NCBI GenBank assembly: GCA_963663035.1
Contig: OY760074.1
Coordinates: 1,312,001-1,376,000 of the forward strand
Source of the DNA: Acidobacteriota bacterium
GTDB taxonomy: Bacteria; Acidobacteriota; UBA6911; RPQK01; JADFOI01
Length of the DNA: 64,000 bases
Reading direction: 5' to 3'
This document shows positions 1 through 64,000 of the stretch, one piece after another. The number at the start of each line of letters is the position of its first letter. Positions within the stretch are counted from its first letter, which is position 1. A program made the position numbers and the translations under genes. The notes under the pieces were generated by a model. The model worked only from the letters and a program-made list of their open reading frames with translations, searched no databases and was not told where the DNA came from.

Positions 1-362
1 TCGATGGCCAGGAGTTCCTGGATCTCAGGTATCGCATGAGGAGAGGTGCAGGAGATTTCAGAATCCACCTCTACTTCGACCCCGAGACCTTTCGTCACAT
101 GGGCACAACCTACAAGCTCACCATCCCCGCCCCCATGGTTAGAAGCATCGAGGAGTCCGCAAGGCAACGTGACACCCGCATGACCCTAGAAGAGTGGTTC
201 AGTGATTTTCATTCCACGGACGAGTTGGAGCTGCCGGCTCACTGGATGATCCGGCTGACCCTTGACACCGATGCCGGCCCTTTCCTCGCCACATGGGACA
301 TGCACTACCCACAGATTACCCACGATCTGTCTATTGATCCCGAGCTCTTTGTCCTCTATTAA
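1..362 (+). CDS. 3' part of a secreted LolA-like/lipoprotein-sorting-fold hypothetical protein (5' end outside window); paralog of 438..1301
   Basis: Aligns to the C-terminal third of the 438..1301 protein (LDLRYRMRRG...QRDTR.TLEEWFS...ITHDLSIDPELFVLY); frame open to window edge. Confidence 0.75.
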   Translation, partial: DGQEFLDLRYRMRRGAGDFRIHLYFDPETFRHMGTTYKLTIPAPMVRSIEESARQRDTRMTLEEWFSDFHSTDELELPAHWMIRLTLDTDAGPFLATWDMHYPQITHDLSIDPELFVLY

Positions 363-437
363 TTCCCTTCAGCGACCAGAAGTTTCTGGTTGCCTTTGAA
401 CCTTCAAGGAATTACCATCGGTTTAAGTGTCTAAAAC

Positions 438-1301
438 ATGACTTTTCAAAAGAGAGCCAGGCAGCGAAATTTTGCCGCCGTGATGATTCTGGTGGCCCTG
501 CTTGCTTCCGTCCTGGCCCAGGAACCCAAACTGGAACCGGAGGAACTGGTCGCCCGGCACCTGGAGGCTCTCGGCCCTCCTGAGATCCTGTCGGCTCTCC
601 AGAATCGCACCGCACAGGGAGTCGGGAAATTGAACGTTCTCATGGGAGGCTTCGGTACTCTGGAGGGGCCGGCTATCTTTGTTTCAGAAGAACGTAAGAT
701 CTTTTTGTCCATTCAATTCGACTATACCAACTATGCCGCTGAACAGGTCTCCTTTGATGGTGATAAGGCCTATCTGGGCTATATTGACAGTGGAGTTCGT
801 TCTGAACTCGGGGAGTTCCTCTACCGGTATGATGAAATCATCAAGGAAGGCCTTCTAGGCGGGGTACTCTCCACAGGTTGGCCCCTTCTCGACCTGGAAG
901 GCAGGAGGCCCAGGTTGAACTACCGGGGTCTGAAAAAGGTCAATGGCCAGGAGATGTTAGATCTCAGGTATCGCATGAGGAGAGGGGGAACAGATTTCAA
1001 CATGCACCTCTACTTTGAGCCCAAGTCCTTTCGTCACCGGGCCACCACCTACCAAATCACGATCCCTGCCGGTATAGGCACTAGCATCGAGCAATCCTCA
1101 AGGCAACGGGACACCCGATTCACGCTTGAGGAGTGGTTCAGCGAATTTCGTTCCGTTGATGGGTTGGACTTGCCGACTCAGTGGACGATTGAACTGACTC
1201 TCGCAACCACGAGTGGCACCTACCTTGCCAAGTGGGAGATGAACTACTCACAGATTACCCACGATCTGTCTATTGATCCCGAGCTCTTTGTCCTCTATTA
1301 A
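438..1301 (+). CDS. secreted hypothetical protein, LolA-like/outer-membrane lipoprotein-sorting fold
   Basis: Signal peptide (VLA-Q), 'ELVARHLEALG' N-helix, beta-rich body ending 'IDPELF'. Confidence 0.6.
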   Translation: MTFQKRARQRNFAAVMILVALLASVLAQEPKLEPEELVARHLEALGPPEILSALQNRTAQGVGKLNVLMGGFGTLEGPAIFVSEERKIFLSIQFDYTNYAAEQVSFDGDKAYLGYIDSGVRSELGEFLYRYDEIIKEGLLGGVLSTGWPLLDLEGRRPRLNYRGLKKVNGQEMLDLRYRMRRGGTDFNMHLYFEPKSFRHRATTYQITIPAGIGTSIEQSSRQRDTRFTLEEWFSEFRSVDGLDLPTQWTIELTLATTSGTYLAKWEMNYSQITHDLSIDPELFVLY

Positions 1302-1392
1302 AACTCCCAAAGACCCCCACCAAGCCTGCTGATTTCTTCTCACCCTGGCGCACCCCCCCCTCTTTTCACAGGAATAGGGTATAATAGCTGAC

Positions 1393-1773
1393 ATGAAAAG
1401 GCTTATCGTATGTTCGCTATTGATGCTCTTTGGTTTGGGGACTGTTCTCTGGGCTCAGGATTTTGATTATTGGGAATGGACAGATGACCGTGATCATTTC
1501 TGGGCAGTTGCTCAAGAGCAACTCTACACCCATGTTGGGACGTTGGGCAATGACGTTTACGGAGGAGAGTCGCGACTGGTCATGAACTGGGAGTTTCCAG
1601 CGATGACGGGACAGCTGATTCTGATTGAATCTCGGGATCATCCACACCGGGAGATCCGTGAGGTTATGCACGTCCATGGAGACGACCTACTCCTGACTGA
1701 GAGGTTGGACTTCGACTATCTGGCGGGTGCCAGGCTCTATCAGCTGTCAAATAATCAGGTGCTGCCGAGGTAA
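1393..1773 (+). CDS. secreted hypothetical protein
   Basis: Signal peptide MKRLIVCSLLMLFGLGTVLWA-Q; TATAAT just upstream. Confidence 0.6.
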   Translation: MKRLIVCSLLMLFGLGTVLWAQDFDYWEWTDDRDHFWAVAQEQLYTHVGTLGNDVYGGESRLVMNWEFPAMTGQLILIESRDHPHREIREVMHVHGDDLLLTERLDFDYLAGARLYQLSNNQVLPR

Positions 1774-1801
1774 CTTCCAGCGGCGTTAGCCTGTCTCTCC
1801 G

Positions 1802-2545
1802 TTATTTCTCAGCCCCGGCTTGCTCGAGCACTTCTATGATCTCCAGGCGATCCATAGCCACGGCTGTCTGATAGGGAGTCCGGCCGGCCAGGTCCTTAGC
1901 GTTCACTTCCGCTCCTGCTTCCAGCAAAGCTCTCACCGTCTGGATCTGATTGACCACCACGCCTAACATCAAGGGAGTTATATCTGATTCGTTACCGATA
2001 TTGACATCCGTTCCCGCCCTGATTAAGGTTCCGATCGTTTCACTCTCCTCAACCAGCGCATTGAACAAAGCGGTTTGGCCCTTCTCGTCTTTTGCATTGA
2101 GATCAGCTCCCGCCTCAATCAGAACGTCTACGATCGGGATGTACTCCAGAAGGACCGCATGAATGAGGGGTGTGAGACCATCCCCGGTTTTCACATTAAC
2201 ATCCGCGCCTGCCTCCATCAAGGTCCTGACGGTGTCGATATGGTTTCCCCCGACTGCCCAAAACAGGGCATTCCTGCCCAACTTGTCTTGCCTGTTCACG
2301 TTCGCGCCTTCATCCAACAAGAACTCGACAGTTCTGGTCTTGCCAAACATTGACATGGCAATGAGGGCAGACCAGCCTTCCTCGTTTTGGGTGTTTACAT
2401 CCGCGCCTTCCTTCAGTAAAGCCTGGATTTTCTCACCATCTCCGTTTTCCACCGCTTCCATGAACTCGGAGTCCACATCTCGTGTGCAGGTTGTCAACGG
2501 AAGGAAAAGAGCCAGGACTATACCCAGAATGGTTTTTCGCGACAT
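1802..2545 (-). CDS. ankyrin-repeat (lipo)protein
   Basis: About 6 repeats of GxTPLxxA...LLxxGADVN; lipobox-like LTTC; GGAGG before ATG at 2545. Confidence 0.9.
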   Translation of the reverse strand: MSRKTILGIVLALFLPLTTCTRDVDSEFMEAVENGDGEKIQALLKEGADVNTQNEEGWSALIAMSMFGKTRTVEFLLDEGANVNRQDKLGRNALFWAVGGNHIDTVRTLMEAGADVNVKTGDGLTPLIHAVLLEYIPIVDVLIEAGADLNAKDEKGQTALFNALVEESETIGTLIRAGTDVNIGNESDITPLMLGVVVNQIQTVRALLEAGAEVNAKDLAGRTPYQTAVAMDRLEIIEVLEQAGAEK

Positions 2546-2601
2546 AAGGCCTCCCTCGTCCCAAGGAACTGGAATATTACCCATCTTATACTAGGTGACC
2601 C

Positions 2602-2640
2602 TGAGAAGCGAGGTTATGAAATGAGAAGCGAGGTTATGAA
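2602..2640. repeat. 19-bp perfect direct repeat x2 (TGAGAAGCGAGGTTATGAA), period 20, in divergent intergenic region
   Basis: Copies at 2602-2620 and 2622-2640. Confidence 0.85.
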
Positions 2641-2698
2641 TTGTTGATTGACTTGCCCTCAATAATCGTGCCGATAATAGGGTCCACAGGAGGATAGC

Positions 2699-3802
2699 AT
2701 GGCAACCACAGCGGTGCATCAAAACCGACCAGTCTTTCACCAGAGGGCGTTTCACCCACTCGCGTGGGCGGTGATGGCTGGGAGCCTTTGGGTGGAGCTT
2801 TTCTGCCTGCCGACTTTTGGGCAAGAGCAGACAAAACCAGTGATCAAGCTCATTGCCACTGGCGGCACTATTGCGAATACCGCGAGCGGCCGGATCCCCT
2901 TTCAGCAGGTGATCGCAGATATTGAAAAGAACTTCCCCGAGACTCTCGAACTGCTGGACAGTGTGGAGTTCGAAGTTGTCGACCTTTTGCGCATAAGCAG
3001 TCAGGAGTTCTCTTCTGAGGATTTCCTCAACATTGTGCGCACCGTCAACAAAGTCATCGACGAGCCGGGCGTCAAGGGTGTCATTGTGATCCAGGGCACC
3101 TTCAGCACGGAGGAGACAGCCTATTTCCTGCACTTGCTGGTGAAGAGCAACAAGCCTGTCGTCATTGCCAACTCTCAACGTCTCCATGGAACGGTAAGCA
3201 ATGATGGCGACAAAAACTGGGTGGATGCCGTAGCGGTTGTGCTTTCACCTGAGGCCATCGGTAAAGGCGCAATGGTGGTTACCAACCAGACCATCAATTC
3301 AGGTCGAGAGGTACTCAAAACCAGCGTCCGTCCCGGCGCCTTTGTATCGGGAATTTATGGCGTCCTTGGAGTTGTTGAGTCAGACCGGGTGACCTTCTAC
3401 CGGGCGCCCACCCGTCGGCACACCACCACCTCCGAGTTTGACATTGAGACCATTACCACCCTCCCCAAGGTCGAAGTAATATCGGCTTACTATGACGCCG
3501 ACCCGGGGATCATCCAGGCGGCAGTCGATTTAGGTGTTGCCGGGATTGTGATCAATGGCTTTACCAACGGTGGCATTCCCTACAAAGACCAGCAGCCAGC
3601 ATTGGAGGCCTTGGCAGAAGCTGGGATGCCCATAGTTCGCACAGCACGCGGTGGAATAAACAACCGGGTATCGGTCAGCACCCAGGACAACTTTATCGAA
3701 GGAGACAACCTGGTGGCACACAAGGCGCGGATTCTTTTACAGCTGGCTCTCACGAAGACTTCTGATCTCAAAGAAATCCAACGGATATTCGACGAGTACT
3801 AG
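2699..3802 (+). CDS. secreted type II asparaginase/glutaminase family protein with atypical active site
   Basis: ATGGTIA, GTFSTEETAYFL, KPVV...SQR, NLVAHKARILLQLAL...IQRIFDEY. Confidence 0.85.
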   Translation: MATTAVHQNRPVFHQRAFHPLAWAVMAGSLWVELFCLPTFGQEQTKPVIKLIATGGTIANTASGRIPFQQVIADIEKNFPETLELLDSVEFEVVDLLRISSQEFSSEDFLNIVRTVNKVIDEPGVKGVIVIQGTFSTEETAYFLHLLVKSNKPVVIANSQRLHGTVSNDGDKNWVDAVAVVLSPEAIGKGAMVVTNQTINSGREVLKTSVRPGAFVSGIYGVLGVVESDRVTFYRAPTRRHTTTSEFDIETITTLPKVEVISAYYDADPGIIQAAVDLGVAGIVINGFTNGGIPYKDQQPALEALAEAGMPIVRTARGGINNRVSVSTQDNFIEGDNLVAHKARILLQLALTKTSDLKEIQRIFDEY

Positions 3803-4002
3803 AGCCCGGAGAATGCAAAGGTTCTCGTCATGAAGCGGCGAAGGCGCCGGAAAACAGAGCCGTGGGCTTTAGCCCACGGGCCCGCAGGCTAAAGCCTTCG
3901 GCTCCGACTGGCGCGCAAGGGGTACCCGCTTGCGGGTCGTGCAACGCTGGCAGAGCGGATGATTTCGACGCTGCAGTAGAGAACTTATGCATTCTCCGGG
4001 CT
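3803..4002. repeat. palindromic intergenic element copy A (MITE/REPIN-like) with nested REP doublet
   Basis: Terminal IR AGCCCGGAGAATGCA/TGCATTCTCCGGGCT, core GGGGTACCCGCTTGCGGGTCG, CTGCAGTAGA motif. Confidence 0.8.
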
Positions 4003-4861
4003 AAAGTGCGATAAGTGTGGTCAGCAGGTACCCGCCCTCTTTGTCGCTTTTATCCCGGGTTTGGTGAAAGACATCTTCCAGAACCTTGGAACGACAGTAG
4101 GTGGATGCGACCACTTTAAAGAGCTGATCTGCCCTGAATCCGTTCACAGGTTCCTGCAACGATCCCTCCTGAAAAGCCAGGCGCTGCCGTACCAGCTTGG
4201 TTAACTCGTTCCTGGGAGCGTTCGCATAATCTGCCCTTACGCAAACACCCCCTTTCTTGAGGAGACTTCGCAGGTTGCGCGAGATGAGGTTATCGGTGAG
4301 CAGTGAATCGCAAAGTGTCTCTGCATCATCCTCCACCGTCTCCTCCTCGGGATCTGGTTCACGTGTCTGGGCCAGGTAATCCGCTACGGCTTGATCATCC
4401 GGGTGACGGGAATCTGTCTCCTCCTCCGGGTCCGGCAGGTCAGGATCGGGAACGATGTTGGGAAAAACAAAAAGCAGCACATCGGCCTGGCTGCGAGGCA
4501 ACGAAAAATCAGGCAGCTTGCTTTCGATCAACTGTACCCGCTGCCGCCAGTCCAGTCCCATGAACTGAAGGCGTTTACCGGCCAATTCCAGCAAGAGCGA
4601 TGACCCATCGATTCCCGTGAGCCGCGAGTTGGGAAAGCGTCGATAGAGGCGGGTGAGCATATGCCCTGCTCCACAGGCATAGTCGATGATTTTCTCTGGC
4701 GGTCGCCCGAGAAATGAACCCAGGTACTGGGAAATTTTACGGTAGGCGTAACGGTGAGCGCGGTCGCTACTCTGGCTCAGCCACCATTGTCCCAAAGTTT
4801 GATTGTAGGTGCTCGGGCCGCTGTCCAGCTCGTCGTCAAAGTCGATCTTTCTATAATCCAT
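4001..4861 (-). CDS. class I SAM-dependent methyltransferase
   Basis: IIDYACGAG motif I, GIDGS motif II. Confidence 0.8.
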   Translation of the reverse strand: MDYRKIDFDDELDSGPSTYNQTLGQWWLSQSSDRAHRYAYRKISQYLGSFLGRPPEKIIDYACGAGHMLTRLYRRFPNSRLTGIDGSSLLLELAGKRLQFMGLDWRQRVQLIESKLPDFSLPRSQADVLLFVFPNIVPDPDLPDPEEETDSRHPDDQAVADYLAQTREPDPEEETVEDDAETLCDSLLTDNLISRNLRSLLKKGGVCVRADYANAPRNELTKLVRQRLAFQEGSLQEPVNGFRADQLFKVVASTYCRSKVLEDVFHQTRDKSDKEGGYLLTTLIAL

Positions 4862-4905
4862 CCATCAGCTGCGACTTAAAGCTCCAGGGGGAAGGATGAA
4901 TCCTC

Positions 4906-6687
4906 TCAGCGCCCTCCTCCCAAGTAAGGGGTCCTTGCCGGGTAGCGCAGGTAGTTCATCTCCTGCTCGGGGTCCTGGTTGGGATTGACGTAGACAAACT
5001 TTCCATTGGTCATGGTCATCAGAATCGGGATGTCCTTGATCTCTTCGGGAGGGATGGTGAGAATATCTTTCCCAAGCACTACCATGTCCGCATACTTTCC
5101 CGCTTCGATGGACCCCTTCAGGTCCTCTTCAAAGAAGGCCCAAGCTGAGGTGGAAGTGACAGCCCGAATTCCCTCCTCAAGGGTTATCCTCTCTTCTGGT
5201 CGATACACCTTTCCAGACCTGAGCACCCGGGTGACCGCTTCCTGAACGCTGAATAACGGACCGAGCGGCGCCTGATCACTACTGAGGATCACGGGGATGC
5301 CCGCATCCCGATAGGTGGCCACCGGATTGGGGCCGAAATCGGGTCTCTCCGGATTGACCTGGTACCGCTCCAAAGAATCATCGGACCTCAGAAAGTAGCC
5401 GCTGGTCTGTAGGTCAGCAGTAACTCCAAGACGTGCCATGGTATCCAGGTTGGCCTGGGTGGGCTGGCCGATATGGGTGAAGATGTGGCGAGCATCTTCT
5501 CGCGGATACAGTCGATAAGCCTCCTCCAGCGCCTCGGTGGCATTATCGAAACTCTCTGGAGTGGTGATGTGCAGATACAGCTGCCATCCTCTTCTGTGGG
5601 TTTCAATCACCACCGCTTTCACGGTTTCCTTTGCCACCACAAAAGGTTCTCCTCCGGGTACGCCCTTATCCAGGCTCATTTTGAAAGTCCCCAGTCGGAG
5701 AAAATCGTTCCTGAAGGAAGCGTCGAAGAGGAGTGTGTCCATAAGGGCAATGCAGTCCTCGGCGGAGAGGCCCCGTACGGGAATCCGTATCATCGCGTTA
5801 ATGCGGGCAGGCAGTCCTTCTTTCCGCATGGACAACCTTCGATAGGCGCGGTGAGTGGGCACATTGTTGGTGGCTGTCAAGGGGTCCGCCAGAGTAGTTA
5901 TGCCGGCGGGAGCGATGTCCATCTTGAGTGCCCGCGCAATGTTCTCCTCCACTTTGTCCACAGGCCACACGTTCAAATATTGGCCTTCCCGCAGAATGCG
6001 GTGGGCACCCTTTCCAACCACCAGCCCGCTCGGCTGCCCGTTGGGATCCAATTTGAATTCGCCGAAAAGCCCGTCCTTGTAGGGTTGGTAGACATTGCGA
6101 TCGATTCGGGCAGCCCTCAAAAACGCACTGTTGGCGACATTTGCGTAGTCGCCGGAAAAGGTGAGAATGACGGGGTTGTCAGGTGATACCGGGTCTATAT
6201 CGTGCCGGTTGGGCCAGCGCTTCTCTTCAAGCTGGTTCTCGCCAGGTCCTCGCGGAAGCCAAACCAGGTCCCCGGGAGGCGTCTTCTCCACCTTCTGACG
6301 GACAATCTCCACAATGTCCTTGATGGATCTTGCCTGGCTCATTTTTTCGATTAAAGGCTCGGGAGGATCAGCCACTCGCTGGGCCAAATGGACATGAGAA
6401 TCGTGCAGCCCCGGCAAAACCGCTTTTCCTCCCAGGTCAACCATTTCCGTTCCGGCTCCCGCTAAAGGGAGAATCTCACTGTCGGATCCCACCGCTAGAA
6501 TGCGGCCGTCTTTGATGGCAACTGCCTGTGCAATGGAAAAGTCCTCGTCCACGGTCACAATTTTCCCGTTGTGCAAGACCATGTCAGGCGCAAGAACGTC
6601 GGGGGGAGCCGAGGCACACCGGCTCAAAACAAAGGAAAAAAATAGCACAAACAGCGCACTCATCCGTCTCATTTTTCTTGACTGCAT
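4906..6687 (-). CDS. amidohydrolase 3 (YtcJ-like) lipoprotein
   Basis: NGKIVTVD...AVAIKDGRI, PGLHDSHVH, GSIEAGKYADMVVL; lipobox LSRC. Confidence 0.9.
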   Translation of the reverse strand: MQSRKMRRMSALFVLFFSFVLSRCASAPPDVLAPDMVLHNGKIVTVDEDFSIAQAVAIKDGRILAVGSDSEILPLAGAGTEMVDLGGKAVLPGLHDSHVHLAQRVADPPEPLIEKMSQARSIKDIVEIVRQKVEKTPPGDLVWLPRGPGENQLEEKRWPNRHDIDPVSPDNPVILTFSGDYANVANSAFLRAARIDRNVYQPYKDGLFGEFKLDPNGQPSGLVVGKGAHRILREGQYLNVWPVDKVEENIARALKMDIAPAGITTLADPLTATNNVPTHRAYRRLSMRKEGLPARINAMIRIPVRGLSAEDCIALMDTLLFDASFRNDFLRLGTFKMSLDKGVPGGEPFVVAKETVKAVVIETHRRGWQLYLHITTPESFDNATEALEEAYRLYPREDARHIFTHIGQPTQANLDTMARLGVTADLQTSGYFLRSDDSLERYQVNPERPDFGPNPVATYRDAGIPVILSSDQAPLGPLFSVQEAVTRVLRSGKVYRPEERITLEEGIRAVTSTSAWAFFEEDLKGSIEAGKYADMVVLGKDILTIPPEEIKDIPILMTMTNGKFVYVNPNQDPEQEMNYLRYPARTPYLGGGR

Positions 6688-6744
6688 GGTTCCCCTCCTT
6701 CTGAGAGATTCAGTGATGAAATGTTTCCAGCCCTCTTTGCCTGA

Positions 6745-7329
6745 TCAGCGCCGGCGTCTGTACATCCCCTTAGCCAGCTTTTCCACAGGGAAGGCGACAG
6801 ATTTTTTCTCCACAATCTCGCGGGAGTCGATTTCCCCGAAAACAGTCATTCCCTGCCGGTAAATCGGGGACCTTCCCTCGGACCCTCCGTATCGTGGATC
6901 TCGTTCACCTGGTCCTCCCGGGGACCCCACTACTATCCGGCCAATCAGGCCCGCTCCTTCGTGATGCTTGCTGTAATAATCGTAGGTCCCCTCCACATCG
7001 AAGGTCCATTGAAAGGACTCCATGGCGGCCAGCATCCCGGAATCAAAGGGTTGGGCTCCCTCAGGGATTCGCAGTTCATGGTTGTCATGGTCGGGATGAA
7101 AAGCCGTCACACTGGGGGTCCAGCGCAGCGCCGTCCATTTCACCGTCTGTCCGGGCTGGATGAACACTCCCACCGGATCGTAATACCAGAGTCCTCTCCC
7201 GTAATCGAGAACAATGTTGACCTGGACATCCGCTTCTTGAGCCCGGGCTTGATTGATCCTGCCCAGACAAAGAGCGGCTGAGGTCAGCAGGAAATTTCGT
7301 CGACTGAAGCTCTTTTGTAGTTGTTTCAT
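6745..7329 (-). CDS. Tat-exported cupredoxin (halocyanin/plastocyanin-like) with degenerate Cu ligands
   Basis: SRRNFL Tat motif; YDPVGVFIQPGQTVKW; RIPEGAQPFDSG; GTYDYYSKHH..GLIGRIVV. Confidence 0.75.
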   Translation of the reverse strand: MKQLQKSFSRRNFLLTSAALCLGRINQARAQEADVQVNIVLDYGRGLWYYDPVGVFIQPGQTVKWTALRWTPSVTAFHPDHDNHELRIPEGAQPFDSGMLAAMESFQWTFDVEGTYDYYSKHHEGAGLIGRIVVGSPGGPGERDPRYGGSEGRSPIYRQGMTVFGEIDSREIVEKKSVAFPVEKLAKGMYRRRR

Positions 7330-7332
7330 AAC

Positions 7333-8793
7333 TTAGCGACCATCAATACTGAATGCATAAAGGTTATAGGGTGGCGAACGGGTGACGCCGCAGCTGGTGT
7401 AAAGGGTCCCATCGGAAATGGCGATTCCCCCCCGCCGCGCGGCAGGCAGTTGATAGCTCCAGCGGGGTTCTCCTGTCTCTCCATCCAAGGCTTGTACGGT
7501 ACCATCTCTGAAGCCCTGGTAAAAAAGGCCATTGGCGAAAGCAGCTGCTCCCTGACTGCTGGACGCATTGGGTGTCCACCACAGCACCTCCCCTGTGTAG
7601 GAATGCAGCGCCACGGTGGCGGATTGGGCAATTTGACGGGCCTGGGAGCTGGACCCGGAAACCATGTAGATCTTGTCGTTGCCATAGGCGGCACTATTGA
7701 GGGTGGGACCGCCGTTGGTCACGGCAGCCGTCCATAGGTGCTCTCCCGTATAGCGATCGAAGGTGTGAAATCCGGTCTTGCTGCCTGCTCCCACGCACTG
7801 GCGCACTGCTCCCGGGCGGGTTGGATGGGTGCACTCAAAGAGCATGGGGTTGCAGCTGTAATCCATATCAAAGGGATCGGCGGAGCGCAGCTGGTCAAAC
7901 CACAACAGCTCGCCAGACTCCATGTCGTTGGCGATCATGCTTTCACTAAACAGGATGGGTCCCGGCACCTGTCCATGCAAGCTGCCCGTGACGTTGTAGA
8001 CAACTCCGTATTCAGGATCGATGGCGGCGGTTGACCAGATGGAACCTCCACCTTTGGACTCGGGATCGGGGACAGTATTGAAGCGCCATCTGATGGCGCC
8101 TGTTCCTGCATCCAGACAGATGGCTTGGGCGTGACCCGCTGACGTGGAAATTCCAATAAAAACTTTCCCTCCATACACGATAGGAGCTGAATTCGCTCTT
8201 GTCCGATCCACTCCAGCCCGAGGATCTAGAGCAGTCATCCACAGCTCCTTTCCGGAAGACGCATCCAGGCAGTGAACTCTGGCCGTGCCGTCGCCAATAA
8301 AAATTCGACCGTCCCCGTAGGCGGCGCCACCACGCATCTGCCCGTGTGGGTCTACGTTAATATCCACCAGCCGTATACCAGGAGTGGCGGGCTGGATGCC
8401 CTCCCAGGCGTTGAATTTCCACTTCAGAGCGCCGGTTGCGGTATCGACAGCGTAGACATATCCATCATGAGCCCCAAAGTAGAGGCTGTCGCCGATGACA
8501 ATTGGGGTGGCCTGGTTAAAATCCTGGGCTTCCTCAAACATCCACTTCACCTTCAGACGCTCCACATTGCCAGGGCCAATGATCGTCTCGTGGATATTGG
8601 AGCGGGTGCTGCGGATATTGCAGCCCGTTAAAGGCCAGTCGCCCGGCCGGGCACCAGGGGGAAGCTCGCCACCTTGGAGCAGTGCTGAGCCGTAGGCTGT
8701 TCTTCTGTTAGCAAGAAGTCCACCTGCTGCGCCTAGAGCCAGGAGGAATTTCCGGCGGTCCAGAGCCAGCCAATCCCTTTTTCGATGCGACAT
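7333..8793 (-). CDS. Tat-exported PQQ-binding beta-propeller dehydrogenase (PVA dehydrogenase-like)
   Basis: DRRKFL Tat motif; repeated AxDxxTGxxxW tryptophan-docking motifs; GGSIWSTAAID. Confidence 0.8.
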   Translation of the reverse strand: MSHRKRDWLALDRRKFLLALGAAGGLLANRRTAYGSALLQGGELPPGARPGDWPLTGCNIRSTRSNIHETIIGPGNVERLKVKWMFEEAQDFNQATPIVIGDSLYFGAHDGYVYAVDTATGALKWKFNAWEGIQPATPGIRLVDINVDPHGQMRGGAAYGDGRIFIGDGTARVHCLDASSGKELWMTALDPRAGVDRTRANSAPIVYGGKVFIGISTSAGHAQAICLDAGTGAIRWRFNTVPDPESKGGGSIWSTAAIDPEYGVVYNVTGSLHGQVPGPILFSESMIANDMESGELLWFDQLRSADPFDMDYSCNPMLFECTHPTRPGAVRQCVGAGSKTGFHTFDRYTGEHLWTAAVTNGGPTLNSAAYGNDKIYMVSGSSSQARQIAQSATVALHSYTGEVLWWTPNASSSQGAAAFANGLFYQGFRDGTVQALDGETGEPRWSYQLPAARRGGIAISDGTLYTSCGVTRSPPYNLYAFSIDGR

Positions 8794-8868
8794 ACTTCAG
8801 CCAAATAGAAAAAACTCTTGCAAGTTCAATACACCTGTTCCTATTTCTTGTCAAGAGAAGTGCCTCCC

Positions 8869-9786
8869 TCAGGAGAACCGGCGTACCGCTTCGCGGGCCA
8901 GAGCAGAGAGCAGATCTCCCATCAGCACCAGAGCAGCGCCCAGAAGTACCAGGAAAAACATTTCATCGTAGTGAGTGCGTGCCCGCGCATCCTGAATCCA
9001 GTAGCCCAGGGAAACAATCCCCAGCATTCCCAGCACCGTGGCCTCCCTCACACATGTCTCCCATCGGTAAAAGAAAAAGAGAAGAAAGCGAGAGAAAGTG
9101 AGAGGGAAAAGGCCCGTGACAGCGATCTGAAGGTGGGAGGCGCCCAGGCCTCTGAGAGCGGAAAGGGGGCTGGACTCGGTGTTCTCCACCACCTCGGCTC
9201 CCAATTTTCCCAGTATGCCCACGTTGTGCAGTGCCAGAGCCAGCACTGCAGGCCATGCCGTCGGTCCCAGAACAGCCAGCAGGAGAAAGACCCAAAGATA
9301 TTCCGGTATGGCTCGCGCAAAGATGAGGAATGCACGGCTGATCCACACCAACGAGGGCCACAGAAAATCCCGGACCCGGTGGGGACTCCGCAGCGAGGAG
9401 AGAAAAGGTTCCGGCGAAGTGAAGTTCCGAGCAGCAGGAAGGGAGAAGAGGGCCCCTCCAAAGCCCGCCAGCACAATGGCGGCCACAGAGATGGCCAGGG
9501 TCATGACGGTGGCTGACCAGCCCCTCTCGGCCAAAATCTCTCCAGCCCACTGAATGGCAATTCCCACATCAAAATCTCTCCCTTGAAGCGGATAGGGGAC
9601 CAGTTCGTTCAGGAACCTGCCAAGGTTTTGCAGCCGCCGCTGGGAGAGAAAATCGTCCAAATGAAAGTCTCCCACAAACCAGGAGCCGATCATCACTGCC
9701 AGGAGTAAAAGGCCGCTCCAGTGGGCAAACCTGCTGCGGGGACGCCGGCTGCGCAGGTGCCGAAGCTTCAGCTCTCGATCCGTCAT
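8869..9786 (-). CDS. phnE: PhnE/PtxC-like ABC permease
   Basis: RAIPEY, GILGKLGAE, YRWETCVREATVLGMLG; start MTDRE overlaps upstream stop (ATGA). Confidence 0.85.
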   Translation of the reverse strand: MTDRELKLRHLRSRRPRSRFAHWSGLLLLAVMIGSWFVGDFHLDDFLSQRRLQNLGRFLNELVPYPLQGRDFDVGIAIQWAGEILAERGWSATVMTLAISVAAIVLAGFGGALFSLPAARNFTSPEPFLSSLRSPHRVRDFLWPSLVWISRAFLIFARAIPEYLWVFLLLAVLGPTAWPAVLALALHNVGILGKLGAEVVENTESSPLSALRGLGASHLQIAVTGLFPLTFSRFLLFFFYRWETCVREATVLGMLGIVSLGYWIQDARARTHYDEMFFLVLLGAALVLMGDLLSALAREAVRRFS

Positions 9787-10679
9787 GCCACGAACCTCCT
9801 TCTCAGAGCGCCACTCCACCAGTCCACCAACGTCACCAGAAGAAAAAGTGTGTACAGGTAGGTCCAGACTTCACCGTAGTGGAGATTCTCAAAAGAGGCT
9901 GAAATGTAGAAGCCCAGCGTCGGGTAACCAAAAAAGCCCAGGATTGCCGAGGAGCGAAGAGCGCACTCGAAACGGTAGAAAGCATAGGCCGTCATGTCGG
10001 GCAGGGCTCGCGGGAGGAGACCAAAAAGGTAGACCTGGGCTGCGGAAGCTCCACTTCCACGCAGGGCGTGGGCAACATCCCGTGGGGCCTCATCGATCAT
10101 TTCCGAGAAAATCTTGGCCAGTGTCCCCCCAAAAGGGATGGCGATGGCAATGGCGGCGCTCAGGTGGCTGAGTCCGAAGGCGGCCAGAAAGAGAACCGCC
10201 CAAATGAGCTCATGAATGGAACGCATAAAGGCAATCAAAACCCGCGTTCCTCCATAGACAATGGGGGCTACGCTGCGGCGCAGGAAAAGCACAGCAGGAC
10301 CCTGGCCACCCGCCGGATCACCGATCCACCAGGCAGTGGAGGCCAGAAATCCCAAAATAAGTCCCCAGACCAGGGCCAGGCTCATGGCAGCTGAAGCGAA
10401 GACAACCGTGGTAGCGGCTGCTTGAAGTGCCTTCCAGAGCAGAGGCGGGGTATCCCTGGGAACAAACTCGGCCTCATAGATGATGGCCGGGCTGAGGGCC
10501 CGACCGAAGAACTGCCAGGCTATCCGCAGTCCCCCCGGAGTGGGCACCATATCGGCCGGCTTCAGCTGCAGTTCTCTGAAAGCCCAGATTCCCGCCACCA
10601 GGATTCCCAGGATAAGAATCCTGCGCATTCCCAGGCCGTTGCGTAAAAAAGCCAGACCCACGGCTTGCCTTCTCTTCAT
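9783..10679 (-). CDS. phnE: PhnE/PtxC-like ABC permease
   Basis: RSIHELIWA, LAKIFSE, YRFECALRSSAILG. Confidence 0.85.
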   Translation of the reverse strand: MKRRQAVGLAFLRNGLGMRRILILGILVAGIWAFRELQLKPADMVPTPGGLRIAWQFFGRALSPAIIYEAEFVPRDTPPLLWKALQAAATTVVFASAAMSLALVWGLILGFLASTAWWIGDPAGGQGPAVLFLRRSVAPIVYGGTRVLIAFMRSIHELIWAVLFLAAFGLSHLSAAIAIAIPFGGTLAKIFSEMIDEAPRDVAHALRGSGASAAQVYLFGLLPRALPDMTAYAFYRFECALRSSAILGFFGYPTLGFYISASFENLHYGEVWTYLYTLFLLVTLVDWWSGALRRRFVA

Positions 10680-10734
10680 TTCTCTTCTCTAGAATCTGCT
10701 CCTGTATCGCAAGAAATATCTTATTTAATAGGTA

Positions 10735-11502
10735 TTAATAGCCATTTAGCTCATAAAGATCCTTAAATTCTTTTTCCTCCACCAGATGGGTGGCGCGATC
10801 GAAAACCACCCGTCCTCCTCTCAAGCCGACCAGCCGCGGAAAGAACTCCCGAGCCAGGTGCAGATTGTGCAGGCTGACGCAGAGCGTGAGTCCCTGCTCC
10901 CGTGAGATATCGGTCAAAAGCGCCACGGCGGAGCGGGCATGAGCCGGGTCCACACTGGAAACAGGCTCGTCGGCTAAAAGCCCCTCAGGCTGCTGAAACA
11001 GGGCGCGAGCGATGGCCACCCGCTGGCGCTGACCTCCTGACAGTCTATCGGTGCGCTCGTAGAGCTTCTCCGGTATCCCAACCCGTTCCAGAATCTCATG
11101 GATCTGATGAACGTAACTTCGTGGGGGTAACAAAAAGGCCCGCAAACCTCTCAGAAAGGAAAGCCTGCCCAGGCGACCCGCCAGTACGTTATGGAGAACA
11201 CGCAGGTTGGGAATGAGACTCAGATCCTGGTGGACAAAGCCAATACCCGCACGGACTTGCCTGAGTTCCTCAAAGGACAGCTGGGCCAGGTTCCGACCAT
11301 CCACCTGGACACGTCCTTCGGTGGGCCTCACCGTCCCATTGAGTAGGCTGAGCAAGGTGGTCTTCCCGGCTCCGCTCAGCCCGACAAAGCCAACCGCTTC
11401 ACCGGAGGCGATTTCCAGGTCGACCGAGTCCAAAGCCACGGTTGTTCCAAAAACCACGGAGGTCTTCTGAAGAGAAAAGCTGGCTCCCCGCTCAGAAGCC
11501 AT
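10735..11502 (-). CDS. phnC: PhnC-like ABC ATPase
   Basis: GLSGAGKT Walker A, LSGGQRQRVAIARAL, LADEPVSSVDP. Confidence 0.9.
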   Translation of the reverse strand: MASERGASFSLQKTSVVFGTTVALDSVDLEIASGEAVGFVGLSGAGKTTLLSLLNGTVRPTEGRVQVDGRNLAQLSFEELRQVRAGIGFVHQDLSLIPNLRVLHNVLAGRLGRLSFLRGLRAFLLPPRSYVHQIHEILERVGIPEKLYERTDRLSGGQRQRVAIARALFQQPEGLLADEPVSSVDPAHARSAVALLTDISREQGLTLCVSLHNLHLAREFFPRLVGLRGGRVVFDRATHLVEEKEFKDLYELNGY

Positions 11503-11542
11503 TTAGCCCTGCAGTAGAGAATCTATGCATAATTAGGGCTAA
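11503..11542. repeat. internally deleted mini-copy of the palindromic element
   Basis: TTAGCCCT-GCAGTAGAGAATCTATGCATAATT-AGGGCTAA; shares CTGCAGTAGA..TATGCATAA end with full copies. Confidence 0.65.
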
Positions 11543-11573
11543 CAGCCTAACGGATAGCCGCTTCATTTTTCCA

Positions 11574-11588
11574 ATAGGTAATACCGAT
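11574..11588. promoter_or_regulatory. putative LysR box (T-N11-A, ATAG-N7-CGAT) upstream of ABC operon
   Basis: ATAGGTAATACCGAT between lysR stop and phnC start. Confidence 0.45.
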
Positions 11589-11626
11589 GGTGAAAGGCCG
11601 AAGGTATCAGAAAAAAGGGGGCTGCT

Positions 11627-12538
11627 TCAGGCGCTGAGGTCTACTTCTTCCGGTTGGTTCTGCAAAAAGTCCAGAAAACTTTGCGCAATCGGTGAGAGAG
11701 TGAATCTCTTGTTCACCACCGCGAAAAAGTCGCGACGAAGCGGTTGGCAATTTTCGAGTTTCACTGTTTTCAGCACGCCATTGGCGAGCTCTGTCTGAAC
11801 GGCCAGAAGCGAGAGCACGGAGATCCCAAGCCCAGCCTTCACTCCCTCTTTTACCGCATTCGTGGAACTGAGGACGGCCTGAACATTAAACCGGTCCAGG
11901 CTGTGGCCAAGCTGCTCTTCGAAACTGAGACGGGTTCCAGAGCCGGCTTCTCTGGCCAAAAATGGCTCATGACGTAGATCTTCCATGGAAATCCGTTCCA
12001 CCTTCCGCCACCTGGAGCTATTGGGAACGACAAGGGCCAGCTTGTCGGAGGCAAAGTGGTGATACTCCAGTCCCAATCGCTCCAACTGAGCTCCGGAAAA
12101 GCCTAATTCAGCCCTTCCCTTAGCAACCTGATCACACACCTCTTGCGAGTCGGAGATGGTGAGCTTCACCTCCACTCTGGGGAACTGAGCGTTAAAGGCC
12201 ACCAGCACCTGTGGAAGGAGATATTCTCCCGGAATGGTACTGGCCGCCACCGTGAGTGATCCTTCCAGCCGGTTGAGGTATGCCATCAATTCCTGCAAGG
12301 CCACTTCCCGCTGTTTCAGGATCGCCTCTCCATGTCGGTAAATAATCCTGGCCGCCTGGGTGGGAACCACTTCACGAGGAAGCCGCTCGAAAAGTTTGAC
12401 TTCCAGAGCCTCTTCAAGATTCTTGATATGGCCGCTGACGGTGGGTTGCGAGATCCATAGTTTCTCACCTGCTCGTGAAAAACTTCCCTCCTCATAGACC
12501 CTACAAAAAACCTCCAGGAGTCTCAGATCCAGTCGCAT
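11627..12538 (-). CDS. LysR regulator, CysL/selenium-metabolism-associated type
   Basis: SFSRAGEKLWISQPTVSGHI HTH; AASTIPGEYLLP, ISDS, REAGSGTR signatures. Confidence 0.85.
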   Translation of the reverse strand: MRLDLRLLEVFCRVYEEGSFSRAGEKLWISQPTVSGHIKNLEEALEVKLFERLPREVVPTQAARIIYRHGEAILKQREVALQELMAYLNRLEGSLTVAASTIPGEYLLPQVLVAFNAQFPRVEVKLTISDSQEVCDQVAKGRAELGFSGAQLERLGLEYHHFASDKLALVVPNSSRWRKVERISMEDLRHEPFLAREAGSGTRLSFEEQLGHSLDRFNVQAVLSSTNAVKEGVKAGLGISVLSLLAVQTELANGVLKTVKLENCQPLRRDFFAVVNKRFTLSPIAQSFLDFLQNQPEEVDLSA

Positions 12539-12559
12539 TTCCGTTTGATTGTACGATAT

Positions 12560-12826
12560 GTGCTCACTTCAATAAATACGGCGATGTTTGTTGCAGGCGA
12601 TGCGCCTCCGAATTCAAGGCGCTCCGACGAGTCGATACGGGAGATCGGCGAGGAGGAGCAACAAAGAAGACGGGGGTGCAGCGCCGCAACCCTTTGGGCG
12701 GGGGGGTTGTGGTCGATCTCTTCGTCGCTCGTCGTCGACGATGTCCTACATCTCCTCCTTATCGCTCCTCGACTTCGCCTCACAAGCCCCCTCCGCAAAT
12801 ATCACCGTATTTATTGAAGTGAGCAC
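12560..12826. mobile_element. MITE-like element, 267 bp, 31-bp terminal inverted repeats, non-coding
   Basis: GTGCTCACTTCAATAAATACGGCGATGTTTG vs CAAATATCACCGTATTTATTGAAGTGAGCAC (2 mismatches). Confidence 0.75.
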
Positions 12827-12869
12827 TAAACAGGAGGGTTATCTCGAAGACTTTATTCTTTCGCGGCCA

Positions 12870-13355
12870 TCACCACTGAGATTTTTCGAGTTCGACGCCA
12901 TCTTCAATGTACCACCGATCCAGACCGTATCGTCTGGCGATGATGATGAACAGTCTCTCGTGTCTCTCCCCTTCGGCTCGTGGGAGGGAGACCTTCAAAG
13001 TCAGCTCTTCACCTGCCTCGGGGACTTCAGCCCGTAAGAAATGAAAGCCTTGAACAGAAATCTGATCCACCTCAAACCAGGACTGGGCAAAACCCTGCTC
13101 AAAGCTGATCAGCTCCTTGGCGAGGACCGTATTGCCTTTGAGAATCTCCATCTCCAGGTTGTTGATCTGCTCAGCGGTAGTGCCGATCCCCAGGCGATAA
13201 TAGCTTCCCCGAACAAAGTCTGAAAAGCGGGCTGTCAGGCTGATCTGCTGGGGAGTGGTTCGGAGCAGAGGAGCTGACATGGAGGCCCTTTCCTGCGCCA
13301 GGAGAAAGAGGTCCAGGGTGAGGATTAAAAAGGTGGCAATGAGAGCTCGGCTCAT
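12870..13355 (-). CDS. secreted hypothetical protein
   Basis: Signal peptide LLA-Q; beta-rich. Confidence 0.6.
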   Translation of the reverse strand: MSRALIATFLILTLDLFLLAQERASMSAPLLRTTPQQISLTARFSDFVRGSYYRLGIGTTAEQINNLEMEILKGNTVLAKELISFEQGFAQSWFEVDQISVQGFHFLRAEVPEAGEELTLKVSLPRAEGERHERLFIIIARRYGLDRWYIEDGVELEKSQW

Positions 13356-13389
13356 TTTGAACTTCGTGACTGAAGTCTAGGCCTTGAGT

Positions 13390-13953
13390 TTACTGACTCA
13401 GAGTGGCCTGTGCAGCTCTCTCTAGGATGACCATATGTTCGCCACGGCTGACCATTCCCACGACTTCATACCCTTCTTCCATGGCCTGAGACATTTCTTT
13501 TTGCATCGTTGAAGTCTTGTTGGGAGCAAGAAGCAGGTAGTCGTAGTTTTGAGAGGCAGCGGGCACTTTCTCCAGCACTACTATGATTTCGACTCCTCCA
13601 AACATCTGATTCTTAGCGATCATGGTGCTGGGAAGTAGTCGAAAGCCTTCAGCGGCAGCTTCCTGCAGTTCTTTTTGCATCGTTGAAGTTTTGCTGGTAG
13701 CAAGAAGCATGTATTGGTAGTTATCGGGAGGGGTGGCGACCTTCTCCAAGATGACGGCCATTTCCGAACCGCTGGTAGGTGAACCAGAGACGATGCGGTA
13801 GCCAGCGGCAGATGCTTCGTCAAGTTCCTTTTGCATCGTTGAAGTCTTCTTGGTGGCGAGTAAACGATAGCGCTCTTCGAGGTCCAGCTCGGCCCCAAAG
13901 GCAAGCAAAATGAAACCTATTCCAAAGGTAAGGAAAACGACCAGTTTTTTCAT
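13390..13953 (-). CDS. secreted protein with three internal repeats (DUF4177-like)
   Basis: 3x YxLLAxxKTSTMQKExxxAxxxG(Y/F); GGAGG RBS. Confidence 0.75.
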   Translation of the reverse strand: MKKLVVFLTFGIGFILLAFGAELDLEERYRLLATKKTSTMQKELDEASAAGYRIVSGSPTSGSEMAVILEKVATPPDNYQYMLLATSKTSTMQKELQEAAAEGFRLLPSTMIAKNQMFGGVEIIVVLEKVPAASQNYDYLLLAPNKTSTMQKEMSQAMEEGYEVVGMVSRGEHMVILERAAQATLSQ

Positions 13954-14076
13954 CTTCTACCTCCTCTGTATGGGTACTCTTCCCGACATAATACGTTTTT
14001 TGATCTGCATTGTAAACCTATTGGTTGACACGATTTTCCGCCGCCAATGTTACCGTATCGATGAAGCGAGGCTTAA

Positions 14077-15147
14077 CTAACTGGCTTCGATGGGCAGGAG
14101 TATCTCCACCCGCAATCCTAGATCTGATGCGTTGGAGGCCCTCACCGTGCCCCCGTGAAGCCGAATGATTCTTTCAGCGATGGCAAGACCCAGGCCGATT
14201 CCTCCCGACTGACGATCCCGCGCATCGCCGACACGGTAAAAGGGGCGAAACAGTTTTCCCAGAGTGGCTTCCGGCACGCCGGGACCATGATCCCTCACCA
14301 TGATCAGCGCACAGGCTCCCTTGTCCGTCTGTCGACGGCGCAGGCCGACTTCCACCTCAGTTCCCTGGGCAGTGTAACGCAAGCCATTTCGGACGATGTT
14401 TTCGATGGCACTGCGCAAGAGCTTGGTTGAGCCGGTGACGATGCAATCCTCGCTTTCGATGATCCGTACCCTCCGTTTGCTGCTGCCAGCCTCAAAGTCG
14501 GCATCGGCGGTCACTTCGCTCAGCAGGTTCGTCAGAGACACCCTTTCCTGCTGCCCGACCTCTGCATCATTGTCCAATCGAGCAAGTCCCAGCAATTGGC
14601 CAATCAGCTCGTTCATTCGCTCCGCCTCCCGTTCGATGCGGTCCAGCGAAGGTGCGGCTTCCGATCCAGCCCGCTGTCGAGCCAACTCCAGTGCCACATT
14701 GAGGCGGGCCAGCGGCGAACGTAATTCGTGGGAGATGTCACTGAGTAATCGATGCTGTGAGTTGATCAGCCATTCGATCCGCTCGGCCATGAGGTCAAAG
14801 TCCCTCCCCAGGTCAGCAAATTCGTCCCCCCTCTTTTCCAGGGCCGGTCCCACCCGTGCGCTGAGGTCACCCCCGGCCAGCTGTTGCGTTGCCTTTTGTA
14901 ACTTGCTGACGGGAGAAGTCAGGTAACGCGCCAGCCCATAGCAGACCACTCCGCCAGTTATGACGACCACCAGCAGCCTCAGAGCCAGCTCCGCGGGTTG
15001 GGCGGCCAACCTACCCATCCGACGGCCTGGACCTGGAATTTGAGGCTGGAAGCGGGTCCTCTCACCAGAGACTATCAGCAGCACACCCACCAAGGTCATC
15101 GCCAACCAAAACCACAGAAAGATCTTGAGAAAAAGGCTGGGTTTCAT
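14077..15147 (-). CDS. cpxA: CpxA-like sensor histidine kinase
   Basis: HAMP domain, DISHELRSPLARL H-box, ENIVRNGLRY, DHGPG, PFYRV..ARDRQSGGIGLGLAI. Confidence 0.85.
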   Translation of the reverse strand: MKPSLFLKIFLWFWLAMTLVGVLLIVSGERTRFQPQIPGPGRRMGRLAAQPAELALRLLVVVITGGVVCYGLARYLTSPVSKLQKATQQLAGGDLSARVGPALEKRGDEFADLGRDFDLMAERIEWLINSQHRLLSDISHELRSPLARLNVALELARQRAGSEAAPSLDRIEREAERMNELIGQLLGLARLDNDAEVGQQERVSLTNLLSEVTADADFEAGSSKRRVRIIESEDCIVTGSTKLLRSAIENIVRNGLRYTAQGTEVEVGLRRRQTDKGACALIMVRDHGPGVPEATLGKLFRPFYRVGDARDRQSGGIGLGLAIAERIIRLHGGTVRASNASDLGLRVEILLPIEAS

Positions 15148-15155
15148 TGCGGTAT

Positions 15156-15899
15156 TTAATCCGGGCTAGTAGCGTAAAGATATCCCACACTTCTAATCGA
15201 CTTGATGCGCTGGCTGCCATCAGGGTGAGGGCCCAGCTTTCTGCGCAGCTTGCTCACATGCATGTCGATGCTGCGATCAAAGGGAGAGAAGGTTCGCCCC
15301 AAAACACGCTCCACCAGTTCTTCCCGCTTCATGACAGTACCGGCCGTCCGCAAGAATTCCTCCAGGAGATCGAATTCAACGGTGGTCAGCTCTATCGCCT
15401 GTCCGGCGCACTGTACCCTCCTGGTGCCGGTGTCCAGCTCAATGTCCCCCAGTGAAAGGCTCTCCGGCTGGGATGAGACAAAGCCTGATACTTCCTCCTG
15501 GGTCCTTCGCAGGATGGCACGAATACGGGCTACCAGTTCGCGCGGGTTGAAGGGTTTGGGAAGGTAATCGTCGGCCCCAACTTCCAAGCCGACGATTCGA
15601 TCCACCTCCTCACCGCGAGCGGTCAACATGAGAACCGGTATCTGGGATCGGCCGCGAATGCGACGCAAAACTTCGAACCCGTTCATTCCCGGCAACATGA
15701 CGTCCAGAATGATCAGCCTGTAGTCTCCCGAAACCGCCATCTCCACAGCATCCGTGCCGTCGTTGATCGCCTTCACACGAAAACCCTCCGTCTGCAGGTA
15801 TTCGGTGACTAACTCACACAGTTCCACATCGTCGTCAATGACAAGTACGCGTTCTCCGGGCTCCCTTATATTCATGGACTTTGCTGCCATCCGCCTCAT
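15156..15899 (-). CDS. cpxR: CpxR-like OmpR-family response regulator
   Basis: IDDDVELCEL, LDVMLP, GADDYLPKPF, PFDRSIDMHVSKLRRKL. Confidence 0.9.
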   Translation of the reverse strand: MRRMAAKSMNIREPGERVLVIDDDVELCELVTEYLQTEGFRVKAINDGTDAVEMAVSGDYRLIILDVMLPGMNGFEVLRRIRGRSQIPVLMLTARGEEVDRIVGLEVGADDYLPKPFNPRELVARIRAILRRTQEEVSGFVSSQPESLSLGDIELDTGTRRVQCAGQAIELTTVEFDLLEEFLRTAGTVMKREELVERVLGRTFSPFDRSIDMHVSKLRRKLGPHPDGSQRIKSIRSVGYLYATSPD

Positions 15900-15925
15900 T
15901 TTACGCCAACTGTTCCCGCCCTTGC

Positions 15926-15970
15926 GTAAAGAAGTGTCAAAGAAATGGGGTGTTCTTTACAAAGCTTTAC
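15926..15970. promoter_or_regulatory. two CpxR-type boxes (GTAAA-N5-GTAAA)
   Basis: GTAAA-GAAGT-GTCAA (15926-15940, +) and perfect GTAAA-GCTTT-GTAAA (15956-15970, -) between divergent cpxR and spy/cpxP. Confidence 0.7.
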
Positions 15971-16029
15971 TGAGCCATTACCAACTCTTGACACACATTT
16001 GGACCGATCCTTCGTCTTATATGCCATGT

Positions 16030-16178
16030 AGCCGGGATTATGCATAGGTTTTCGTGACGAAGTGCCGCAGGCGCCGCGATGACAAGGCGTGCGAGGGGTA
16101 CCCGCTTGCGGGTCGCACAACGCAGTCGGCGTGGATGATTGCGGCACTGCAGTAGACAATTTATGCATAATCCCGGCT
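16030..16178. repeat. palindromic intergenic element copy B
   Basis: TIR AGCCGGGATTATGCATA/TATGCATAATCCCGGCT; core GGGGTACCCGCTTGCGGGTCG. Confidence 0.85.
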
Positions 16179-16247
16179 TCTGAGCGCGTCGGGCAGTGGC
16201 GCACGATGCGGGTAAGCGCGGCAAACTAAAAAAGGAGGACTCAAGAG

Positions 16248-16724
16248 ATGAAAAAAATCACGGCAAAAGTTCTAAGCGTGATCCTGTTGGTGGCAACCGG
16301 ATTCCTGTGTGTCGGCATGGCAGCACCACAAGGCGGCGGCGGTCGCACTGGTCGTTCGGCTATCCCTCCACAGAGAGTTGTGGAGAACCTCCCGGGGATA
16401 ACGGCAGATCAGCTGGGCGAGATTGATCTACTGAGGGAAGAAGCAAAGACAACCATGGAGTTCCTTGTGGAGCAGCAACGGGAATTCCGTCAATCTCTCA
16501 GGACTCAACTGGATTTGGAAGCTCCTGACCCGTTTGAGGTTGGGGTTCTTGTCATCTCAGGGCAAGATGTGGCCAAAGAGATTCGCACCAATCAGCAGTA
16601 TTTTCGTGAAACTTTTCAAGCAGTCCTGACATCTGAACAGCTGGATGCACTCAAGGAAATGAATAACAGAATGAACTCGCGTCAACGCCCAGGTCGAAGA
16701 TCAGGCGATTCACCCAAACGGTAA
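16248..16724 (+). CDS. Spy/CpxP family periplasmic chaperone
   Basis: Signal peptide; ITADQ and VLTSEQ LTxxQ motifs; divergent from cpxRA. Confidence 0.8.
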   Translation: MKKITAKVLSVILLVATGFLCVGMAAPQGGGGRTGRSAIPPQRVVENLPGITADQLGEIDLLREEAKTTMEFLVEQQREFRQSLRTQLDLEAPDPFEVGVLVISGQDVAKEIRTNQQYFRETFQAVLTSEQLDALKEMNNRMNSRQRPGRRSGDSPKR

Positions 16725-16785
16725 ATGATGGCCGGCCCAGACGCAGCCCCAAGAACTTCGAGTTGGCAAGGAGGAAAATTCAACC

Positions 16786-18195
16786 ATGAGAGAGAAAAAT
16801 CCTAATGCAAGAAGAATCTTCGCTGTAGGGCTGAGCGGCCTTCTCGTTTGGACAAACCTGTGGGTCTCCTGGGCCGCAGTGGAGACCCTTCCGCCCTTGA
16901 CCGATCTGGTCAGGGAGCCCTATCTGGTCCTTTTGGAACGGGCTCCCGACTGGAACTTCTCCAAAGAAGAACTGAAGGCGTTCAGAAAGGAGCTCGAAAA
17001 CCAGGAAAAAGCAGAAAAGAAGCAGCTCGAGCAAGCAGAGAAGGACTTGAAGCAGGAAGTCAAGGCTTTGCGGAAGCAGCTGGATGAGCTCAACAAGGGC
17101 AATTCCCGCGACAACCCGGAGATGACCCTGCAAAGGAATGAGCTTCACTGCCAGATTCTCTCACTTGAAGCGCAACAAGGCGCTAAGAAGGCAGAGCGCG
17201 AGCACGGGGTTCCCGTGGCCTTTGACAACAAATTGGCCAAACTGGACCTCATAGAGGACTGGCCCAGCCGGAGAGCTGAGATTGACCGAATTTTGGAGTC
17301 GGGAGAAGCCCGCAAGCGCCGTTTCGGCGATGTGGAGGACATCGGCATTCGAGTGCTGAGAGAGGGCCAGGAAAAAGACATCAAAGTCGGCAAAGAAGCC
17401 ATGAGAGATATGAGGTCGTCCGGATTGATGCCGCCAGAAGTGGACGATGAGGAGCTGACAGCTTACGTTAGCGAGTTGGCCAAGAACATTGCCGACCATT
17501 CGGATCTGCAGGTTCCACTGCACCTGACGGTGCTGGCCAGTGAAGAAATCAATGCTTTCGCGCTGCCAGGAGGCTACCTGTTTGTGAATACGGGCCTGAT
17601 CGAAAAGGCCGACACAGAATCGGAATTGGCTGGTGTCCTTGCCCATGAGATAGCCCATGTGACCGCACGCCATGGAGCCCGCTTGATGAAAAAGGCCAAC
17701 ATCTTCAACGTCCTCTTTCAGGCTGCCCAGGTGGCGGCTATGGTCTTCACCGGAGGTGCGGTTGGAATTGGGACGTATTATGCCCTGCAGTACGGTTTTT
17801 TTGGCCTGGGTCTGGCGCTGAATCTGAGCATGCTGGGAGTCAGCCGTGATTTTGAGCAAGAAGCCGATCAGCTAGGGGCCCAATACGGCTGGAATGCGGG
17901 CTACGATCCCAAGGGATTCATCAGCTTCTTCGATAAGATGGCCAGCGAACAGGGCTTTGTTCAATCGGCCAGTTTCTTCCGAACTCATCCACCCTTCTTT
18001 GAGCGAATTGTGAGCACGTTCAGTGAGATAGAATACCTGCCTCCACAGAGGGACGATCTCATCTATGACTCAACGGGCTTTCGTGAAGCCCAGGAGAGGA
18101 TTCGCACGGTCATGGAGGATGACTCATGGAAGACACAGGAAAGACCAACCCTGCGGAAGGGTCCTCAGTGCGATGAGGCACCTGCAACCCCTTAA
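16786..18195 (+). CDS. M48 family metalloprotease (BepA/YfgC-like) with N-terminal coiled coil
   Basis: [21 protein letters not shown] (HExxH), EQEAD, THP. Confidence 0.9.
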
Positions 18196-18200
18196 GAAGT

Positions 18201-18228
18201 GTAGGGGCGCACGTCTGTGCGCCCCTAC
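18201..18228. repeat. GTAG-type REP hairpin/terminator
   Basis: GTAGGGGCGCAC-GTCT-GTGCGCCCCTAC perfect stem. Confidence 0.75.
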
Positions 18229-18426
18229 CTTTCTTCATAACAATCAATCAGCCTACGGAACCACCACCCAGAATGTGGGAGGCACCTCAGGTGTAAAGTG
18301 CCAGCACATGGTTTACAAGTTGTGCCATGACATCCTTTACACTTTTATTGGTTCCTCTCCACGCGATTCGAATCCTTTATGGGCTTCAGGAAGCTGGTGA
18401 CTCGGTCGGTCCGTAGATCAATCTGA

Positions 18427-20457
18427 TTACGGAACTACATCGAAGTCGCGGACGAGAAGATGGGTCTGGCTGTCCTGGGCACGAACTTCCACAACCAATC
18501 GATATCTTCCCAACTGCAGTTGATTGAGGGCAAGCCGGGCATTGACCTCCAGCCAGTCTTCGGGGCCGGGCACCAAGGGCTTCCAGTCACTTTCAAAGAG
18601 GCTCTCCTGGGCCCCGTCCTGTAGATTAATTCGATACTCTCCGGACGCGGATTCCCCTTCGAGTCCGACCTTCCCATGGAGATAGAGGGTCTCCATGCGC
18701 GTGAATTTCGCATTGATACGGGAAATCAACACTCGATCCCCGACCTCCAGGGGATTCTTCAGGATAGTGACGTGCTCGCCGATGCTGATCCGATAGCCTG
18801 ATTGAGAGTCCGACTCTTTCCACCCCCCGGCCAAAACCAGTGAACTCAGTGGAACCGGCCCAACAGGAGGTAACTCCAGCGGGCGAACCGCTTGCGACAT
18901 CAGGCCGGTCCGATTGTCCCTCACATAGGCGCTGAGCTGGTACTGTCCGGGGTCCAGCAGCAAAAGATTTTCGTAGACGAAACGGATCTTGGCATCTTTC
19001 TCGACTCGTCGGATCTCCACCTTGTCGCGAACTCCGGCACTGGTTCTCCCCAGCGAATCCCGAGCCAGCAGGATCACCTCCAGGTCCAGTTCCCGAGCTC
19101 CCGACAGCTGACTGAGCTGGGCGTGGTTAAAGCCCAGCAGAATCGGAACCTGGTATTGGCCCAATGAATCCGGGAAGTACTCGGCGGATATCTCCAGCGG
19201 AAAGTCCGAGACGGGCACCTCTTCCACAACCGTCTGGAGTAGTCTGAACTCCCTTTCCGCAGCGCTCAGACTTCTATAGGGCCTATCCGCGTAATAGCCA
19301 GTTCGGTATTCCAGACTGGCATAGCTGGGCTCGGTGCGAACTTCGATTCTTCGAAAGCGCCCATCGCTGGGAGGAGCGGGAGTGGAGTAGCCGATCAGAT
19401 AGTAGTGACTGGCGTCCTCGCGGGCCTGTTGGAAAATTTTTGAAAGGTCGTTGTCATCGACCAGAGCAGCTCCTCCGGTATCCGCAGCAAGGGTAATCAA
19501 CGCCTCTTGGGACTGGGTCAGGCTGACCAGCTGATTGAGGGCTGCTCTTCCATTGAAGATTCCACTGCCGCCTCCTGCTCGGTGGGCGCCTCCCCCGGGA
19601 GAGAGGGCTACCAGTCCCCTTGCGTCCACCGAGTAAATACTGATGTTGGCGCGGTTGGACAAATCAGTCGTCAAGCGCATTTCCTCCTGGTTTTCAATCC
19701 CCCGCATGGTGAGGCCGGAAGAGAAATAGAGAAGAGCCTTTCGTCCCAGAACATCGCGAAAAGCTTCCGCCACGGACTGAATGGCACTGAGCTCCCGGTT
19801 GGTCTCAAACAGTGCGAACTCGGTTTCATCGGCGATGAATTCAGAATTCGAGTCCTGCTCAGAGGCGGCTTCCTCTTCCGGAAGTGAGAGCTCGAGCTCG
19901 GGGTTCCCTTCAGTCAAACCGCCCAGGACCTGGCTCAAGAGGACCCGGTCGGATGTGAAATCGGTGAGCATCTCCAATCCATTGTTGAACACCAGCACAG
20001 CAGCTGCATCATCCTCGTTGAAGTCCTCTTCCAGAAACCGCTGGGATGCCCTTCCCATCATCTGGATGTCCTGCAATCCGGCTGAGGAGAGGTTGAAGAG
20101 CAGTATGAGGAGTCGTTTCTCAGGGGCCACGGCCTGTGGAGAATCCGCTGCCACAGGCGTGGGCGCAGACGTGGTCTCGGAAGGCACCTCAGGAGGGGTC
20201 GTTAAAGGCAGGGCGATCTCTTGAAAGTAGCTGATCTCCTGGAGCACTCCTTCTTCCCAAATGCTAAAATCCTTCGCCTCCAGACCGGTGATGGGGCGAC
20301 CCTGCGAGTCACGCACGCGGACATCGACCAGAATAAGATTGGAGGACACTCGAAAGCGCACGGGCGGCTCTTGAGCGAAGACCCCTGTGCCCAGAACCAG
20401 GAGAAAGAGCCCACCAGCGAGACAATGATAAACGAACCGCAACATCCTATCGTCCAA
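18427..20457 (-). CDS. VWFA-related Acidobacterial domain protein
   Basis: FRVSSNLILVDVRVRDSQGRPITGL..DF, GRKALLYFS, IYSVDARGL, LAADTGG, YYLIGY. Confidence 0.85.
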   Translation of the reverse strand: MDDRMLRFVYHCLAGGLFLLVLGTGVFAQEPPVRFRVSSNLILVDVRVRDSQGRPITGLEAKDFSIWEEGVLQEISYFQEIALPLTTPPEVPSETTSAPTPVAADSPQAVAPEKRLLILLFNLSSAGLQDIQMMGRASQRFLEEDFNEDDAAAVLVFNNGLEMLTDFTSDRVLLSQVLGGLTEGNPELELSLPEEEAASEQDSNSEFIADETEFALFETNRELSAIQSVAEAFRDVLGRKALLYFSSGLTMRGIENQEEMRLTTDLSNRANISIYSVDARGLVALSPGGGAHRAGGGSGIFNGRAALNQLVSLTQSQEALITLAADTGGAALVDDNDLSKIFQQAREDASHYYLIGYSTPAPPSDGRFRRIEVRTEPSYASLEYRTGYYADRPYRSLSAAEREFRLLQTVVEEVPVSDFPLEISAEYFPDSLGQYQVPILLGFNHAQLSQLSGARELDLEVILLARDSLGRTSAGVRDKVEIRRVEKDAKIRFVYENLLLLDPGQYQLSAYVRDNRTGLMSQAVRPLELPPVGPVPLSSLVLAGGWKESDSQSGYRISIGEHVTILKNPLEVGDRVLISRINAKFTRMETLYLHGKVGLEGESASGEYRINLQDGAQESLFESDWKPLVPGPEDWLEVNARLALNQLQLGRYRLVVEVRAQDSQTHLLVRDFDVVP

Positions 20458-20463
20458 AATGGT

Positions 20464-23400
20464 TTAAAACATGAAGCGAAGATTGAGCCGGATTTGACGC
20501 ATGGAACCGGCCGATGTGACTTTCCCAAAGCCAATGGAGTTCACCACCGTATTCAGCCCACGATAATTGACCTGATTGAAAAGGTTGGAGGCCTCGACCG
20601 TGATCACCAGACGTTGGCTTTCCCCCTTCAGCAGAATCGACCGAGCCAGGTTCAAGTCAACAGTCCAGGAGCCGGGACCGCTGATGGTATTGCGCCCGGC
20701 GTCCCCAAAGGTACCGGGATCCGGCAGTCGAAAGGCATCGGTGTTGAACCACTCCTGTGAGCTGCGTTGCGAGGAGGGCAGGTCCACCTCTTCACCCGTG
20801 ACGCTGGCTCGTTCGCTGGCCTGAGAACCAGTGCCACTGTTGTTGATCTGGTTTCCCAGAACACGGGCAGTAAGAGGACGTCCGCTGGTGGCCCGGATGG
20901 TGCCGGTGACAAACCAGTTGCTCAGGATGGGGCTGAGCCAGACCGAATCCCGAAACCATCGATGACGTTGACCAAAGGGAAGTTCCAGGAACCAGTTCAG
21001 TCGAACTTTATGCCTTTCATCAGAAGAAGAGAGTCCAAATTCAGAATCCAGATCATCATCGTTTTGAGCCACCGTACTCCCACTACCGGCAAGTGAAGAT
21101 GCGTTGTCCAGAGTTTTGCCCAGCTCGTACTGAGCGCTCACAGAAAATCCGCTCCGCATCCGCCTCCTTGCCAGCAGTTGAAGCCCATGAAAAGCCGAGG
21201 ATGCACCCGATGTCAGATACAGGAACTGGGCCGCATTGGCGATTCGCTGGTCTCCATCAACGACCCGATTGGGTGCTCGCAGCAGCTCCAGGCCCGTCCC
21301 ACGCGACCCGGAATAACCAACGCTCAGAAAAAAGCTGTGGGGAAGTGTTTGCTGCCAGGAAAGGTTCCAGTTCTGAACGGAGGAGAGGCGAAAACGTGGA
21401 TCGACGGCATAGGTGTTGGAGACTTCCTGGACGAGTTCATCAGAGAAAGCCTCCTGAATTTCCAGAAAATTTCGCCCTTCCACAGTTTCCTGTACAGCAA
21501 AACCAAAGGGGGGCTGCGAGATCAGTTCATTGGCCAGGGAATTGTACGACCCATCGGGATAAAAGACGCCGTAGTTGGCTCTCAATACCGCGGCCAATCC
21601 TCCCGACCTCATTCGGTAAGCCAGGGCAACGCGGGGGGCTATGTTATTGCGGTCATCCCTGATCAGGGCGCGCGGATACTCCCCGAAGAAGGTCCCGCTG
21701 CTTCCGGGAATCACCGTCTCAGCCTGGCTGAATCCCGGCCCCACATCCAGATTGGATAGACGATCGTAGCGCTCGACCCAGGGTGAGGTATATTGATATC
21801 GCAGTCCCCACTGCAGGGTGAGACTGGAGTTGACTCTCCAGTTGTCGTTGAGGAACAAACTCAAGTTCCGGCTGCGCAGATAGTGATCACTGTTGCCGTA
21901 CTGGATGCGGCTGCTGTGGGCCAACCCCAACAGAAAATCGGCAAAGTCATAGCCCGTGCCGGCCACAGGATTATCGCCGACATAGAAGCTGGTCGCCACT
22001 CCGGCAAAAGTCTGAGAACCCGTGCCTTCAGGATTGGCCAGGTTGTTCCTTCGATTCCAGCCCATATCACCGCCCATGCGAAAAGAATGAGTTCCCTTCA
22101 CCCACTGCAGGTTGTCGCTGATGGTGTTCGAATCGCGTACGGTCAATGATGAGCTCCCGTCCCTGAGAGCAGTGTAGTTCGTGAACTGGATGGTGGGTAA
22201 GCCGTAATCGATCGGCTCGGGCGAGGTGTTGTCGATCCCAAGTTCAGCGCTGACATTGCGTTGGTGAGTAAAGGGATTGAGGTTTTCGTTTCGGTTGCGG
22301 TTCCAGCGCAGCCTCAGATTGTGAAGAAAGCCGGGTGCAAACGTCTGGTTGAGGCTTAAAGAGACATTCTGACCGCGTCCACTCCGTTCACCGCTTAGGT
22401 CTGGGAAGACGTTGAAAGTGTCAGAGCGGGTTCGACTGAAGTTATAGGAACCGGTCAGGCGCATAGACTCGGATAGGGGTGAGTTGAGACGGACGTTGAG
22501 CCGCTCGCGAGTGTTGTCCAGCGACTGTTGGTTGAGAAAGTTGAGAAAAGGTTCTTCGCGGTTTGGTAGGGGAATGAATTCCAGCAGTCCCAGCGCGGCT
22601 GAGTTCATCTGTTGGAGGGGGATGGCTGCATCGAGATAAGCTGCTCCCGTGAGAGGATCGAAAACCTCAACCGGAGTCCCTGCCAATGGGCCAGACGGGT
22701 AATGGGTCTGCGAGAAATCACCCTGGCGCTCCAGCAGGGTGGGCACAGATGCGTATTGGCTCTGCAGCTGCTGGCCTCGATTGGTGTTAAAATCCACAAA
22801 AAAGGAAGAGGCCCGCCTTCTCGACGCAGAAGGATTTCCAGAGGAGCTGGGTCTGGAGAGGGGCCCTCCCACTGAGACGCCCGCCCTCCAGGAGAAGTAG
22901 TCGGGTTCAGTTGTCTCGCCCCCGTCCAGTGAGTAGGGTTGAGCATCCAGCGCCGAAGAGGACATTCCCGAGGTGAAGCTGCCCTGGAGCCGATTGGCTC
23001 GGGAACCCGCAATACGGGCACCTCGTAAACCACCTCGGCCTCCTCCCTGCCCACCCAGGAGACGGCTCATGATGGCCCCTTCCCCGCGTCCCCCCCTGGC
23101 ATCGCCCCGCACCGAGGCGCCTTCAATGAGAACCTCGGTGACTTCTTCTGCCTCGAAGCTCTCTTCCTGGCTGGAGAGGCCTTCTGGATTGATGCGGATC
23201 TCTGCAAAGGGGTCTTCCTCCACAGGAGCTTCTCTGCGTTGTGGTCTGGGCGGCCTGGATTCACCACCGGTCTCCGCGGTGAAGAATCCCGCCTCAAATG
23301 AGAGATCCCACTGGTAGTTCTGCCAGGTGGTTGAAACCTCCATCGCCACGCCCAGCCCCCCCCGGCCGCCAGGGCGACCGCCTCTTCCCAGGTTCCCGTT

Positions 23401-24138
23401 CGAGTTGCCGCCTCTCGGAGCAACGCCGCCGCGAGTCATCTTGAGACTCCGAACGCGGGGCACGGTGATCTCCTTTTCCGGATTCCAGGCCAGGTCCAGC
23501 ATCAGCTGTGCATCTGAGACGACGGCTCCCATGCCGAAGCGAAGCTCCACCCGGAGTGGCATGCCAGACTCCTCATCGACCCAGAGTCTCCCTTCTTCCA
23601 CCCGAAGGCCCGGAATGCTGGGATGAATGCGAATTTCGATGGCGTCAGTTGAATCCAGGCGGGCGGGTCCGATCACCTCCGCGTCTTCAAGAATCGTCCC
23701 CACAGCCAATAGATCCGGGCCTGGGAGCTGGGGAAGAAGGTTATCCAGGCGTCTCCTTCCCGCGCCAGCGGGCCCCGCCCCGTAATTCACCGGGACACCG
23801 TTGCGCCGCAAGCTGATGAAATCCTGTCTGAATTCCCCGGGAAGGCCCACAAAGTGACGATCCCGAGACTCCAGTTCCTGCCTTCCATTGGGAACTTCTA
23901 TCCGGGAGTGGCTCTGGACCTCCACCGAGTAGTGGCTCAAGAGTTCCTTCCTGAGCTCCAAGGCTTGGCGGGCTCGCTCCAGAACCTCAGAATCCTCGGT
24001 GGCTGGAAGGGACAGACCGAGGAACAGCACTAACAGCTGGGAATACGGCATGAAACACACTTCTTTAACTGCGACAGGTGGGATTGGGTTAGCAACAGCT
24101 TCCTCCTTCAGAGAGGTTCCACGTTCGCCTTTGTTCAA
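20464..24138 (-). CDS. TonB-dependent receptor-like (Oar-type) barrel with extra N-terminal LolA-like domain
   Basis: VPTLLERQGDFS, DNWRVNSSLTLQWGLRY, APRVALAY, FGDAGRN, NLFNQVNY, C-terminal RQIRLNLRFMF; start may be 24051. Confidence 0.8.
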   Translation of the reverse strand: MNKGERGTSLKEEAVANPIPPVAVKEVCFMPYSQLLVLFLGLSLPATEDSEVLERARQALELRKELLSHYSVEVQSHSRIEVPNGRQELESRDRHFVGLPGEFRQDFISLRRNGVPVNYGAGPAGAGRRRLDNLLPQLPGPDLLAVGTILEDAEVIGPARLDSTDAIEIRIHPSIPGLRVEEGRLWVDEESGMPLRVELRFGMGAVVSDAQLMLDLAWNPEKEITVPRVRSLKMTRGGVAPRGGNSNGNLGRGGRPGGRGGLGVAMEVSTTWQNYQWDLSFEAGFFTAETGGESRPPRPQRREAPVEEDPFAEIRINPEGLSSQEESFEAEEVTEVLIEGASVRGDARGGRGEGAIMSRLLGGQGGGRGGLRGARIAGSRANRLQGSFTSGMSSSALDAQPYSLDGGETTEPDYFSWRAGVSVGGPLSRPSSSGNPSASRRRASSFFVDFNTNRGQQLQSQYASVPTLLERQGDFSQTHYPSGPLAGTPVEVFDPLTGAAYLDAAIPLQQMNSAALGLLEFIPLPNREEPFLNFLNQQSLDNTRERLNVRLNSPLSESMRLTGSYNFSRTRSDTFNVFPDLSGERSGRGQNVSLSLNQTFAPGFLHNLRLRWNRNRNENLNPFTHQRNVSAELGIDNTSPEPIDYGLPTIQFTNYTALRDGSSSLTVRDSNTISDNLQWVKGTHSFRMGGDMGWNRRNNLANPEGTGSQTFAGVATSFYVGDNPVAGTGYDFADFLLGLAHSSRIQYGNSDHYLRSRNLSLFLNDNWRVNSSLTLQWGLRYQYTSPWVERYDRLSNLDVGPGFSQAETVIPGSSGTFFGEYPRALIRDDRNNIAPRVALAYRMRSGGLAAVLRANYGVFYPDGSYNSLANELISQPPFGFAVQETVEGRNFLEIQEAFSDELVQEVSNTYAVDPRFRLSSVQNWNLSWQQTLPHSFFLSVGYSGSRGTGLELLRAPNRVVDGDQRIANAAQFLYLTSGASSAFHGLQLLARRRMRSGFSVSAQYELGKTLDNASSLAGSGSTVAQNDDDLDSEFGLSSSDERHKVRLNWFLELPFGQRHRWFRDSVWLSPILSNWFVTGTIRATSGRPLTARVLGNQINNSGTGSQASERASVTGEEVDLPSSQRSSQEWFNTDAFRLPDPGTFGDAGRNTISGPGSWTVDLNLARSILLKGESQRLVITVEASNLFNQVNYRGLNTVVNSIGFGKVTSAGSMRQIRLNLRFMF

Positions 24139-24186
24139 TGGTCATAGTACCACGGGAAGTTTGGCGTTCCTGGATTTGCTCAACGA

Positions 24187-25254
24187 TCAGCTGCTGATGT
24201 AGTAGCCCTCGCGGCAATGGACGGTCAATCCCTTTCTTGTAGTCAGCCTAATAGTTCGAAATGCTTTTTCGGAGCTTTCTCGGTTCGGGGTGTATCCGAT
24301 GCTGTATTGATGCCGAAGCTCTTCCTCAATCTTCTGGAAGATCTCTTCCAGCGACTGCTCCCCAGTCACTTCGAACATGCTGCCGCCGGTCTCGCGCGCC
24401 AAGCGCTCCAGGATTCTTTCTCCGTCAGGGAGTTGAGGCCTTCTGGGATTTCCACCCCTTCCACCGCCCGGTCCTCTCCTGCCTCCCCTCCCTCCACCTC
24501 CAGCACGACCTCCACCTCGAAATGCCATGTTCATCTCGGGATCGTAGTAGCGCACGGTGTATATGATGGAATCGTTGCGTTGGGCCGTCTCGATGGCTTG
24601 GTCCAGGTCCATGATGCTGCCGAAGTCGACTCCGTCGGAGATGACAATCATGGCTTTGCGCCCGGATTCAAACTTCAGAATCTCATCTACTGCCAGGAAG
24701 ACGGAATCGTAGAGCACCGTTCCTACTCCCGCCTGTCCTGTCCTTGTGGGGAGTTGCAGGCTCTCCAATGCGGACAGAAGTTGCATTTGCGAATTAGTCA
24801 GATTTTCCAGTAATTGGGCCTCGACGTCGAAGGACATCACAAAAGCCAGATCGCTTTCTGGGCGCAAGATGTTTTCAAGAAACTGATAGCTGGCCTGCCG
24901 TTCCTCTTCGAGGATTCGGCTCTGACTCATACTGGTGTCCACCAGTAGGCCCAACGTCAGAGGCAAGTCGGTCTCACTCGAGAAGTACTCAATTTCCTGT
25001 GGTTGACCCTCTTCCTCGAGAATAAAATCTTCTTTGGTGAGGCTGTTGACCAACCGGCCTTGCTCATCCCGCACTGTGGCCAGGATGTTCACCAAATCGA
25101 CCTCTACTTTGAAGGAGGGCCTTTCTTGAGGCCAGGCCAAAGGAAAAATCCCCAGGAGAATGGCCGACCCTACAATCTTTGACTGTATCGACAAAGTCCA
25201 GGTTTTCACTTTTGAGACTCTTTGGGTTGCACGGGAAGCCCGTGCTTTTTTCAC
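24187..25254 (-). CDS. VWFA-related Acidobacterial domain protein
   Basis: FKVEVDLVNILATVRD, MIDAS DTSMS, ISDGVD, LARETGG, ELRHQYSIGY. Confidence 0.9.
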   Translation of the reverse strand: MKKARASRATQRVSKVKTWTLSIQSKIVGSAILLGIFPLAWPQERPSFKVEVDLVNILATVRDEQGRLVNSLTKEDFILEEEGQPQEIEYFSSETDLPLTLGLLVDTSMSQSRILEEERQASYQFLENILRPESDLAFVMSFDVEAQLLENLTNSQMQLLSALESLQLPTRTGQAGVGTVLYDSVFLAVDEILKFESGRKAMIVISDGVDFGSIMDLDQAIETAQRNDSIIYTVRYYDPEMNMAFRGGGRAGGGGRGGRRGPGGGRGGNPRRPQLPDGERILERLARETGGSMFEVTGEQSLEEIFQKIEEELRHQYSIGYTPNRESSEKAFRTIRLTTRKGLTVHCREGYYISS

Positions 25255-25287
25255 CTCACATCTTATAGACGATGAAGATAAGTGTGG

Positions 25288-25322
25288 GTCAAGAATTGTA
25301 AACTCTTGTAAAGGTCTGTAAA
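25288..25322. promoter_or_regulatory. array of four GT(A/C)AA half-sites at 10-bp spacing (CpxR-type)
   Basis: GTCAA-GAATT-GTAAA-CTCTT-GTAAA-GGTCT-GTAAA upstream of VWA-TonB-VWA operon. Confidence 0.7.
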
Positions 25323-25344
25323 GGGAACGGGATCTCTATTCTGG

Positions 25345-25550
25345 CTAGCCCGCATTTTTCACACCAGGTCGTCGCGAAGCGGCGGAAGGGCCGGAAAACA
25401 GAGCCGTGGGCTGTAGCCCACGGGCCCGCAGGCTAAAGCCTGCGGCTCCGACTGGCGGGCGAGGGGTACCCGCTTGCGGGTCGGGCAACGCAGTCTCAGG
25501 TCGGATCATTCCGCCGATGCAGTAGAGCGGGTGTGAGAAGTGCGGGCTAG
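25345..25550. repeat. palindromic intergenic element copy C with nested REP doublet
   Basis: TIR CTAGCCCGCATTTTTCACACC/GGTGTGAGAAGTGCGGGCTAG; same core. Confidence 0.8.
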
Positions 25551-25570
25551 AGTGAACTGCTCCGAGATAG

Positions 25571-26563
25571 TTATTTTGAGGTTGCCAGCCACGTTTCCAA
25601 CCGTTTGAGTCCCTCTTCAACGCTGACACTGGGCTGGTAGCCCAATTCTTCACGGGCAGCGGCAATATTGAACCAATGACTGGTGGCTAGTTCTTCTGCC
25701 AAAAAGCGCGTGATGGGAGGCTCTCCCCTGAGCCTGAGAGTCCGGTAGAGGATCTCGCAAAACCAACCGGCCGCATAGGCGGAAGCAGGAGAAATGCTGC
25801 GACTGACAGTGGGGAGATGGGCAGCCTTTAAAATGCGATTGATGAAATCCCAAAGAGGAACCGGTTCCCCCTGTGAAATAAAAAACGCCTTCCCTGCGAT
25901 CGGTGAACCGGGCGACAGACGATCACCTGCCAGAAGGTGTGCCTGGGCAGCATTTTCTATATAGGTGAAGTCCACCAGCTTCCGAGTATGCCCAACTCTC
26001 CGCAGCCTGCCCTGACGTCCTCGGGCGATGATGCCAGGGACGAGGTGAGTATCCCCCGGCCCCCAGATCAGATGGGGGCGCAGGGCAACGGTTCCCAGCG
26101 TTTCACTGTTAGCAGCCAGAACCATCTTTTCGGCGGTGGCTTTGGTAGCTGGATAAGCTGCCTTGTAGTTCTCCGCATAGGGAACCCGCTCATCCACCCC
26201 TTCCAGATCGTGTCCGTCAAAAACCACACTCGGTGTGCTGGTATAAACCAGTCGCGGAATGCCAAGAGTTCGGCAGGCAGCAATGACATTCTCCGTTCCT
26301 GTGACATTGGTCCGGTAATAGGCCCTATCATCCCCCCAGATCCCTGCCTTGGCAGCGACATGGAATACAATCTGGCAATCCCGGCAAGCCTCCTGCACGG
26401 CTTCGGCGTCGGTAAGATCTCCTTGCAACACCTCCACTCCGAGCTTTTGAAGCTCAGGATAGCTTCCCCGCGAGAAGCTTCCAACAGCGTGTCCTTCCCT
26501 GAGCAGACGCTGGACGATGGCACCACCCAAGAAACCGCCGCCGCCAGTGACCAGTGCTTTCAT
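25571..26563 (-). CDS. oleD: OleD-like 2-alkyl-3-oxoalkanoate reductase (extended SDR/3-beta-HSD)
   Basis: TGGGGFLG, HVAAKAG, YTSTPSVVF, YPATK, RPHLIWGPGD. Confidence 0.85.
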   Translation of the reverse strand: MKALVTGGGGFLGGAIVQRLLREGHAVGSFSRGSYPELQKLGVEVLQGDLTDAEAVQEACRDCQIVFHVAAKAGIWGDDRAYYRTNVTGTENVIAACRTLGIPRLVYTSTPSVVFDGHDLEGVDERVPYAENYKAAYPATKATAEKMVLAANSETLGTVALRPHLIWGPGDTHLVPGIIARGRQGRLRRVGHTRKLVDFTYIENAAQAHLLAGDRLSPGSPIAGKAFFISQGEPVPLWDFINRILKAAHLPTVSRSISPASAYAAGWFCEILYRTLRLRGEPPITRFLAEELATSHWFNIAAAREELGYQPSVSVEEGLKRLETWLATSK

Positions 26564-28188
26564 GAGATTTTCTCAGTGGCCCACCGAGCCAGTTTTTCGC
26601 GGAAGATCTTGGCGTTGTGGCGCACATCAACCGGGAAGGAGGGGTGAAACAGCAATGTCTGGATTTCCTGGGTGTGCGGATGAGGAGCTCCCAGGTCCAG
26701 TATTTCCTGCTGGAGTTGTGGCGAGACCTTCCCCCTTTTCTGTTCTTCCTCTTCCAGTTCCACACACAGGACAGGCTTCTGCCTGGGTGGATGACCCACT
26801 CCAACCAGGGCGCTTCGATAAACCTTGGGGTGCTGATTGAAAATGCCTTCGCAGGAAACTGTAAACAGGGTTCCCTGAGGAGTGATCACCCGCTGAGACT
26901 TGCGGCCGCAGAACCAGACTTGTCCCTCCTCGTCCAGATAGCCGAGATCGCCCATGCGATGGCGGATCTCCCCATCAGGGCCCTGAATCTTGGCCAGATC
27001 ATTGGCCTCCGGCCGTCCAAAATACTCTTTCGAGACATTGGAGCCCCATACCACCAGCTCTCCGATCTCACCAGGAGACACAAGCAAGTCATCCGACCAG
27101 ATCTTGATTGGACCGTCATCGATTCCAATGAGCGACAGATGGACCCCTGGAAGGGGACCTCCAACGCACACCCCGTGACCCCGATAGGTGCTGTTCGCCT
27201 TCGACAACTCGCGGCCGGTGATTGAGCACACCGGCAAGGCCTCCGTGGCGCCGTAGGGCGTGTGGATCTCAGCACTCTCTTGCAACAGTCCGGAGAAACG
27301 GTCCAAAACCTTTGCCGCTACCGGAGCACCGGCCGATAGAACGCGCCGAAGAGAGGGCAGTTTGATGCCGTGACGCTCTCCGTAGCGGGCGACCCGGTCC
27401 AGCAAAGCCGGGGAAGCGAACATATGGGTCACGTGGTATTTTTGGATGGGAGTGATGATTTGCCGGGGATCGACTTGGGCCGGCCGGGTAAAATTCATTT
27501 CGGGAAAGACCGTGGTCATCCCCAGGGCTGGATCGAAGAGGGCAAAGAGTGGAAAAGTGGCCAGGTCGATCTCACCTGCCTCGATCTGGAAGGAATCTCG
27601 AAGAAGCGCCACCTGAGAGGCAAACATTCCATGCGTATAGACGACTCCTTTGGGAGTACCCGTGCTGCCCGAGGTAAAAACTATGGCAGCCGGATCCTCT
27701 CTCAGCGAAGGCACCGGAGCGAATCCCGGGTTGGCGCCACCCAGCTGCATCACCCGGGCAAGGGTGTATCCCCGGCAAGGCCGGAATCGCCCCACTGTAA
27801 GGCAGATTTGCACTGTCTTGCGGCCCCACCCAAAGAAGATTCGGGCCATCTGGGCCAGAGGAAGACCAATAAACGCTTCCGGCTTGGCCTCTGCCAAGCA
27901 CTTCCCCAGCTTTTGCCACCCCATGCCGGGATCGACTAAAACAAGCACCGCATTGATCTTCATGAGAGCGAAGGCCAATACCAGAAACTCGACTCCTGGA
28001 GTAACCATCATAACGGTGCGAGTACCCGGCTGAATTCCAATCTGCCGGAGGCCTTGAGCACAGCAGGTACTTCTTTCCTCCAGTTCCCCACAGGTGAGAG
28101 CGCCGCCCGGAGAGATGAGAGCCGGTTGAGAGGGTTGCTTGGCTGCCAGTTGGGAAAGATAAGCTGCAATGTTGGTAGGGCTACTCAT
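26560..28188 (-). CDS. oleC: OleC-like beta-lactone synthetase (ANL family)
   Basis: VDPGMG, FTSGSTGTPKG, TPYGATEALP, HRMGD, PVDVRHNAKIFREKL. Confidence 0.88.
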   Translation of the reverse strand: MSSPTNIAAYLSQLAAKQPSQPALISPGGALTCGELEERSTCCAQGLRQIGIQPGTRTVMMVTPGVEFLVLAFALMKINAVLVLVDPGMGWQKLGKCLAEAKPEAFIGLPLAQMARIFFGWGRKTVQICLTVGRFRPCRGYTLARVMQLGGANPGFAPVPSLREDPAAIVFTSGSTGTPKGVVYTHGMFASQVALLRDSFQIEAGEIDLATFPLFALFDPALGMTTVFPEMNFTRPAQVDPRQIITPIQKYHVTHMFASPALLDRVARYGERHGIKLPSLRRVLSAGAPVAAKVLDRFSGLLQESAEIHTPYGATEALPVCSITGRELSKANSTYRGHGVCVGGPLPGVHLSLIGIDDGPIKIWSDDLLVSPGEIGELVVWGSNVSKEYFGRPEANDLAKIQGPDGEIRHRMGDLGYLDEEGQVWFCGRKSQRVITPQGTLFTVSCEGIFNQHPKVYRSALVGVGHPPRQKPVLCVELEEEEQKRGKVSPQLQQEILDLGAPHPHTQEIQTLLFHPSFPVDVRHNAKIFREKLARWATEKIS

Positions 28189-29078
28189 GGATGCCTCACC
28201 AGAAAGTCACGAATCAGGATTCCAACGGGCTGGGGCAATGCTTCCAGGAGATAATGACCCGCCTCTGGAAATCGATGGACCTGGGCTTTCGGAAAACGTC
28301 TGATCCACTCCCTGAGAAAATCACCGTCGAAGATGAAATCCCTTTCTCCCCAGCAGATCATCATGGGAGTCTCCTGGAACCGATAGAGATTCTCCTGGGT
28401 CTCTTGCAGCAGTGTATAGGAGGGATCAGCGGAAGTCAGGGGAATGTCCTGGACAAACCGCAGCGTAGCGATCCTGTTTTGCGGAGAGTCGTAAGGGCTC
28501 CAATAAGCACGGCGAATCTCCTTCGGCATGGGAGGCCGGCAGCCCATATAGGCGGCAATGCGCGCAAAGGCGTTGAATCTCAAGATAAGAAAAGCTGCCA
28601 CTCGAGACTTCCTGCACAGGGAAAGCGACCAGTGAAGAGCTTTTCCCGGAGGCAGTAGGAATGCCGCTGTATTGAGCACGATGAGCCGCCCAATCCTGGA
28701 TGGGTGGCGGGCAGCATAGGTCATTCCGATGGCACCGCCCCAATCGTGCATGATCAACGTGATGTTGGAGTCGATTCCGATCTGATCCAGCAGTGCCTCC
28801 AGATCAGAGACCCGCTGTTGGAGTGTATACTCATACTCCTCACTGGAGGGTTTGTCAGAAAGCCCGCAACCCATGTGATCGGGCACCACCCGGCGATAGG
28901 AGTCCCCCAGAGATCGAACCAGTTCCCGATACATGAATGACCAGCTCGGGTTTCCGTGAAGCATCACCACGGGCTGGCCCTCTCCCTCGTCCAAGTAGTG
29001 ATATCGATAGCCATTACGGTTCAAGTAATGGGATTGAAAGTTGTAGAGGTGGTTGATTTGATCCACAGAAAAGCTCAT
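28185..29078 (-). CDS. oleB: OleB-like beta-lactone decarboxylase (haloalkane dehalogenase-like)
   Basis: HGNPSWS, PDHMGCGLSDKP, HDWGG, NTAAF, RFVQDIP, AGHY. Confidence 0.88.
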   Translation of the reverse strand: MSFSVDQINHLYNFQSHYLNRNGYRYHYLDEGEGQPVVMLHGNPSWSFMYRELVRSLGDSYRRVVPDHMGCGLSDKPSSEEYEYTLQQRVSDLEALLDQIGIDSNITLIMHDWGGAIGMTYAARHPSRIGRLIVLNTAAFLLPPGKALHWSLSLCRKSRVAAFLILRFNAFARIAAYMGCRPPMPKEIRRAYWSPYDSPQNRIATLRFVQDIPLTSADPSYTLLQETQENLYRFQETPMMICWGERDFIFDGDFLREWIRRFPKAQVHRFPEAGHYLLEALPQPVGILIRDFLVRHP

Positions 29079-29132
29079 CTGTGAGTCAGTCTTTGGGCAT
29101 AGAGGTGAGGGGGGCCACCTGGAACGAAGAGC

Positions 29133-30170
29133 TTAGTACTTAAAGGAGCCGACGACTGTACTCACACCAGCGCTTCCCATGAGCAAAAGCACCCTCATGC
29201 CTCGCACCAGCCTCCCTTCCGCCTCGGCCACGGCCATTGCCAGTGGGAGAGATGCCGCGACGGTGTTTCCAAACCGGGAGTGGGTTTCAAACACACGGCT
29301 CGGATCGAGATTCAATAGCTGCACCACTTTGGAAGTGGAGGCCACACTGACGGCATGGCCAATCACGATCTCATGCACTTTGCTGGCGATCGCCTGAGAT
29401 TCCTTAAAATGAGCCACCAGCTTTCTGACAGTAAAGGAGAGCAATTCCCCAGGAAGCGCGAAAAAGGACATGGGTTTGAGACCATCGCGGGCATTTAGGG
29501 GGGAAAAGTCTGCAGCATTGGGGAGAGGGATCTTGCACAGCCCGTGTTTGTCCCCCCAGGTCTTAAAGGAAAAAATGGAATCGTCTTCAGAACCATTGGA
29601 TTCCAAAAGGGTGGCCGTTGCGGCCTCGCCGATGGTGAAGGCCGAAAAAGCGGTTTCCATTTCCTTGATACTCTTGAACTCAAAGTTGGCGTATTCCCTG
29701 AAGCTGAATTCACAGTTCAAAATCATGACCAGCTTATAGGCCTTCTGGGCCAGGAAACTCTTGGCGATGGCCAGGCTTCGAATCCAGCTGGCACAGGCAT
29801 CCAAGACATCAAAACAGGTGGCGGATTTCAGTCCCAATTCACTTTGGAACAGGTTGGCGGTGGCCGGTTCCATCCATCCCCTGGCCACCCCGGCATAGAT
29901 GAGAAGATCCACATCCTCTGGATCGACCCCAGCCTTGTCGAGAGCTGCTTTGCCGGCTTTCACGGCGAAATCCACAGCTCTTTCTCCAATTCCCCGGTGG
30001 TAGCGGGTCACGGTTCCAGACATCTTGAAAAACTGCTTCATCCGCTCGGTGATGCGTTCCAGTTCTTCGGGAGAAAGGTGATCGCGGTTCTTTTCGATGA
30101 TCTCCTCAATCAATTTCTCGTTGGAGACCAACTTGCTGGGGAGAGCGTAGGAGATACTGAGAATTCTCAT
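29133..30170 (-). CDS. oleA: OleA-like/KAS III thiolase-fold condensing enzyme
   Basis: EPATA, FDVLDAC (Cys), HAVS (His), GNT (Asn); first gene of A-B-C-D cluster. Confidence 0.7.
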   Translation of the reverse strand: MRILSISYALPSKLVSNEKLIEEIIEKNRDHLSPEELERITERMKQFFKMSGTVTRYHRGIGERAVDFAVKAGKAALDKAGVDPEDVDLLIYAGVARGWMEPATANLFQSELGLKSATCFDVLDACASWIRSLAIAKSFLAQKAYKLVMILNCEFSFREYANFEFKSIKEMETAFSAFTIGEAATATLLESNGSEDDSIFSFKTWGDKHGLCKIPLPNAADFSPLNARDGLKPMSFFALPGELLSFTVRKLVAHFKESQAIASKVHEIVIGHAVSVASTSKVVQLLNLDPSRVFETHSRFGNTVAASLPLAMAVAEAEGRLVRGMRVLLLMGSAGVSTVVGSFKY

Positions 30171-30330
30171 TTTCTGTTTTTTGACTGTGCTTTTGCCTGG
30201 GGCATTTCCGCCACTGCAAAAGTACTCGCTCAGCTTGACCTTGTCAATAGGTCACAACTGAGACCATGCTGTATACTATCACGCCTTACTGTTAAATCAG
30301 GGGTAAAGATTTTCTCAAGGAGGAGGCAGA

Positions 30331-32880
30331 ATGAAAGACCGTTCTTTGGAACAATCCAACATCGATATCATTTCTCTCGATTTGGGAAGTTTCGTGAGCG
30401 GGGAGTTACCGGCTCAGATCATAGAGGTGGCCCGTCAAGCTCTTGACGGGAAGATCAGGGAAGGACAACTACGAGGAGGAGTCGTCTACGGATTTGGTCG
30501 AGATCTCCATATCCACGTGTCTACCTACAACGGAGACTTCCCGCCGGGTGATTCCCAGAACGGGGACCCTCTCACGGCAGTTGTCCAAACGGCCTTGGCG
30601 GCCGGCCTGGAAGCCCTGAAGGAAGCCCAGCAAATGGGCCTGGGTTCCCCTGAGGCAGAGAAAATTTCCAGCCTCCCTCCCCCAGAGCAGGCAGCAGCGC
30701 TGAACCTTCGCCGCCTGAATTACTCTTACACCGAAAGGGGTGCGGAGCCCATCTTCGTAGCCAAGGCGATCAATGGGAGCTGGGGCTTTTTTAACCGGGC
30801 CTTCTTTAACCTCTTTTTCAATCCCGACAAAGGCTCGGGACGCCGAATCGAAGGAAATGACTTTCTGGGCGTAGTTGAGTCGATCGAAGATCTGGAGAAT
30901 AACAAGCCCCAAGTGCGGACCTTCGAGTTTGGACCAGGCTATGTCAATGAAATGGTCGCTCTCATCGCCGATGCAGAGGAGTGGCGTCTGAGCCGCGTTT
31001 ATGCAGTACGGGGGAAATTCGGAGAAGGCAAGCTGTCGGATGAACCTGCTGCCGTCGTGGAGGGCAGTGTGGACCCGGTGTTCATTGGCCGATCTCAGTC
31101 CGGGCTCCCCGCTATTGGCGAATTCACACAGTCAGCGGGTGAGTTCTTCTTCGCTCCGGGTGGCGACGGCGGGCAGTACCGGGTGGGGCTCATGCCCGCT
31201 GATTTCCAAGAGGCAAGGACCATCACCTCCCTGCCCGGATCGGCGCGAGTGGTGGCCTACGCCTATCAATCCTATGACCATGGCCGCATTCCGGCGGAAG
31301 AGGATGTCGTGGATGTGTTTTCCCAAAACAGAGCGGAGACCTCCCGTGTGCAGCGGGATGCCGCAAGGTTGATCGAGCAGATGGTGAGCCATGAGAGGTT
31401 TGAACCTTACCTGAATCCCAAAGCGGCTGAGGAGTGTGCTGTCCAGGAGCTGGGCCGTCTGAAGGGTCGTTTTGAAGTCATTCCCGATGTGGACCCGCTC
31501 ATGGAAGCAGCCAACCAAAAGGCCCTCTTTACCCTGTCCGATATCAAGGCCGATAGTGGGGGCAAGGTTGGGCACACGACCCCTCCCAATCACTTCCGCG
31601 GAGTGGCTGAAGCCAGCCTGCAGGAGGCCAGAAAGCTGGGACTCATCCATGGCACCTCAGAACTCATCGAGGTTGGAGATGACGGTCACCTCCTGATGAG
31701 CCACGGGAAAGGAGCCGACAACAACGAGATCCATCTTTTCGCCTACCGCACCTTTTTCCGACAGGTCTGGGTGGCTGAGATTTTGAACTACAAGTGGTAC
31801 GGGCTGGGGCAGGACCTGGTGGGCGATGCGTCGGCCGGACGGACGACGGAAGAACTCGCCAATCTGACCGATGAGTTCATGGAGCTTCTGGAGGATACCC
31901 TGCCACCTGCGGAACTGAAGCAAATGGACCTCTTGAAAAAGGCCTACGGCGAATGGAAAAGCGGCGAGGGGCAAGGCCACAAGCCTCTTGAAGTTTTCTC
32001 CGGAAACGTGTCTGGACAGGGTCCTGGTTTTGCGGAGCTCCCCCTGATGGGCGCGGGTCAGATAGGGCTGCTGGCTATGGATAAAACGGGTCCATCCTCC
32101 TTTAATCTTCCCGTCTGGTGGAGCCTCAATCGAGCCCTGGGCGACACCACTCTGAAGACCTATTTGGAGAGAACGGGAGGCCAGGGAGTGGTCATCGAGA
32201 TCTGGGACGTGGAACACCACGAAAGGGTTTTTCTGGACGTGGAGACGGAAGCGCAGAGTATCGAAGAACTCCTGGGAGCTATTGAGAGATTTAATGTCAA
32301 GCGCATCTGGAGCAGAACGGCTGAAAAATGGGATCCAGGACGTGTTGGAGCATCTCTGGGAGAAGTCTTGCTGGCGGCCTCAACCGAAAAGCTGGCCGTC
32401 ATCACAGGCGGAGAGTATCGGGGCAAGGATGACCCCGTGCTGTTGGCCGTGGAGCCACTTGCTCAGGCGCTGAACCTCTTTATGCGGGACCGCTACTACC
32501 TGACTCAGGGAGACGGTCGGGGTTCCCACTACATGTTCCCGACACCACTGGCGTTCCAGGATGCAATTGCCACTATCAATAGCCGGGCCGTGGCCGTGGC
32601 AGCCTGCATCACAATTGACTCTTCTGGCGAGATCAGAGGTTTCCGCGACGTCTTCGCCGATCCCAGTTATGAGGCAGCGCGAGACCGCGCTTATGAGCTC
32701 AACAAGGCCATCTGGGACGCCCAAGGCGGCAACTTTATCCCGGTCGGGGTGGGAACCGCCAAGGTCGAGCAGTCCTATCCTCTGGCTCAGACTCTGAACC
32801 GAATCACTGCCGCTGATTCTGAGTTTGTTTCAAAGCGGACCCTTTCTCACGCTGCGCCTGAAGAACTCGTGGGAACGTAA
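30331..32880 (+). CDS. tandem-duplicated fructose-1,6-bisphosphate aldolase/phosphatase (FBPase class V)
   Basis: C-half: IKADSGG..GH, GDD, YGLGQDL, FSGNVSGQGPG, DKT, YRGKDDP, RGSHY; N-half is a degenerate copy (ERGAEPI, DPVFIGRSQSGLPAIGE). Confidence 0.8.
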   Translation: MKDRSLEQSNIDIISLDLGSFVSGELPAQIIEVARQALDGKIREGQLRGGVVYGFGRDLHIHVSTYNGDFPPGDSQNGDPLTAVVQTALAAGLEALKEAQQMGLGSPEAEKISSLPPPEQAAALNLRRLNYSYTERGAEPIFVAKAINGSWGFFNRAFFNLFFNPDKGSGRRIEGNDFLGVVESIEDLENNKPQVRTFEFGPGYVNEMVALIADAEEWRLSRVYAVRGKFGEGKLSDEPAAVVEGSVDPVFIGRSQSGLPAIGEFTQSAGEFFFAPGGDGGQYRVGLMPADFQEARTITSLPGSARVVAYAYQSYDHGRIPAEEDVVDVFSQNRAETSRVQRDAARLIEQMVSHERFEPYLNPKAAEECAVQELGRLKGRFEVIPDVDPLMEAANQKALFTLSDIKADSGGKVGHTTPPNHFRGVAEASLQEARKLGLIHGTSELIEVGDDGHLLMSHGKGADNNEIHLFAYRTFFRQVWVAEILNYKWYGLGQDLVGDASAGRTTEELANLTDEFMELLEDTLPPAELKQMDLLKKAYGEWKSGEGQGHKPLEVFSGNVSGQGPGFAELPLMGAGQIGLLAMDKTGPSSFNLPVWWSLNRALGDTTLKTYLERTGGQGVVIEIWDVEHHERVFLDVETEAQSIEELLGAIERFNVKRIWSRTAEKWDPGRVGASLGEVLLAASTEKLAVITGGEYRGKDDPVLLAVEPLAQALNLFMRDRYYLTQGDGRGSHYMFPTPLAFQDAIATINSRAVAVAACITIDSSGEIRGFRDVFADPSYEAARDRAYELNKAIWDAQGGNFIPVGVGTAKVEQSYPLAQTLNRITAADSEFVSKRTLSHAAPEELVGT

Positions 32881-32905
32881 CATCGTTACCCAGGAGAAGA
32901 ATCTT

Positions 32906-35653
32906 ATGAATACGGCCACTGACCTCAGCCGCTCCGACGCCCTCAAATATGTCTATCTTTTCAACCAGGTTGATGAGGTGGAAAAAAAAGTAGGTGGCGA
33001 CTGGGAGAAAGTGCGCTCTCTGCTGGGTGGTAAGGGTGCAGGCCTGGCAGATATGACCCGACTGGGCGTTTCGGTCTGCCCGGGTTTTACCGTCACCACG
33101 GAGGCGTGCACCCTCTATCTGTCTGGAAACGGGTTCCCCAAGGAAGTATGGGAGCAAGAACTGGCAGCTGTGGGGGCCATTGAGGAGGCCACCGGAAAAA
33201 AGTTTGGCGACCCCAGCAACCCGCTGCTGGTTTCCTGTCGCTCAGGTGCCAAGTTCTCCATGCCGGGAATGATGGATACTGTGCTCAACATTGGCTTGAA
33301 CGATGAGGTCGCGGAAAAGTGGGTGGAGCGAGGGGCTGACGCGCGTTTCGTCTATGACTCCTATCGAAGGTTGGTTCAAATGTTCGGCAGCGTGGTGTTG
33401 GACGTTCCCGACGAGTATTTCGAAGCCGTTATCACCGAGTGCCGAAAAGGCGCTGGAGTCACTAGCGACTCCGAACTTTCAGCTCAGAATTGGGGAGATG
33501 CAATCAAAGAGTTCAAGGAGATTGTGAAGAGCTCCACAGGAAATGACTTCCCCACTGACCCCTATCAACAACTGAAGCTGGCAACAGAAGCGGTCTTTCG
33601 GTCCTGGGACGGGAAGCGGGCCATTGCCTATCGCAAGGCAGCTGGCATTCCACATGATCTGGGTACAGCCGTCAATATCCAGACCATGGTCTTTGGCAAC
33701 ATGGGTGAGGACAGCGCCACAGGTGTGGCCATGTCACGCAACGCCTCCAACGGAGAACCCGAGCTTGAAGGGGATTTTCTGATCAACGCACAGGGGGAAG
33801 ACGTAGTGGCAGGTATTCGTCACACCCAGCCCCTGAGCGACCTCAAAAAGCAGATGCCGGAGATGTATGCCGAATTTGAGGAGATCACCCGGAAACTGGA
33901 GAAGCACTACCGCAACATGCAGGATATGGAGTTCACCATTGAAAATCAAAAATTGTGGATTCTGCAGACGCGGGATGGAAAGCGCACCGCCCAGGCCGAG
34001 GTGCGTATCGCGGTGGACATGGTCGAGGAAGGACTCATCAGCAGGAAAGAGGCGGTAGGGCGGGTCCAGCCGGCCCAGGTAGACATCTTCATGCACCCGC
34101 AGTTTGACGCCGCTACCCGTCAAAAGGGCCAGCTCATCGCGCGGGGTCTGAACGTCTCCCCGGGAGCAGCAGTGGGTGTCGTCGCCTTTGACGCCGATAC
34201 AGCCGAAGATTGGGCTGCGAACAAGGGAAAAGATGTCATAATGGTTCGGCCCGAGACCAAACCCGACGATGTGCATGGCATGCTGGCCTCCAAAGGCATT
34301 CTCACCAGCCGAGGCGGCCGTACCAGCCACGCTGCGCTGGTTGCGCGGCAGTTCGGCACACCGGCCGTGGTGGGTGTCAGCGAGTTGGAGATCGATCTTG
34401 ACGCTCGCCAAATGCGCATCGGCGATGAACTCGTGGTGAAAGAGGGAGAGTGGATTTCACTGGACGGGGGCTCAGGCGAAGTTTTCCTGGACAAATTACC
34501 CACCGTTGTTCCCGACTTCAGCAATCCTTATCTCCTGAAAATTCTCGAATGGGCGGATGAAATTCGCACCCTCCAGGTCTGGACCAACGCCGATTACCCT
34601 GGTGACGCCGAGCGAGCTCGTGAATACGGTGCCCAGGGTATCGGTTTGTGTCGAACCGAGCACATGTTCTTCGAGACCAGCCGCCTGCCCATTGTTCAGC
34701 GCATGATCATGGCCACGGACCCGGCCGAGAGACAGGAAGCTATTGACAAGCTGCTGCCGATGCAGCGAGAGGATTTCGAAGGCCTGTTCAAGGCCATGGA
34801 CGGAGCTCCGGTGGTTATCCGACTGCTGGATCCGCCGCTGCACGAATTTTTGCCCTCCTATGAGGAGTTGGTTCAAGACCTGGCGGAGTTGAAGGCTCAG
34901 GTCAAGTACCTGAAGAGCGGCAGCGAGAAGGACAATGCCCTCTCTGAAATTCAGAGTAAATCCGCCTACCTGGAGAGGGTGCAGGCGCTCCGAGAAATGA
35001 ATCCGATGCTGGGTACACGCGGAGTCCGCCTGGGCATCCTCATTCCCGAGCTGACCAAAATGCAGGTTCGAGCCATCTTTGAAGCTGCTTGCAAATGTTC
35101 CCAGGCGGGGATCAAGGTCCAACCGGAAGTCATGATTCCCCTGACCTCTCACGTAAACGAACTGCGGGTCCAGCAAACGGGACTGGAAAGCGTGGCCAAA
35201 GAGGTCATGGCAGAACAAGGCGCCCAAATCCAATACAAGTTCGGCACCATGATCGAGATCCCGCGAGCCGCACTCACGGCCGATGAGATGGCCGAGGTCG
35301 CTGAGTTTTTCTCCTTTGGTACCAATGACCTGACTCAGACTGTTTTTGGCATCTCCCGTGATGATGCCGAGTCCGGCTTCCTGGTGCACTACATCCAGGA
35401 AGGGATTCTGCCCGAGAACCCATTTGCCACCCTGGATGTCGGGGGTGTCGGAAAGTTAATGGAGATGGCCGTCCAGCTGGGTCGAAAGATCAAGCCTGAA
35501 CTGGAGATTGGTATCTGCGGTGAGCATGGTGGAGATCCGGCAAGCATCGCCTTGTGCCACCGGCTTGGTTTTAATTACGTCTCCTGTTCGCCCTTTCGGG
35601 TCCCCATTGCCCGCCTGGCAGCCGCCCACGCCGCACTTGCGGACAAAGAGTGA
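32906..35653 (+). CDS. ppdK: pyruvate phosphate dikinase
   Basis: LLGGKGAGL, SMPGMMDT, GGRTSHAA (phospho-His), GLCRTEHMF, SFGTNDLTQ, GICGEHGG; AGGAG before ATG 32906. Confidence 0.97.
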   Translation: MNTATDLSRSDALKYVYLFNQVDEVEKKVGGDWEKVRSLLGGKGAGLADMTRLGVSVCPGFTVTTEACTLYLSGNGFPKEVWEQELAAVGAIEEATGKKFGDPSNPLLVSCRSGAKFSMPGMMDTVLNIGLNDEVAEKWVERGADARFVYDSYRRLVQMFGSVVLDVPDEYFEAVITECRKGAGVTSDSELSAQNWGDAIKEFKEIVKSSTGNDFPTDPYQQLKLATEAVFRSWDGKRAIAYRKAAGIPHDLGTAVNIQTMVFGNMGEDSATGVAMSRNASNGEPELEGDFLINAQGEDVVAGIRHTQPLSDLKKQMPEMYAEFEEITRKLEKHYRNMQDMEFTIENQKLWILQTRDGKRTAQAEVRIAVDMVEEGLISRKEAVGRVQPAQVDIFMHPQFDAATRQKGQLIARGLNVSPGAAVGVVAFDADTAEDWAANKGKDVIMVRPETKPDDVHGMLASKGILTSRGGRTSHAALVARQFGTPAVVGVSELEIDLDARQMRIGDELVVKEGEWISLDGGSGEVFLDKLPTVVPDFSNPYLLKILEWADEIRTLQVWTNADYPGDAERAREYGAQGIGLCRTEHMFFETSRLPIVQRMIMATDPAERQEAIDKLLPMQREDFEGLFKAMDGAPVVIRLLDPPLHEFLPSYEELVQDLAELKAQVKYLKSGSEKDNALSEIQSKSAYLERVQALREMNPMLGTRGVRLGILIPELTKMQVRAIFEAACKCSQAGIKVQPEVMIPLTSHVNELRVQQTGLESVAKEVMAEQGAQIQYKFGTMIEIPRAALTADEMAEVAEFFSFGTNDLTQTVFGISRDDAESGFLVHYIQEGILPENPFATLDVGGVGKLMEMAVQLGRKIKPELEIGICGEHGGDPASIALCHRLGFNYVSCSPFRVPIARLAAAHAALADKE

Positions 35654-35667
35654 CTTCGTCCAATGTT

Positions 35668-35723
35668 CGCGGCCTGAGGCCGCTCCCACATTCTCGGAAC
35701 GTGGGAGGCACCTCAGGTGCCGA
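35668..35723. repeat. inverted GTGG-type REP doublet
   Basis: CGCGGCCTGAGGCCGCTCCCAC and GTGGGAGGCACCTCAGGTGCCGA; 19 bp of the latter recur at 18275. Confidence 0.65.
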
Positions 35724-35738
35724 ATCCGAAAAACAAAG

Positions 35739-36413
35739 TCAGGGTAAGACTGCCTGGAAGCGCTGGGCAACAAAGGGGAATTTTGGCACCTTGTGGTCAA
35801 ACAGAATGACTTGCGGGTCAACATCCTGCCCGTAAAACTTTCGGATAGCGGTCTCATCCGCCCTCAAGCTGGCCCCGGCCAGGGAAATACCGGCAAAAAG
35901 TCCTTTGGATCTGGCATAAGCGAAAATTTCCGCCTGGAAGGTGATATCCGTATCCGCTTCTACGGTTCTTCCCACCGGACCGGCGGCCACACTGGCGTCT
36001 GCACCCAGCGTGAAGCTGCTCTCCAACAAACCCTTGGCGCTTTTTTCAGTCATCAGGAACAGGACCAGGTCGGAAGCCTGCGCGCCGATTTGAAAGCCGA
36101 AACTGCCTCCCGTCAATTTGACAAAAGAGGGCGGACTCCAACTTCCCTTCTCATCTTTACAACTGGCGATCCCATTCCCACTGCGCCCCCCAAAACCAAA
36201 GGCGGCCTTCACAACGTGAGGAATCACCACGATGCACTGGCATCTCTCCAAAAGGTATTCTGGAACACCGCTGTCCGACGCATTAATCAGCTCCTTGTAC
36301 ACCTCGGTTGAGTTCTCGACCCGGTCGACGAACTTATCCCCTAATAGAGACGGGGTCAGAGCAGTTGCCAGCAGAAAAAGAAAACTGACGGTGGCGAATC
36401 TGTTGTTTTTCAT
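35739..36413 (-). CDS. lipid-binding SYLF (Ysc84) domain protein
   Basis: IPHVVKAAFGFGG, GGSFGFQIG, AAGPVGR, SKGLFAGISL; signal peptide from MKNNRF. Confidence 0.9.
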   Translation of the reverse strand: MKNNRFATVSFLFLLATALTPSLLGDKFVDRVENSTEVYKELINASDSGVPEYLLERCQCIVVIPHVVKAAFGFGGRSGNGIASCKDEKGSWSPPSFVKLTGGSFGFQIGAQASDLVLFLMTEKSAKGLLESSFTLGADASVAAGPVGRTVEADTDITFQAEIFAYARSKGLFAGISLAGASLRADETAIRKFYGQDVDPQVILFDHKVPKFPFVAQRFQAVLP

Positions 36414-36439
36414 ATCGATTACCAGTATAGCGCACAGTC

Positions 36440-37228
36440 TCATCCGGTGAGCCAGAGCCTCAACGCGAACAGGAGTATCGTTACCGTGACGACTCCTTTG
36501 ACCCAGCGGTGGCCCTTTTTTATCGTAAGCTTCACGCCTACAAGTCCTCCCAGGATCGTGCCAGCCCCTAAGCTCAATCCCAAAGGCCAGTGGACCCTCC
36601 CCTGCCAGGCAAAGATTCCCAGGGCAACCGCACCGAAGCATAGTGCACTGAGCACCTTGACAGCATTGCCCCGCACCAGATCCAGACCCGCTAGAGTGGT
36701 GACGGCAAGAAGCAGGAATCCCACACCCGCCTGGACGAAGCCTCCATAAATTCCCACCAGGAAGAACCCCACCCCTAAGATCGCCGCTTCATTGGGCCTG
36801 GCGGAAAAATCTGCAGTGGAGTGCATCGACTTGAGAGGGTCCCATAGGGTCCACAGAGTCACGGCAACCATCAGGAGAGCCAGGATCTTTTGAAAGTCTT
36901 GATCACTCACCCACAGAGCGGTCCAGGCTCCCAGGACTGCGCCACAACTGGCAGGCAAAGCCGCCCAAAGCAGGTAGCGCCTTCGCATGATTCCATGGCG
37001 GTGGAAACTCCACACGGCTCCCACATTTTGAAAAACAACCCCCACCCGGTTGGTCCCGTTGGCCACCGAGGGTGGTATCCCCAGGAAAATCATGACGGGA
37101 AGGGTCAGGAAGGACCCTCCACCGGCGATCACATTCAACGTGCCCGCTACACAACCCACACAGAAAAGTAAGAGATAACCGCTCAAGTCAACCATGAGAT
37201 TCTTAACAGATTCCGAAACCCGAGCCAT
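36440..37228 (-). CDS. TSUP (TauE/SafE) family permease
   Basis: IAGGGSFLTLP, ANGTNR, YGGFVQAGVG; about 8 TM segments. Confidence 0.88.
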   Translation of the reverse strand: MARVSESVKNLMVDLSGYLLLFCVGCVAGTLNVIAGGGSFLTLPVMIFLGIPPSVANGTNRVGVVFQNVGAVWSFHRHGIMRRRYLLWAALPASCGAVLGAWTALWVSDQDFQKILALLMVAVTLWTLWDPLKSMHSTADFSARPNEAAILGVGFFLVGIYGGFVQAGVGFLLLAVTTLAGLDLVRGNAVKVLSALCFGAVALGIFAWQGRVHWPLGLSLGAGTILGGLVGVKLTIKKGHRWVKGVVTVTILLFALRLWLTG

Positions 37229-37242
37229 TGTAACTGAAACAA

Positions 37243-37500
37243 GCCCGGGTTAGGCAAAGGTTCTCGTCACGAAGTGGCGAAAACGCCGGAAAACAGAGCC
37301 GCAGGCTTTAGCCCACGGGCCCGCAGGCTAAAGCCTGCGGGCCCGACTGGCGCGCGAGGGGTACCCGCCACGGGTCGGCCCCCGCAAACGTACTCTTGAG
37401 TACGTTGAGGAGGCCGAGGGGTACCCGCTTGCGGGTCGCGGAACGCTGGCAGGGCGGATGGTTTCGCCGCTGCAGTAGAGAATTTTTGCCTAATCAGGGC
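37243..37500. repeat. palindromic intergenic element copy D (REP doublet, duplicated core)
   Basis: TIR GCCCGGGTTAGGCAAA/TTTGCCTAATCAGGGC; two GAGGGGTACCCGC cores. Confidence 0.75.
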
Positions 37501-37522
37501 AAAAGAAGCGATCCGATTTGCT

Positions 37523-38026
37523 ATGATTAAGACCGGTATCGAAAGGAGCTCGCGAATGTCAAAGGACCTAGGAACGACTTTACCGACAGACCTTCTGGAT
37601 TTTCTCTCGAGTAGCGAGCCCGCCTCCAAATTCCAAGAGGTGATCCTTTTTAGCACCGTGGACGAGGACGGTTGGCCCCGCCACGGCTTACTCAGTCCTC
37701 GGGAAGTGGTTGCCAAGGATCCTTCCCGGCTTCTCTTACTCTTGTACAGCAACTCTCGGGGCACTGCCAATGTGGAGCGGGAAGGTAAGATTTCCCTTGT
37801 CCTGGTGAATCCCAATATGAGCTATTATGTGTTCTGCAGCGCTCAGTCTCTCCCCCCCATGGCAGAGGCACCCACCGAGACACTCTTTGAGCTCAAAGTG
37901 GAAAGGGTTTTAGAAGATTCCCTGGCCACCGCCCGCATCTTGACGGGAATCACTTTTGAAGGCTATGACCCGGGCATGACCCAGGAGAATCGCGAGCTGG
38001 TCTTTCAACAGCTTTTGGATAAGTGA
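37523..38026 (+). CDS. pyridoxamine 5'-phosphate oxidase-like FMN-binding split barrel protein
   Basis: STVDEDGWP..LLS..EV, SRGTANVEREG. Confidence 0.75.
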   Translation: MIKTGIERSSRMSKDLGTTLPTDLLDFLSSSEPASKFQEVILFSTVDEDGWPRHGLLSPREVVAKDPSRLLLLLYSNSRGTANVEREGKISLVLVNPNMSYYVFCSAQSLPPMAEAPTETLFELKVERVLEDSLATARILTGITFEGYDPGMTQENRELVFQQLLDK

Positions 38027-38137
38027 GGAGGCAGGAGGTAGGAGTCAGGAGGCAGGAGGTAGGAGTCAGGAGGTAGGAGTCAGGAGGCAGGAGGTAGGAG
38101 TCAGGAGGTAGGAGTCAGGAGGCAGGAGATAGGAATT
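38026..38137 (+). repeat. 16 tandem heptamers AGGAG(GC/GT/TC)
   Basis: Fills the whole intergenic spacer; last two units degenerate (AGGAGAT, AGGAATT). Confidence 0.95.
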
Positions 38138-38138
38138 A

Positions 38139-38711
38139 GTGAGTTACTTAGGAGGAGGAATTCAGCTGAGGAGATGGCTATTAACCGGTGCTCTTTGCTG
38201 TGCTCTTCTGGGTGCTTCACACGCTCAGGTGGAGCCGCAGGAACCCGAAATCCCCACCTTAACCCTCACCGTGGGTGACACCTCAGGAAAGATCGATGAG
38301 GAAGTTGCCGTTCCCATCGAGGTGACCGCGAATGCCAATCTCAGGGAGCCATTCAAGGTCGTTCTTCGCTTTCCACCCAGCTCGTTACAATACACAAGGT
38401 TGGGTTTCGGCCCGCTGCTAGGCAAAGCAGATTGGAAGCTCGAGTCTGAGTTAAGGACATCTCCAGCAGCGTTCGATATGTCCTTTCTGGAAATCTCCGT
38501 TGAGCCGGGAGAGGGCGATTTTTTCCCTCGGGGGGGTCTTATAGCCTATGCCTATTTTATAATTGTGGCAACGCTTCCAGATCACCTGATAGAACTCTCT
38601 CCCAGTCTACGCATCCTGGATGGAGATTTCCCTGTGCAAGTGGAAACAGCACCGGCCGAGATCATGGCCTTCCCTGAGGCCATGACGGCATGCCTCTTTT
38701 ATATGCACTGA
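38139..38711 (+). CDS. secreted cohesin-like domain protein with C-terminal CxFYMH
   Basis: Signal peptide; LTVGDTSG..EVAVPIEV; ends ACLFYMH. Confidence 0.6.
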   Translation: MSYLGGGIQLRRWLLTGALCCALLGASHAQVEPQEPEIPTLTLTVGDTSGKIDEEVAVPIEVTANANLREPFKVVLRFPPSSLQYTRLGFGPLLGKADWKLESELRTSPAAFDMSFLEISVEPGEGDFFPRGGLIAYAYFIIVATLPDHLIELSPSLRILDGDFPVQVETAPAEIMAFPEAMTACLFYMH

Positions 38712-38724
38712 AACAGAAGCGGGT

Positions 38725-39432
38725 TCACCCGGCGGATTCACCGGGCGGCGGGCTGGGTAGATCCCGATCCACCTGCCAGGCAGACGGGTCCTCCAGGTAA
38801 CGGTTCACTTCAGCTAAGGAATCTTCCGAGAGCACACCCATTGCCTGCCCTATCTTCAAACAGGTGGAAAGCCCCACCAGCGAATGGAGTGTGACACCCA
38901 GCTTCTCTAAAGTCTGAGCACCATTTTGCTCACGGTCCACCAAAACCAGACAATCAGAGATAGTGCAGCCGGCCTCTCGAATCCCCTCAATGAACCCAAC
39001 TTTACTTCCTCCATCCGTCATGAGATCTTCAACCAGGAGCACTTTGCCTCTGGGCACTCCTTCCAGGCGCTGACTTTCGCCATAATCCTTTGGCTTCTTT
39101 CGAACGTAGAGCAGCGGTTTATTCAGCTTCTCTGCCAGCCAGGCGGCAAATGGAATGCCGGCCGTTTCGCCGCCCGCGACGCAGTCGCAGTCGAGTTCCC
39201 TTTCCTGGTAAAGGTAGCGGGCGAAGCCGATGAGGATGTCACGGGTGCTGGGAAAGGAAATCAAGAGGCGACAGTTGATATAGATCGGGGCAAAGTCCCC
39301 CGAAGCTAGCCGAAAGGGTTGGCGCTCGTTGACCTGGATCGCCTTGTGGCGCCACAAGAACTGGCCGGCCATCTCAGCAATCTGTCTCTCAATCTCCCCC
39401 CGGAGCTTCTCCTGACTGTCCCGATTCTCCAC
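38725..39432 (-). CDS. pyrE: orotate phosphoribosyltransferase
   Basis: LASG..APIYINCR, GGETAGIP, YVRKKPKDYG, LVEDLMTDGGS. Confidence 0.93.
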   Translation of the reverse strand: MENRDSQEKLRGEIERQIAEMAGQFLWRHKAIQVNERQPFRLASGDFAPIYINCRLLISFPSTRDILIGFARYLYQERELDCDCVAGGETAGIPFAAWLAEKLNKPLLYVRKKPKDYGESQRLEGVPRGKVLLVEDLMTDGGSKVGFIEGIREAGCTISDCLVLVDREQNGAQTLEKLGVTLHSLVGLSTCLKIGQAMGVLSEDSLAEVNRYLEDPSAWQVDRDLPSPPPGESAG

Positions 39433-39447
39433 AGTTGTCCTCGAATG

Positions 39448-40563
39448 TTAACGTGTCCCTAAGAAATCGGCCAGTCTGGCGACGCCGTTTTCTTTCAAAA
39501 TCCTCATCAGTCCCCGGTTGGTCATTGCCGCCAGAACCGGACCTCTGTAAATCAAGCCGGTGAAAACCTGCACCAGCGTGGCTCCCAGTTTCAGGTACTC
39601 CCAGACCTCCTGAGCGGGATGCTTCTCTGGATCACAGCCGACTCCGCCGCAGGCAATAATGGGAAACCGCCCTCCAGTCCGAGCAAAGACTTTCTCTGTC
39701 ATCTGCTGAGTATACTTTTTGAGGGGCCGTCCACTCAGACCGCCCACCGGGAAATCCTCCAGCAGGGCTGGCGGCGTTTTCAGGTTTTCCCGCCTGGCCG
39801 TGGTGTTGCCGATCACAAAGCCGTCGATGGCATACTCCTCGGCCAGCCTCAGGAGACTGTCCAGTGCAGAATCCCCGAGATCTGGAGAAAGCTTCAGCAA
39901 AACAGCCTTCTTCTTGTGGGGATCCTCCAGCTGCGCCCTGATCTCCTTCAGGCCCTTTAAGAAGGGCTCCAAGAGTTCCGGATCCTCAAAGGTCTTTCCC
40001 TCCACCGTATTGGGACAGCTCAAATTCAGAGTTAGGAAATCGGCCTGCGGGTAAAACTTTCTAAAGTTCTCCAGGTACTCCTGGATAGCTTGATCTCCCG
40101 CAATCTCCGGGTCAGCCGTCTTGACCAGATTGATCCCGGTCGGGATCTGGAATTGTAGGTCGCGGAGTCGTCTGTATACGATTTCCGCCCCCTCGCTGTT
40201 GAGACCCAAACGGTTGATCAGACCCCGGTCGCGGGGAAGTCTGAGCAAAGTCGGTGATCGATTTCCTGGCCAGGGGCGAAGGCTGATGGATCCCACCTCC
40301 ATGTGCCCAAAGCCCAGAGCGGCTATCACCTCATGCAGCTGGCCCTGCTTATCAAAGCCGGCCGCCAGACCCAGGGGATTCTTGAAGTCCAATCCCCACA
40401 CTGAGACACTCAAGGCCTCAAACTGGGCGTGATAGATCAGATGCAAGAGACGCCGAGCCAGGGAAGATTTGGAAAGAGTGTGACCTATTCGGAGGGTCTG
40501 CTTGTGGACAAACTCAGGATCCAGAGCAAAGAGGAGGGGGCGCAGAAGGTTATCGTAAAGCAA
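39448..40563 (-). CDS. pyrD: quinone-dependent dihydroorotate dehydrogenase
   Basis: NPLGLAAGFDK, INRLGLNS, NLSCPNT, KLSPD, NTT, GGLSG. Confidence 0.95.
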   Translation of the reverse strand: MLYDNLLRPLLFALDPEFVHKQTLRIGHTLSKSSLARRLLHLIYHAQFEALSVSVWGLDFKNPLGLAAGFDKQGQLHEVIAALGFGHMEVGSISLRPWPGNRSPTLLRLPRDRGLINRLGLNSEGAEIVYRRLRDLQFQIPTGINLVKTADPEIAGDQAIQEYLENFRKFYPQADFLTLNLSCPNTVEGKTFEDPELLEPFLKGLKEIRAQLEDPHKKKAVLLKLSPDLGDSALDSLLRLAEEYAIDGFVIGNTTARRENLKTPPALLEDFPVGGLSGRPLKKYTQQMTEKVFARTGGRFPIIACGGVGCDPEKHPAQEVWEYLKLGATLVQVFTGLIYRGPVLAAMTNRGLMRILKENGVARLADFLGTR

Positions 40564-40578
40564 ATCCCCTCCCCCTCC

Positions 40579-42873
40579 TCATCCCAACACCTTCTTCACA
40601 ACCGATTTCACCACACCCTCATACCGTTTCACCATCATCACCGGGACCCGGGCATAGCGGGCAACTTTCTCTGGTATTTCGCCAAAGATAACACTGGAAA
40701 AGAGGCCCTCCTCGGACACACCCAAGATAATGAGATCATAGTTTCCACCTGCCCTGGCCAGGCCGGATGCCACCTTTTCAGACTCGATCAGCGTACGTCT
40801 AACGTTGCTGTCTAACTCCGTTTCCTGGACGGTTTTCTCGATCCAGTCGTAGGCACTTTCCCTCACTTCCTGGGTCGCTCCCCGAGGAACCACATAACAA
40901 CTGGTCACCTGGGTGCCGTATTCCTCCTGATAAATCGCAGCAAATTGAGCGGCCAGTGCGGCATGGAAGCCACCGGCCGTTGGGATCAGGATTCTCTCCA
41001 GTGACAGATCACCCTCGAGCTTCACCGTAATCAAATCACAGGGGGCATGGTTGACAACCTTGTCGGTGACTTCCCCGATGATTCGATCCCGCCTGGTGGT
41101 GTGTCCTTTCCATCCCATGAGAATCAAGGAGGCCTTTTCCGCTTCCGCTGTGCGGAGTATGCCGTCGTAAACGCGGTGGGCTATCCGCAGGGCTGACCGA
41201 GTCGGTACCTGGGCCGTCTTGCAATATTGAAGGGCTTGCTTCAGAAGCGGGGTCTTGTGATGAACAAAGCGCATACCCTCATGAATGGGTAGACTCTGGG
41301 GAACGTCGATCACCCCCAGAGCAATGATCTCTCCGTTATGGGCCTTGGCGATGGGAACGGCAAGCTTCATCAAGGGAATCACGTGATCGGGATTGTGCAG
41401 GGGAATGAGAATCCGGTAGTCGTATTCTGGGGTCTCCTTGGGCAGTCCCACTTCAAGCACCTGGGGCATCTCTGGGGCGGTGACCTTCTCAAAATGAACA
41501 AAGTATATGAAAATCCCCACCAGAAGCCATGCCACAGCGATATACCACGAAAAAGGATCAAACTTATACTGATAAACCGCCAGCACCAGATTGAGCACAA
41601 TGGCAACGATTGGCGTTACCGGATAGAAAGGAACGCGAAAGCCCGCCTTGACCTCGGGAAACTGCCGGCGAAGCGAAATCAAGGAAAGATTCACCAGGCT
41701 GAAAGTCAACAAAAACATGACACTCGCCGCCGATCCAATAATGTGGATGGGAAAAAGCATGGCCATGATGAGCAAAAGGACACCTGTCACGCCCACCGCG
41801 ATGTGGGGAGTGCGCCGAGTCTCATGGATGGCGCCCAGTGCAACGGGCAGCATCTTGTCCCGGCCCATGGAGAAAGCCACCCGTGAGGAAGCCAGGACGG
41901 TGGCGTTGAGCGCCGAAAGGGTTGAAAGCAGTCCTCCAACGATAATGAGCACCACCCCAAATGAGGGCATGAAGTTCTCCGCTGCCTTAACAAAGGCGGT
42001 TTCCTGGTACCTTCCCAAAAACTCCCAGGACGTCCCCGTTTCGGGCTGAATGGCTCCGATGCAGACCACCACAATGAGCAGATAGAAGACTACGGTCACG
42101 GAAAGGGAGATCAACGTGGCCCTGGGAATCGTCTTCTTGGGTTGCTTGATCTCCTCAGCCACGGTAGCGATGAGGTCATACCCTTCAAAAGCGATAAAGG
42201 TGAGTCCCATCGCCAACACAACGCCGCTGAAGCCATTGGGTAAAAAGGGTCTGAAGCTCGATACCGCTGGTGTCGGGATATTCAGAATCTGCTTGAGACC
42301 ATAGAAGATAAAAATAGCCAGGATCACCATCTTGGCGACGGTGAGAAGATTTTCCACCTTCCCCGTTAAAGCGGTGCCACGCATGTTGATGGCAATGACA
42401 GCCACGCCAATGAACAACGTTACCAGCGTGAGCGGGATCTCTTCGCCCAGAAGCCCAAAGACCGCAGCGGAGAGAAGCGGAAAGTAGCTGTGGATAAATT
42501 CCCAGAAGTAACTCCCGAACCCCAAAGCGTAGAGGCTGCAGGCGATGACATAGCAGAACCAGAGCATCCAGCCGGAGACAAAGCCCACCGCGCCCGGAAA
42601 CGCCTTTCTGATATAGGAGTAGCCTCCCCCTGATTCAGGGTAGGTTGAAGCCAGCTCAGCGTAGCTGAGAGCTGTGAGAAGGGTCACAAAGCCATTGAGG
42701 ATAAAAGCCAGGAGTGCGCCTGGGCCCGCTACGCCGGAAGCAATGCCGGTGAGAACGAAAATTCCCGCCCCAATCATGGCCCCCACACCGATCATGGTGG
42801 CGTCAAAAAGGCCAAGATCGCGGGAAAAGGTGACCTCGGGGCTGCGATTGTTATTCTCTTCGGGCTTCTCCAT
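40579..42873 (-). CDS. APC amino acid permease fused to tandem universal stress domains
   Basis: GAMIGAGIF, YAEL..YP.SGGGY, FIAFEG; C-terminal ILIP/ILMGW/PCD and ILIPTAGG..GEIPEKV USP repeats. Confidence 0.9.
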   Translation of the reverse strand: MEKPEENNNRSPEVTFSRDLGLFDATMIGVGAMIGAGIFVLTGIASGVAGPGALLAFILNGFVTLLTALSYAELASTYPESGGGYSYIRKAFPGAVGFVSGWMLWFCYVIACSLYALGFGSYFWEFIHSYFPLLSAAVFGLLGEEIPLTLVTLFIGVAVIAINMRGTALTGKVENLLTVAKMVILAIFIFYGLKQILNIPTPAVSSFRPFLPNGFSGVVLAMGLTFIAFEGYDLIATVAEEIKQPKKTIPRATLISLSVTVVFYLLIVVVCIGAIQPETGTSWEFLGRYQETAFVKAAENFMPSFGVVLIIVGGLLSTLSALNATVLASSRVAFSMGRDKMLPVALGAIHETRRTPHIAVGVTGVLLLIMAMLFPIHIIGSAASVMFLLTFSLVNLSLISLRRQFPEVKAGFRVPFYPVTPIVAIVLNLVLAVYQYKFDPFSWYIAVAWLLVGIFIYFVHFEKVTAPEMPQVLEVGLPKETPEYDYRILIPLHNPDHVIPLMKLAVPIAKAHNGEIIALGVIDVPQSLPIHEGMRFVHHKTPLLKQALQYCKTAQVPTRSALRIAHRVYDGILRTAEAEKASLILMGWKGHTTRRDRIIGEVTDKVVNHAPCDLITVKLEGDLSLERILIPTAGGFHAALAAQFAAIYQEEYGTQVTSCYVVPRGATQEVRESAYDWIEKTVQETELDSNVRRTLIESEKVASGLARAGGNYDLIILGVSEEGLFSSVIFGEIPEKVARYARVPVMMVKRYEGVVKSVVKKVLG

Positions 42874-42910
42874 ACCGCCTGGAAAGTTTAACAGACCAGA
42901 AAACTTCCAG

Positions 42911-42960
42911 GCGGCGACTGCTGCACTTCGTCACGAAAACCTCTGCATAATCCCGGCTAG
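42911..42960. repeat. half-copy of the palindromic element
   Basis: GCGGCGACTGCTGCACTTCGTCACGAAAACCTCTGCATAATCCCGGCTAG matches the end of copy E. Confidence 0.7.
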
Positions 42961-42979
42961 CTGGCTTCCGGTGAGGAAC

Positions 42980-43183
42980 TCAACCTTCGTTTGGAAAGTC
43001 CATCTGGGCAAGATAGGCGGTGAGAGCCACCCAATGCTCGTCCAGCTTCCAATTCTCGCTGGCGCTACTGCCGCCTCCAGTTAGGGAACTGGCACGCCCG
43101 ATTCTGGGAGCTCTTACCCCCAAGCGGTTTTTCTGACTCCACGAGTTCCGACTGTGCTTCTCCTGAACTCTTAGATTTTTCAT
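42980..43183 (-). CDS. small hypothetical protein (67 aa)
   Basis: GGAGG 7 nt before ATG; divergent from DUF5343-like gene. Confidence 0.4.
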   Translation of the reverse strand: MKNLRVQEKHSRNSWSQKNRLGVRAPRIGRASSLTGGGSSASENWKLDEHWVALTAYLAQMDFPNEG

Positions 43184-43302
43184 GTCTAAACCTCCATAAT
43201 TGATGCCAAATTGTGTCCGACTTTAATTGCATTTGCAAAAAATGTCGGACATTGATATAAAAATCCAAGAAAGTGATATTTAAACGGTAGATGGAGAGCT
43301 GA

Positions 43303-44013
43303 ATGGGCAGAAGAAAGTCTGAGCGGATACCACCCTATGTCTCTTATCGGACATTCAGCAATTTCCTGGCTGAGCTGCGGGCTCGGGGCATTCCCTCCAG
43401 AATTGACCGGAGCGTCATGGCCCACAAATCGGGCACCATCCAGTCTCAGCTCTTACTGACACTTGCCTACCTGGGTCTGGTGAAGGACTCCGGCCAAATC
43501 ACACCAAGACTGCAAAAACTCCTGGAGAGCGAGGAGGCGGAGAGAAAGGCCCTGCTGCGTGAAATCATCCAGACGTCTTACGACTTTGCCTTTGACAGGA
43601 ACTTCGGCTTGAAGACAGCCACTTCAAATCAGGCCGAGGAAGTTTTTCAGAAAACAGGGGCTTCCGGTGAGACGGTACGCAGGTGCATCGCCTTTTTTCT
43701 GGCGGCTGCCAAAGACAGTGGAATCCCCGTCTCTTCTTACATCAAACCCCATCGACGAAGGAAATCCACCTCCAGTAAGCGGGCTCAGTCCAGCCAGAAC
43801 ACGCCCCCAACAGCCCTCGCCTCAATCGACGATTCTGATGGGGGATGCGAGTCCAGAAAAGTTCAATTGAAAAGCGGGGGAACTCTGAGACTTGAGCTGT
43901 CCATTGACATCTTCGACCTGGACGAAAAGGACCGCGAGTTCATCTTCAGGCTGATCGATGAGCTCAAAGAGTACGAAAAGGATAGCCAAGCGGCCAACCA
44001 GCCTTTACGCTAA
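43303..44013 (+). CDS. DUF5343-like protein
   Basis: PPYVSYRTFSNFL...IPSRIDRS..., T..RCIAFFL.AA..SGI; C-terminal LKSGGTLRL..D.F.L...DREFIF.LID. Confidence 0.65.
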   Translation: MGRRKSERIPPYVSYRTFSNFLAELRARGIPSRIDRSVMAHKSGTIQSQLLLTLAYLGLVKDSGQITPRLQKLLESEEAERKALLREIIQTSYDFAFDRNFGLKTATSNQAEEVFQKTGASGETVRRCIAFFLAAAKDSGIPVSSYIKPHRRRKSTSSKRAQSSQNTPPTALASIDDSDGGCESRKVQLKSGGTLRLELSIDIFDLDEKDREFIFRLIDELKEYEKDSQAANQPLR

Positions 44014-44032
44014 ACTCCTCAGGGAAACTAAC

Positions 44033-44183
44033 AGCCGGGATTATGCATAAATTATCTACTACAGTGCCGCAATCATCCACGCTGACTGCGTTGTGCGACC
44101 CGCACAAGCGGGTACCCCTTGCACGCCTTGTCATCGCGGCGCCTGCTGCACTTCGTCACGAAAACCTATGCATAACCGCGGCT
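44033..44183. repeat. palindromic intergenic element copy E (reverse orientation, near-identical to copy B)
   Basis: AGCCGGGATTATGCATA...TATGCATAACCGCGGCT. Confidence 0.85.
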
Positions 44184-44195
44184 AGTGCCATGTGA

Positions 44196-45437
44196 TTGTC
44201 TGGAGGAATGACTGTGCATACAAGAAATACCGCCATCATTTGCTTCGGTTTTGTTTTCAGCCTGCAGGGAGCTGTCTTCTTGTGGGGCCAGGATCGGGAG
44301 GAACCGGAACCCACGGAATATGTTCAAAATCTGGAACAACGAATCCAGATCCTGGAGCAGACGGTCCAGCTGCTTCAGGAGCAGCTGCAGACGAATACCT
44401 CCGCAAGAGAAGATGCGTCGGGCAGCGCTACCTCTCAGGCCTCCGGGGCACCTGGCCAGCCTTTGGCTCAAGACAGTTCCGCAGACCCACCGGTAGACAT
44501 CAGCGGCTACGCTTTCGGTGATTATTACTGGATGGCAGCCAACCATGACAGCACCCTGGAGGACCGCAATGGATTCCAGTTTCGCCGCATTTATCTGACC
44601 TTCGATAAATCGTTGAGTGCTGCCTTTGATGCTCGTGTACGACTTGAGATGAGGTCGCCGGGTGACTTCACTTCAACGACTAACTTGGATCCGTTTGTCA
44701 AGAATGCTTACCTGCGCTGGAAGCTTTCCAACCGCCATCAGGCCCACATTGGATTGTCCCCTACCCCCACCCTGAATGTGGTGGACGATTTCTGGGGCTA
44801 CCGTTGGGTGGAGAAAACCCTGCTGGATCTGCAAAAGATGGGTACTTCCGCGGACATGGGTTTGGCTCTCAGGGGCAGTCTGGATTCTGGCGAGCAGCTG
44901 CGCTACCACTTGATGGTCAGCAACGGCTCGGGTACGCGAGGTGAATCCGATAAGGGAAAGAAGGTCTTGTTCTCCCTGGGATTGTACCCCAGCGACTCAG
45001 TGATTCTGGAGTTCTACAGCGACTATGAAAGCCGTCCCCTCAATACTAATCGGCGGACCTTTCAAGGCTTCCTGGCTTACCAGGCACGTTGGGGACGTTT
45101 TGGACTTCAGTATGTACATCAGATCCGCCACGGGACCCCGGATCTGCAATTGGATGCTCTCTCACTCTTTGGCGTGGCCAGGCTTTCCCCAGCCGCCTCC
45201 TTTTTCTGGCGCTATGACAGAATGTTTGATCCCAATCCGGATGGAGCCGGAATCTCCTACATTCCCTTTCATCCCGGTGCCAAATCCAACTTTTTTTTGA
45301 CCGGCATCGATCTGAAGGTTCATGAACGGTTTAGCCTGCTGCCCAATCTCGAGGTGGTTCGCTACGATCAATTACAGGACGGCACTCGACCGAAAAGCGA
45401 TCTCATTCCCAGAGTGACTTTCTTTTTCAGATTCTAG
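44196..45437 (+). CDS. outer-membrane porin-like beta-barrel with N-terminal coiled coil
   Basis: Signal peptide, coiled coil, GFQFRRIYLT, FVKNAYL, terminal FFFRF. Confidence 0.75.
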   Translation: MSGGMTVHTRNTAIICFGFVFSLQGAVFLWGQDREEPEPTEYVQNLEQRIQILEQTVQLLQEQLQTNTSAREDASGSATSQASGAPGQPLAQDSSADPPVDISGYAFGDYYWMAANHDSTLEDRNGFQFRRIYLTFDKSLSAAFDARVRLEMRSPGDFTSTTNLDPFVKNAYLRWKLSNRHQAHIGLSPTPTLNVVDDFWGYRWVEKTLLDLQKMGTSADMGLALRGSLDSGEQLRYHLMVSNGSGTRGESDKGKKVLFSLGLYPSDSVILEFYSDYESRPLNTNRRTFQGFLAYQARWGRFGLQYVHQIRHGTPDLQLDALSLFGVARLSPAASFFWRYDRMFDPNPDGAGISYIPFHPGAKSNFFLTGIDLKVHERFSLLPNLEVVRYDQLQDGTRPKSDLIPRVTFFFRF

Positions 45438-45444
45438 GGGCTAG

Positions 45445-46257
45445 CTACCGCACTTGCAGGTAGATTCTGCTCAAGCGGAAGGTTTCTTCGTCCAGGTTAA
45501 GCTCTTGGCGGAGCTCCTCCATCGACTGGAACTCTTTTCGGGATCTCTGTTGTAGGAGCCGATCAATGTCCCTTCTGGTGAGAAACTCCAATCTTTGAAA
45601 GGCATGGGCAGGGACAAGATTGAGGTCCATGGGGACCTGCGTAATGGGATTATTTTCGCCCGCGTGAAGTGCCAGATAATCAACAATGGGATCGATATCC
45701 TGCTCCGAAATCGGCGCGCTGAATTCGTCGATCATCCAGGTTACAGTGGTGTACCAGGCATCCCAACTTTTCCTGCTCCGTACGATGACGTCCAATCCAT
45801 GGCAGCTGGTGCAGTTGAGCACTACAAAGGCCTTGGCATCGTCCTTGGGGAGCAGCATCGCCCAGTCCACTTCTTCTCCAGCCCCCTCATCGAGGGCCCC
45901 TGGCTGGCGGGCCCAGCCTCCAGTTTCTAGTGGGCTCCAATGCTCACCCAGGTAACTGACAATCTTTTCGATCTCCTCTTCCGAGAGCTGCGCTCCCATC
46001 TCCCCCACCATCTTCCCAATCACAGAAAGCCATTCCTCCTCAGTTTGTCTGAGCATCAAGGCTTTTCCCAAGGTGTGACAGGTTGTACAGAGTGTCTCGA
46101 CGTAGCCTTTTCCATCCCCAGCGGGCAGGACCTGGCCCCAGTTGACATCCTGAGCGGCCAGGTATCCAGGCGGAACAGGCGACTGATTCCAGAGGAAGAC
46201 CACCCCTACTGCCAGCCAGAGCCGTTTCCACGTAAGCCCTTTCATCCCGCTTGGCAC
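45445..46257 (-). CDS. diheme cytochrome c with C-terminal helix-hairpin-helix-like (ComEA/PsbU-type) domain
   Basis: CTTCH..M and CTSCH..M; MDLN...RKEFQSMEEL tail. Confidence 0.75.
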   Translation of the reverse strand: MPSGMKGLTWKRLWLAVGVVFLWNQSPVPPGYLAAQDVNWGQVLPAGDGKGYVETLCTTCHTLGKALMLRQTEEEWLSVIGKMVGEMGAQLSEEEIEKIVSYLGEHWSPLETGGWARQPGALDEGAGEEVDWAMLLPKDDAKAFVVLNCTSCHGLDVIVRSRKSWDAWYTTVTWMIDEFSAPISEQDIDPIVDYLALHAGENNPITQVPMDLNLVPAHAFQRLEFLTRRDIDRLLQQRSRKEFQSMEELRQELNLDEETFRLSRIYLQVR

Positions 46258-46262
46258 TTGGC

Positions 46263-46976
46263 CTAATCAGAATGCCAGTGGATTTTCATCCATTTGGCAC
46301 GACGCTCCTCTTCTTCTGCCCAACTGAGCGGTCCTGGATAGTTGGCCACGTCCCAACCCGTTACCAGCTCAGAGGTGTTGGGATTGATGATCTGGTGCTC
46401 ATCCCCAGCCGCCAGCACGGGAATTTTCCTCCCATCGCGCGGCACTTTATGCTCTGGAAAGTTTTGATAAAAGACGGTGAAGACCCGCAGGCGCACCAGA
46501 CGAAAGATCTTCTGGACTGTTTCCAGGTCCTCATTTCCAAGCACCTCGACCAGACGCCCGGAGGCGGCGCCGGGATCGATAGGCGCGAAAGAGCCAGTCG
46601 GAAGGCTGCTGGCAACCGATTGCAGAAAATCAGCCCGTTCTGCTTCACCCAGGTCTACAAACGATTTCCCGGCAAAGAACTCTCTGCTGGCCGAATTAAA
46701 GACGTTGAACTCCTGTTGTTCCAAGCCCTGCAATCCTGCCAGGACCTCAGTGGTGATCCCATAGCGCTCTAATCGTCTATAGCCCGGGTAGCCCGCCGCG
46801 GTGGGAATCAGCGTATCCCCCAAGGCTCCTACAAAATCCTCTCGATCAACGGCAGGCACATCACTGGCCGTGGAGCCTTGAGACGCCTGCAGCTGGGACA
46901 TCATTCCACCCAGGGAAAGGGTTCCAACACTCGTTTTCTTGAGAAACCATCGTCGTGATAGCAGTTGAAATTTCAT
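46263..46976 (-). CDS. Tat-signal small subunit (gluconate 2-dehydrogenase subunit 3-like)
   Basis: SRRWFLK; DTLIP; FVDLGEAERADFL; GW...YPGP. Confidence 0.7.
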   Translation of the reverse strand: MKFQLLSRRWFLKKTSVGTLSLGGMMSQLQASQGSTASDVPAVDREDFVGALGDTLIPTAAGYPGYRRLERYGITTEVLAGLQGLEQQEFNVFNSASREFFAGKSFVDLGEAERADFLQSVASSLPTGSFAPIDPGAASGRLVEVLGNEDLETVQKIFRLVRLRVFTVFYQNFPEHKVPRDGRKIPVLAAGDEHQIINPNTSELVTGWDVANYPGPLSWAEEEERRAKWMKIHWHSD

Positions 46977-47009
46977 AAAGCTCTCCTCATTTCGATATCG
47001 TATGAAGGT

Positions 47010-48530
47010 TCAGACCCCCCGCGAGAAGTTATTGGCCACGATTCGCCGGGCCCCAAAAGCGCCCATGAGGGCCGCATAAAAGCCTGAGTAAATGCCGGCC
47101 CTCGGATAGGATCCGGCATCCACCACAAAGAGTCCCTCCACCTCGTGCGATTCGAAGTTCTGGTTAATAACGGAGTTCCTTCTGTCGCTGCCGGCTCGGC
47201 AGGTTCCATTGGTATGTCCTCCCCCTCTTCCCCTGAAGGTGGCAGGAAATCGCGGCGAAATTTCTTGACTTCCGATTCTCTTGGCTAACTCCAGACCAAT
47301 CTCCCTCGCTTCGTTCATGCGCCTGTCAATATAAGGGTCACCAGGATAAGTCCGGGCACCCGTCTGAAGATTGAGCCTTCCCTTAATGTGGGTGGGAGGG
47401 CGATTCACAGAGAGACCAATCGATCCCAGGCGGCTTATAGCGGTCCTCATAAAGTCCATGTGGGCGTGTCCGAAAGCTGGAGCAAACTCGCTTAAAGCGG
47501 CCGTGTGAGGATAGGTGATCTTATTGAGATCGGTACTCCAAATCTTTAAAACGCCGCTGCTGTCCTGATAATCCGGATCCTCATCCAGAAAGTACATGGC
47601 GCCGGTCGTTCCACGCCCGGGCTCTTTAATGGCTTCATCAAACACCACGCCTACCCGATAGGTGGTATCTCCATCCAGATTGCGGCCCACGTTGTTATTT
47701 TCCACGATCAACTTGCTTCCCAACTCGTCTCTGGGGCCATATCCCGATTTCGCCAGGACTACAGGCGTACCCGCATACCCGCAGGACATAACGATTTTCT
47801 CAGCCCGGGCTTCCTGGATTTGACCATCCTTTCTGTAGTACACACCCTTCACGAAACCGCCTGTTCCTCTTTTTTCAATAATCACTTCCTCGATTTCGGC
47901 CTTGTCAATCAGCTCAACTCCATTGGCCTCGGCAATGGGGAGGTACCACAAGGAAGTTCCCTTCGCGTCATATTTGCAGCCATGTCCGCTCCCGATAAAA
48001 CCACAGTAAATACAATTCTTGCGCGGAGAAGGCATTCCCTTGGCGTCGTAGCCCATAGCAATGGCGGCACTTCTGAATAACTTGTCACCCTTAGACCAGG
48101 CTTCTTCCGGAGCCGCGTGAAAATGGTACATGTCCATCACATCATCCACGGCTTCCTGCATGTTCTCCTTGGTCCAGTCAATTCCCATTTCGGAAGACCA
48201 GTTCTCTTGATCCTGGTCGATCGGCAAAACCGCATGCCCGCCCCACCAGACCGAGCTGCCTCCCACCATTTTAGGCCCAAAGCCCCAGGAGAAGCTGTCG
48301 ATCATCTCAAACTCCTCCCAGCCAATCTGCGGCATCAGTCGCCGCCGATTGGGATGCCCATAGCCAGCCCTTCTCTCCCCTTCAAACAGCTGAGCTCCGG
48401 CGTCAATCAAGCCTATCCTCAGCCGATCACCTGTTGCCGGGTTGATTCCTGCTTCTGCGATGCGGGCTGCCACGATGATTCCTGCCGTGCCCGCACCAGC
48501 CACAATGAGATCAAACTCTTTTACAGCCAC
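47010..48530 (-). CDS. GMC family flavoprotein oxidoreductase
   Basis: GAGTAG, VGGSSVWWGG, CxxC..GC.YDAK, VGRNL, HTNGTCRAG, LFVVDAG. Confidence 0.88.
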   Translation of the reverse strand: MAVKEFDLIVAGAGTAGIIVAARIAEAGINPATGDRLRIGLIDAGAQLFEGERRAGYGHPNRRRLMPQIGWEEFEMIDSFSWGFGPKMVGGSSVWWGGHAVLPIDQDQENWSSEMGIDWTKENMQEAVDDVMDMYHFHAAPEEAWSKGDKLFRSAAIAMGYDAKGMPSPRKNCIYCGFIGSGHGCKYDAKGTSLWYLPIAEANGVELIDKAEIEEVIIEKRGTGGFVKGVYYRKDGQIQEARAEKIVMSCGYAGTPVVLAKSGYGPRDELGSKLIVENNNVGRNLDGDTTYRVGVVFDEAIKEPGRGTTGAMYFLDEDPDYQDSSGVLKIWSTDLNKITYPHTAALSEFAPAFGHAHMDFMRTAISRLGSIGLSVNRPPTHIKGRLNLQTGARTYPGDPYIDRRMNEAREIGLELAKRIGSQEISPRFPATFRGRGGGHTNGTCRAGSDRRNSVINQNFESHEVEGLFVVDAGSYPRAGIYSGFYAALMGAFGARRIVANNFSRGV

Positions 48531-48816
48531 TTTCCTCCCCCTTTCAAAATTCTGGAGTAACTTCTAATAGTGCCCTCCATGCTAAACCGTGGGAGGGCAA
48601 AAGGCAATGGCGATTATCAGCAGAGAATCCTGCTCGAGTTCAGTGGCGGGTGGGGAAGGGTGTTTTCGTCAGACTCCTCTTTTGAGAACCTTAGATTCGC
48701 TTTAAATCCCTAATTTGCATAAATTAATACTACTGATTTATGCTTATTTTAAAGATATTTACTCTATATTATCTAAGTGTACACCTAATATAATATGCAA
48801 GTAGCCCGGATGATGC

Positions 48817-49155
48817 TTAAGGTGTGGAGAATCCTGCCAGGATGACGCCTATCAGCGTCACAATCAGGGCACCATTGAGAGCAGTGCCCAGTAGGGGAAA
48901 AGTCCTTTTCTGATCTTTCTGGAGGAGGCCGGCAATACCGAGACCTGTGCCAACCAGAAGGATAAAGATTGTGAGAAAGAGAAACATCCCAATGATCACG
49001 GAAGTAAAGGATGTCTCATCCATCCCTCCGGGCGTCGTTGCTTCGTAATAGCCAGCCACGGCCAACAGCATGAACGACTCGATCCAACCAATGATTGAAA
49101 TGATAAATGAGGCTATGCCCAGTCTCGAGTGTTTGTTGGCTTCAGTTTTTTCCAT
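48817..49155 (-). CDS. small 3-TM membrane protein (DUF4190-like)
   Basis: KHSRLGIASFIISI..., LGIAGL.QKD.KR.F..LG. Confidence 0.65.
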   Translation of the reverse strand: MEKTEANKHSRLGIASFIISIIGWIESFMLLAVAGYYEATTPGGMDETSFTSVIIGMFLFLTIFILLVGTGLGIAGLLQKDQKRTFPLLGTALNGALIVTLIGVILAGFSTP

Positions 49156-49183
49156 GGAGCTCTTGAAAGAGACTCCGTCCAGG

Positions 49184-49819
49184 CTAGTTTTCGTCATCCT
49201 GAAATTGAATGGACCAATGTGCTCCATCGCAAAAGGGCTTGTTTTTGGAGGCCCCGCAGCGACAAAGAGCGAAATGTTCTCTGGAGGCACCCTCACCCCA
49301 ACTGACATCAACCAGCTCAGGGCCGCCTGTGGCCAGGTAGGGACCATTCTTTGATACCGTGACTGCGGGTTCTCGAGCCTGGTCTGCTTGCTCCACCTTC
49401 TGGACGGAATAGCTGAGGGCTCCGGAAGGACAGTTCTTGACGACTTCAATGATTTCTGCCGCCTGGGCTGCCTCCGGGTCAATCCATGGCTCGTGTTCCA
49501 GCCGGAAGACCGACGTCAGTTGGTCGCTACACAGGCCGGCGTGGGAGCAAATGCCACGGTTATCGTGCAGGGTAATCTCCTTTCCCACGTAGTCATCTCT
49601 TCTCTCCTCCACCCGTCCTTCCACTTTTTCGTCGGAAAAGCCGATTTTGGCATGTGTCCCATCACAAAAGGGTTTTTTCTTTGAGCCTCCACAGCGGCAA
49701 AGCGCAAGCTTTGGTTGAGTTTCGATCTGCTCGCCCTTGGAGTTCTGAAGATTCTCGAGATTGTCCACTATGAGCGGGCCGTTTTGAGAAAGGGTAATGC
49801 TTGGCTTGCTTGAGCTCAT
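49184..49819 (-). CDS. CDGSH iron-sulfur protein (CDGSH-divergent ferredoxin-CDGSH)
   Basis: LCRCGGSKKKPFCDGTH, CSHAGLC..CPSGAL, LCRCGASKNKPFCDGAH. Confidence 0.92.
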   Translation of the reverse strand: MSSSKPSITLSQNGPLIVDNLENLQNSKGEQIETQPKLALCRCGGSKKKPFCDGTHAKIGFSDEKVEGRVEERRDDYVGKEITLHDNRGICSHAGLCSDQLTSVFRLEHEPWIDPEAAQAAEIIEVVKNCPSGALSYSVQKVEQADQAREPAVTVSKNGPYLATGGPELVDVSWGEGASREHFALCRCGASKNKPFCDGAHWSIQFQDDEN

Positions 49820-50617
49820 GGGACAACCTCCTGGCTCGTGGAATGCGGGTTCGTCACTGGAAACATCGATTCCTATCTTACCCGATAGGGCAATATGGGA
49901 ACAGCCTTGCATCATTGAGGTCTCACGCTCATTTCCTTCTTGTGACGCTGGTCACTGACTGGGTTCTCGGTTACCGCTAGTCTATCGGTTGGAAGAACCA
50001 CCAGCTATCTACCCCTAATGAGCTTTGAGAAATGACCCTCAGTCACAGACCCCCTAATAAGTTTCGTAGACTGAAAAGAAACTGAAAGGAGAAAGCCATC
50101 ATGTATCAAAAGTTTGCAAAGAGTGTTTTCACAATCTTGGGCTTATTCATTGTGTTGAACCTGAGCTCGCTTGCTCTTCTTGCCCAGAACTACAGTATTG
50201 ATCCTCGTAACATCGCCTTGGGCGGAATGGCTAACATCGGTGCCGGCAACCCTGTCTTCGACCTGGTGCCAAAAAAGACCGAGTACAGCACCATCCCGAT
50301 TCCACTGGGTCTAATCCAGGTTTTCGGCAACCTGGACGTCTTTGATGTGAGTGATCCGAACTTTGACCTGTCCCGACTCATCGACTACGCAGGCAATCCT
50401 CTCCATCTGACTGCCGGTCGGGATCAAGGGGCAGAAGGTGAGACCAGTTTTGACTTCTTGGGTGATATTAATGATGCACTCCTCAATCGGGACTTGAATG
50501 CCTACCGTGGATTTACGCCCCCCAAAGAGTTTAAAGCAGAAGGTTTGATTGCACCAGACTGGGGACACACTATCACGGTACCCACGCCGGGCCTTGAATC
50601 CTCTCACGGGATCTTCG

Positions 50618-51997
50618 GAGGTTCCGTCAATAAGTGTGTAAATAGACATCAGGCGGCTTTCTCCTGGGTGACTGGGTTGACTGGAACTCCATTGACATAT
50701 TGGGCTCCTTGGTAGACATCCTTCATCAAGTGGGGAGCCTTCAAACGGCGAAATCTCTTCTCAGCGACCAGCAGCATCTTCCAGATGACAGCCCGTGCGT
50801 TGGCCACTTTCTTGAACCTTCGAGCAGCATCGGTTCGCAGTCGCAGAGCAGAGAAGGGAGACTCCACTGGGTTGGTAGTCCGCAGATGTTGCCACTGCTG
50901 TTTGGGATAGTTGTAAAACGTCACCATCCGCTCCCAGTCCTGGTCGATCAGATCAGCCGCTGCCTCCAGGCCTCTCTTGCTACACCAATGTTGGAATCGT
51001 CCTTTGACTCGCTCGGCTTCCTGCCGTGTTTCTGCATAAGGGATCTGCCGCAACATCAACAAGGCCGCTTTGTGCCGACTCTTGGGGATCTTGGCCAGCA
51101 AGTTGACGATGCGATGATTCCAGCATCTCTGCTCGTCGGCTTCTGGGAACACGTTGCGCAACGCTCCCCAGATCCCCAGATGCCCGTCAGCGATCACCAG
51201 ACGGGGTGGGTTCATCCCCCGCTCTTTGAGATCCCGCAGCACTTCGGACCAGCTCTGGGTCGATTCTCGATAACCACTACTGACGGACACCACCACTTTA
51301 GTGCCATCACTTAAAGCGGCGATCACTACCAGAATCACGGCCTTCTCCTTCTCCAGCCCTGCTTTGATGTACACGCCGTCCGCCCACAAATACACGACTT
51401 CCAGATCATCCAGCCGACGGCTCTGCCAGGCCTCCATTTCTCCCTGCCACTTCTGTTTCAACCGGGCTACGGTGCTGGGGGACAGCGGCGCTTCTTCCCC
51501 TAAAAGCCCTCTCAAGGCCAGATCGAAATCCCCCTCGGCCAGACCATGTAAATAGAGTTCTGGAATCAAGTCTCGTACCTCTCGCGTTCGCTTGGCAAAC
51601 AGCGGCAAGACCCGGCTCTCAAAACGCTCTTCCAGATCCCGCACTCGGGGACGCCGCAGCTTGATCGTTCCGCAACTCATCGTCAGTCGCCGCTCCTTGC
51701 CGTAGCCGTTGCGATAGCCACCGGAGGCGTCCACTTCTCGGCGACGCTCATTCTTTCTTCGTCCCAGCAGCTGTGTCACTTCATCCTCCAGCAGTTCCTG
51801 TACGTAAAACTGGATCTGCTCTCGCACCCACTCTTCCAGCTGTTCAAAGCAGACTCTTGACTCCACACTGTGATCAATGTTCTTCTTGCTCATGGCGGTG
51901 TGACTCCTTCCTTTCGGGCTCTTCCGCCCGGGTTTTTATTTTCACCCGGAAGGATAATCACCGCCTGTGCTATTTACACACCTTTTGAGGGTAGCTC
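50618..51997 (-). mobile_element. IS256-family insertion sequence, 1380 bp, 28-bp imperfect TIRs, 9-bp TSD GGATCTTCG
   Basis: TIRs GAGGTTCCGTCAATAAGTGTGTAAATAG / CTATTTACACACCTTTTGAGGGTAGCTC; TSD at 50609-50617 and 51998-52006. Confidence 0.95.
50649..51893 (-). CDS. IS256 family transposase
   Basis: YRNGY, PRVR, LWADG, IADG, QRCWNH, RTTNPVES. Confidence 0.96.
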   Translation of the reverse strand: MSKKNIDHSVESRVCFEQLEEWVREQIQFYVQELLEDEVTQLLGRRKNERRREVDASGGYRNGYGKERRLTMSCGTIKLRRPRVRDLEERFESRVLPLFAKRTREVRDLIPELYLHGLAEGDFDLALRGLLGEEAPLSPSTVARLKQKWQGEMEAWQSRRLDDLEVVYLWADGVYIKAGLEKEKAVILVVIAALSDGTKVVVSVSSGYRESTQSWSEVLRDLKERGMNPPRLVIADGHLGIWGALRNVFPEADEQRCWNHRIVNLLAKIPKSRHKAALLMLRQIPYAETRQEAERVKGRFQHWCSKRGLEAAADLIDQDWERMVTFYNYPKQQWQHLRTTNPVESPFSALRLRTDAARRFKKVANARAVIWKMLLVAEKRFRRLKAPHLMKDVYQGAQYVNGVPVNPVTQEKAA

Positions 51998-52896
51998 GGA
52001 TCTTCGTGGGTGTTGGACCCTATATTTCAGTGGGTACTCTTTTCGACGTGGATCCTGGGTTGATTACTATTTGGGAAAGTGACGTTGATGTGACTGTCCC
52101 AGCAAGTACAATCTTCCCTATCACCGACGTCACCACCGGACAGCTTGGCATGTCGATCACGGGAGGGTACCGGGGCAGGTATCCGTTGCCAGGCCAGACT
52201 TCCTTTAGTGGGTCGGATCGAAATGGACTCTATTTCTCAGCTGACTACCACTATCTTAAAGGGTTTCGATACGATCAAGTGGATTTTACCCTCAATATTG
52301 AAACAGACGCCGCAGGACTGATCAACCCCCTGCCAACGGAGAGTCCCCTGCTCATTGATCAGTTGACCTCCACCAATGGTTCGGGTTTCGCACTGGATTT
52401 CGGAGTTGCGGCCGTTCAAGACAAGTGGGAGTTTGGATTCGGTGCCACTGGAGTTGGCAACAGGATCAACTGGACGGACTTTAAACTGAGACGATTTGAG
52501 CTTGCCGACATTCTGCTGGGCGGAGGCTTCATCGAGTCGACCCTCGTCCCTCCGACGGGCACCACCCAAGTCACCCTACCGGTCAGATATTCGGGTAATG
52601 TCGCCTATCATGAGGAGAGATGGTCGGTGATGACAGATCTCCAGCAAGGCTTCGATGACTTCACCTTCCATGTGGGTTCAGAGTATCGGCTTAATCGCTT
52701 AGCGCTTCGGGCAGGAGGCAGGCTTGCAAGAGACCGCTTTGAGCCCGCCGGTGGTATCGGGCTGAATCTCACCGAGCGACTTTCCTTTGATTTTGCTATG
52801 TTTAGTAGCAGCGCAAACATCGAAAAGGCGCGGGAGTTCTCAACAGCTCTTGGCCTGCGCATCAATCCAAGCAGAGAGAACTGACATTCCAATTCT

Positions 52897-52935
52897 GAAT
52901 GGTGATTTGTGATTGCCAGTCACAAATCACCATTC
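52897..52935. terminator. 16-bp perfect stem-loop between convergent genes
   Basis: GAATGGTGATTTGTGA-TTGCCAG-TCACAAATCACCATTC. Confidence 0.7.
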
Positions 52936-52954
52936 TCCAGAAAAAACGAAGGTC

Positions 52955-54670
52955 TTAGAAGGCTCCGGAGGCCTCGTAAACGATCTTTCCTCCGACCACG
53001 GTCATCAGCACTGGCATAGTACCGATTTCCTCCTCCGGCCAGGTCATGTAATCGCCTCCGAGTACCACCAGGTCGCCCAGTTTACCCGGCTCAATCGAGC
53101 CCAGGATATTCTGCTCGCCACTGTAGCGGGCCGCCCACAGCGTATACATATAGAGAGCCTCCTGCCGGGAAACGCGCTCCGCAGGATTCCAGATTCGTCC
53201 GTCTTCCGATTTTCGAGTGATGAATCTCTGGATCGAATCCAGTCCTCCTCCGATCTCGATGCTGGGCCTGATCCCGGCATCGATTGCTGACTTGACTGGA
53301 GACATGCCATAGACGGCGTCGGGGCCGTACATGGTAACCAGGCCCGCATTATTCCCGGAAAAAGCCCCGGCATCCATCGACGTATTCATATCCATTTCTT
53401 TGATCAAGTCAAAGTGGCGTTCCGTCAGCCCCTTCTGATGGTCGAATCCAAAGTGGCGCCCAACCAGAGATTTTTCCTGATGGGCTTCGGCGAAAACGTC
53501 CAGCAGCAGATCGTTGCTGGCATCTCCTTCGCTGTGAAGACCCATGATGCTCCAACCATAGCGATTGGCCAGGATGATGGCTCGTCGATCACTGGTGGCC
53601 ACGTTTCCGGTGGACTCCCACTTGTTCCACCCGTAAGGACCATAGGGGTCACCTTCAGCCATCTGGATTTTCGCGAAGGTGAACAACCCTGAACCCGTAC
53701 CTGTGGACCCGTCTACCACCTGCACGGTCGCTCCGATAATCTTCATCCAGTCGTCTCCAAAGTCTGTCAGGTTTCCGATCCGCTTCAGGAACGCTTCGGG
53801 TCGTGCCTGGGAGCGCAGGAACTCATGGGCCAGTCTGACGCGCACAGGAAGTTCCCCCGCCTTCCACAGCTCCAGCAGGATGGAGATGGTCTCACCTTGT
53901 CCTCTTCCCATGAGGGTGGTGATCCCGCGCGGCCCGTGGCGTTTCAGGGCTTCACGTTCTCTGGCGACTGCCCCCTCAAAATCGTCTTGCCCGGGCTTGA
54001 ACTCATAGATCACTATTCCGGCCGGACCACCTCTTATCTGACCCGTGTAGTTTCCCTGCTCATCTTTGAGAATGCCATCCAATCCCTGCGCCACTGGAAG
54101 TAGTTTCTTCAGCATCTGGCTGTTGATGATGACCTGATTGTTGGGACAGCTGATGGAGATCGGGTTGTTGGGAGAAGCGGCATCCAACTCCGCCAGCGTC
54201 ACCTCTATCGTCAGGTATTTGTTGCTGGGTCCCGCCATGTAGATTTCCTCGCCCGGAGGAAGCTCAGCCACCGCAGCCTTGATCTCTTCCAGCCCGCTGG
54301 CCACGTCTTCGAACTGCAACCTAACAGTTCCACTCTTTGAAGCATTGCCGATGTAGCCGTGCTGGTGGGTGGCGATCAGCCCCGGGATGATACCTCGACC
54401 CTCAAGATCGACTCTTCTCGTCTGTGGACCCGCCATGGCCTGGATGGCCTGGCTTTCCCCCACGGCCAGAAACTTCCCGTCTCGGATCGCTACCGCTTCT
54501 CGTATGGAAAAATCCTCGTCGGCGGTAATGACCTGGCCGTTGTAAAATATAATGTCCGCGTACTCGATGACCTCCGACGGCAGGCTCTGGGCGGCCAGAA
54601 ATGCGCTGCAGATCCCCAGCATCAAGCAGGCCAGAAAACCCATTTGAAACTTCTTAATCCACTGGTTCAT
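52955..54670 (-). CDS. secreted amidohydrolase 3 paralog 1
   Basis: PGLIATHQH, HSEGD, FDHQ, GSIEPGKLGDLVVL. Confidence 0.88.
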   Translation of the reverse strand: MNQWIKKFQMGFLACLMLGICSAFLAAQSLPSEVIEYADIIFYNGQVITADEDFSIREAVAIRDGKFLAVGESQAIQAMAGPQTRRVDLEGRGIIPGLIATHQHGYIGNASKSGTVRLQFEDVASGLEEIKAAVAELPPGEEIYMAGPSNKYLTIEVTLAELDAASPNNPISISCPNNQVIINSQMLKKLLPVAQGLDGILKDEQGNYTGQIRGGPAGIVIYEFKPGQDDFEGAVAREREALKRHGPRGITTLMGRGQGETISILLELWKAGELPVRVRLAHEFLRSQARPEAFLKRIGNLTDFGDDWMKIIGATVQVVDGSTGTGSGLFTFAKIQMAEGDPYGPYGWNKWESTGNVATSDRRAIILANRYGWSIMGLHSEGDASNDLLLDVFAEAHQEKSLVGRHFGFDHQKGLTERHFDLIKEMDMNTSMDAGAFSGNNAGLVTMYGPDAVYGMSPVKSAIDAGIRPSIEIGGGLDSIQRFITRKSEDGRIWNPAERVSRQEALYMYTLWAARYSGEQNILGSIEPGKLGDLVVLGGDYMTWPEEEIGTMPVLMTVVGGKIVYEASGAF

Positions 54671-55013
54671 TGTAAACCTCCTGTTTTTTGGTTGACTGTG
54701 ATTCCCGGCAAATCCTGAGTTGTTCCCGTATTGAGCGCTTTAGGAGCTGCGCTGTAAGGAAGAATATAAGGGAAGATGAGAACAGTCAACACAATTCACC
54801 ATGGATACTGGTCTGCTCCGATTTTCATCTAGTTGCACTCTATGAAACTATACTTTCGTATAGCAACTAATGAGCTTCTCAAATAATGCGGGTTGGGAAT
54901 TGAAAAGAAGGGACAGTCCCCGAATGCCTTCAATGCCCCCCCGGATCGACACGGACACCAATCCGCGCCGATCCGTGAGGAGACAGAAGAGCTGTCCGGA
55001 GTTCACGAAGATC

Positions 55014-56729
55014 TTAGAAGGCTCCGGAGGCCTCGTAAACGATCTTTCCTCCGACCACGGTCATATGCACTGGCAAAGCGCTGAGTTCATCCTCCGGCCA
55101 GGTCATATAATCGGCTCCGAGTACCACCACGTCGCCCAGTTTACCCACCTCAATCGAGCCCAGGATATCCTGCTCGCCACTGTAGCGGGCCGACCACTGC
55201 GTGTACATATAGAGCGCCTCCTGCTTGGAGACCCGCTCGTCCGCATTCCAGACTCGGCCGTCATCCGTCTTTCGAGTGATGAAGGCCTGGAGCGATTCCA
55301 TTCCATCTCCGATCTCGATGCTGGGCTTGATCCCGGCATCGATAGCTGACTTGACTGGAGACATGTTATATACGGCGTCTGGGCCGTACATGTGAACGAT
55401 GCTCGAATTATCCCCGGAGAAAGGACTTGCATACATAATCGGAGTTATCCCCATCTCCTTGATCAGGTCAAAGTGGCGTTCCCGCAGCCCTGCCTGATGG
55501 TCGAATCCAAAGTGGCGGCCAGCCAGCGATCTTTCCTGATGGGCTTCGGAGAAAGCGTCCAGCAGCACATCGTCGCTGGCATCTCCCGCGCTGTGAAGGC
55601 CCAGGATGCTCCAACCATAGCGGTTGGCCAGGATGATGTTTCGCCGATCACTGGTGGCGATGTCTTCGGTTGCCGCCCATTTGTTCCATCCGTAAGGACC
55701 ATAGGCGTCACCTTCAGCCAGGTTGAGTTTCGCGAAGGTTTGCAAATTTGCACCCGGACCTCCGGACCCGTCTACCACCTGCACGGTAGCTCCGATGATC
55801 TTCAGCCAATCGTCTCCAAAGTCTGTCAGGTTTCCGACCCGCTTCAGGTACGCTTCGGGGCGTGGCTGAGAGCGCAGCATCTCGTGGGCCAGTCTGATGC
55901 GCACAGGAAGTGCCTTCTCCTTCCAGATCTCCCGCAGGATGGTGACAGTCTGACCTTGCCCTCTTCCCATCACGGTGGTGATCCCGCGCGGGCCCCAGCG
56001 CTTCAGTTGTTCCCTTTCTCTGTCGATCGCGGCCTCAAAATCTTCGTGCCAGGGCATGAACTCATAGAGCACGATTCCGGCCGGACCACCTCTTAGCTGA
56101 CCCGTGTAGTTTCCCTGCTCATCCTTGAGAATGCCAAACATCCCCTGCGCCTCTGGAAGGAGTCTGTTCAGCATCAGGCTGTTGACAACAACCTGATTGT
56201 TGGGACAGGTGACCACCAGCGGGTTGTTTGGGGAAGCGGCATCCAGCTGTGCCAGCGTCACATCTATGGTCATGGCGTGGTTGCTGGGTCCCCCCGACCA
56301 GATCTCCTCACCCGGAGCATATTTGGCCACCAGAGCCTTGATTTCCTCCAGACCGCTGGCCACGTCCTTGAACTGCAGCCTCTCGGTCCCGCTCTTTGAA
56401 GAATTGCCCACGTAGCCGTGTTGGTGGGTGGCAATCAGCCCGGGGATGAGGCTTCGACCGTCAAGATCCACTTTTCTCGTCTGTGGACCCGCCATGGCCT
56501 CGATGGCCCGGCTGTCCCCAACGGCCAGAAACTTTCCGTCCCGGATGGCTACAGCTTCTCGTATGGAAAAACCCTCGTCGACGGTAAGGACCTTGCCGTT
56601 GTAAAACACGATGTCCGCATAGTGGATGACCTCCGACGGCAGGCTCTGTGCGACCAGAAATCCGCTACAGATCCCCAGCATCAAGCAGGCCAGAACACCC
56701 ATTTGAAACTTCTTAATCCACTGGTTCAT
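55014..56729 (-). CDS. secreted amidohydrolase 3 paralog 2
   Basis: Same motifs; AGGAGG before ATG 56729. Confidence 0.88.
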   Translation of the reverse strand: MNQWIKKFQMGVLACLMLGICSGFLVAQSLPSEVIHYADIVFYNGKVLTVDEGFSIREAVAIRDGKFLAVGDSRAIEAMAGPQTRKVDLDGRSLIPGLIATHQHGYVGNSSKSGTERLQFKDVASGLEEIKALVAKYAPGEEIWSGGPSNHAMTIDVTLAQLDAASPNNPLVVTCPNNQVVVNSLMLNRLLPEAQGMFGILKDEQGNYTGQLRGGPAGIVLYEFMPWHEDFEAAIDREREQLKRWGPRGITTVMGRGQGQTVTILREIWKEKALPVRIRLAHEMLRSQPRPEAYLKRVGNLTDFGDDWLKIIGATVQVVDGSGGPGANLQTFAKLNLAEGDAYGPYGWNKWAATEDIATSDRRNIILANRYGWSILGLHSAGDASDDVLLDAFSEAHQERSLAGRHFGFDHQAGLRERHFDLIKEMGITPIMYASPFSGDNSSIVHMYGPDAVYNMSPVKSAIDAGIKPSIEIGDGMESLQAFITRKTDDGRVWNADERVSKQEALYMYTQWSARYSGEQDILGSIEVGKLGDVVVLGADYMTWPEDELSALPVHMTVVGGKIVYEASGAF

Positions 56730-56844
56730 TGGAAACCTCCTGTTTTTTGTTAACTGTGATTCCCGGCAAATTCTGAGCACTCCGGGCGAAGAAAACACCC
56801 TCGTTGACTACGCCTCCCGAGTTGTCCCCGAATTCACGAAGATT

Positions 56845-58560
56845 TTAAAAGGCTCCGGAGGCCTCGTAAACGATCTTTCCTCCGACCACGGTCATATGCA
56901 CGGGCAAAGCGCTGAGTTCATCCTCCGGCCAGGTCATATAATCGGCTCCGAGTACCACCACGTCGCCCAGTTTACCCACCTCAATCGAGCCCAGGATATC
57001 CTGCTCGCCACTGTAGCGGGCCGACCACAGCGTGTACATATGGAGCGCCTCCTGCTTGGAGACCCGCTCGTCCGCATTCCAGACTCGGCCGTCATCCGAC
57101 TTTCGAGTGATGAAGGCCTGGAGCGATTCCATGCCTCCGCCGATCTCGATGCTGGGCTTGATCCCGGCATCGATAGCTGACTTGACTGGAGACATGTTAT
57201 ATACGGCGTCGGGGCCGTACATGTGAACCATCCACGCATTATCCCCGGCGAAAGCAGTGGAATACATAACCGGAGTTATGCCCATTTCCTTGATCATTTC
57301 AAAGTGGCGTTCCCGCAGCCCGGCCTGATGGTCGAATCCAAAGTGGCGGCCAGCCAGTGGTCTTTCCTCATTGGCTTCGGCAAAAGCCTCCAGCAGTATA
57401 TCGTCGCTGGCATCTCCCGCGCTGTGAAGGCCCAGGATGCTCCAACCGTAGCGGTTGGCCAGGATGATGTTTCGCCGATCACTGGTGGCGATGTCTCCGG
57501 TTGCCGCCCATTTGTTCCATCCGTAAGGACCATAGGCGTCACCTTCAGCCAGGTTGATTTTCGCGAAGGTTTGCAAATTCGAACCCGTACCTCCGGACCC
57601 GTCTACCACCTGCACGGTGGCTCCGATGATCTTCAGCCAATCGTCTCCAAAGTCTGTCAGGTTTCCGACCCGCTTCAGGTAAGCCTCGGGGCGTGGCTGA
57701 GAGCGCAGCATCTCGTGGGCCAGTCTGATGCGCACAGGAAGTGCCTTCTCTTTCCAGATCTCCCGCAGGATGGTGATGGTCTGACCTTGCCCTCTTCCCA
57801 TCACGGTGGTGATCCCGCGCGGGCCCCAGCGCTTCAGTTGTTCCCTTTCTCTGGCGACTGCGTCCTCAAAATCTGGGTGCCAGGGCATGAACTCATAGAG
57901 CACGATTCCGGCCGGACCACCTCTTAGCTGACCCGTGTAGTTGCCCTGCTCATCCTTGAGAATGCCAAACATCCCCTGCGCCTCTGGAAGGAGTCTGTTC
58001 AGCATCAGGCTGTTGACCACAACCTGATTGTTGGGACAGGTGACCACCAGCGGGTTGTTGGGGGAAGCGGCATCCAGCTGTGCCAGCGTCACATCTATGG
58101 TCATGGCGTGGTTGCTGGGTCCCCCCGACCAGATCTCCTCACCCGGAGCATATTTGGCCACCAGAGCCTTGATTTCCTCCAGACCGCTGGCCACGTCCTT
58201 GAACTGCAGCCTCTCGGTCCCGCTCTTTGAAGAATTGCCCACGTAGCCGTGTTGGTGGGTGGCAATCAGCCCGGGGATGAGGCTTCGACCCTCAAGATCC
58301 ACTTTTCTCGTCTGTGGACCTGCCATGGCTTCGATGGCCTGGCTGTCCCCAACGGCCAGAAACTTCCCGTCCCGGATCGCTACAGCTTCCCGTATGGAAA
58401 AACCCTCGTCGGCGGTAAGGACCTTGCCGTTGTAAAAGACGATGTCCGCATAGTGGATGACCTCCGACGGCAGGCTCTGGGCGGCCAGAAATGCGCTACA
58501 CATCCCCACCATCAAGCAGGCCAGAACACCCATTTCAAACTTCTTAAGCCACTGGTTCAT
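56845..58560 (-). CDS. secreted amidohydrolase 3 paralog 3
   Basis: Same motifs; near-identical to paralog 2. Confidence 0.88.
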   Translation of the reverse strand: MNQWLKKFEMGVLACLMVGMCSAFLAAQSLPSEVIHYADIVFYNGKVLTADEGFSIREAVAIRDGKFLAVGDSQAIEAMAGPQTRKVDLEGRSLIPGLIATHQHGYVGNSSKSGTERLQFKDVASGLEEIKALVAKYAPGEEIWSGGPSNHAMTIDVTLAQLDAASPNNPLVVTCPNNQVVVNSLMLNRLLPEAQGMFGILKDEQGNYTGQLRGGPAGIVLYEFMPWHPDFEDAVAREREQLKRWGPRGITTVMGRGQGQTITILREIWKEKALPVRIRLAHEMLRSQPRPEAYLKRVGNLTDFGDDWLKIIGATVQVVDGSGGTGSNLQTFAKINLAEGDAYGPYGWNKWAATGDIATSDRRNIILANRYGWSILGLHSAGDASDDILLEAFAEANEERPLAGRHFGFDHQAGLRERHFEMIKEMGITPVMYSTAFAGDNAWMVHMYGPDAVYNMSPVKSAIDAGIKPSIEIGGGMESLQAFITRKSDDGRVWNADERVSKQEALHMYTLWSARYSGEQDILGSIEVGKLGDVVVLGADYMTWPEDELSALPVHMTVVGGKIVYEASGAF

Positions 58561-58722
58561 TGGAAACCTCCTGTTTTTGTTGACTGTTCATTCGCTCTCC
58601 ACCTCTTGCGCAACAAGAGGGTGTGACAAATCGTTGCATAGAGCCTACCATTTAGCTTTCAGAATGCAAAGATAAGATTTAGCAAATTCCTATTGAAGTC
58701 CTGCCCTCAGATCCTGTCACAG

Positions 58723-58911
58723 ATGCATGCACATCCGGCAAGCGTGGGGGTTTTCCTGACGGACCTTAATGGCCGGTTCACCTATCCAGATGGCAGCTCG
58801 GAGGAAATTCAAGCCAAAGCCGATGACGCTGCCTGGTTCGATGCAGTAGAACACCTCCCGGAAAGTTTGAGCGATCAACCGCTAGAGATTCTCCTTATCG
58901 AGCTGAAGTAA
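58723..58911 (+). pseudogene. C-terminal remnant of a small cupin protein
   Basis: MHAHP..V.VFLTD...RFTYPDG..EE..KA...W..A.EH..E...QPLE.LLIELK; N-terminal part absent. Confidence 0.55.
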
Positions 58912-59029
58912 GGCTTGAGTGTCTCGTCCCGCATTATCCGGGCTAGACGCCTGATTGATGCGCCTCACCGACGAAGCGTGGCAAATCCTGGAAAAACCGG
59001 AGTAGCTGCCATAGGGAGATATTTGATTC

Positions 59030-59059
59030 TTGACATAAATATTACAAACTTGTAATAAT
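59030..59059 (+). promoter_or_regulatory. sigma70-like promoter with overlapping palindromic operator
   Basis: TTGACA at 59030; TATTACAA-AC-TTGTAATA at 59040-59057; TAATAAT -10-like. Confidence 0.65.
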
Positions 59060-59075
59060 ACTTTAGGTGGTTAAT

Positions 59076-59759
59076 ATGACTGGGATGCAACTTAGAAAAG
59101 CGCGGAAAGAAAAAGGCTGGAGCCAGCAACAGGCTTCTGCTCGTTTGGGTGTGTCTCAACCGTACCTGTCCTTGCTGGAAAGGAGGCAAAGACGCTTAAC
59201 TCCCCGCCTAGTAGCTCGTGCAACAGGCGTTTTCGATTTGCCTCTCACTTCATTGCCACTGAAGCCGGTTGGCTCGCAGACTCACACACTACAACAGGTG
59301 GCAGAAGAATTGTCTGCTTTGGGGTATCCAGGTTTTGCATACATGCGAACGAGAAAGAGACGTAACCCGGCTGAGGCTTTGGTTGCGGCGCTCAAACAAG
59401 AGAATTTAGAAGCTCGGCTCGCGGAGGCACTTCCTTGGGTTCTTCTCAATTACCCGAACCTTGCTTGGAAATGGCTTCTGGACCAAGCTCGACTACACAA
59501 TCTTCAGAATCGACTGGGCTTCTTGGTTTCCATGGCCCGAACGAAGCTAGAGGAAAAGGGCGAATTGCAGAGCCGTCGTTATAGAACTTTGTGCTACGCC
59601 GAAGAACAGCTGGAAAGCAGCCGTCTTGCACAGGAAGATGCTTTTGGTGAAGCGGCTCTGACTGCTCGGGAACGCGAATGGCTGCGTGAACACCGCCCTG
59701 CATTGGCAGCACGTTGGAATTTACTCTCAGATCTAAGTCCGGAACACCTTCCCTACTGA
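59076..59759 (+). CDS. XRE-family HTH protein with helical C-terminal domain (antitoxin-like)
   Basis: LRKARKEKGWSQQQASARLGVSQPYLSLLE; NPAE..EALPW..LQNRLGFL. Confidence 0.75.
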   Translation: MTGMQLRKARKEKGWSQQQASARLGVSQPYLSLLERRQRRLTPRLVARATGVFDLPLTSLPLKPVGSQTHTLQQVAEELSALGYPGFAYMRTRKRRNPAEALVAALKQENLEARLAEALPWVLLNYPNLAWKWLLDQARLHNLQNRLGFLVSMARTKLEEKGELQSRRYRTLCYAEEQLESSRLAQEDAFGEAALTAREREWLREHRPALAARWNLLSDLSPEHLPY

Positions 59760-61687
59760 CGGAACCTCGATTGAGCGGCCACTTCCTCATCTGAAAAATC
59801 GTAGGCAGGTCCAATCCGTGCCATGCCAAACTCATTCGCCAGGGATTCCTGCAACTGGATAATCTCGCCGCCCACCAGCGTCATGGGTACACGAATTTTC
59901 AAAATGTCATCGACCGGAACGGTAAAATAGTCACGGTCCAGGACCACCAGATCTGCGTATTTGCCCACTTCCAGCGTGCCCAGTTCGTCTTCTTTGAGCA
60001 CGTATTCGGATGCCCAGGATGTCCACATCTTCAGGGCATGCACTCGGTCAATTCGCTCGTCGGGTTGGTAGACGACCCCACCTTCTCTGCGAGTCACCGA
60101 TTGCCACTGCATGTTAAACGGTGGCGTACCCCCATGATGCTGGCCGACCAGCTTCACACCCGAATCAATCCAGGTCTTAAAGGGGATAATGAAAGGCTCT
60201 ATCTGGGGGCCATAATCGGCGATCCAGTCTGCTGCCTCGCGGAGATAGTTGATGCCGCAGCTCAGGATGATTCCATAGTCTGTCAGCCTCTGAATGATGT
60301 CCGGTTGCTGTCCGATCAGATTGCAGTGCTCACCGGTCAGCTTCATGTCACGCACCTGCTGCATCGACCAGCCGTTGACTTCGCGGGCCCGATCGATCAT
60401 TTGAGTAAAGGCTCGCACACTTTGGCTGCCGCAGATGTGCACTCCCGCCAGACGCCAGCCGGCGGCAGCGGCATTTTCAAGTGTATCCCAGGGCAGTTCC
60501 CCCGGTACCGGGCAGACCTCTCGAGACTTGATATTGGGTGGGGCGATGGTATCGGGTCCCGTGCACGATTCCGGGTATATCGAATCCCAGCGCTCTGAGG
60601 CCACTCCGTCAATCCACAGGTGATCGTCTCCAATTCCCTGCAGCACCCCGGTCCGCCGATAAATCTGACGGGTCTGCTGGGGATCGGTGGGCATGCGGTG
60701 GATTTCATAGTGAGCTGCGAAACGAATCGGCAGTTGGTCCAATCCGGCAAGAGTGGCATATCCACTCATGATCTTGGGGAACTGAACGCGGCTTGAAAAA
60801 GTGGTGATTCCTTTGGTGGTGGCCTCTTCCGAAATGATCCTGATGGCTTCGGCCAGAGTGGCCAGAGGCAGTTTTTCCAGAAACAGCTCCCAGGTGATCA
60901 CGGACATCTCCTGGCTGCCCACCCATCCGATTTCGGCAATGTCCTCTCCAATCACGTCCCCGTGCATGGTCTCGTGGATGGATTCGGAGTATCCGGGCAG
61001 AAACTCATTCATAATCTCCAGCGCCTGGGAGTTGACCCAGCCCCGCGGGCCGGGTCGTATCAGAACGGGATTATCAGGAGTCCACAAGTCCAGCGTCCTG
61101 CGATTGGTGATGCGTCGCGTAAACCCCCAGAAGCTCGCCTCGCCTGGCGCTTCAGGATTACCCTGAATACTGAGCACCAGCCATTCGCCCGGGTCCACCT
61201 CCTGGACCGCATCCTGGAGTGTCTCCCGCATGATGGCCTGTGTTTTCTCCAGGTCCCGATCTGCCTGCATGGAGAGAAAGCTTACGCCCTCGGGAGGATA
61301 CTTGAAGCCTAACCGGTCCAGATGTCGGGTTGCACCTCCGTACATGTGGCTGTGTGTCTCGATTATGCCGGGAATCAGAGTCCTCCCATTCAGATCAAAA
61401 GTCCGAGTGTCGGGTCCCGCCACCGTCCGGACCTGCTGGTTGGTCCCCAGCTTCATGATCTTCTCGCCTTTGACGGCTATGGCCTGATAGGTGTTCCCCA
61501 CACTGGTGGAACGGGACTTATCGTCCATGCTCACCACCTTGCCGTTGACAAAGATCGTGTCTGCATATCCCGATTGGGCTACTTCTGGAGCCAACTGACC
61601 GAAGGCACTGGTGAGCTGGAAAAGAAGCAGCAGGGCCAGAGCTGGCCAGGCAGCTGGATATTTACTGATCAATTGATAGTCCCTCAT
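59753..61687 (-). CDS. secreted amidohydrolase 3 family protein
   Basis: NGKVVSMD, PGIIETHSH, HICGS, GEHC, GTLEVGKYADLVVLD; GGAGG before ATG 61687. Confidence 0.88.
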   Translation of the reverse strand: MRDYQLISKYPAAWPALALLLLFQLTSAFGQLAPEVAQSGYADTIFVNGKVVSMDDKSRSTSVGNTYQAIAVKGEKIMKLGTNQQVRTVAGPDTRTFDLNGRTLIPGIIETHSHMYGGATRHLDRLGFKYPPEGVSFLSMQADRDLEKTQAIMRETLQDAVQEVDPGEWLVLSIQGNPEAPGEASFWGFTRRITNRRTLDLWTPDNPVLIRPGPRGWVNSQALEIMNEFLPGYSESIHETMHGDVIGEDIAEIGWVGSQEMSVITWELFLEKLPLATLAEAIRIISEEATTKGITTFSSRVQFPKIMSGYATLAGLDQLPIRFAAHYEIHRMPTDPQQTRQIYRRTGVLQGIGDDHLWIDGVASERWDSIYPESCTGPDTIAPPNIKSREVCPVPGELPWDTLENAAAAGWRLAGVHICGSQSVRAFTQMIDRAREVNGWSMQQVRDMKLTGEHCNLIGQQPDIIQRLTDYGIILSCGINYLREAADWIADYGPQIEPFIIPFKTWIDSGVKLVGQHHGGTPPFNMQWQSVTRREGGVVYQPDERIDRVHALKMWTSWASEYVLKEDELGTLEVGKYADLVVLDRDYFTVPVDDILKIRVPMTLVGGEIIQLQESLANEFGMARIGPAYDFSDEEVAAQSRFRQ

Positions 61688-61828
61688 GGTTCCTCCCTTG
61701 GTCTTGATGCGGTTGAAAAGGCGATACCTAATCTCAAACTCCTGACTGCAACTGTGCTCAATGGTACGCCTGGCTGTGCTGAAAGGCAATGGAAAAGAGC
61801 TTCCTATTCCCATGTGCACCCGGGATCT

Positions 61829-62560
61829 TTATCCATGGCTGGGCGGGTGTTCTTTCCAATATTCCATGGCCCGCTCCCAGTCGGCCACAGCCTTGGGCCC
61901 GTTGGTATGGAGGTGGGCCACAAATTGATCCCACATGCGAGGCCGAAATCCCAGGAACTCGCAATAATTGGGGCCTACTTTTCGGTTAGCCTGGCGCATC
62001 TCCCTGCGTTTTATCTGATACTCCAAGATAATTCTTAAGGTGTCGCCATCCGTCCAGTCCGCTTTGAACCAGATAAAACGTCTGCCCTTCCCTATGAGAT
62101 ACAGCATGTCGGGAAGGGCTCCATAGGCCCGGTGTGCAGCTCCCTCCAGACTGTCAACGAGGATGGGTCGCTGGATAGCAAATTGAGACTGAAAAGCTCT
62201 CGCTTGATCCAGCTTCTGCTCGAATCGGGTGTGATGGGGTCGGAGTTCTCCCGGATGTGCCTCCCGGGTATAGACAAACACGAATTCGAATCCTTTGTCC
62301 CGGTAATCGCTGGCAAGTTTCTCCATAGCCGGCCCGGCTATGCCACAAAACGGTCAGGTTAAGCTTCCAAATTCAAGAACGACATTGGAATGGACCGTAA
62401 GATCTGACAATCTCACTTTCTTCCCATCCTCAAGACGCGTGGCCTCAAAGTCCGGTGCTTCTGTACCAACCTTCAGCGTCTGCTGAAATCTTGAAAAATC
62501 TCTCTCTTCTTCCTCACCGGGAAGATAACCCTCGTAGTTGTATGGAAGATCCTGAGTCAT
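61829..62560 (-). CDS. deiodinase-like thioredoxin-fold selenoprotein (243 aa, Sec69, UPFC)
   Basis: ORFs 62354..62560 and 61829..62326 are in frame across a single TGA: APDF...VLEFGSLT-U-PFCGIAGPAMEKL...FVFVYTREAHPGE. Confidence 0.88.
62324..62342 (-). promoter_or_regulatory. putative bacterial SECIS hairpin
   Basis: CAUAGCC(G)-GGC-(C)GGCUAUG stem with G-containing loop starting 11 nt after the UGA. Confidence 0.75.
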
Positions 62561-63101
62561 GATACTGATGAGATTTTACGCTCGGAGCCGCGGAGAAGGC
62601 AATGTGAGATACTTATATCCGCTGATGATTCTTCCATCCAAGCGGATTTCTTGGCTTCTTTGCACCTGGCTTTTCCTGTTGCCATATTGCCGGAGTATGA
62701 AAGAAGCGACGATCGAGAACCTGCAAACCGAAAGCACACTGACTGATTATCAGATGATCTCCCTGACAGGTCGAAGAGATGGTGATCGTCTGCCCGTCCG
62801 ACTCGTTTTTGAAGCCTCCTCTTCGAACTTACGGATGGACTTGCTCTTTCGCATTGGTGTTCCGACCCGTCTGGAGTCTGGTCAGTATCATTGGGAACGG
62901 CAGGATGAAGTTCTGGAGGGACTGGTTCGAGCCAGCTCTGTGACCTTCCTGGGAGGACAGTCCGAGAATCCCAATCTGGGTGGCGTCTTCCAACTTTTCT
63001 CAGCCAGCGGTGTTCCCAGCTATAAAGTCACACTCCCAACCAGCGAGGTGACACGGTCCCGCACACGACCCGGCACTCCATTGGTGGTTCCGTCGCACTG
63101 A
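62559..63101 (+). CDS. hypothetical exported protein (start probably about 62625)
   Basis: Hydrophobic N-region with Cys; beta-rich; FLGGQ. Confidence 0.55.
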   Translation: MILMRFYARSRGEGNVRYLYPLMILPSKRISWLLCTWLFLLPYCRSMKEATIENLQTESTLTDYQMISLTGRRDGDRLPVRLVFEASSSNLRMDLLFRIGVPTRLESGQYHWERQDEVLEGLVRASSVTFLGGQSENPNLGGVFQLFSASGVPSYKVTLPTSEVTRSRTRPGTPLVVPSH

Positions 63102-63235
63102 CTGCTGTCGCCTGGAGCTAGCCCGCATTCCCTCAATCATCACGAATTTAAAAGCCGGTAAGGCTCCTCCCTCAGGTTGCGACAAGCTTTTGAAAGGCGC
63201 ATAATCGCCTCCAAAGAAAAGGGGAGCAATCGACA

Positions 63236-64000
63236 ATGCTGGGTAAAAACGCTATCCGATTCGTGACACTACTGATCGCTTTCCTGCTGGGGACTCCCCT
63301 TCTGGCGCTGGCCCAACAGCCAGGAGCCAGGGAGGACTCGCCCACTGAAGGGACCGGGGAAGCACTGGTGCGCACCCTATGCACCTCCTGTCATTCCGTG
63401 GAGAGGGCCGTGCCTGAGGGAAGAAGCCGCCAGGAATGGAACAGAACGGTCCAGGATATGCTTTCTCGAGGAGCCCAGATTCTCAGCGCAGACGCAGAAG
63501 CCATCATCAACTTTCTGGCTGAGCGCTACCCGGTTGGGGCTGGGCCTATGCTGGAGCAGCGGCTGATGGTCTGGGTCGATCACCAGGGAAATGTGGAACC
63601 GCTGGCAGCACCTCCTCGAAGCTACATGCGGCCGCGACTCTCACCCGACGGCACCCAAGTGGCCGTGGAGGTCTTGTTGGACAAACGCGACATCTGGATC
63701 TTTGACATCCCCACCGGTGAGCTGCGGCGATTGACCTTTGAGGGGAGCAATCGGTCCGTCCTCTGGAGTCCCGACGGCCAGCGGGTGCTGTTTGGCTCCG
63801 ACCGGCACCAGTCCCCTGAAGGAGGACGCTCCTTCCGTGACGATCATGAGGCTTACTGGATGCCAGTCGATGGGAGTGGGGAAGCTGAGCGTCTGACCCA
63901 TGCCGAACTCAATCACGGACCTCAACGGTGGACTCCCGATGGCAAGACGCTCTCTTTCTATGAGATTCACCCCGAGACCGGCCGCGATATCTGGATGCTC
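63236..64000 (+). CDS. cytochrome c fused to TolB/PD40 beta-propeller (runs off window)
   Basis: Translated by eye: MLGKNAIRF..LALA-Q, CTSCH..W..TVQDM, then PRLSPDG, DIW, LWSPDGQR, RWTPDGK; absent from ORF track. Confidence 0.8.
   Translation, partial: MLGKNAIRFVTLLIAFLLGTPLLALAQQPGAREDSPTEGTGEALVRTLCTSCHSVERAVPEGRSRQEWNRTVQDMLSRGAQILSADAEAIINFLAERYPVGAGPMLEQRLMVWVDHQGNVEPLAAPPRSYMRPRLSPDGTQVAVEVLLDKRDIWIFDIPTGELRRLTFEGSNRSVLWSPDGQRVLFGSDRHQSPEGGRSFRDDHEAYWMPVDGSGEAERLTHAELNHGPQRWTPDGKTLSFYEIHPETGRDIWML

Follow-up and report, generated by a model that had tools for sequence, protein, structure and literature searches.

The gene at positions 30331-32880 of the window, that is, of the whole analysed stretch of 64,000 nucleotides, raises the question of how an FBP aldolase/phosphatase (FBPA/P) of double length could work. 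FBPA/P is considered an ancestral enzyme of gluconeogenesis, and its solved examples are single-domain proteins. The canonical class V enzyme is a ring-shaped homo-octamer in which the active site is located between two subunits. The preliminary description had considered the N-terminal half of the protein (N-half) to be a dead domain, either structural, allosteric or a scaffold for pyruvate phosphate dikinase (PPDK), encoded in a gluconeogenic operon. It is proposed here that the two halves of the 849-aa protein form a covalently joined pseudo-dimer and share a single composite active site, a reading to which a probability of about 0.68 was assigned.

Domain architecture of the 849-aa protein

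The following features were determined for the gene:
30317..30326, + strand: Shine-Dalgarno-like AAGGAGGAGG, 4 nt upstream of the ATG (read from the sequence)
30331..32880, + strand: tandem class V FBPA/P, 849 aa (translation, Pfam, full-length model)
30352..31485, + strand: N-half, residues 8-385, FBPA/P fold without catalytic residues of its own (profile, alignment, model)
31486..31521, + strand: short linker between the two domains, a helix being predicted at 389-397 (full-length model)
31522..32838, + strand: C-terminal half (C-half), residues 398-836, predicted catalytic FBPA/P domain (conservation; 1UMG Z 38.1)

The open reading frame translates into 849 aa and its ribosome-binding site is strong. 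Pfam FBPase_3 matched each half separately, at residues 12-365 (E 8e-18) and in the C-half (E 1e-55), the two matches that the preliminary description had expected. The AlphaFold2 model of the full-length protein reached a pLDDT of 85.2 and a pTM of 0.84. The C-half taken from this model was superimposed on PDB 1UMG with Z 38.1 and rmsd 2.7 (347 aligned residues), and the N-half modelled alone with Z 32.5 and rmsd 3.1 (324 aligned), the next match of the latter among 48,161 chains having Z 9.0. The profile built from 36 N-halves was aligned to residues 3-364 of ST0318 with E 9e-21. The resemblance of the N-half to FBPase V and the double length with two class V FBPA/P domains, both with the 1UMG fold, were thus confirmed, and all the motifs quoted earlier were found in the translation. 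The protein departs from the canonical single-domain length of about 360-410 aa, the solved chains being 362-407 aa. No signal peptide or membrane helix was found in the protein by simple hydrophobicity rules, and a promoter scan gave 0 sites.

The near-length search resulted in 206 proteins, and the best 120 of the 206 were all 783-875 aa long and at least 59% identical. Mis-assembly was ruled out by these at least 120 full-length homologues together with the intact genome loci. The start motif of the C-half was present in 39 of 40 genome loci, 38 of which had at least 396 open codons ahead of it; among the 40, locus L036 was truncated by the contig start and L040 was a fragment.

The identities of the two halves to a single-domain reference were 25% and 28%. 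Compared with each other, the halves gave a BLASTP E value of 0.013 and an hhalign probability of 0.4%; the duplication is therefore old, as the halves are hardly alike now.

Catalytic residues of the C-half

Residues were counted in 121 close homologues and in the tandem modules of 45 of the 53 longer relatives, modules with a linker above 60 aa, an N part below 330 aa or a C part below 380 aa being excluded. The residue numbers of ST0318 were counted along the alignments. The residue comparison comprised four single-domain references, two of them without the Schiff-base residues. Two further features were located in the C-half:
31828..31992, + strand: insert of about 55 aa, mainly helical, between GQDL and FSGN (model, spacing counts)
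32416..32436, + strand: Schiff-base loop Y696-R-G-K699-D-D-P; R-x-Q-[H/S]-G is missing from the stretch behind it

The C-half retains the motifs KAD (406-408), GH (414-415), GDD (449-451), GQDL (493-496), DKT (584-586) and YRGKDDP (696-702), as had been described, and D408, H415, D450, D451, Y490, Q494, D584, K585, Y696, K699, D700, D701, R730 and Y816 were each present in 121/121 homologues. The equivalents of Lys10, Asp12, His19, Asp53, Asp54, Tyr91, Gln95, Asp132, Lys133, Tyr229, Lys232 and Asp233 in cis, together with that of Asp234, were kept in all 121 close C-halves and in 44-45 of the 45 C-modules of the long proteins. Eight of these (Asp12, His19, Asp53, Asp54, Gln95, Asp132, Asp233 and Asp234) are taken to be the Mg ligands of ST0318, and their equivalents were kept without exception (121/121 each). 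Lys232 with Tyr229 are presumably the Schiff-base residues of class V FBPA/P; the corresponding K699 and Y696 were present in 166/166 C-halves. The Tyr348 equivalent, Y816, which was paired with the canonical MEYT motif by eye, was found in 121/121 close homologues and 43/45 long-protein modules, and the Arg266 equivalent in 121/121 close C-halves but in only 16/45 modules. In the 45 long-protein modules, the catalytic positions were kept in 43-45 C parts and Gln242 in all 45 N parts.

The insertion of about 50 aa which had been noted before FSGN was confirmed and measured as 55 aa. The spacing between the Gln95 and Gly104 equivalents was 64 in 112/121 homologues versus 9 in 3/4 single-domain references, and the insert was at least 47 aa long in 44/45 long-protein modules. 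None of the Pfam families matched the insert. Asp287 and Glu347, which we assume to be active-site residues in canonical class V FBPA/P, were replaced by S751 and S815, respectively, in 121/121 C-halves; one activity or substrate may have changed with these invariant serines.

The same pseudo-dimer could accordingly have an altered chemistry, acting as a phosphatase only, as an aldolase only or on a different substrate, of which sedoheptulose 1,7-bisphosphate and a phosphoprotein are examples. Besides the two invariant serines, this is favoured by the insert beside Gln95 and by the scores with NCBIfam NF041126, which were 237.5 bits for the whole protein, 181.2 for the C-half and 62.3 for the N-half at an equivalog cut-off of 520 bits. 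Outside one clade, no sugar-metabolism gene adjoined the double gene (73 neighbour proteins). A published homologue uses a phosphoprotein and not FBP as its substrate (PMC8740755). However, the equivalents of Tyr229, Lys232, the Mg ligands, Tyr91, Gly104, Asn105, Arg266 and Tyr348 were kept in 119-121 of 121 homologues, the longer relatives carry TIM, GAPDH, PGK, PGM, PGI, transaldolase or PEPCK domains, and ppdK adjoins the double gene in the window. An altered chemistry was considered unlikely.

Conservation of the N-half

The N-half retains the fold and has no catalytic residues of its own, in agreement with the preliminary description. The catalytic motifs are replaced by SLDLGS (15-20), GRD (56-58) and EGSVDP (244-249), the Schiff-base motif was missing in 121/121 close N-halves, and only the Asp54 position among the Mg-ligand positions was well kept (120/121). 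Two conserved segments were distinguished:
30733..30840, + strand: E135-R136-x-x-E139-P140 and F154-N155...F163-N-P165-D-K-G-S-G, conserved in N-halves
31090..31122, + strand: loop R254-S-Q256-S257-G-L-P-A-I-G-E264, corresponding to Gln242-His243 of ST0318 by alignment to 3R1M and 3T2B

R136 and N155 were present in 166/166 N-halves. P165 was found in 121/121 close homologues and 23/45 long-protein modules. In the loop, Q256 was invariant (121/121 close homologues and 45/45 modules) and G258 was kept in 164/166; the canonical loop spacing of 28 was preserved in 121/121 and 42/45, respectively.

Across the 121 sequences, 64 of 362 N-half positions were invariant. The dN/dS of the N-half, determined for 13 pairs of close loci, was 0.08-0.35 with a median of 0.14, and that of the C-half 0.07-0.16 with a median of 0.09, the N-half value exceeding that of the C-half in 12/13 pairs. 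The N-half is under purifying selection. A decaying relic was ruled out by the family size, the conservation and the dN/dS.

A purely structural or allosteric N-half would stabilise or oligomerise a complete C-half, or bind an effector in its decayed site, with no contact to the substrate. It would account for polar positions of the close family which are absent from canonical enzymes, namely H62 (121/121), H60 (118), K145 (120) and D58 (120) as well as D166, K167, R172 and E174 (121 each). The segment 161-180 was invariant and modelled with low confidence in both models, as would be expected of a surface awaiting a ligand or protomer. In contrast, these polar residues are variable across the 45 modules of the long proteins while Q256 is constant, and the C-half has lost exactly the loop that the N-half keeps. 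Such a restricted role was judged quite improbable, although an allosteric role of the N-half could coexist with a composite site.

Reciprocal loss and a proposed composite active site

The composite-site proposal is based on what each half has lost. The R-x-Q-[H/S]-G-L-P loop was absent from the C-halves (0/121 close homologues, 0/45 long-protein modules), and R-x-Q after KDD was found in 0/166 C-halves versus 2/4 single-domain references matching the pattern. The stretch behind the Schiff-base residues was 3 residues shorter in the C-halves of the close family, the spacing from Asp234 to Gly267 being 30 versus 33. By alignment, ERxxEP has no counterpart in the C-half, and the F-x-x-P segment around Pro150 was lost from the close-family C-halves. 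The N-half retains the full loop R-x-Q-[H/S]-G-L-P-A-x-G-E at canonical spacing, which none of the C-halves has. The canonical Gln242-His/Ser243 loop of the catalytic domain itself thus resides in the other half. In correlation with this, residues 1-238 of the solved FBPA/P best matched the C-half and residues 228-365 best matched the N-half.

In an ST0318-type enzyme, Gln242 and His243 presumably enter the active site of the neighbouring subunit, and Pro150 is taken to shape the subunit interface. As the C-half lacks the loop, ERxxEP and F-x-x-P and the N-half keeps all three, the N-half most likely completes the site of the C-half. The N-half would pack on the C-half across the canonical subunit interface and donate the Gln242-type loop, whereas the metals, the Schiff base and the phosphate pocket would be supplied by the C-half. 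The latter would bind Mg, condense DHAP and GAP via Lys699 and Tyr696, and then hydrolyse the 1-phosphate to yield fructose 6-phosphate. The mirror-image second site would have decayed on both halves. From the earlier view of a dead domain, the structural role stood; that the domain is merely dead is improbable, since the C-half has also lost the loop which the N-half keeps.

Two N-half segments were modelled with higher order beside the C-half than in isolation. The block pLDDT of the N-half loop (251-280) was 82-90 in the full-length model versus 75-78 in the N-half alone, and that of the N-half tail (351-390) 74-92 versus 52-78, at alignment depths of 100 and 36, respectively. When the halves were folded as separate chains, at least 83% of the contacts agreed between the runs and the partner pLDDT was at least 84. 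The score was 0.55, and none of the three controls scored above 0.00, which is weak support: the mark was reached by 116/157 solved complexes and 2/215 mismatches, and the passing scores of at most 0.60 comprised only 18 of the 157 complexes but both passing mismatches. The pass of the halves may stem from likeness to the solved homo-oligomer.

Gene neighbourhood and ppdK

32906..35653, + strand: ppdK, pyruvate phosphate dikinase, 915 aa, with its own AGGAG at 32892-32896

The ATG of ppdK at 32906 lies 25 bp past the stop of the 849-aa open reading frame, as stated in the preliminary description, and the product scored 1237 bits with TIGR01828 (cut-off 843). No terminator-like site was detected in the 25-bp gap. 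Co-transcription of the double gene with ppdK, which would bring together the two ends of gluconeogenesis, is probable in this Acidobacteriota lineage and would need no physical contact between the enzymes.

The wider claims on the neighbourhood, that the N-half scaffolds PPDK and that the operon is a general gluconeogenic one, were not borne out. Eight of the 40 loci end at most 21 bp from the match and are uninformative for ppdK, leaving 32. In 8 of these 32, ppdK was directly downstream, which together with the 25-bp distance in the window speaks for a scaffold; in the other 24 there was no ppdK match despite equal conservation of the N-half. The 8 positive loci are all from Acidobacteriota and share the entire local gene order of the window, including a divergent thiolase-like (oleA-like) gene. 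This upstream gene is unrelated and was linked as often as ppdK (10/40 loci). Among 73 scanned neighbour proteins (from 96 candidates), no recurring sugar-metabolism gene was found outside one clade. Furthermore, the tandem module also occurs inside unrelated long proteins, and PPDK and FBPA/P catalyse non-consecutive steps of the pathway. The PPDK scaffold in a conserved operon was rejected on the gene neighbourhoods and is highly improbable.

Comparison with known systems

The fold common to both halves is that of class V FBPA/P, represented by ST0318 of Sulfolobus tokodaii (PDB 1UMG/3R1M), the enzyme of Thermoproteus neutrophilus (PDB 3T2B-G), PF01950 and NF041126. In the C-half, the Mg ligands, the Lys/Tyr pair of the Schiff base and Tyr348 are shared as well. 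The protein of the window differs from these enzymes in consisting of two diverged domains with the catalytic residues and the partner loop on different halves, in the 55-aa insert and in Ser at the positions of Asp287 and Glu347. The split architecture departs from several canonical features of the family, yet it probably works like that family, whose fold and likely reaction are already known (PMC12965863). Nothing was found on a double class V FBPA/P or on Gln242/His243 in the literature covered, most subscription journals lying outside that coverage.

CinF of Coxiella burnetii is reported to be an FBPA/P homologue with about 39% identity to ST0318 and no FBP activity, a single 382-aa domain acting as a host-directed protein phosphatase (PMC8740755). 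The Tyr347 position of ST0318 is reported in the same paper as important for both activities (PMC8740755). The protein of the window differs in having two domains and no sign of a host-directed role.

For the giant Archaeovorin proteins of Omnitrophota, the extracellular regions are predicted to include FBPase, TIM, PGI, PGM/PMM and aldolase domains as well as PPDK domains (bioRxiv 10.1101/2023.11.21.568195). They are resembled by several of the long relatives, which carry TIM, PGI or PGM domains, and most of the long relatives have signal-peptide-like starts; the long relatives are 716-4971 aa long, however, and not above 30,000 aa. No tandem or degenerate FBPase pair is mentioned in the passages of the preprint covered, where 'tandem' occurs 0 times, while repeated FBPase domains could be present in the supplementary domain tables. 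Unlike the giant membrane-associated proteins, the protein of the window is a stand-alone one of 849 aa without a signal peptide or hydrophobic segment.

Fused pseudo-dimers with one working site are known from mammalian adenylyl cyclase (C1/C2), eukaryotic phosphofructokinase and hexokinase I. These are tandem-duplicated oligomeric enzymes with unequal halves, as here; the families are unrelated and the analogy would be one of principle only. A natural single-chain split site would allow separate mutation of each half, which is impossible in a homo-oligomer, and the single-chain form would reveal the purpose of the oligomer.

Distribution and longer relatives

The 40 loci in species-representative genomes belonged to Acidobacteriota/Acidobacteria (26), Poribacteria (4), Gemmataceae (3) and Latescibacterota (2), with one each from Nitrospinota, Aminicenantes, Dehalococcoidia, Anaerolineae and one further bacterium. 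The loci closest to the gene of the window were from Acidobacteriota. The patchy spread of the double gene suggests horizontal transfer. The search for split or N-only genes among shorter proteins resulted in 81 matches, many of which come from short contigs or have no contig data; the plasmid search with a single-domain query and the phage search gave no match.

Searching cluster representatives with the N-half alone yielded 108 matches, and the search among longer proteins 4 more. An N-like domain was followed by a C-like domain in 53/53 relatives of at least 700 aa, many of which are multi-enzyme proteins. The linker, estimated from the profile ends, was 15-24 aa in 37/53 modules and near 970 aa in a single outlier. 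Further enzyme domains were detected in 8/28 Pfam-scanned matches (TIM, GAPDH, PGK, PGM, transaldolase, PEPCK, alanine dehydrogenase), and NCBIfam identified PGI in one additional long relative. By a simple charge-and-hydrophobicity rule, signal-peptide-like starts were found in 43/53 long relatives versus 0/121 stand-alone close homologues.

In two quick trees (62 rows, and 32 of those rows), the stand-alone clade was nested among the long-protein modules; long branches were present, the effectively stand-alone P0126 (894 aa) was counted as long and P0196 was outside the tested group. A clade of 18 long modules was compatible with the AU test (p 0.081), and a derivation of the stand-alone form from the long proteins is not established by these analyses. 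A tentative and rather doubtful scenario would be that the tandem module arose in exported multi-enzyme proteins, where it allowed an otherwise octameric enzyme with shared sites to be built from one chain, and that one copy was later freed from the signal peptide and flanks and spread between at least six bacterial phyla as a cytoplasmic gluconeogenic gene. The tandem module would then be the first oligomerisation-independent FBPA/P, and the long exported relatives might represent single-chain extracellular sugar-phosphate pathways.

Through this family, long multi-enzyme proteins that are unexplained and apparently exported are connected with a stand-alone gene found in Acidobacteriota, Poribacteria and others. 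The 849-aa form serves as a tractable stand-in for asking whether the enzyme domains of the long relatives work. The plain name of the double protein in the databases, fructose 1,6-bisphosphatase, hides its architecture.

Divergent positions and modules in the tandem family

Four polar residues of the N-half, D58, H60, H62 and K145 (residues 58-145, window 30502-30765), hardly varied among the stand-alone proteins, a conservation that did not extend to the long relatives, the proteins of at least 700 aa carrying the tandem module. The region of these residues possibly represents a remnant or a new ligand pocket.

Many of the long relatives P0127-P0307 had a signal-peptide-like start together with a short C-terminal tail of a similar type (SA in 9/53, AA in 6/53 and GV in 5/53), and these proteins may thereby have an export or anchoring signal in common. 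P0124 (3495 aa), which with 44% identity was one of the closest long relatives, contained two complete N+C tandem modules at about residues 1280-2127 and 2192-3021. The C-module of the long relative P0196 (1205 aa) possessed Asp287 (ST0318 numbering), lacked the long insert after GQDL and joined the single-domain references in both trees. P0196 may be an early branch or the result of an independent duplication. At L030, one of the genome loci of the stand-alone gene, the C-half was broken by frame changes at about 9785-9970, and the interruption may be due to a sequencing error or indicate a pseudogene.

Genomic surroundings

The window also contained the following features:

25571-30170 (-), four-gene set with thiolase/ACP synthase III, alpha/beta hydrolase, AMP-binding and 3-beta-HSD domains
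4906-6687 (-), fifth Amidohydro_3 gene, near the window start
50649-51893 (-), Mutator-family transposase
52955-61819 (-), Amidohydro_3 cluster of four genes

The four-gene set, which is oriented divergently from the FBP aldolase/phosphatase gene, resembles the oleABCD olefin synthesis cluster. The position of its first gene was common to 10 of the 40 loci.

Follow-up and report, generated by a model that had tools for sequence, protein, structure and literature searches.

A probable deiodinase-like selenoprotein gene with an in-frame UGA codon and a SECIS-type hairpin in an acidobacterial genome

We analysed a 64-kb stretch of an acidobacterial contig (referred to here as the window), in which the minus strand at 62560..61829 forms a single reading frame with only one internal TGA (Table 1). 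When this TGA is translated as selenocysteine (Sec, U), the product has 243 residues and contains EFGSLT-U-PFCGIAGPAMEK and, further on, FVYTREAHPGE; read with translation table 11, the same DNA yields two ORFs, of 68 aa (62354..62560) and 165 aa (61829..62326). A sequence-only reading of this DNA had joined the two ORFs in frame through the TGA to give FGSLT-U-PFC followed by YTREAHP, and both the frame and the translation agree with our own. The tblastn matches in three of the related loci (L001-L003), of which L001 belongs to a 92%-identical MAG contig set, span residues 1-243 with the frame unchanged. The N-terminus, MTQDLPYNYEGYLPGEEEERDF, is, as read directly from the translation, acidic and has neither a hydrophobic stretch nor a signal peptide. 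Upstream of the ATG, a search by consensus match found two promoter-like sites in 61500-62900, compared with 0.9 +/- 1.0 in shuffles, and the hexamers listed in Table 1 are at most a weak promoter candidate.

Table 1. Features of the predicted selenoprotein gene and its surroundings (positions in the window)
Feature	Position	Strand	Description
Predicted deiodinase-like selenoprotein CDS	61829..62560	-	243 codons plus stop TAA; UGA codon 69 predicted to be Sec
Start and stop of the 243-codon frame	ATG at 62560; TAA 61831..61829	-	
Predicted Sec codon UGA	62354..62356	-	Codon 69; TGA in 79/80 related loci, Cys in 86/101 full-length homologues
U-P-F-C redox motif	62345..62356	-	Sec69 to Cys72; start of modelled helix 70-87
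E-A-H-P-G-E motif	62246..62263	-	Codons 100-105; in the alignment to 4tr3, Glu100 and His102 stand opposite the Glu and His of the deiodinase proton relay
Predicted SECIS hairpin	62324..62342	-	8-bp stem, apical loop GGC, 19 nt from UGA to loop
Promoter-like hexamers TTGCCT, 18 nt, TAAAAT	62573..62602	-	Consensus match; end 13 nt before ATG

The status of the TGA was judged by comparison with 80 related genome loci, which come from Acidobacteriota, Chloroflexota, Actinomycetota, Rokubacteria, Proteobacteria, Planctomycetota, Myxococcota and Marinimicrobia, with one thaumarchaeal locus besides. In 79 of these the homologous codon is likewise TGA, always within U-P-[YF]-C, and in the 80th, the thaumarchaeal locus, TGT stands in its place. 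Among the 101 full-length database homologues that have a residue in the Sec column, 86 carry Cys, and the remaining 15 carry Ala (five), Leu, Trp, Ser or Gly (two each), Asp (one) or Thr (one). The sequence-only reading had proposed aligning homologues for Cys or TGA at this position, which is the pattern obtained, and had allowed for a strain-specific nonsense TGA, which did not hold, the same TGA recurring across several phyla. Further, when the gene was compared with L001, L002 and L003, the ratios of synonymous to non-synonymous codon differences were 10/7, 19/8 and 23/17 on the 5' side of the TGA and 29/12, 32/20 and 59/42 on its 3' side, and the 9 codons from the TGA to the next ATG contained 4 synonymous changes and 1 non-synonymous change in total. 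Synonymous differences are thus in excess over non-synonymous ones both 5' and 3' of the TGA, and both sides evolve as coding sequence. We also note that, of the window's 35 Pfam-positive ORFs, 14 end in TGA, so that a genome-wide reassignment of TGA does not apply. Overall, the comparison strongly implies that UGA69 is a sense codon, probably decoded by programmed Sec insertion rather than created by a nonsense mutation.

Immediately 3' of the TGA, the arms of an inverted repeat (62334-62342 and 62324-62332; 9 nt each, 100% complementary, 1 nt between them) form a hairpin that begins 11 nt past the TGA and folds at -11.7 kcal/mol when 31 nt are considered. Folded alone, these 31 nt lie modestly to marginally above chance (z = -1.86; 9 of 200 shuffles equal them), and the 71 nt of the window folded alone are indistinguishable from shuffles (z = -0.42; 70 of 200 as good). 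The significance of the hairpin comes from comparison with the 79 related loci. The bSECIS model, as given in the Fig. 2 legend of PMC13188914, specifies an apical loop of 3-9 nt on an upper stem of 4-16 bp, a G at the first or second loop position that is usually followed by G or U, a distance of 16-37 nt from the UGA to the apical loop, and a folding energy of -7.5 kcal/mol or lower. The window hairpin satisfies all four of these constraints (bare hairpin -10.3 kcal/mol), as do 64 of 80 genes and only 243 of 2560 control positions (9.5%); the other 16 genes fail the test in its strict contiguous-stem version.

The SECIS statistics consisted of register-free tests on each sequence and of a pair count in a fixed register. 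Across the 80 genes, the mean folding energy of 30-nt windows is best, at -10.8 to -11.7 kcal/mol, where their start is 3-12 nt away from the first TGA base, compared with -2.7 to -9.4, and typically about -6, kcal/mol at other window positions. A contiguous stem of at least 7 bp lies within 42 nt 3' of the TGA in 54 of the 80 genes, compared with 12.5% of 2079 control segments. The best stem starts 9-12 nt 3' of the TGA in 71 of the 80 genes, which use 32 different 5' stem sequences, and the spacing from the UGA to the loop is 16-19 nt, also in 71. The apical loops are GGC (30 genes), GGTC (19), CGTGC (12), GTC (6) and others (13). Counted in the register that occurs most often, paired cells amount to 77.9% (63.1% in shuffles) and covariation scores 0.404 (0.175 in shuffles); 0 of 500 shuffles reach the observed value in either case, and registers slid from this one score at most 0.187. 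RNAalifold found no consensus structure in the ungapped 80-sequence alignment, which is explained by the hairpin occupying three registers in different clades. The only Cys form among the loci (L079) folds at just -0.9 to -3.3 kcal/mol at this place and is without the hairpin. The identification of the hairpin as a SECIS element in the sequence-only reading is thus borne out, as the hairpin fits the bSECIS model and covaries among related loci, and comparison strongly implies that in both shape and position it corresponds to a bacterial SECIS element.

No tRNA gene, and hence no tRNA-Sec, was found in the window by ARAGORN, no ORF among the 52 in the window gave a Pfam match for selA, selB or selD, and no Rfam family matched the window at the gathering threshold. 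We infer from the gene itself that the genome probably has the Sec trait, as the presence of a selenoprotein gene would imply Sec use by this acidobacterial lineage. When the window was scanned for ORF pairs joined by one TGA, 89 pairs were obtained, 11 of which stood out by having a Cys close to the TGA or a hairpin at a suitable place; this gene aside, those of the 11 that were inspected were taken as alternative frames or antisense of Pfam-matching genes.

Were the TGA a true stop, the locus would comprise a gene for a 68-aa peptide and a separate 165-aa gene, or else a nonsense-killed gene, and the hairpin would be incidental or regulatory. Gene calling with table 11 does lead to this arrangement, in that 110 of the best 120 database protein matches are C-terminal ORFs of about 165 aa and one match (P0161) terminates exactly at residue 68, but the recurrence of the in-frame TGA across phyla, the continuous Cys-containing homologues that cover both halves and the protein-level conservation of the 9 codons that separate the TGA from the next ATG speak against it. 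Further, such a stop would cut the active-site motif and helix alpha1 in two, whereas the AF2 model of the whole joined chain has a pLDDT of 95.2. We consider a true stop extremely improbable, and the same database entries agree with the earlier statement that gene callers split the gene at the UGA. Alternation of Cys and UGA and a bSECIS-type hairpin are two accepted signatures of Sec. Both weigh against a read-through of the UGA without Sec, for example if the hairpin stimulated near-cognate insertion of Trp or Cys: the alternation affects a redox-active position, and the hairpin satisfies the bSECIS spacing, loop size and loop G. The family is, moreover, already published as a selenoprotein family. 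Such read-through, which would be in keeping with the lack of Sec machinery within the 64-kb window and with the Trp found in the Sec column of two database homologues (P0026 and P0164), is in our view very improbable, and these two homologues are probably gene calls made under a table in which TGA is Trp. Programmed Sec insertion accords with the sequence-only reading, which had proposed one 243-aa Sec protein, given the TGA and Cys counts above and the covarying hairpin downstream.

The protein matches Pfam T4_deiodinase (PF00837) at 47.8 bits (gathering cut-off 27), as do 87 of 89 aligned family members at E <= 0.001; it scores equally with AhpC-TSA (47.8 bits) and somewhat lower with Redoxin (42.7 bits). 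A family profile searched against the PDB gave Dio3 (E 2.2e-25), Dio2 (7.2e-20) and next ResA (4.3e-13), and the top Foldseek match of the AF2 model was Dio3 4tr3 (E 1.4e-11). The proposal that the protein is a deiodinase relative is therefore upheld, with mouse Dio3 and Dio2 as its closest solved relatives. Superposition of the model, on the other hand, gave target-normalised TM values of 0.85-0.87 for ResA/TlpA-type structures compared with 0.73 for Dio3, and this, together with the AhpC-TSA tie, means that the fold by itself does not point specifically to deiodinase chemistry. In the model, the helix (113-126) and strand (133-135) of the Dio-specific insert are present, and the chain ends in an extension of about 55 residues that includes helices 210-218 and 222-237; the subfamily also has a conserved N-terminal Y-N-Y.

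Conservation among the 80 Sec-form genes centres on the same motifs. In the redox motif, U and C are present in 80 of 80 genes, P in 79 of 80, and Y or F at position +2 in 80 of 80; E100, A101, H102 and P103 are invariant (80/80). The deiodinase proton-relay residues, as named in the consulted part of PMC11592359, are Ser, Thr, Tyr, Glu, His and His. Alignment to 4tr3 places S66, T68, U69, Y97, E100, H102 and H110 opposite Dio3 residues; of the relay residues, S66, Y97, E100 and H102 are found in 80 of 80 Sec-form genes, T68 in 77 and H110 in 70. The invariant residues include S66, U69, C72, Y97, E100, H102, K116, D136, H143 and W169.

For gene context, the longest ORF found within 1 kb was taken on either side of the gene at 79 loci, which gave 148 flanking ORFs. 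No neighbour family conserved across phyla was found among them, and the context therefore yields no substrate. Repeated neighbours occur only within close relatives, namely an ABC ATPase in related Chloroflexia and a luciferase-like monooxygenase with a BD-FAE esterase in related Dehalococcoidia. Redox neighbours are scattered among the loci: a catalase (L042), Pyr_redox_2 (L056 and L072), G6PD (L051 and L078) and OsmC (L074). We rejected these as evidence for a substrate because no family recurs across phyla.

Taking these results together, the locus is very probably a single gene, encoding a soluble thioredoxin-fold selenoenzyme of 243 residues that belongs to the bacterial 'deiodinase-like' family. 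In bacterial Sec insertion, the apical loop is bound by SelB, loaded with GTP and Sec-tRNA(Sec), as the ribosome occupies the UGA. The predicted SECIS element would be expected to bind SelB and to direct Sec insertion, and SelB-GTP-Sec-tRNA(Sec) on the GGC-loop hairpin would deliver selenocysteine at UGA69. Judging from fold and motif, Sec69 would lie as a selenolate at the N-terminus of helix alpha1 and attack an electrophilic atom of the substrate, which could be a halogen, the oxygen of a peroxide, or the sulfur of a disulfide or sulfenate. Cys72 would then resolve the oxidised selenium to give an intramolecular selenenylsulfide, and a thioredoxin-type reductant would regenerate the enzyme, with the proton being supplied or removed by a deiodinase-type hydrogen-bond network of Ser66, Thr68, Tyr97, Glu100, His102 and His110. 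A general reduction of the peroxide or thiol-disulfide type is more likely than dehalogenation.

In the scheme for animal deiodinases, the selenolate abstracts the halogen and the Se intermediate is resolved by a distal Cys. By analogy, the protein could specifically be a reductive dehalogenase, in which a halogenated phenolic compound would give up its halogen, formally as X+, to the selenolate and Cys72 would resolve Se-X or Se-OH. The ranking of deiodinases as closest solved relatives by profile and Foldseek E-value points in this direction, as does the occurrence of the family in lineages of soil and sea, Dehalococcoidia MAGs among them, and the retained proton relay, all six proposed residues of which are present and conserved, is compatible with it. 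However, the shortening of loop-D, which borders the thyronine site in deiodinases, and the absence of a recurring halogen-related neighbour among the 148 flanking ORFs argue against it; U-x-x-C, placed where helix alpha1 begins, is the general redox motif of the thioredoxin fold, and those who described the family expected, in the consulted part of PMC1088965, a redox function other than deiodination. We regard dehalogenation by this protein as unlikely, and so too the wider proposition that UxxC deiodinase-like selenoproteins, which occur in at least 8 prokaryotic phyla, could be cofactor-free, Se-based reductive dehalogenases for natural halogenated phenolics. If true, this would provide a bacterial dehalogenation route independent of the corrinoid RdhA and an evolutionary source of animal thyroid-hormone deiodination.

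No biochemical function or characterisation of the family was found in the literature searched. No NCBIfam model reached its cut-off for the protein (best NF038285, 74 bits compared with 250), and this, together with the splitting of most public entries into two fragments, indicates that the family is systematically mis-called. The 80 Sec-form genes and the high-confidence model give concrete residues to mutate and leave existing knowledge unchanged.

TlpA/ResA oxidoreductases and AhpC/TSA peroxiredoxins are normally Cys proteins and often exported. They share with the window protein the fold with its central helix-strand insert and the redox motif at the start of helix alpha1, but they lack the EAHPGE motif, their profile score is far below that of the deiodinases (ResA compared with Dio3, above), and the window protein, unlike those that are exported, has no signal peptide.

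With Dio1-3 (mouse Dio3 4tr3 and mouse Dio2 9h48) the window protein has in common the thioredoxin/peroxiredoxin-like fold with an N-terminal beta-hairpin module, the FGSxT-U-P active site, the Y...EAHP motif and the six proposed proton-relay residues. The Dios are membrane enzymes according to the consulted part of PMC11592359, whereas the window protein has no N-terminal membrane anchor. Loop-D, described there as an extended omega loop bordering the thyronine site, is 9 residues shorter than in Dio3, the deletion falling right after EAHPGE and taking out the GW...SPY stretch, so that the Trp that follows EAHPSDG in Dio3 is missing. The window protein has Cys at U+3, where Dio has Phe, and none at U-2; that animal deiodinases are without the Cys of the UxxC motif had been pointed out in the sequence-only reading, and the Dio3 alignment agrees. 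It further differs in its C-terminal helical extension and in its SECIS element, which is bacterial and within the coding region, whereas that of Dio is in the 3'UTR. A thyronine substrate is not expected, in line with the consulted part of PMC1088965.

The closest comparison is with the prokaryotic 'Deiodinase-like protein' selenoprotein family, first described from the Sargasso Sea by Zhang, Fomenko and Gladyshev in 2005 (PMC1088965), found also in the GOS survey (PMC2398784) and listed as pfam00837 / UxxC in reviews of 2022 (PMC9312934) and 2026 (PMC13188914), as far as the consulted parts of these sources describe it. The epithet 'hidden', which the sequence-only reading had given to the selenoprotein, does not apply, as the family and its UxxC motif were already published. 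The window gene shares with this family PF00837 similarity, one Sec, UxxC, Cys homologues and a bacterial SECIS element directly 3' of the UGA with G in a small apical loop. No defining difference emerged from the partial descriptions of the published members, the Y-N-Y and the C-terminal extension being noted here, and the common Pfam family and motif suggest that the window gene probably belongs to the same subfamily as those members. We conclude that the gene is not a discovery but an ordinary member of a family described since 2005.

The gene under study forms a single frame of 243 codons on the minus strand, running from an ATG at 62560 to a TAA at 61831..61829, and its lone interruption is a TGA at 62356..62354 (codon 69). 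The read-through protein contains ...EFGSLT-U-PFCGIAGPAMEK... and, later, ...FVYTREAHPGE..., which bears out the sequence-only reading that one TGA joins two ORFs in frame (FGSLT-U-PFC, then YTREAHP). Under table 11, the gene is split into the two ORFs listed below. We searched 5.8 billion proteins and obtained 1058 relatives. Of the 120 best, only 10 were full length; the other 110 were entries of ~165 amino acids that start a little past the TGA and cover 60-70% of the query. P0161, a homologue from the representative library, stops exactly at residue 68. This indicates that gene callers split the deiodinase-like family, as had been proposed for this gene from the sequence alone.

Features of the window, with coordinates and strand
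Feature	Coordinates	Strand	Remark
68-aa ORF	62354..62560	minus	product of the table 11 split at the TGA
165-aa ORF, start Met79	61829..62326	minus	product of the table 11 split at the TGA
Palindrome (hairpin arms)	62334-62342 and 62324-62332	minus	9 nt each, perfectly complementary, 1 base between
Amidohydro_3 tandem paralogues (four)	52955-54670, 55014-56798, 56845-58560, 59753-61819	minus	PF07969 matches
Mutator-family transposase	50649-51893	minus	PF00872, E 1e-59; just before the amidohydrolase array
849-aa ORF and 942-aa pyruvate phosphate dikinase-type ORF	30331-35653	plus	listed start of the second overlaps the first by 56 nt

We scanned GTDB with one genome per species, which gave at least 592 confirmed relatives among at least 601 pattern matches, and analysed the best 80 loci. 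In 78 of these 80, the frame of the tblastn match holds just one TGA, which falls on the homologous codon and precedes P-[YF]-C. In L038, a locus of a Chloroflexia MAG (4001-4700), the match frame is lost ~47 codons in, and the same TGA motif lies in another frame, with the hairpin present; the displacement of its N-terminal part from the frame of the active-site motif is a frameshift or an assembly error. With L038 included, 79 of the best 80 loci carry the TGA, and they span Acidobacteriota, Chloroflexota, Actinomycetota, Rokubacteria, Alpha-, Gamma- and Deltaproteobacteria, Myxococcales, Planctomycetota and Marinimicrobia; L079, from a thaumarchaeal MAG, has TGT (Cys) at the selenocysteine (Sec) codon. 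Further, we surveyed the Sec column in 103 database homologues of 195-330 amino acids, two of which lack the region, and found Cys in 86 of the 101 scored (otherwise Ala in five, Leu, Trp, Ser and Gly in two each, and Asp and Thr in one each). The Trp entries, P0026 and P0164, may be gene calls under a TGA=Trp table; Leu is carried by P0024 and P0025, and three of these four homologues have Cys at +3.

A strain-specific nonsense mutation and two separate genes are both excluded by the shared TGA, by the Cys column and by the synonymous bias on both sides of the TGA: the codon differences from L001-L003, three acidobacterial loci with 75-92% identity to the window, are mainly synonymous both upstream and downstream, and the nine codons from the TGA to Met79 hold four synonymous changes and one non-synonymous change in total. 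Nor is TGA reassigned genome-wide, since it terminates 14 of the 35 Pfam-supported ORFs in the window. We conclude from these alignments that the UGA has been retained across relatives as a sense codon.

The sequence-only reading had also placed a hairpin just downstream of the UGA and taken it for a SECIS element. The palindrome does start 11 nt past the TGA and, as RNA, forms an 8-bp stem with the loop GGC (-11.7 kcal/mol). Compared with shuffled sequences, its z-score is -1.86 over 31 nt, with 9 of 200 shuffles folding equally well, and -0.42 over 71 nt. On the window sequence alone, the hairpin is thus unimpressive, and its evidential weight must come from comparison. The gene also contains another perfect 9-nt inverted repeat (62084-62119; arms 18 nt apart), ~235 nt beyond the UGA, at a position without a peak in the folding profile averaged over the 80 Sec-form genes (the window gene and the 79 TGA-bearing loci).

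In this profile, the lowest mean 30-nt folding energies (-10.8 to -11.7 kcal/mol) belong to segments whose start lies 3-12 nt from the TGA's first base, compared with -2.7 to -9.4 kcal/mol, typically about -6, at the remaining positions from -180 to +480. The best contiguous stem in the 42 nt after the TGA reaches at least 7 bp in 54 of the 80 genes, as against 12.5% of 2079 same-gene control segments, and it starts 9-12 nt past the TGA in 71 of the 80. Its 5' strand occurs as 32 different sequences, and the loops are GGC (30 genes), GGTC (19), CGTGC (12), GTC (6) and others (13). We counted pairs in an ungapped 48-column alignment, using the seven pairs of the commonest register and 500 shuffles; 77.9% of cells were paired compared with 63.1% in shuffles, and the covariation score was 0.404 compared with 0.175, neither value being reached by any of the 500 shuffles. 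Pair 14-30, for example, is CG in 36 sequences, GC in 28 and GU in seven, and pair 16-28 is CG in 31, AU in 21 and GC in 19. Related sequences may outscore shuffles without any structure, a concern addressed by slid registers, which scored at most 0.187, and by L079, the sole Cys-form locus in the control, where the same place folds at -0.9 to -3.3 kcal/mol. RNAalifold returned no consensus structure for this ungapped alignment because the stem is shifted downstream by 3 and 4 columns in the actinobacterial and acidobacterial clades, and no Rfam family reached its gathering threshold in the whole 64-kb window. A published bacterial SECIS model describes a 4-16-bp stem capped by a 3-9-nt loop, a G within the first two loop positions, a UGA-to-loop distance of 16-37 nt and folding at -7.5 kcal/mol or below (PMC13188914). 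The window hairpin agrees with all four constraints (loop GGC at 19 nt from the UGA, 8-bp stem, -10.3 kcal/mol), and a strict, no-mismatch version fits 64 of the 80 Sec-form genes but only 243 of 2560 control positions. As judged from this comparison, the hairpin is conserved, covaries, has SECIS geometry and behaves as a SECIS element.

In Pfam, the window protein matches T4_deiodinase (47.8 bits; cut-off 27), AhpC-TSA (47.8 bits) and Redoxin (42.7 bits), and its top NCBIfam model, NF038285 ('deiodinase family protein'), scores 74 bits, well short of the cut-off of 250. Of the 89 full-length family members in the alignment, T4_deiodinase recognises 87 and AhpC-TSA 81. The window sequence alone already places Dio3 first in the PDB (E 8.7e-10), and a family profile against all PDB sequences ranks mouse Dio3 (4tr3; E 2.2e-25) and mouse Dio2 (9h48; 7.2e-20) ahead of ResA (4.3e-13); at the level of sequence profiles, this separates a deiodinase from an AhpC-TSA-type relationship. 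An AlphaFold model built on the family alignment (pLDDT 95.2, pTM 0.92) comprises an N-terminal helix, a beta-hairpin module (39-42, 48-50), beta1 (59-65), alpha1 (70-87), beta2 (91-97), a loop (98-112), a helix-strand insert (113-126, 133-135), the second half of a thioredoxin fold and two extra C-terminal helices (210-218 and 222-237). Foldseek placed Dio3 first (E 1.4e-11, target TM 0.73), followed by ResA/TlpA-like oxidoreductases (fewer columns, target TM 0.85-0.87) and then Dio2; no Foldseek match covered the C-terminal extension. Profiles and model together show a thioredoxin fold related to that of the deiodinases, in which Sec stands where alpha1 begins and Cys follows after one turn. 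Three database homologues, P0152, P0197 and P0237 (1003, 843 and 1066 amino acids), match the query in four to five separate stretches and look like several tandem deiodinase-like or thioredoxin-like domains.

Gene context gives no help with the substrate: the 148 ORFs flanking 79 loci share families only among close relatives, and redox genes are only scattered. The immediate same-strand downstream neighbour in the window is the last of the four Amidohydro_3 genes. The start listed for it, a GTG at 61819, probably lies too far upstream; an internal Met (MRDYQLISKYPAAWPALALLLLF...), ahead of a hydrophobic stretch that would belong to a signal peptide, looks like the real start. Preceding the gene, in divergent orientation, are an ORF without a match and a PD40-repeat protein; the latter is common to the window and L001, and the downstream genes of L002 and L003 differ. 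Elsewhere in the window, the 849-aa ORF matches FBPase_3 in three stretches, chiefly in its C-terminal part, which follows a long N-terminal part.

Some Acidobacteria use Sec. No sel gene was present among the 52 ORFs of the 64-kb window, and ARAGORN found no tRNA gene in it. If Sec is inserted here as in the textbook bacterial pathway, SelB carrying Sec-tRNA(Sec) would bind the hairpin loop and the UGA would be decoded. Fold and motif suggest that the selenolate would then attack an electrophilic atom of the substrate, that Cys72 would resolve the oxidised selenium to a selenenylsulfide and that a thioredoxin-type reductant would recycle the enzyme. Overall, the sequence-only observation was correct as written, and its interpretation is supported by the conserved UGA, the SECIS geometry and the deiodinase-related fold; the gene very probably encodes a genuine Sec-containing redox enzyme of the deiodinase-like family. 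Even granting this, dehalogenation is improbable as its real activity; selenium-based bacterial dehalogenation, if true, would be the sole reading that raises the interest of the gene.

The window gene belongs to a known selenoprotein family, of which it is an ordinary, mis-annotated example. The Sargasso Sea selenoproteome describes Sec- and Cys-containing bacterial 'deiodinase-like proteins' (Pfam00837; four Sec sequences, with a bacterial SECIS), for which its authors proposed a redox role distinct from the deiodination of thyroid hormones (PMC1088965), and the GOS survey counts 22 Sec sequences and 21 Cys homologues (PMC2398784). Reviews of 2022 and 2026 list 'Deiodinase-like protein, pfam00837, UxxC' (PMC9312934, PMC13188914), the latter stating that nearly all such families are bioinformatic finds with functions largely unknown. 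Literature searches covering an open-access library and bioRxiv yielded no biochemical study of a bacterial deiodinase-like member.

Compared with the animal deiodinases, the window protein aligns S66, T68, Y97, E100, H102 and H110 with the Ser, Thr, Tyr, Glu, His and His of the proton relay proposed round Sec in the Dio2 structure (PMC11592359), and these residues are kept in 80, 77, 80, 80, 80 and 70 of the 80 Sec-form genes, respectively. The same structure report describes an insertion particular to the deiodinases, whose extended loop-D borders the substrate site (PMC11592359); the window loop directly after EAHPGE is nine residues shorter than in Dio3 and lacks its Trp-containing stretch. 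The window protein also differs from the animal enzymes in having no hydrophobic N-terminal anchor and, as the sequence-only reading had noted, in its UxxC motif, with Cys at U+3 where Dio3 has Phe. Both U and C of U-P-[YF]-C are present in all 80 Sec-form genes, whereas only 9 of the 86 Cys-form homologues have the second Cys, the position being mostly F, Y or T. This indicates that Sec use and the +3 Cys go together and that the Sec forms make up a UxxC subgroup of their own within a wider Cys-type family, in which most Cys forms, with T-C-P-x-[FYT], are closer to the T-U-P-x-F of animal deiodinases than the Sec forms are.
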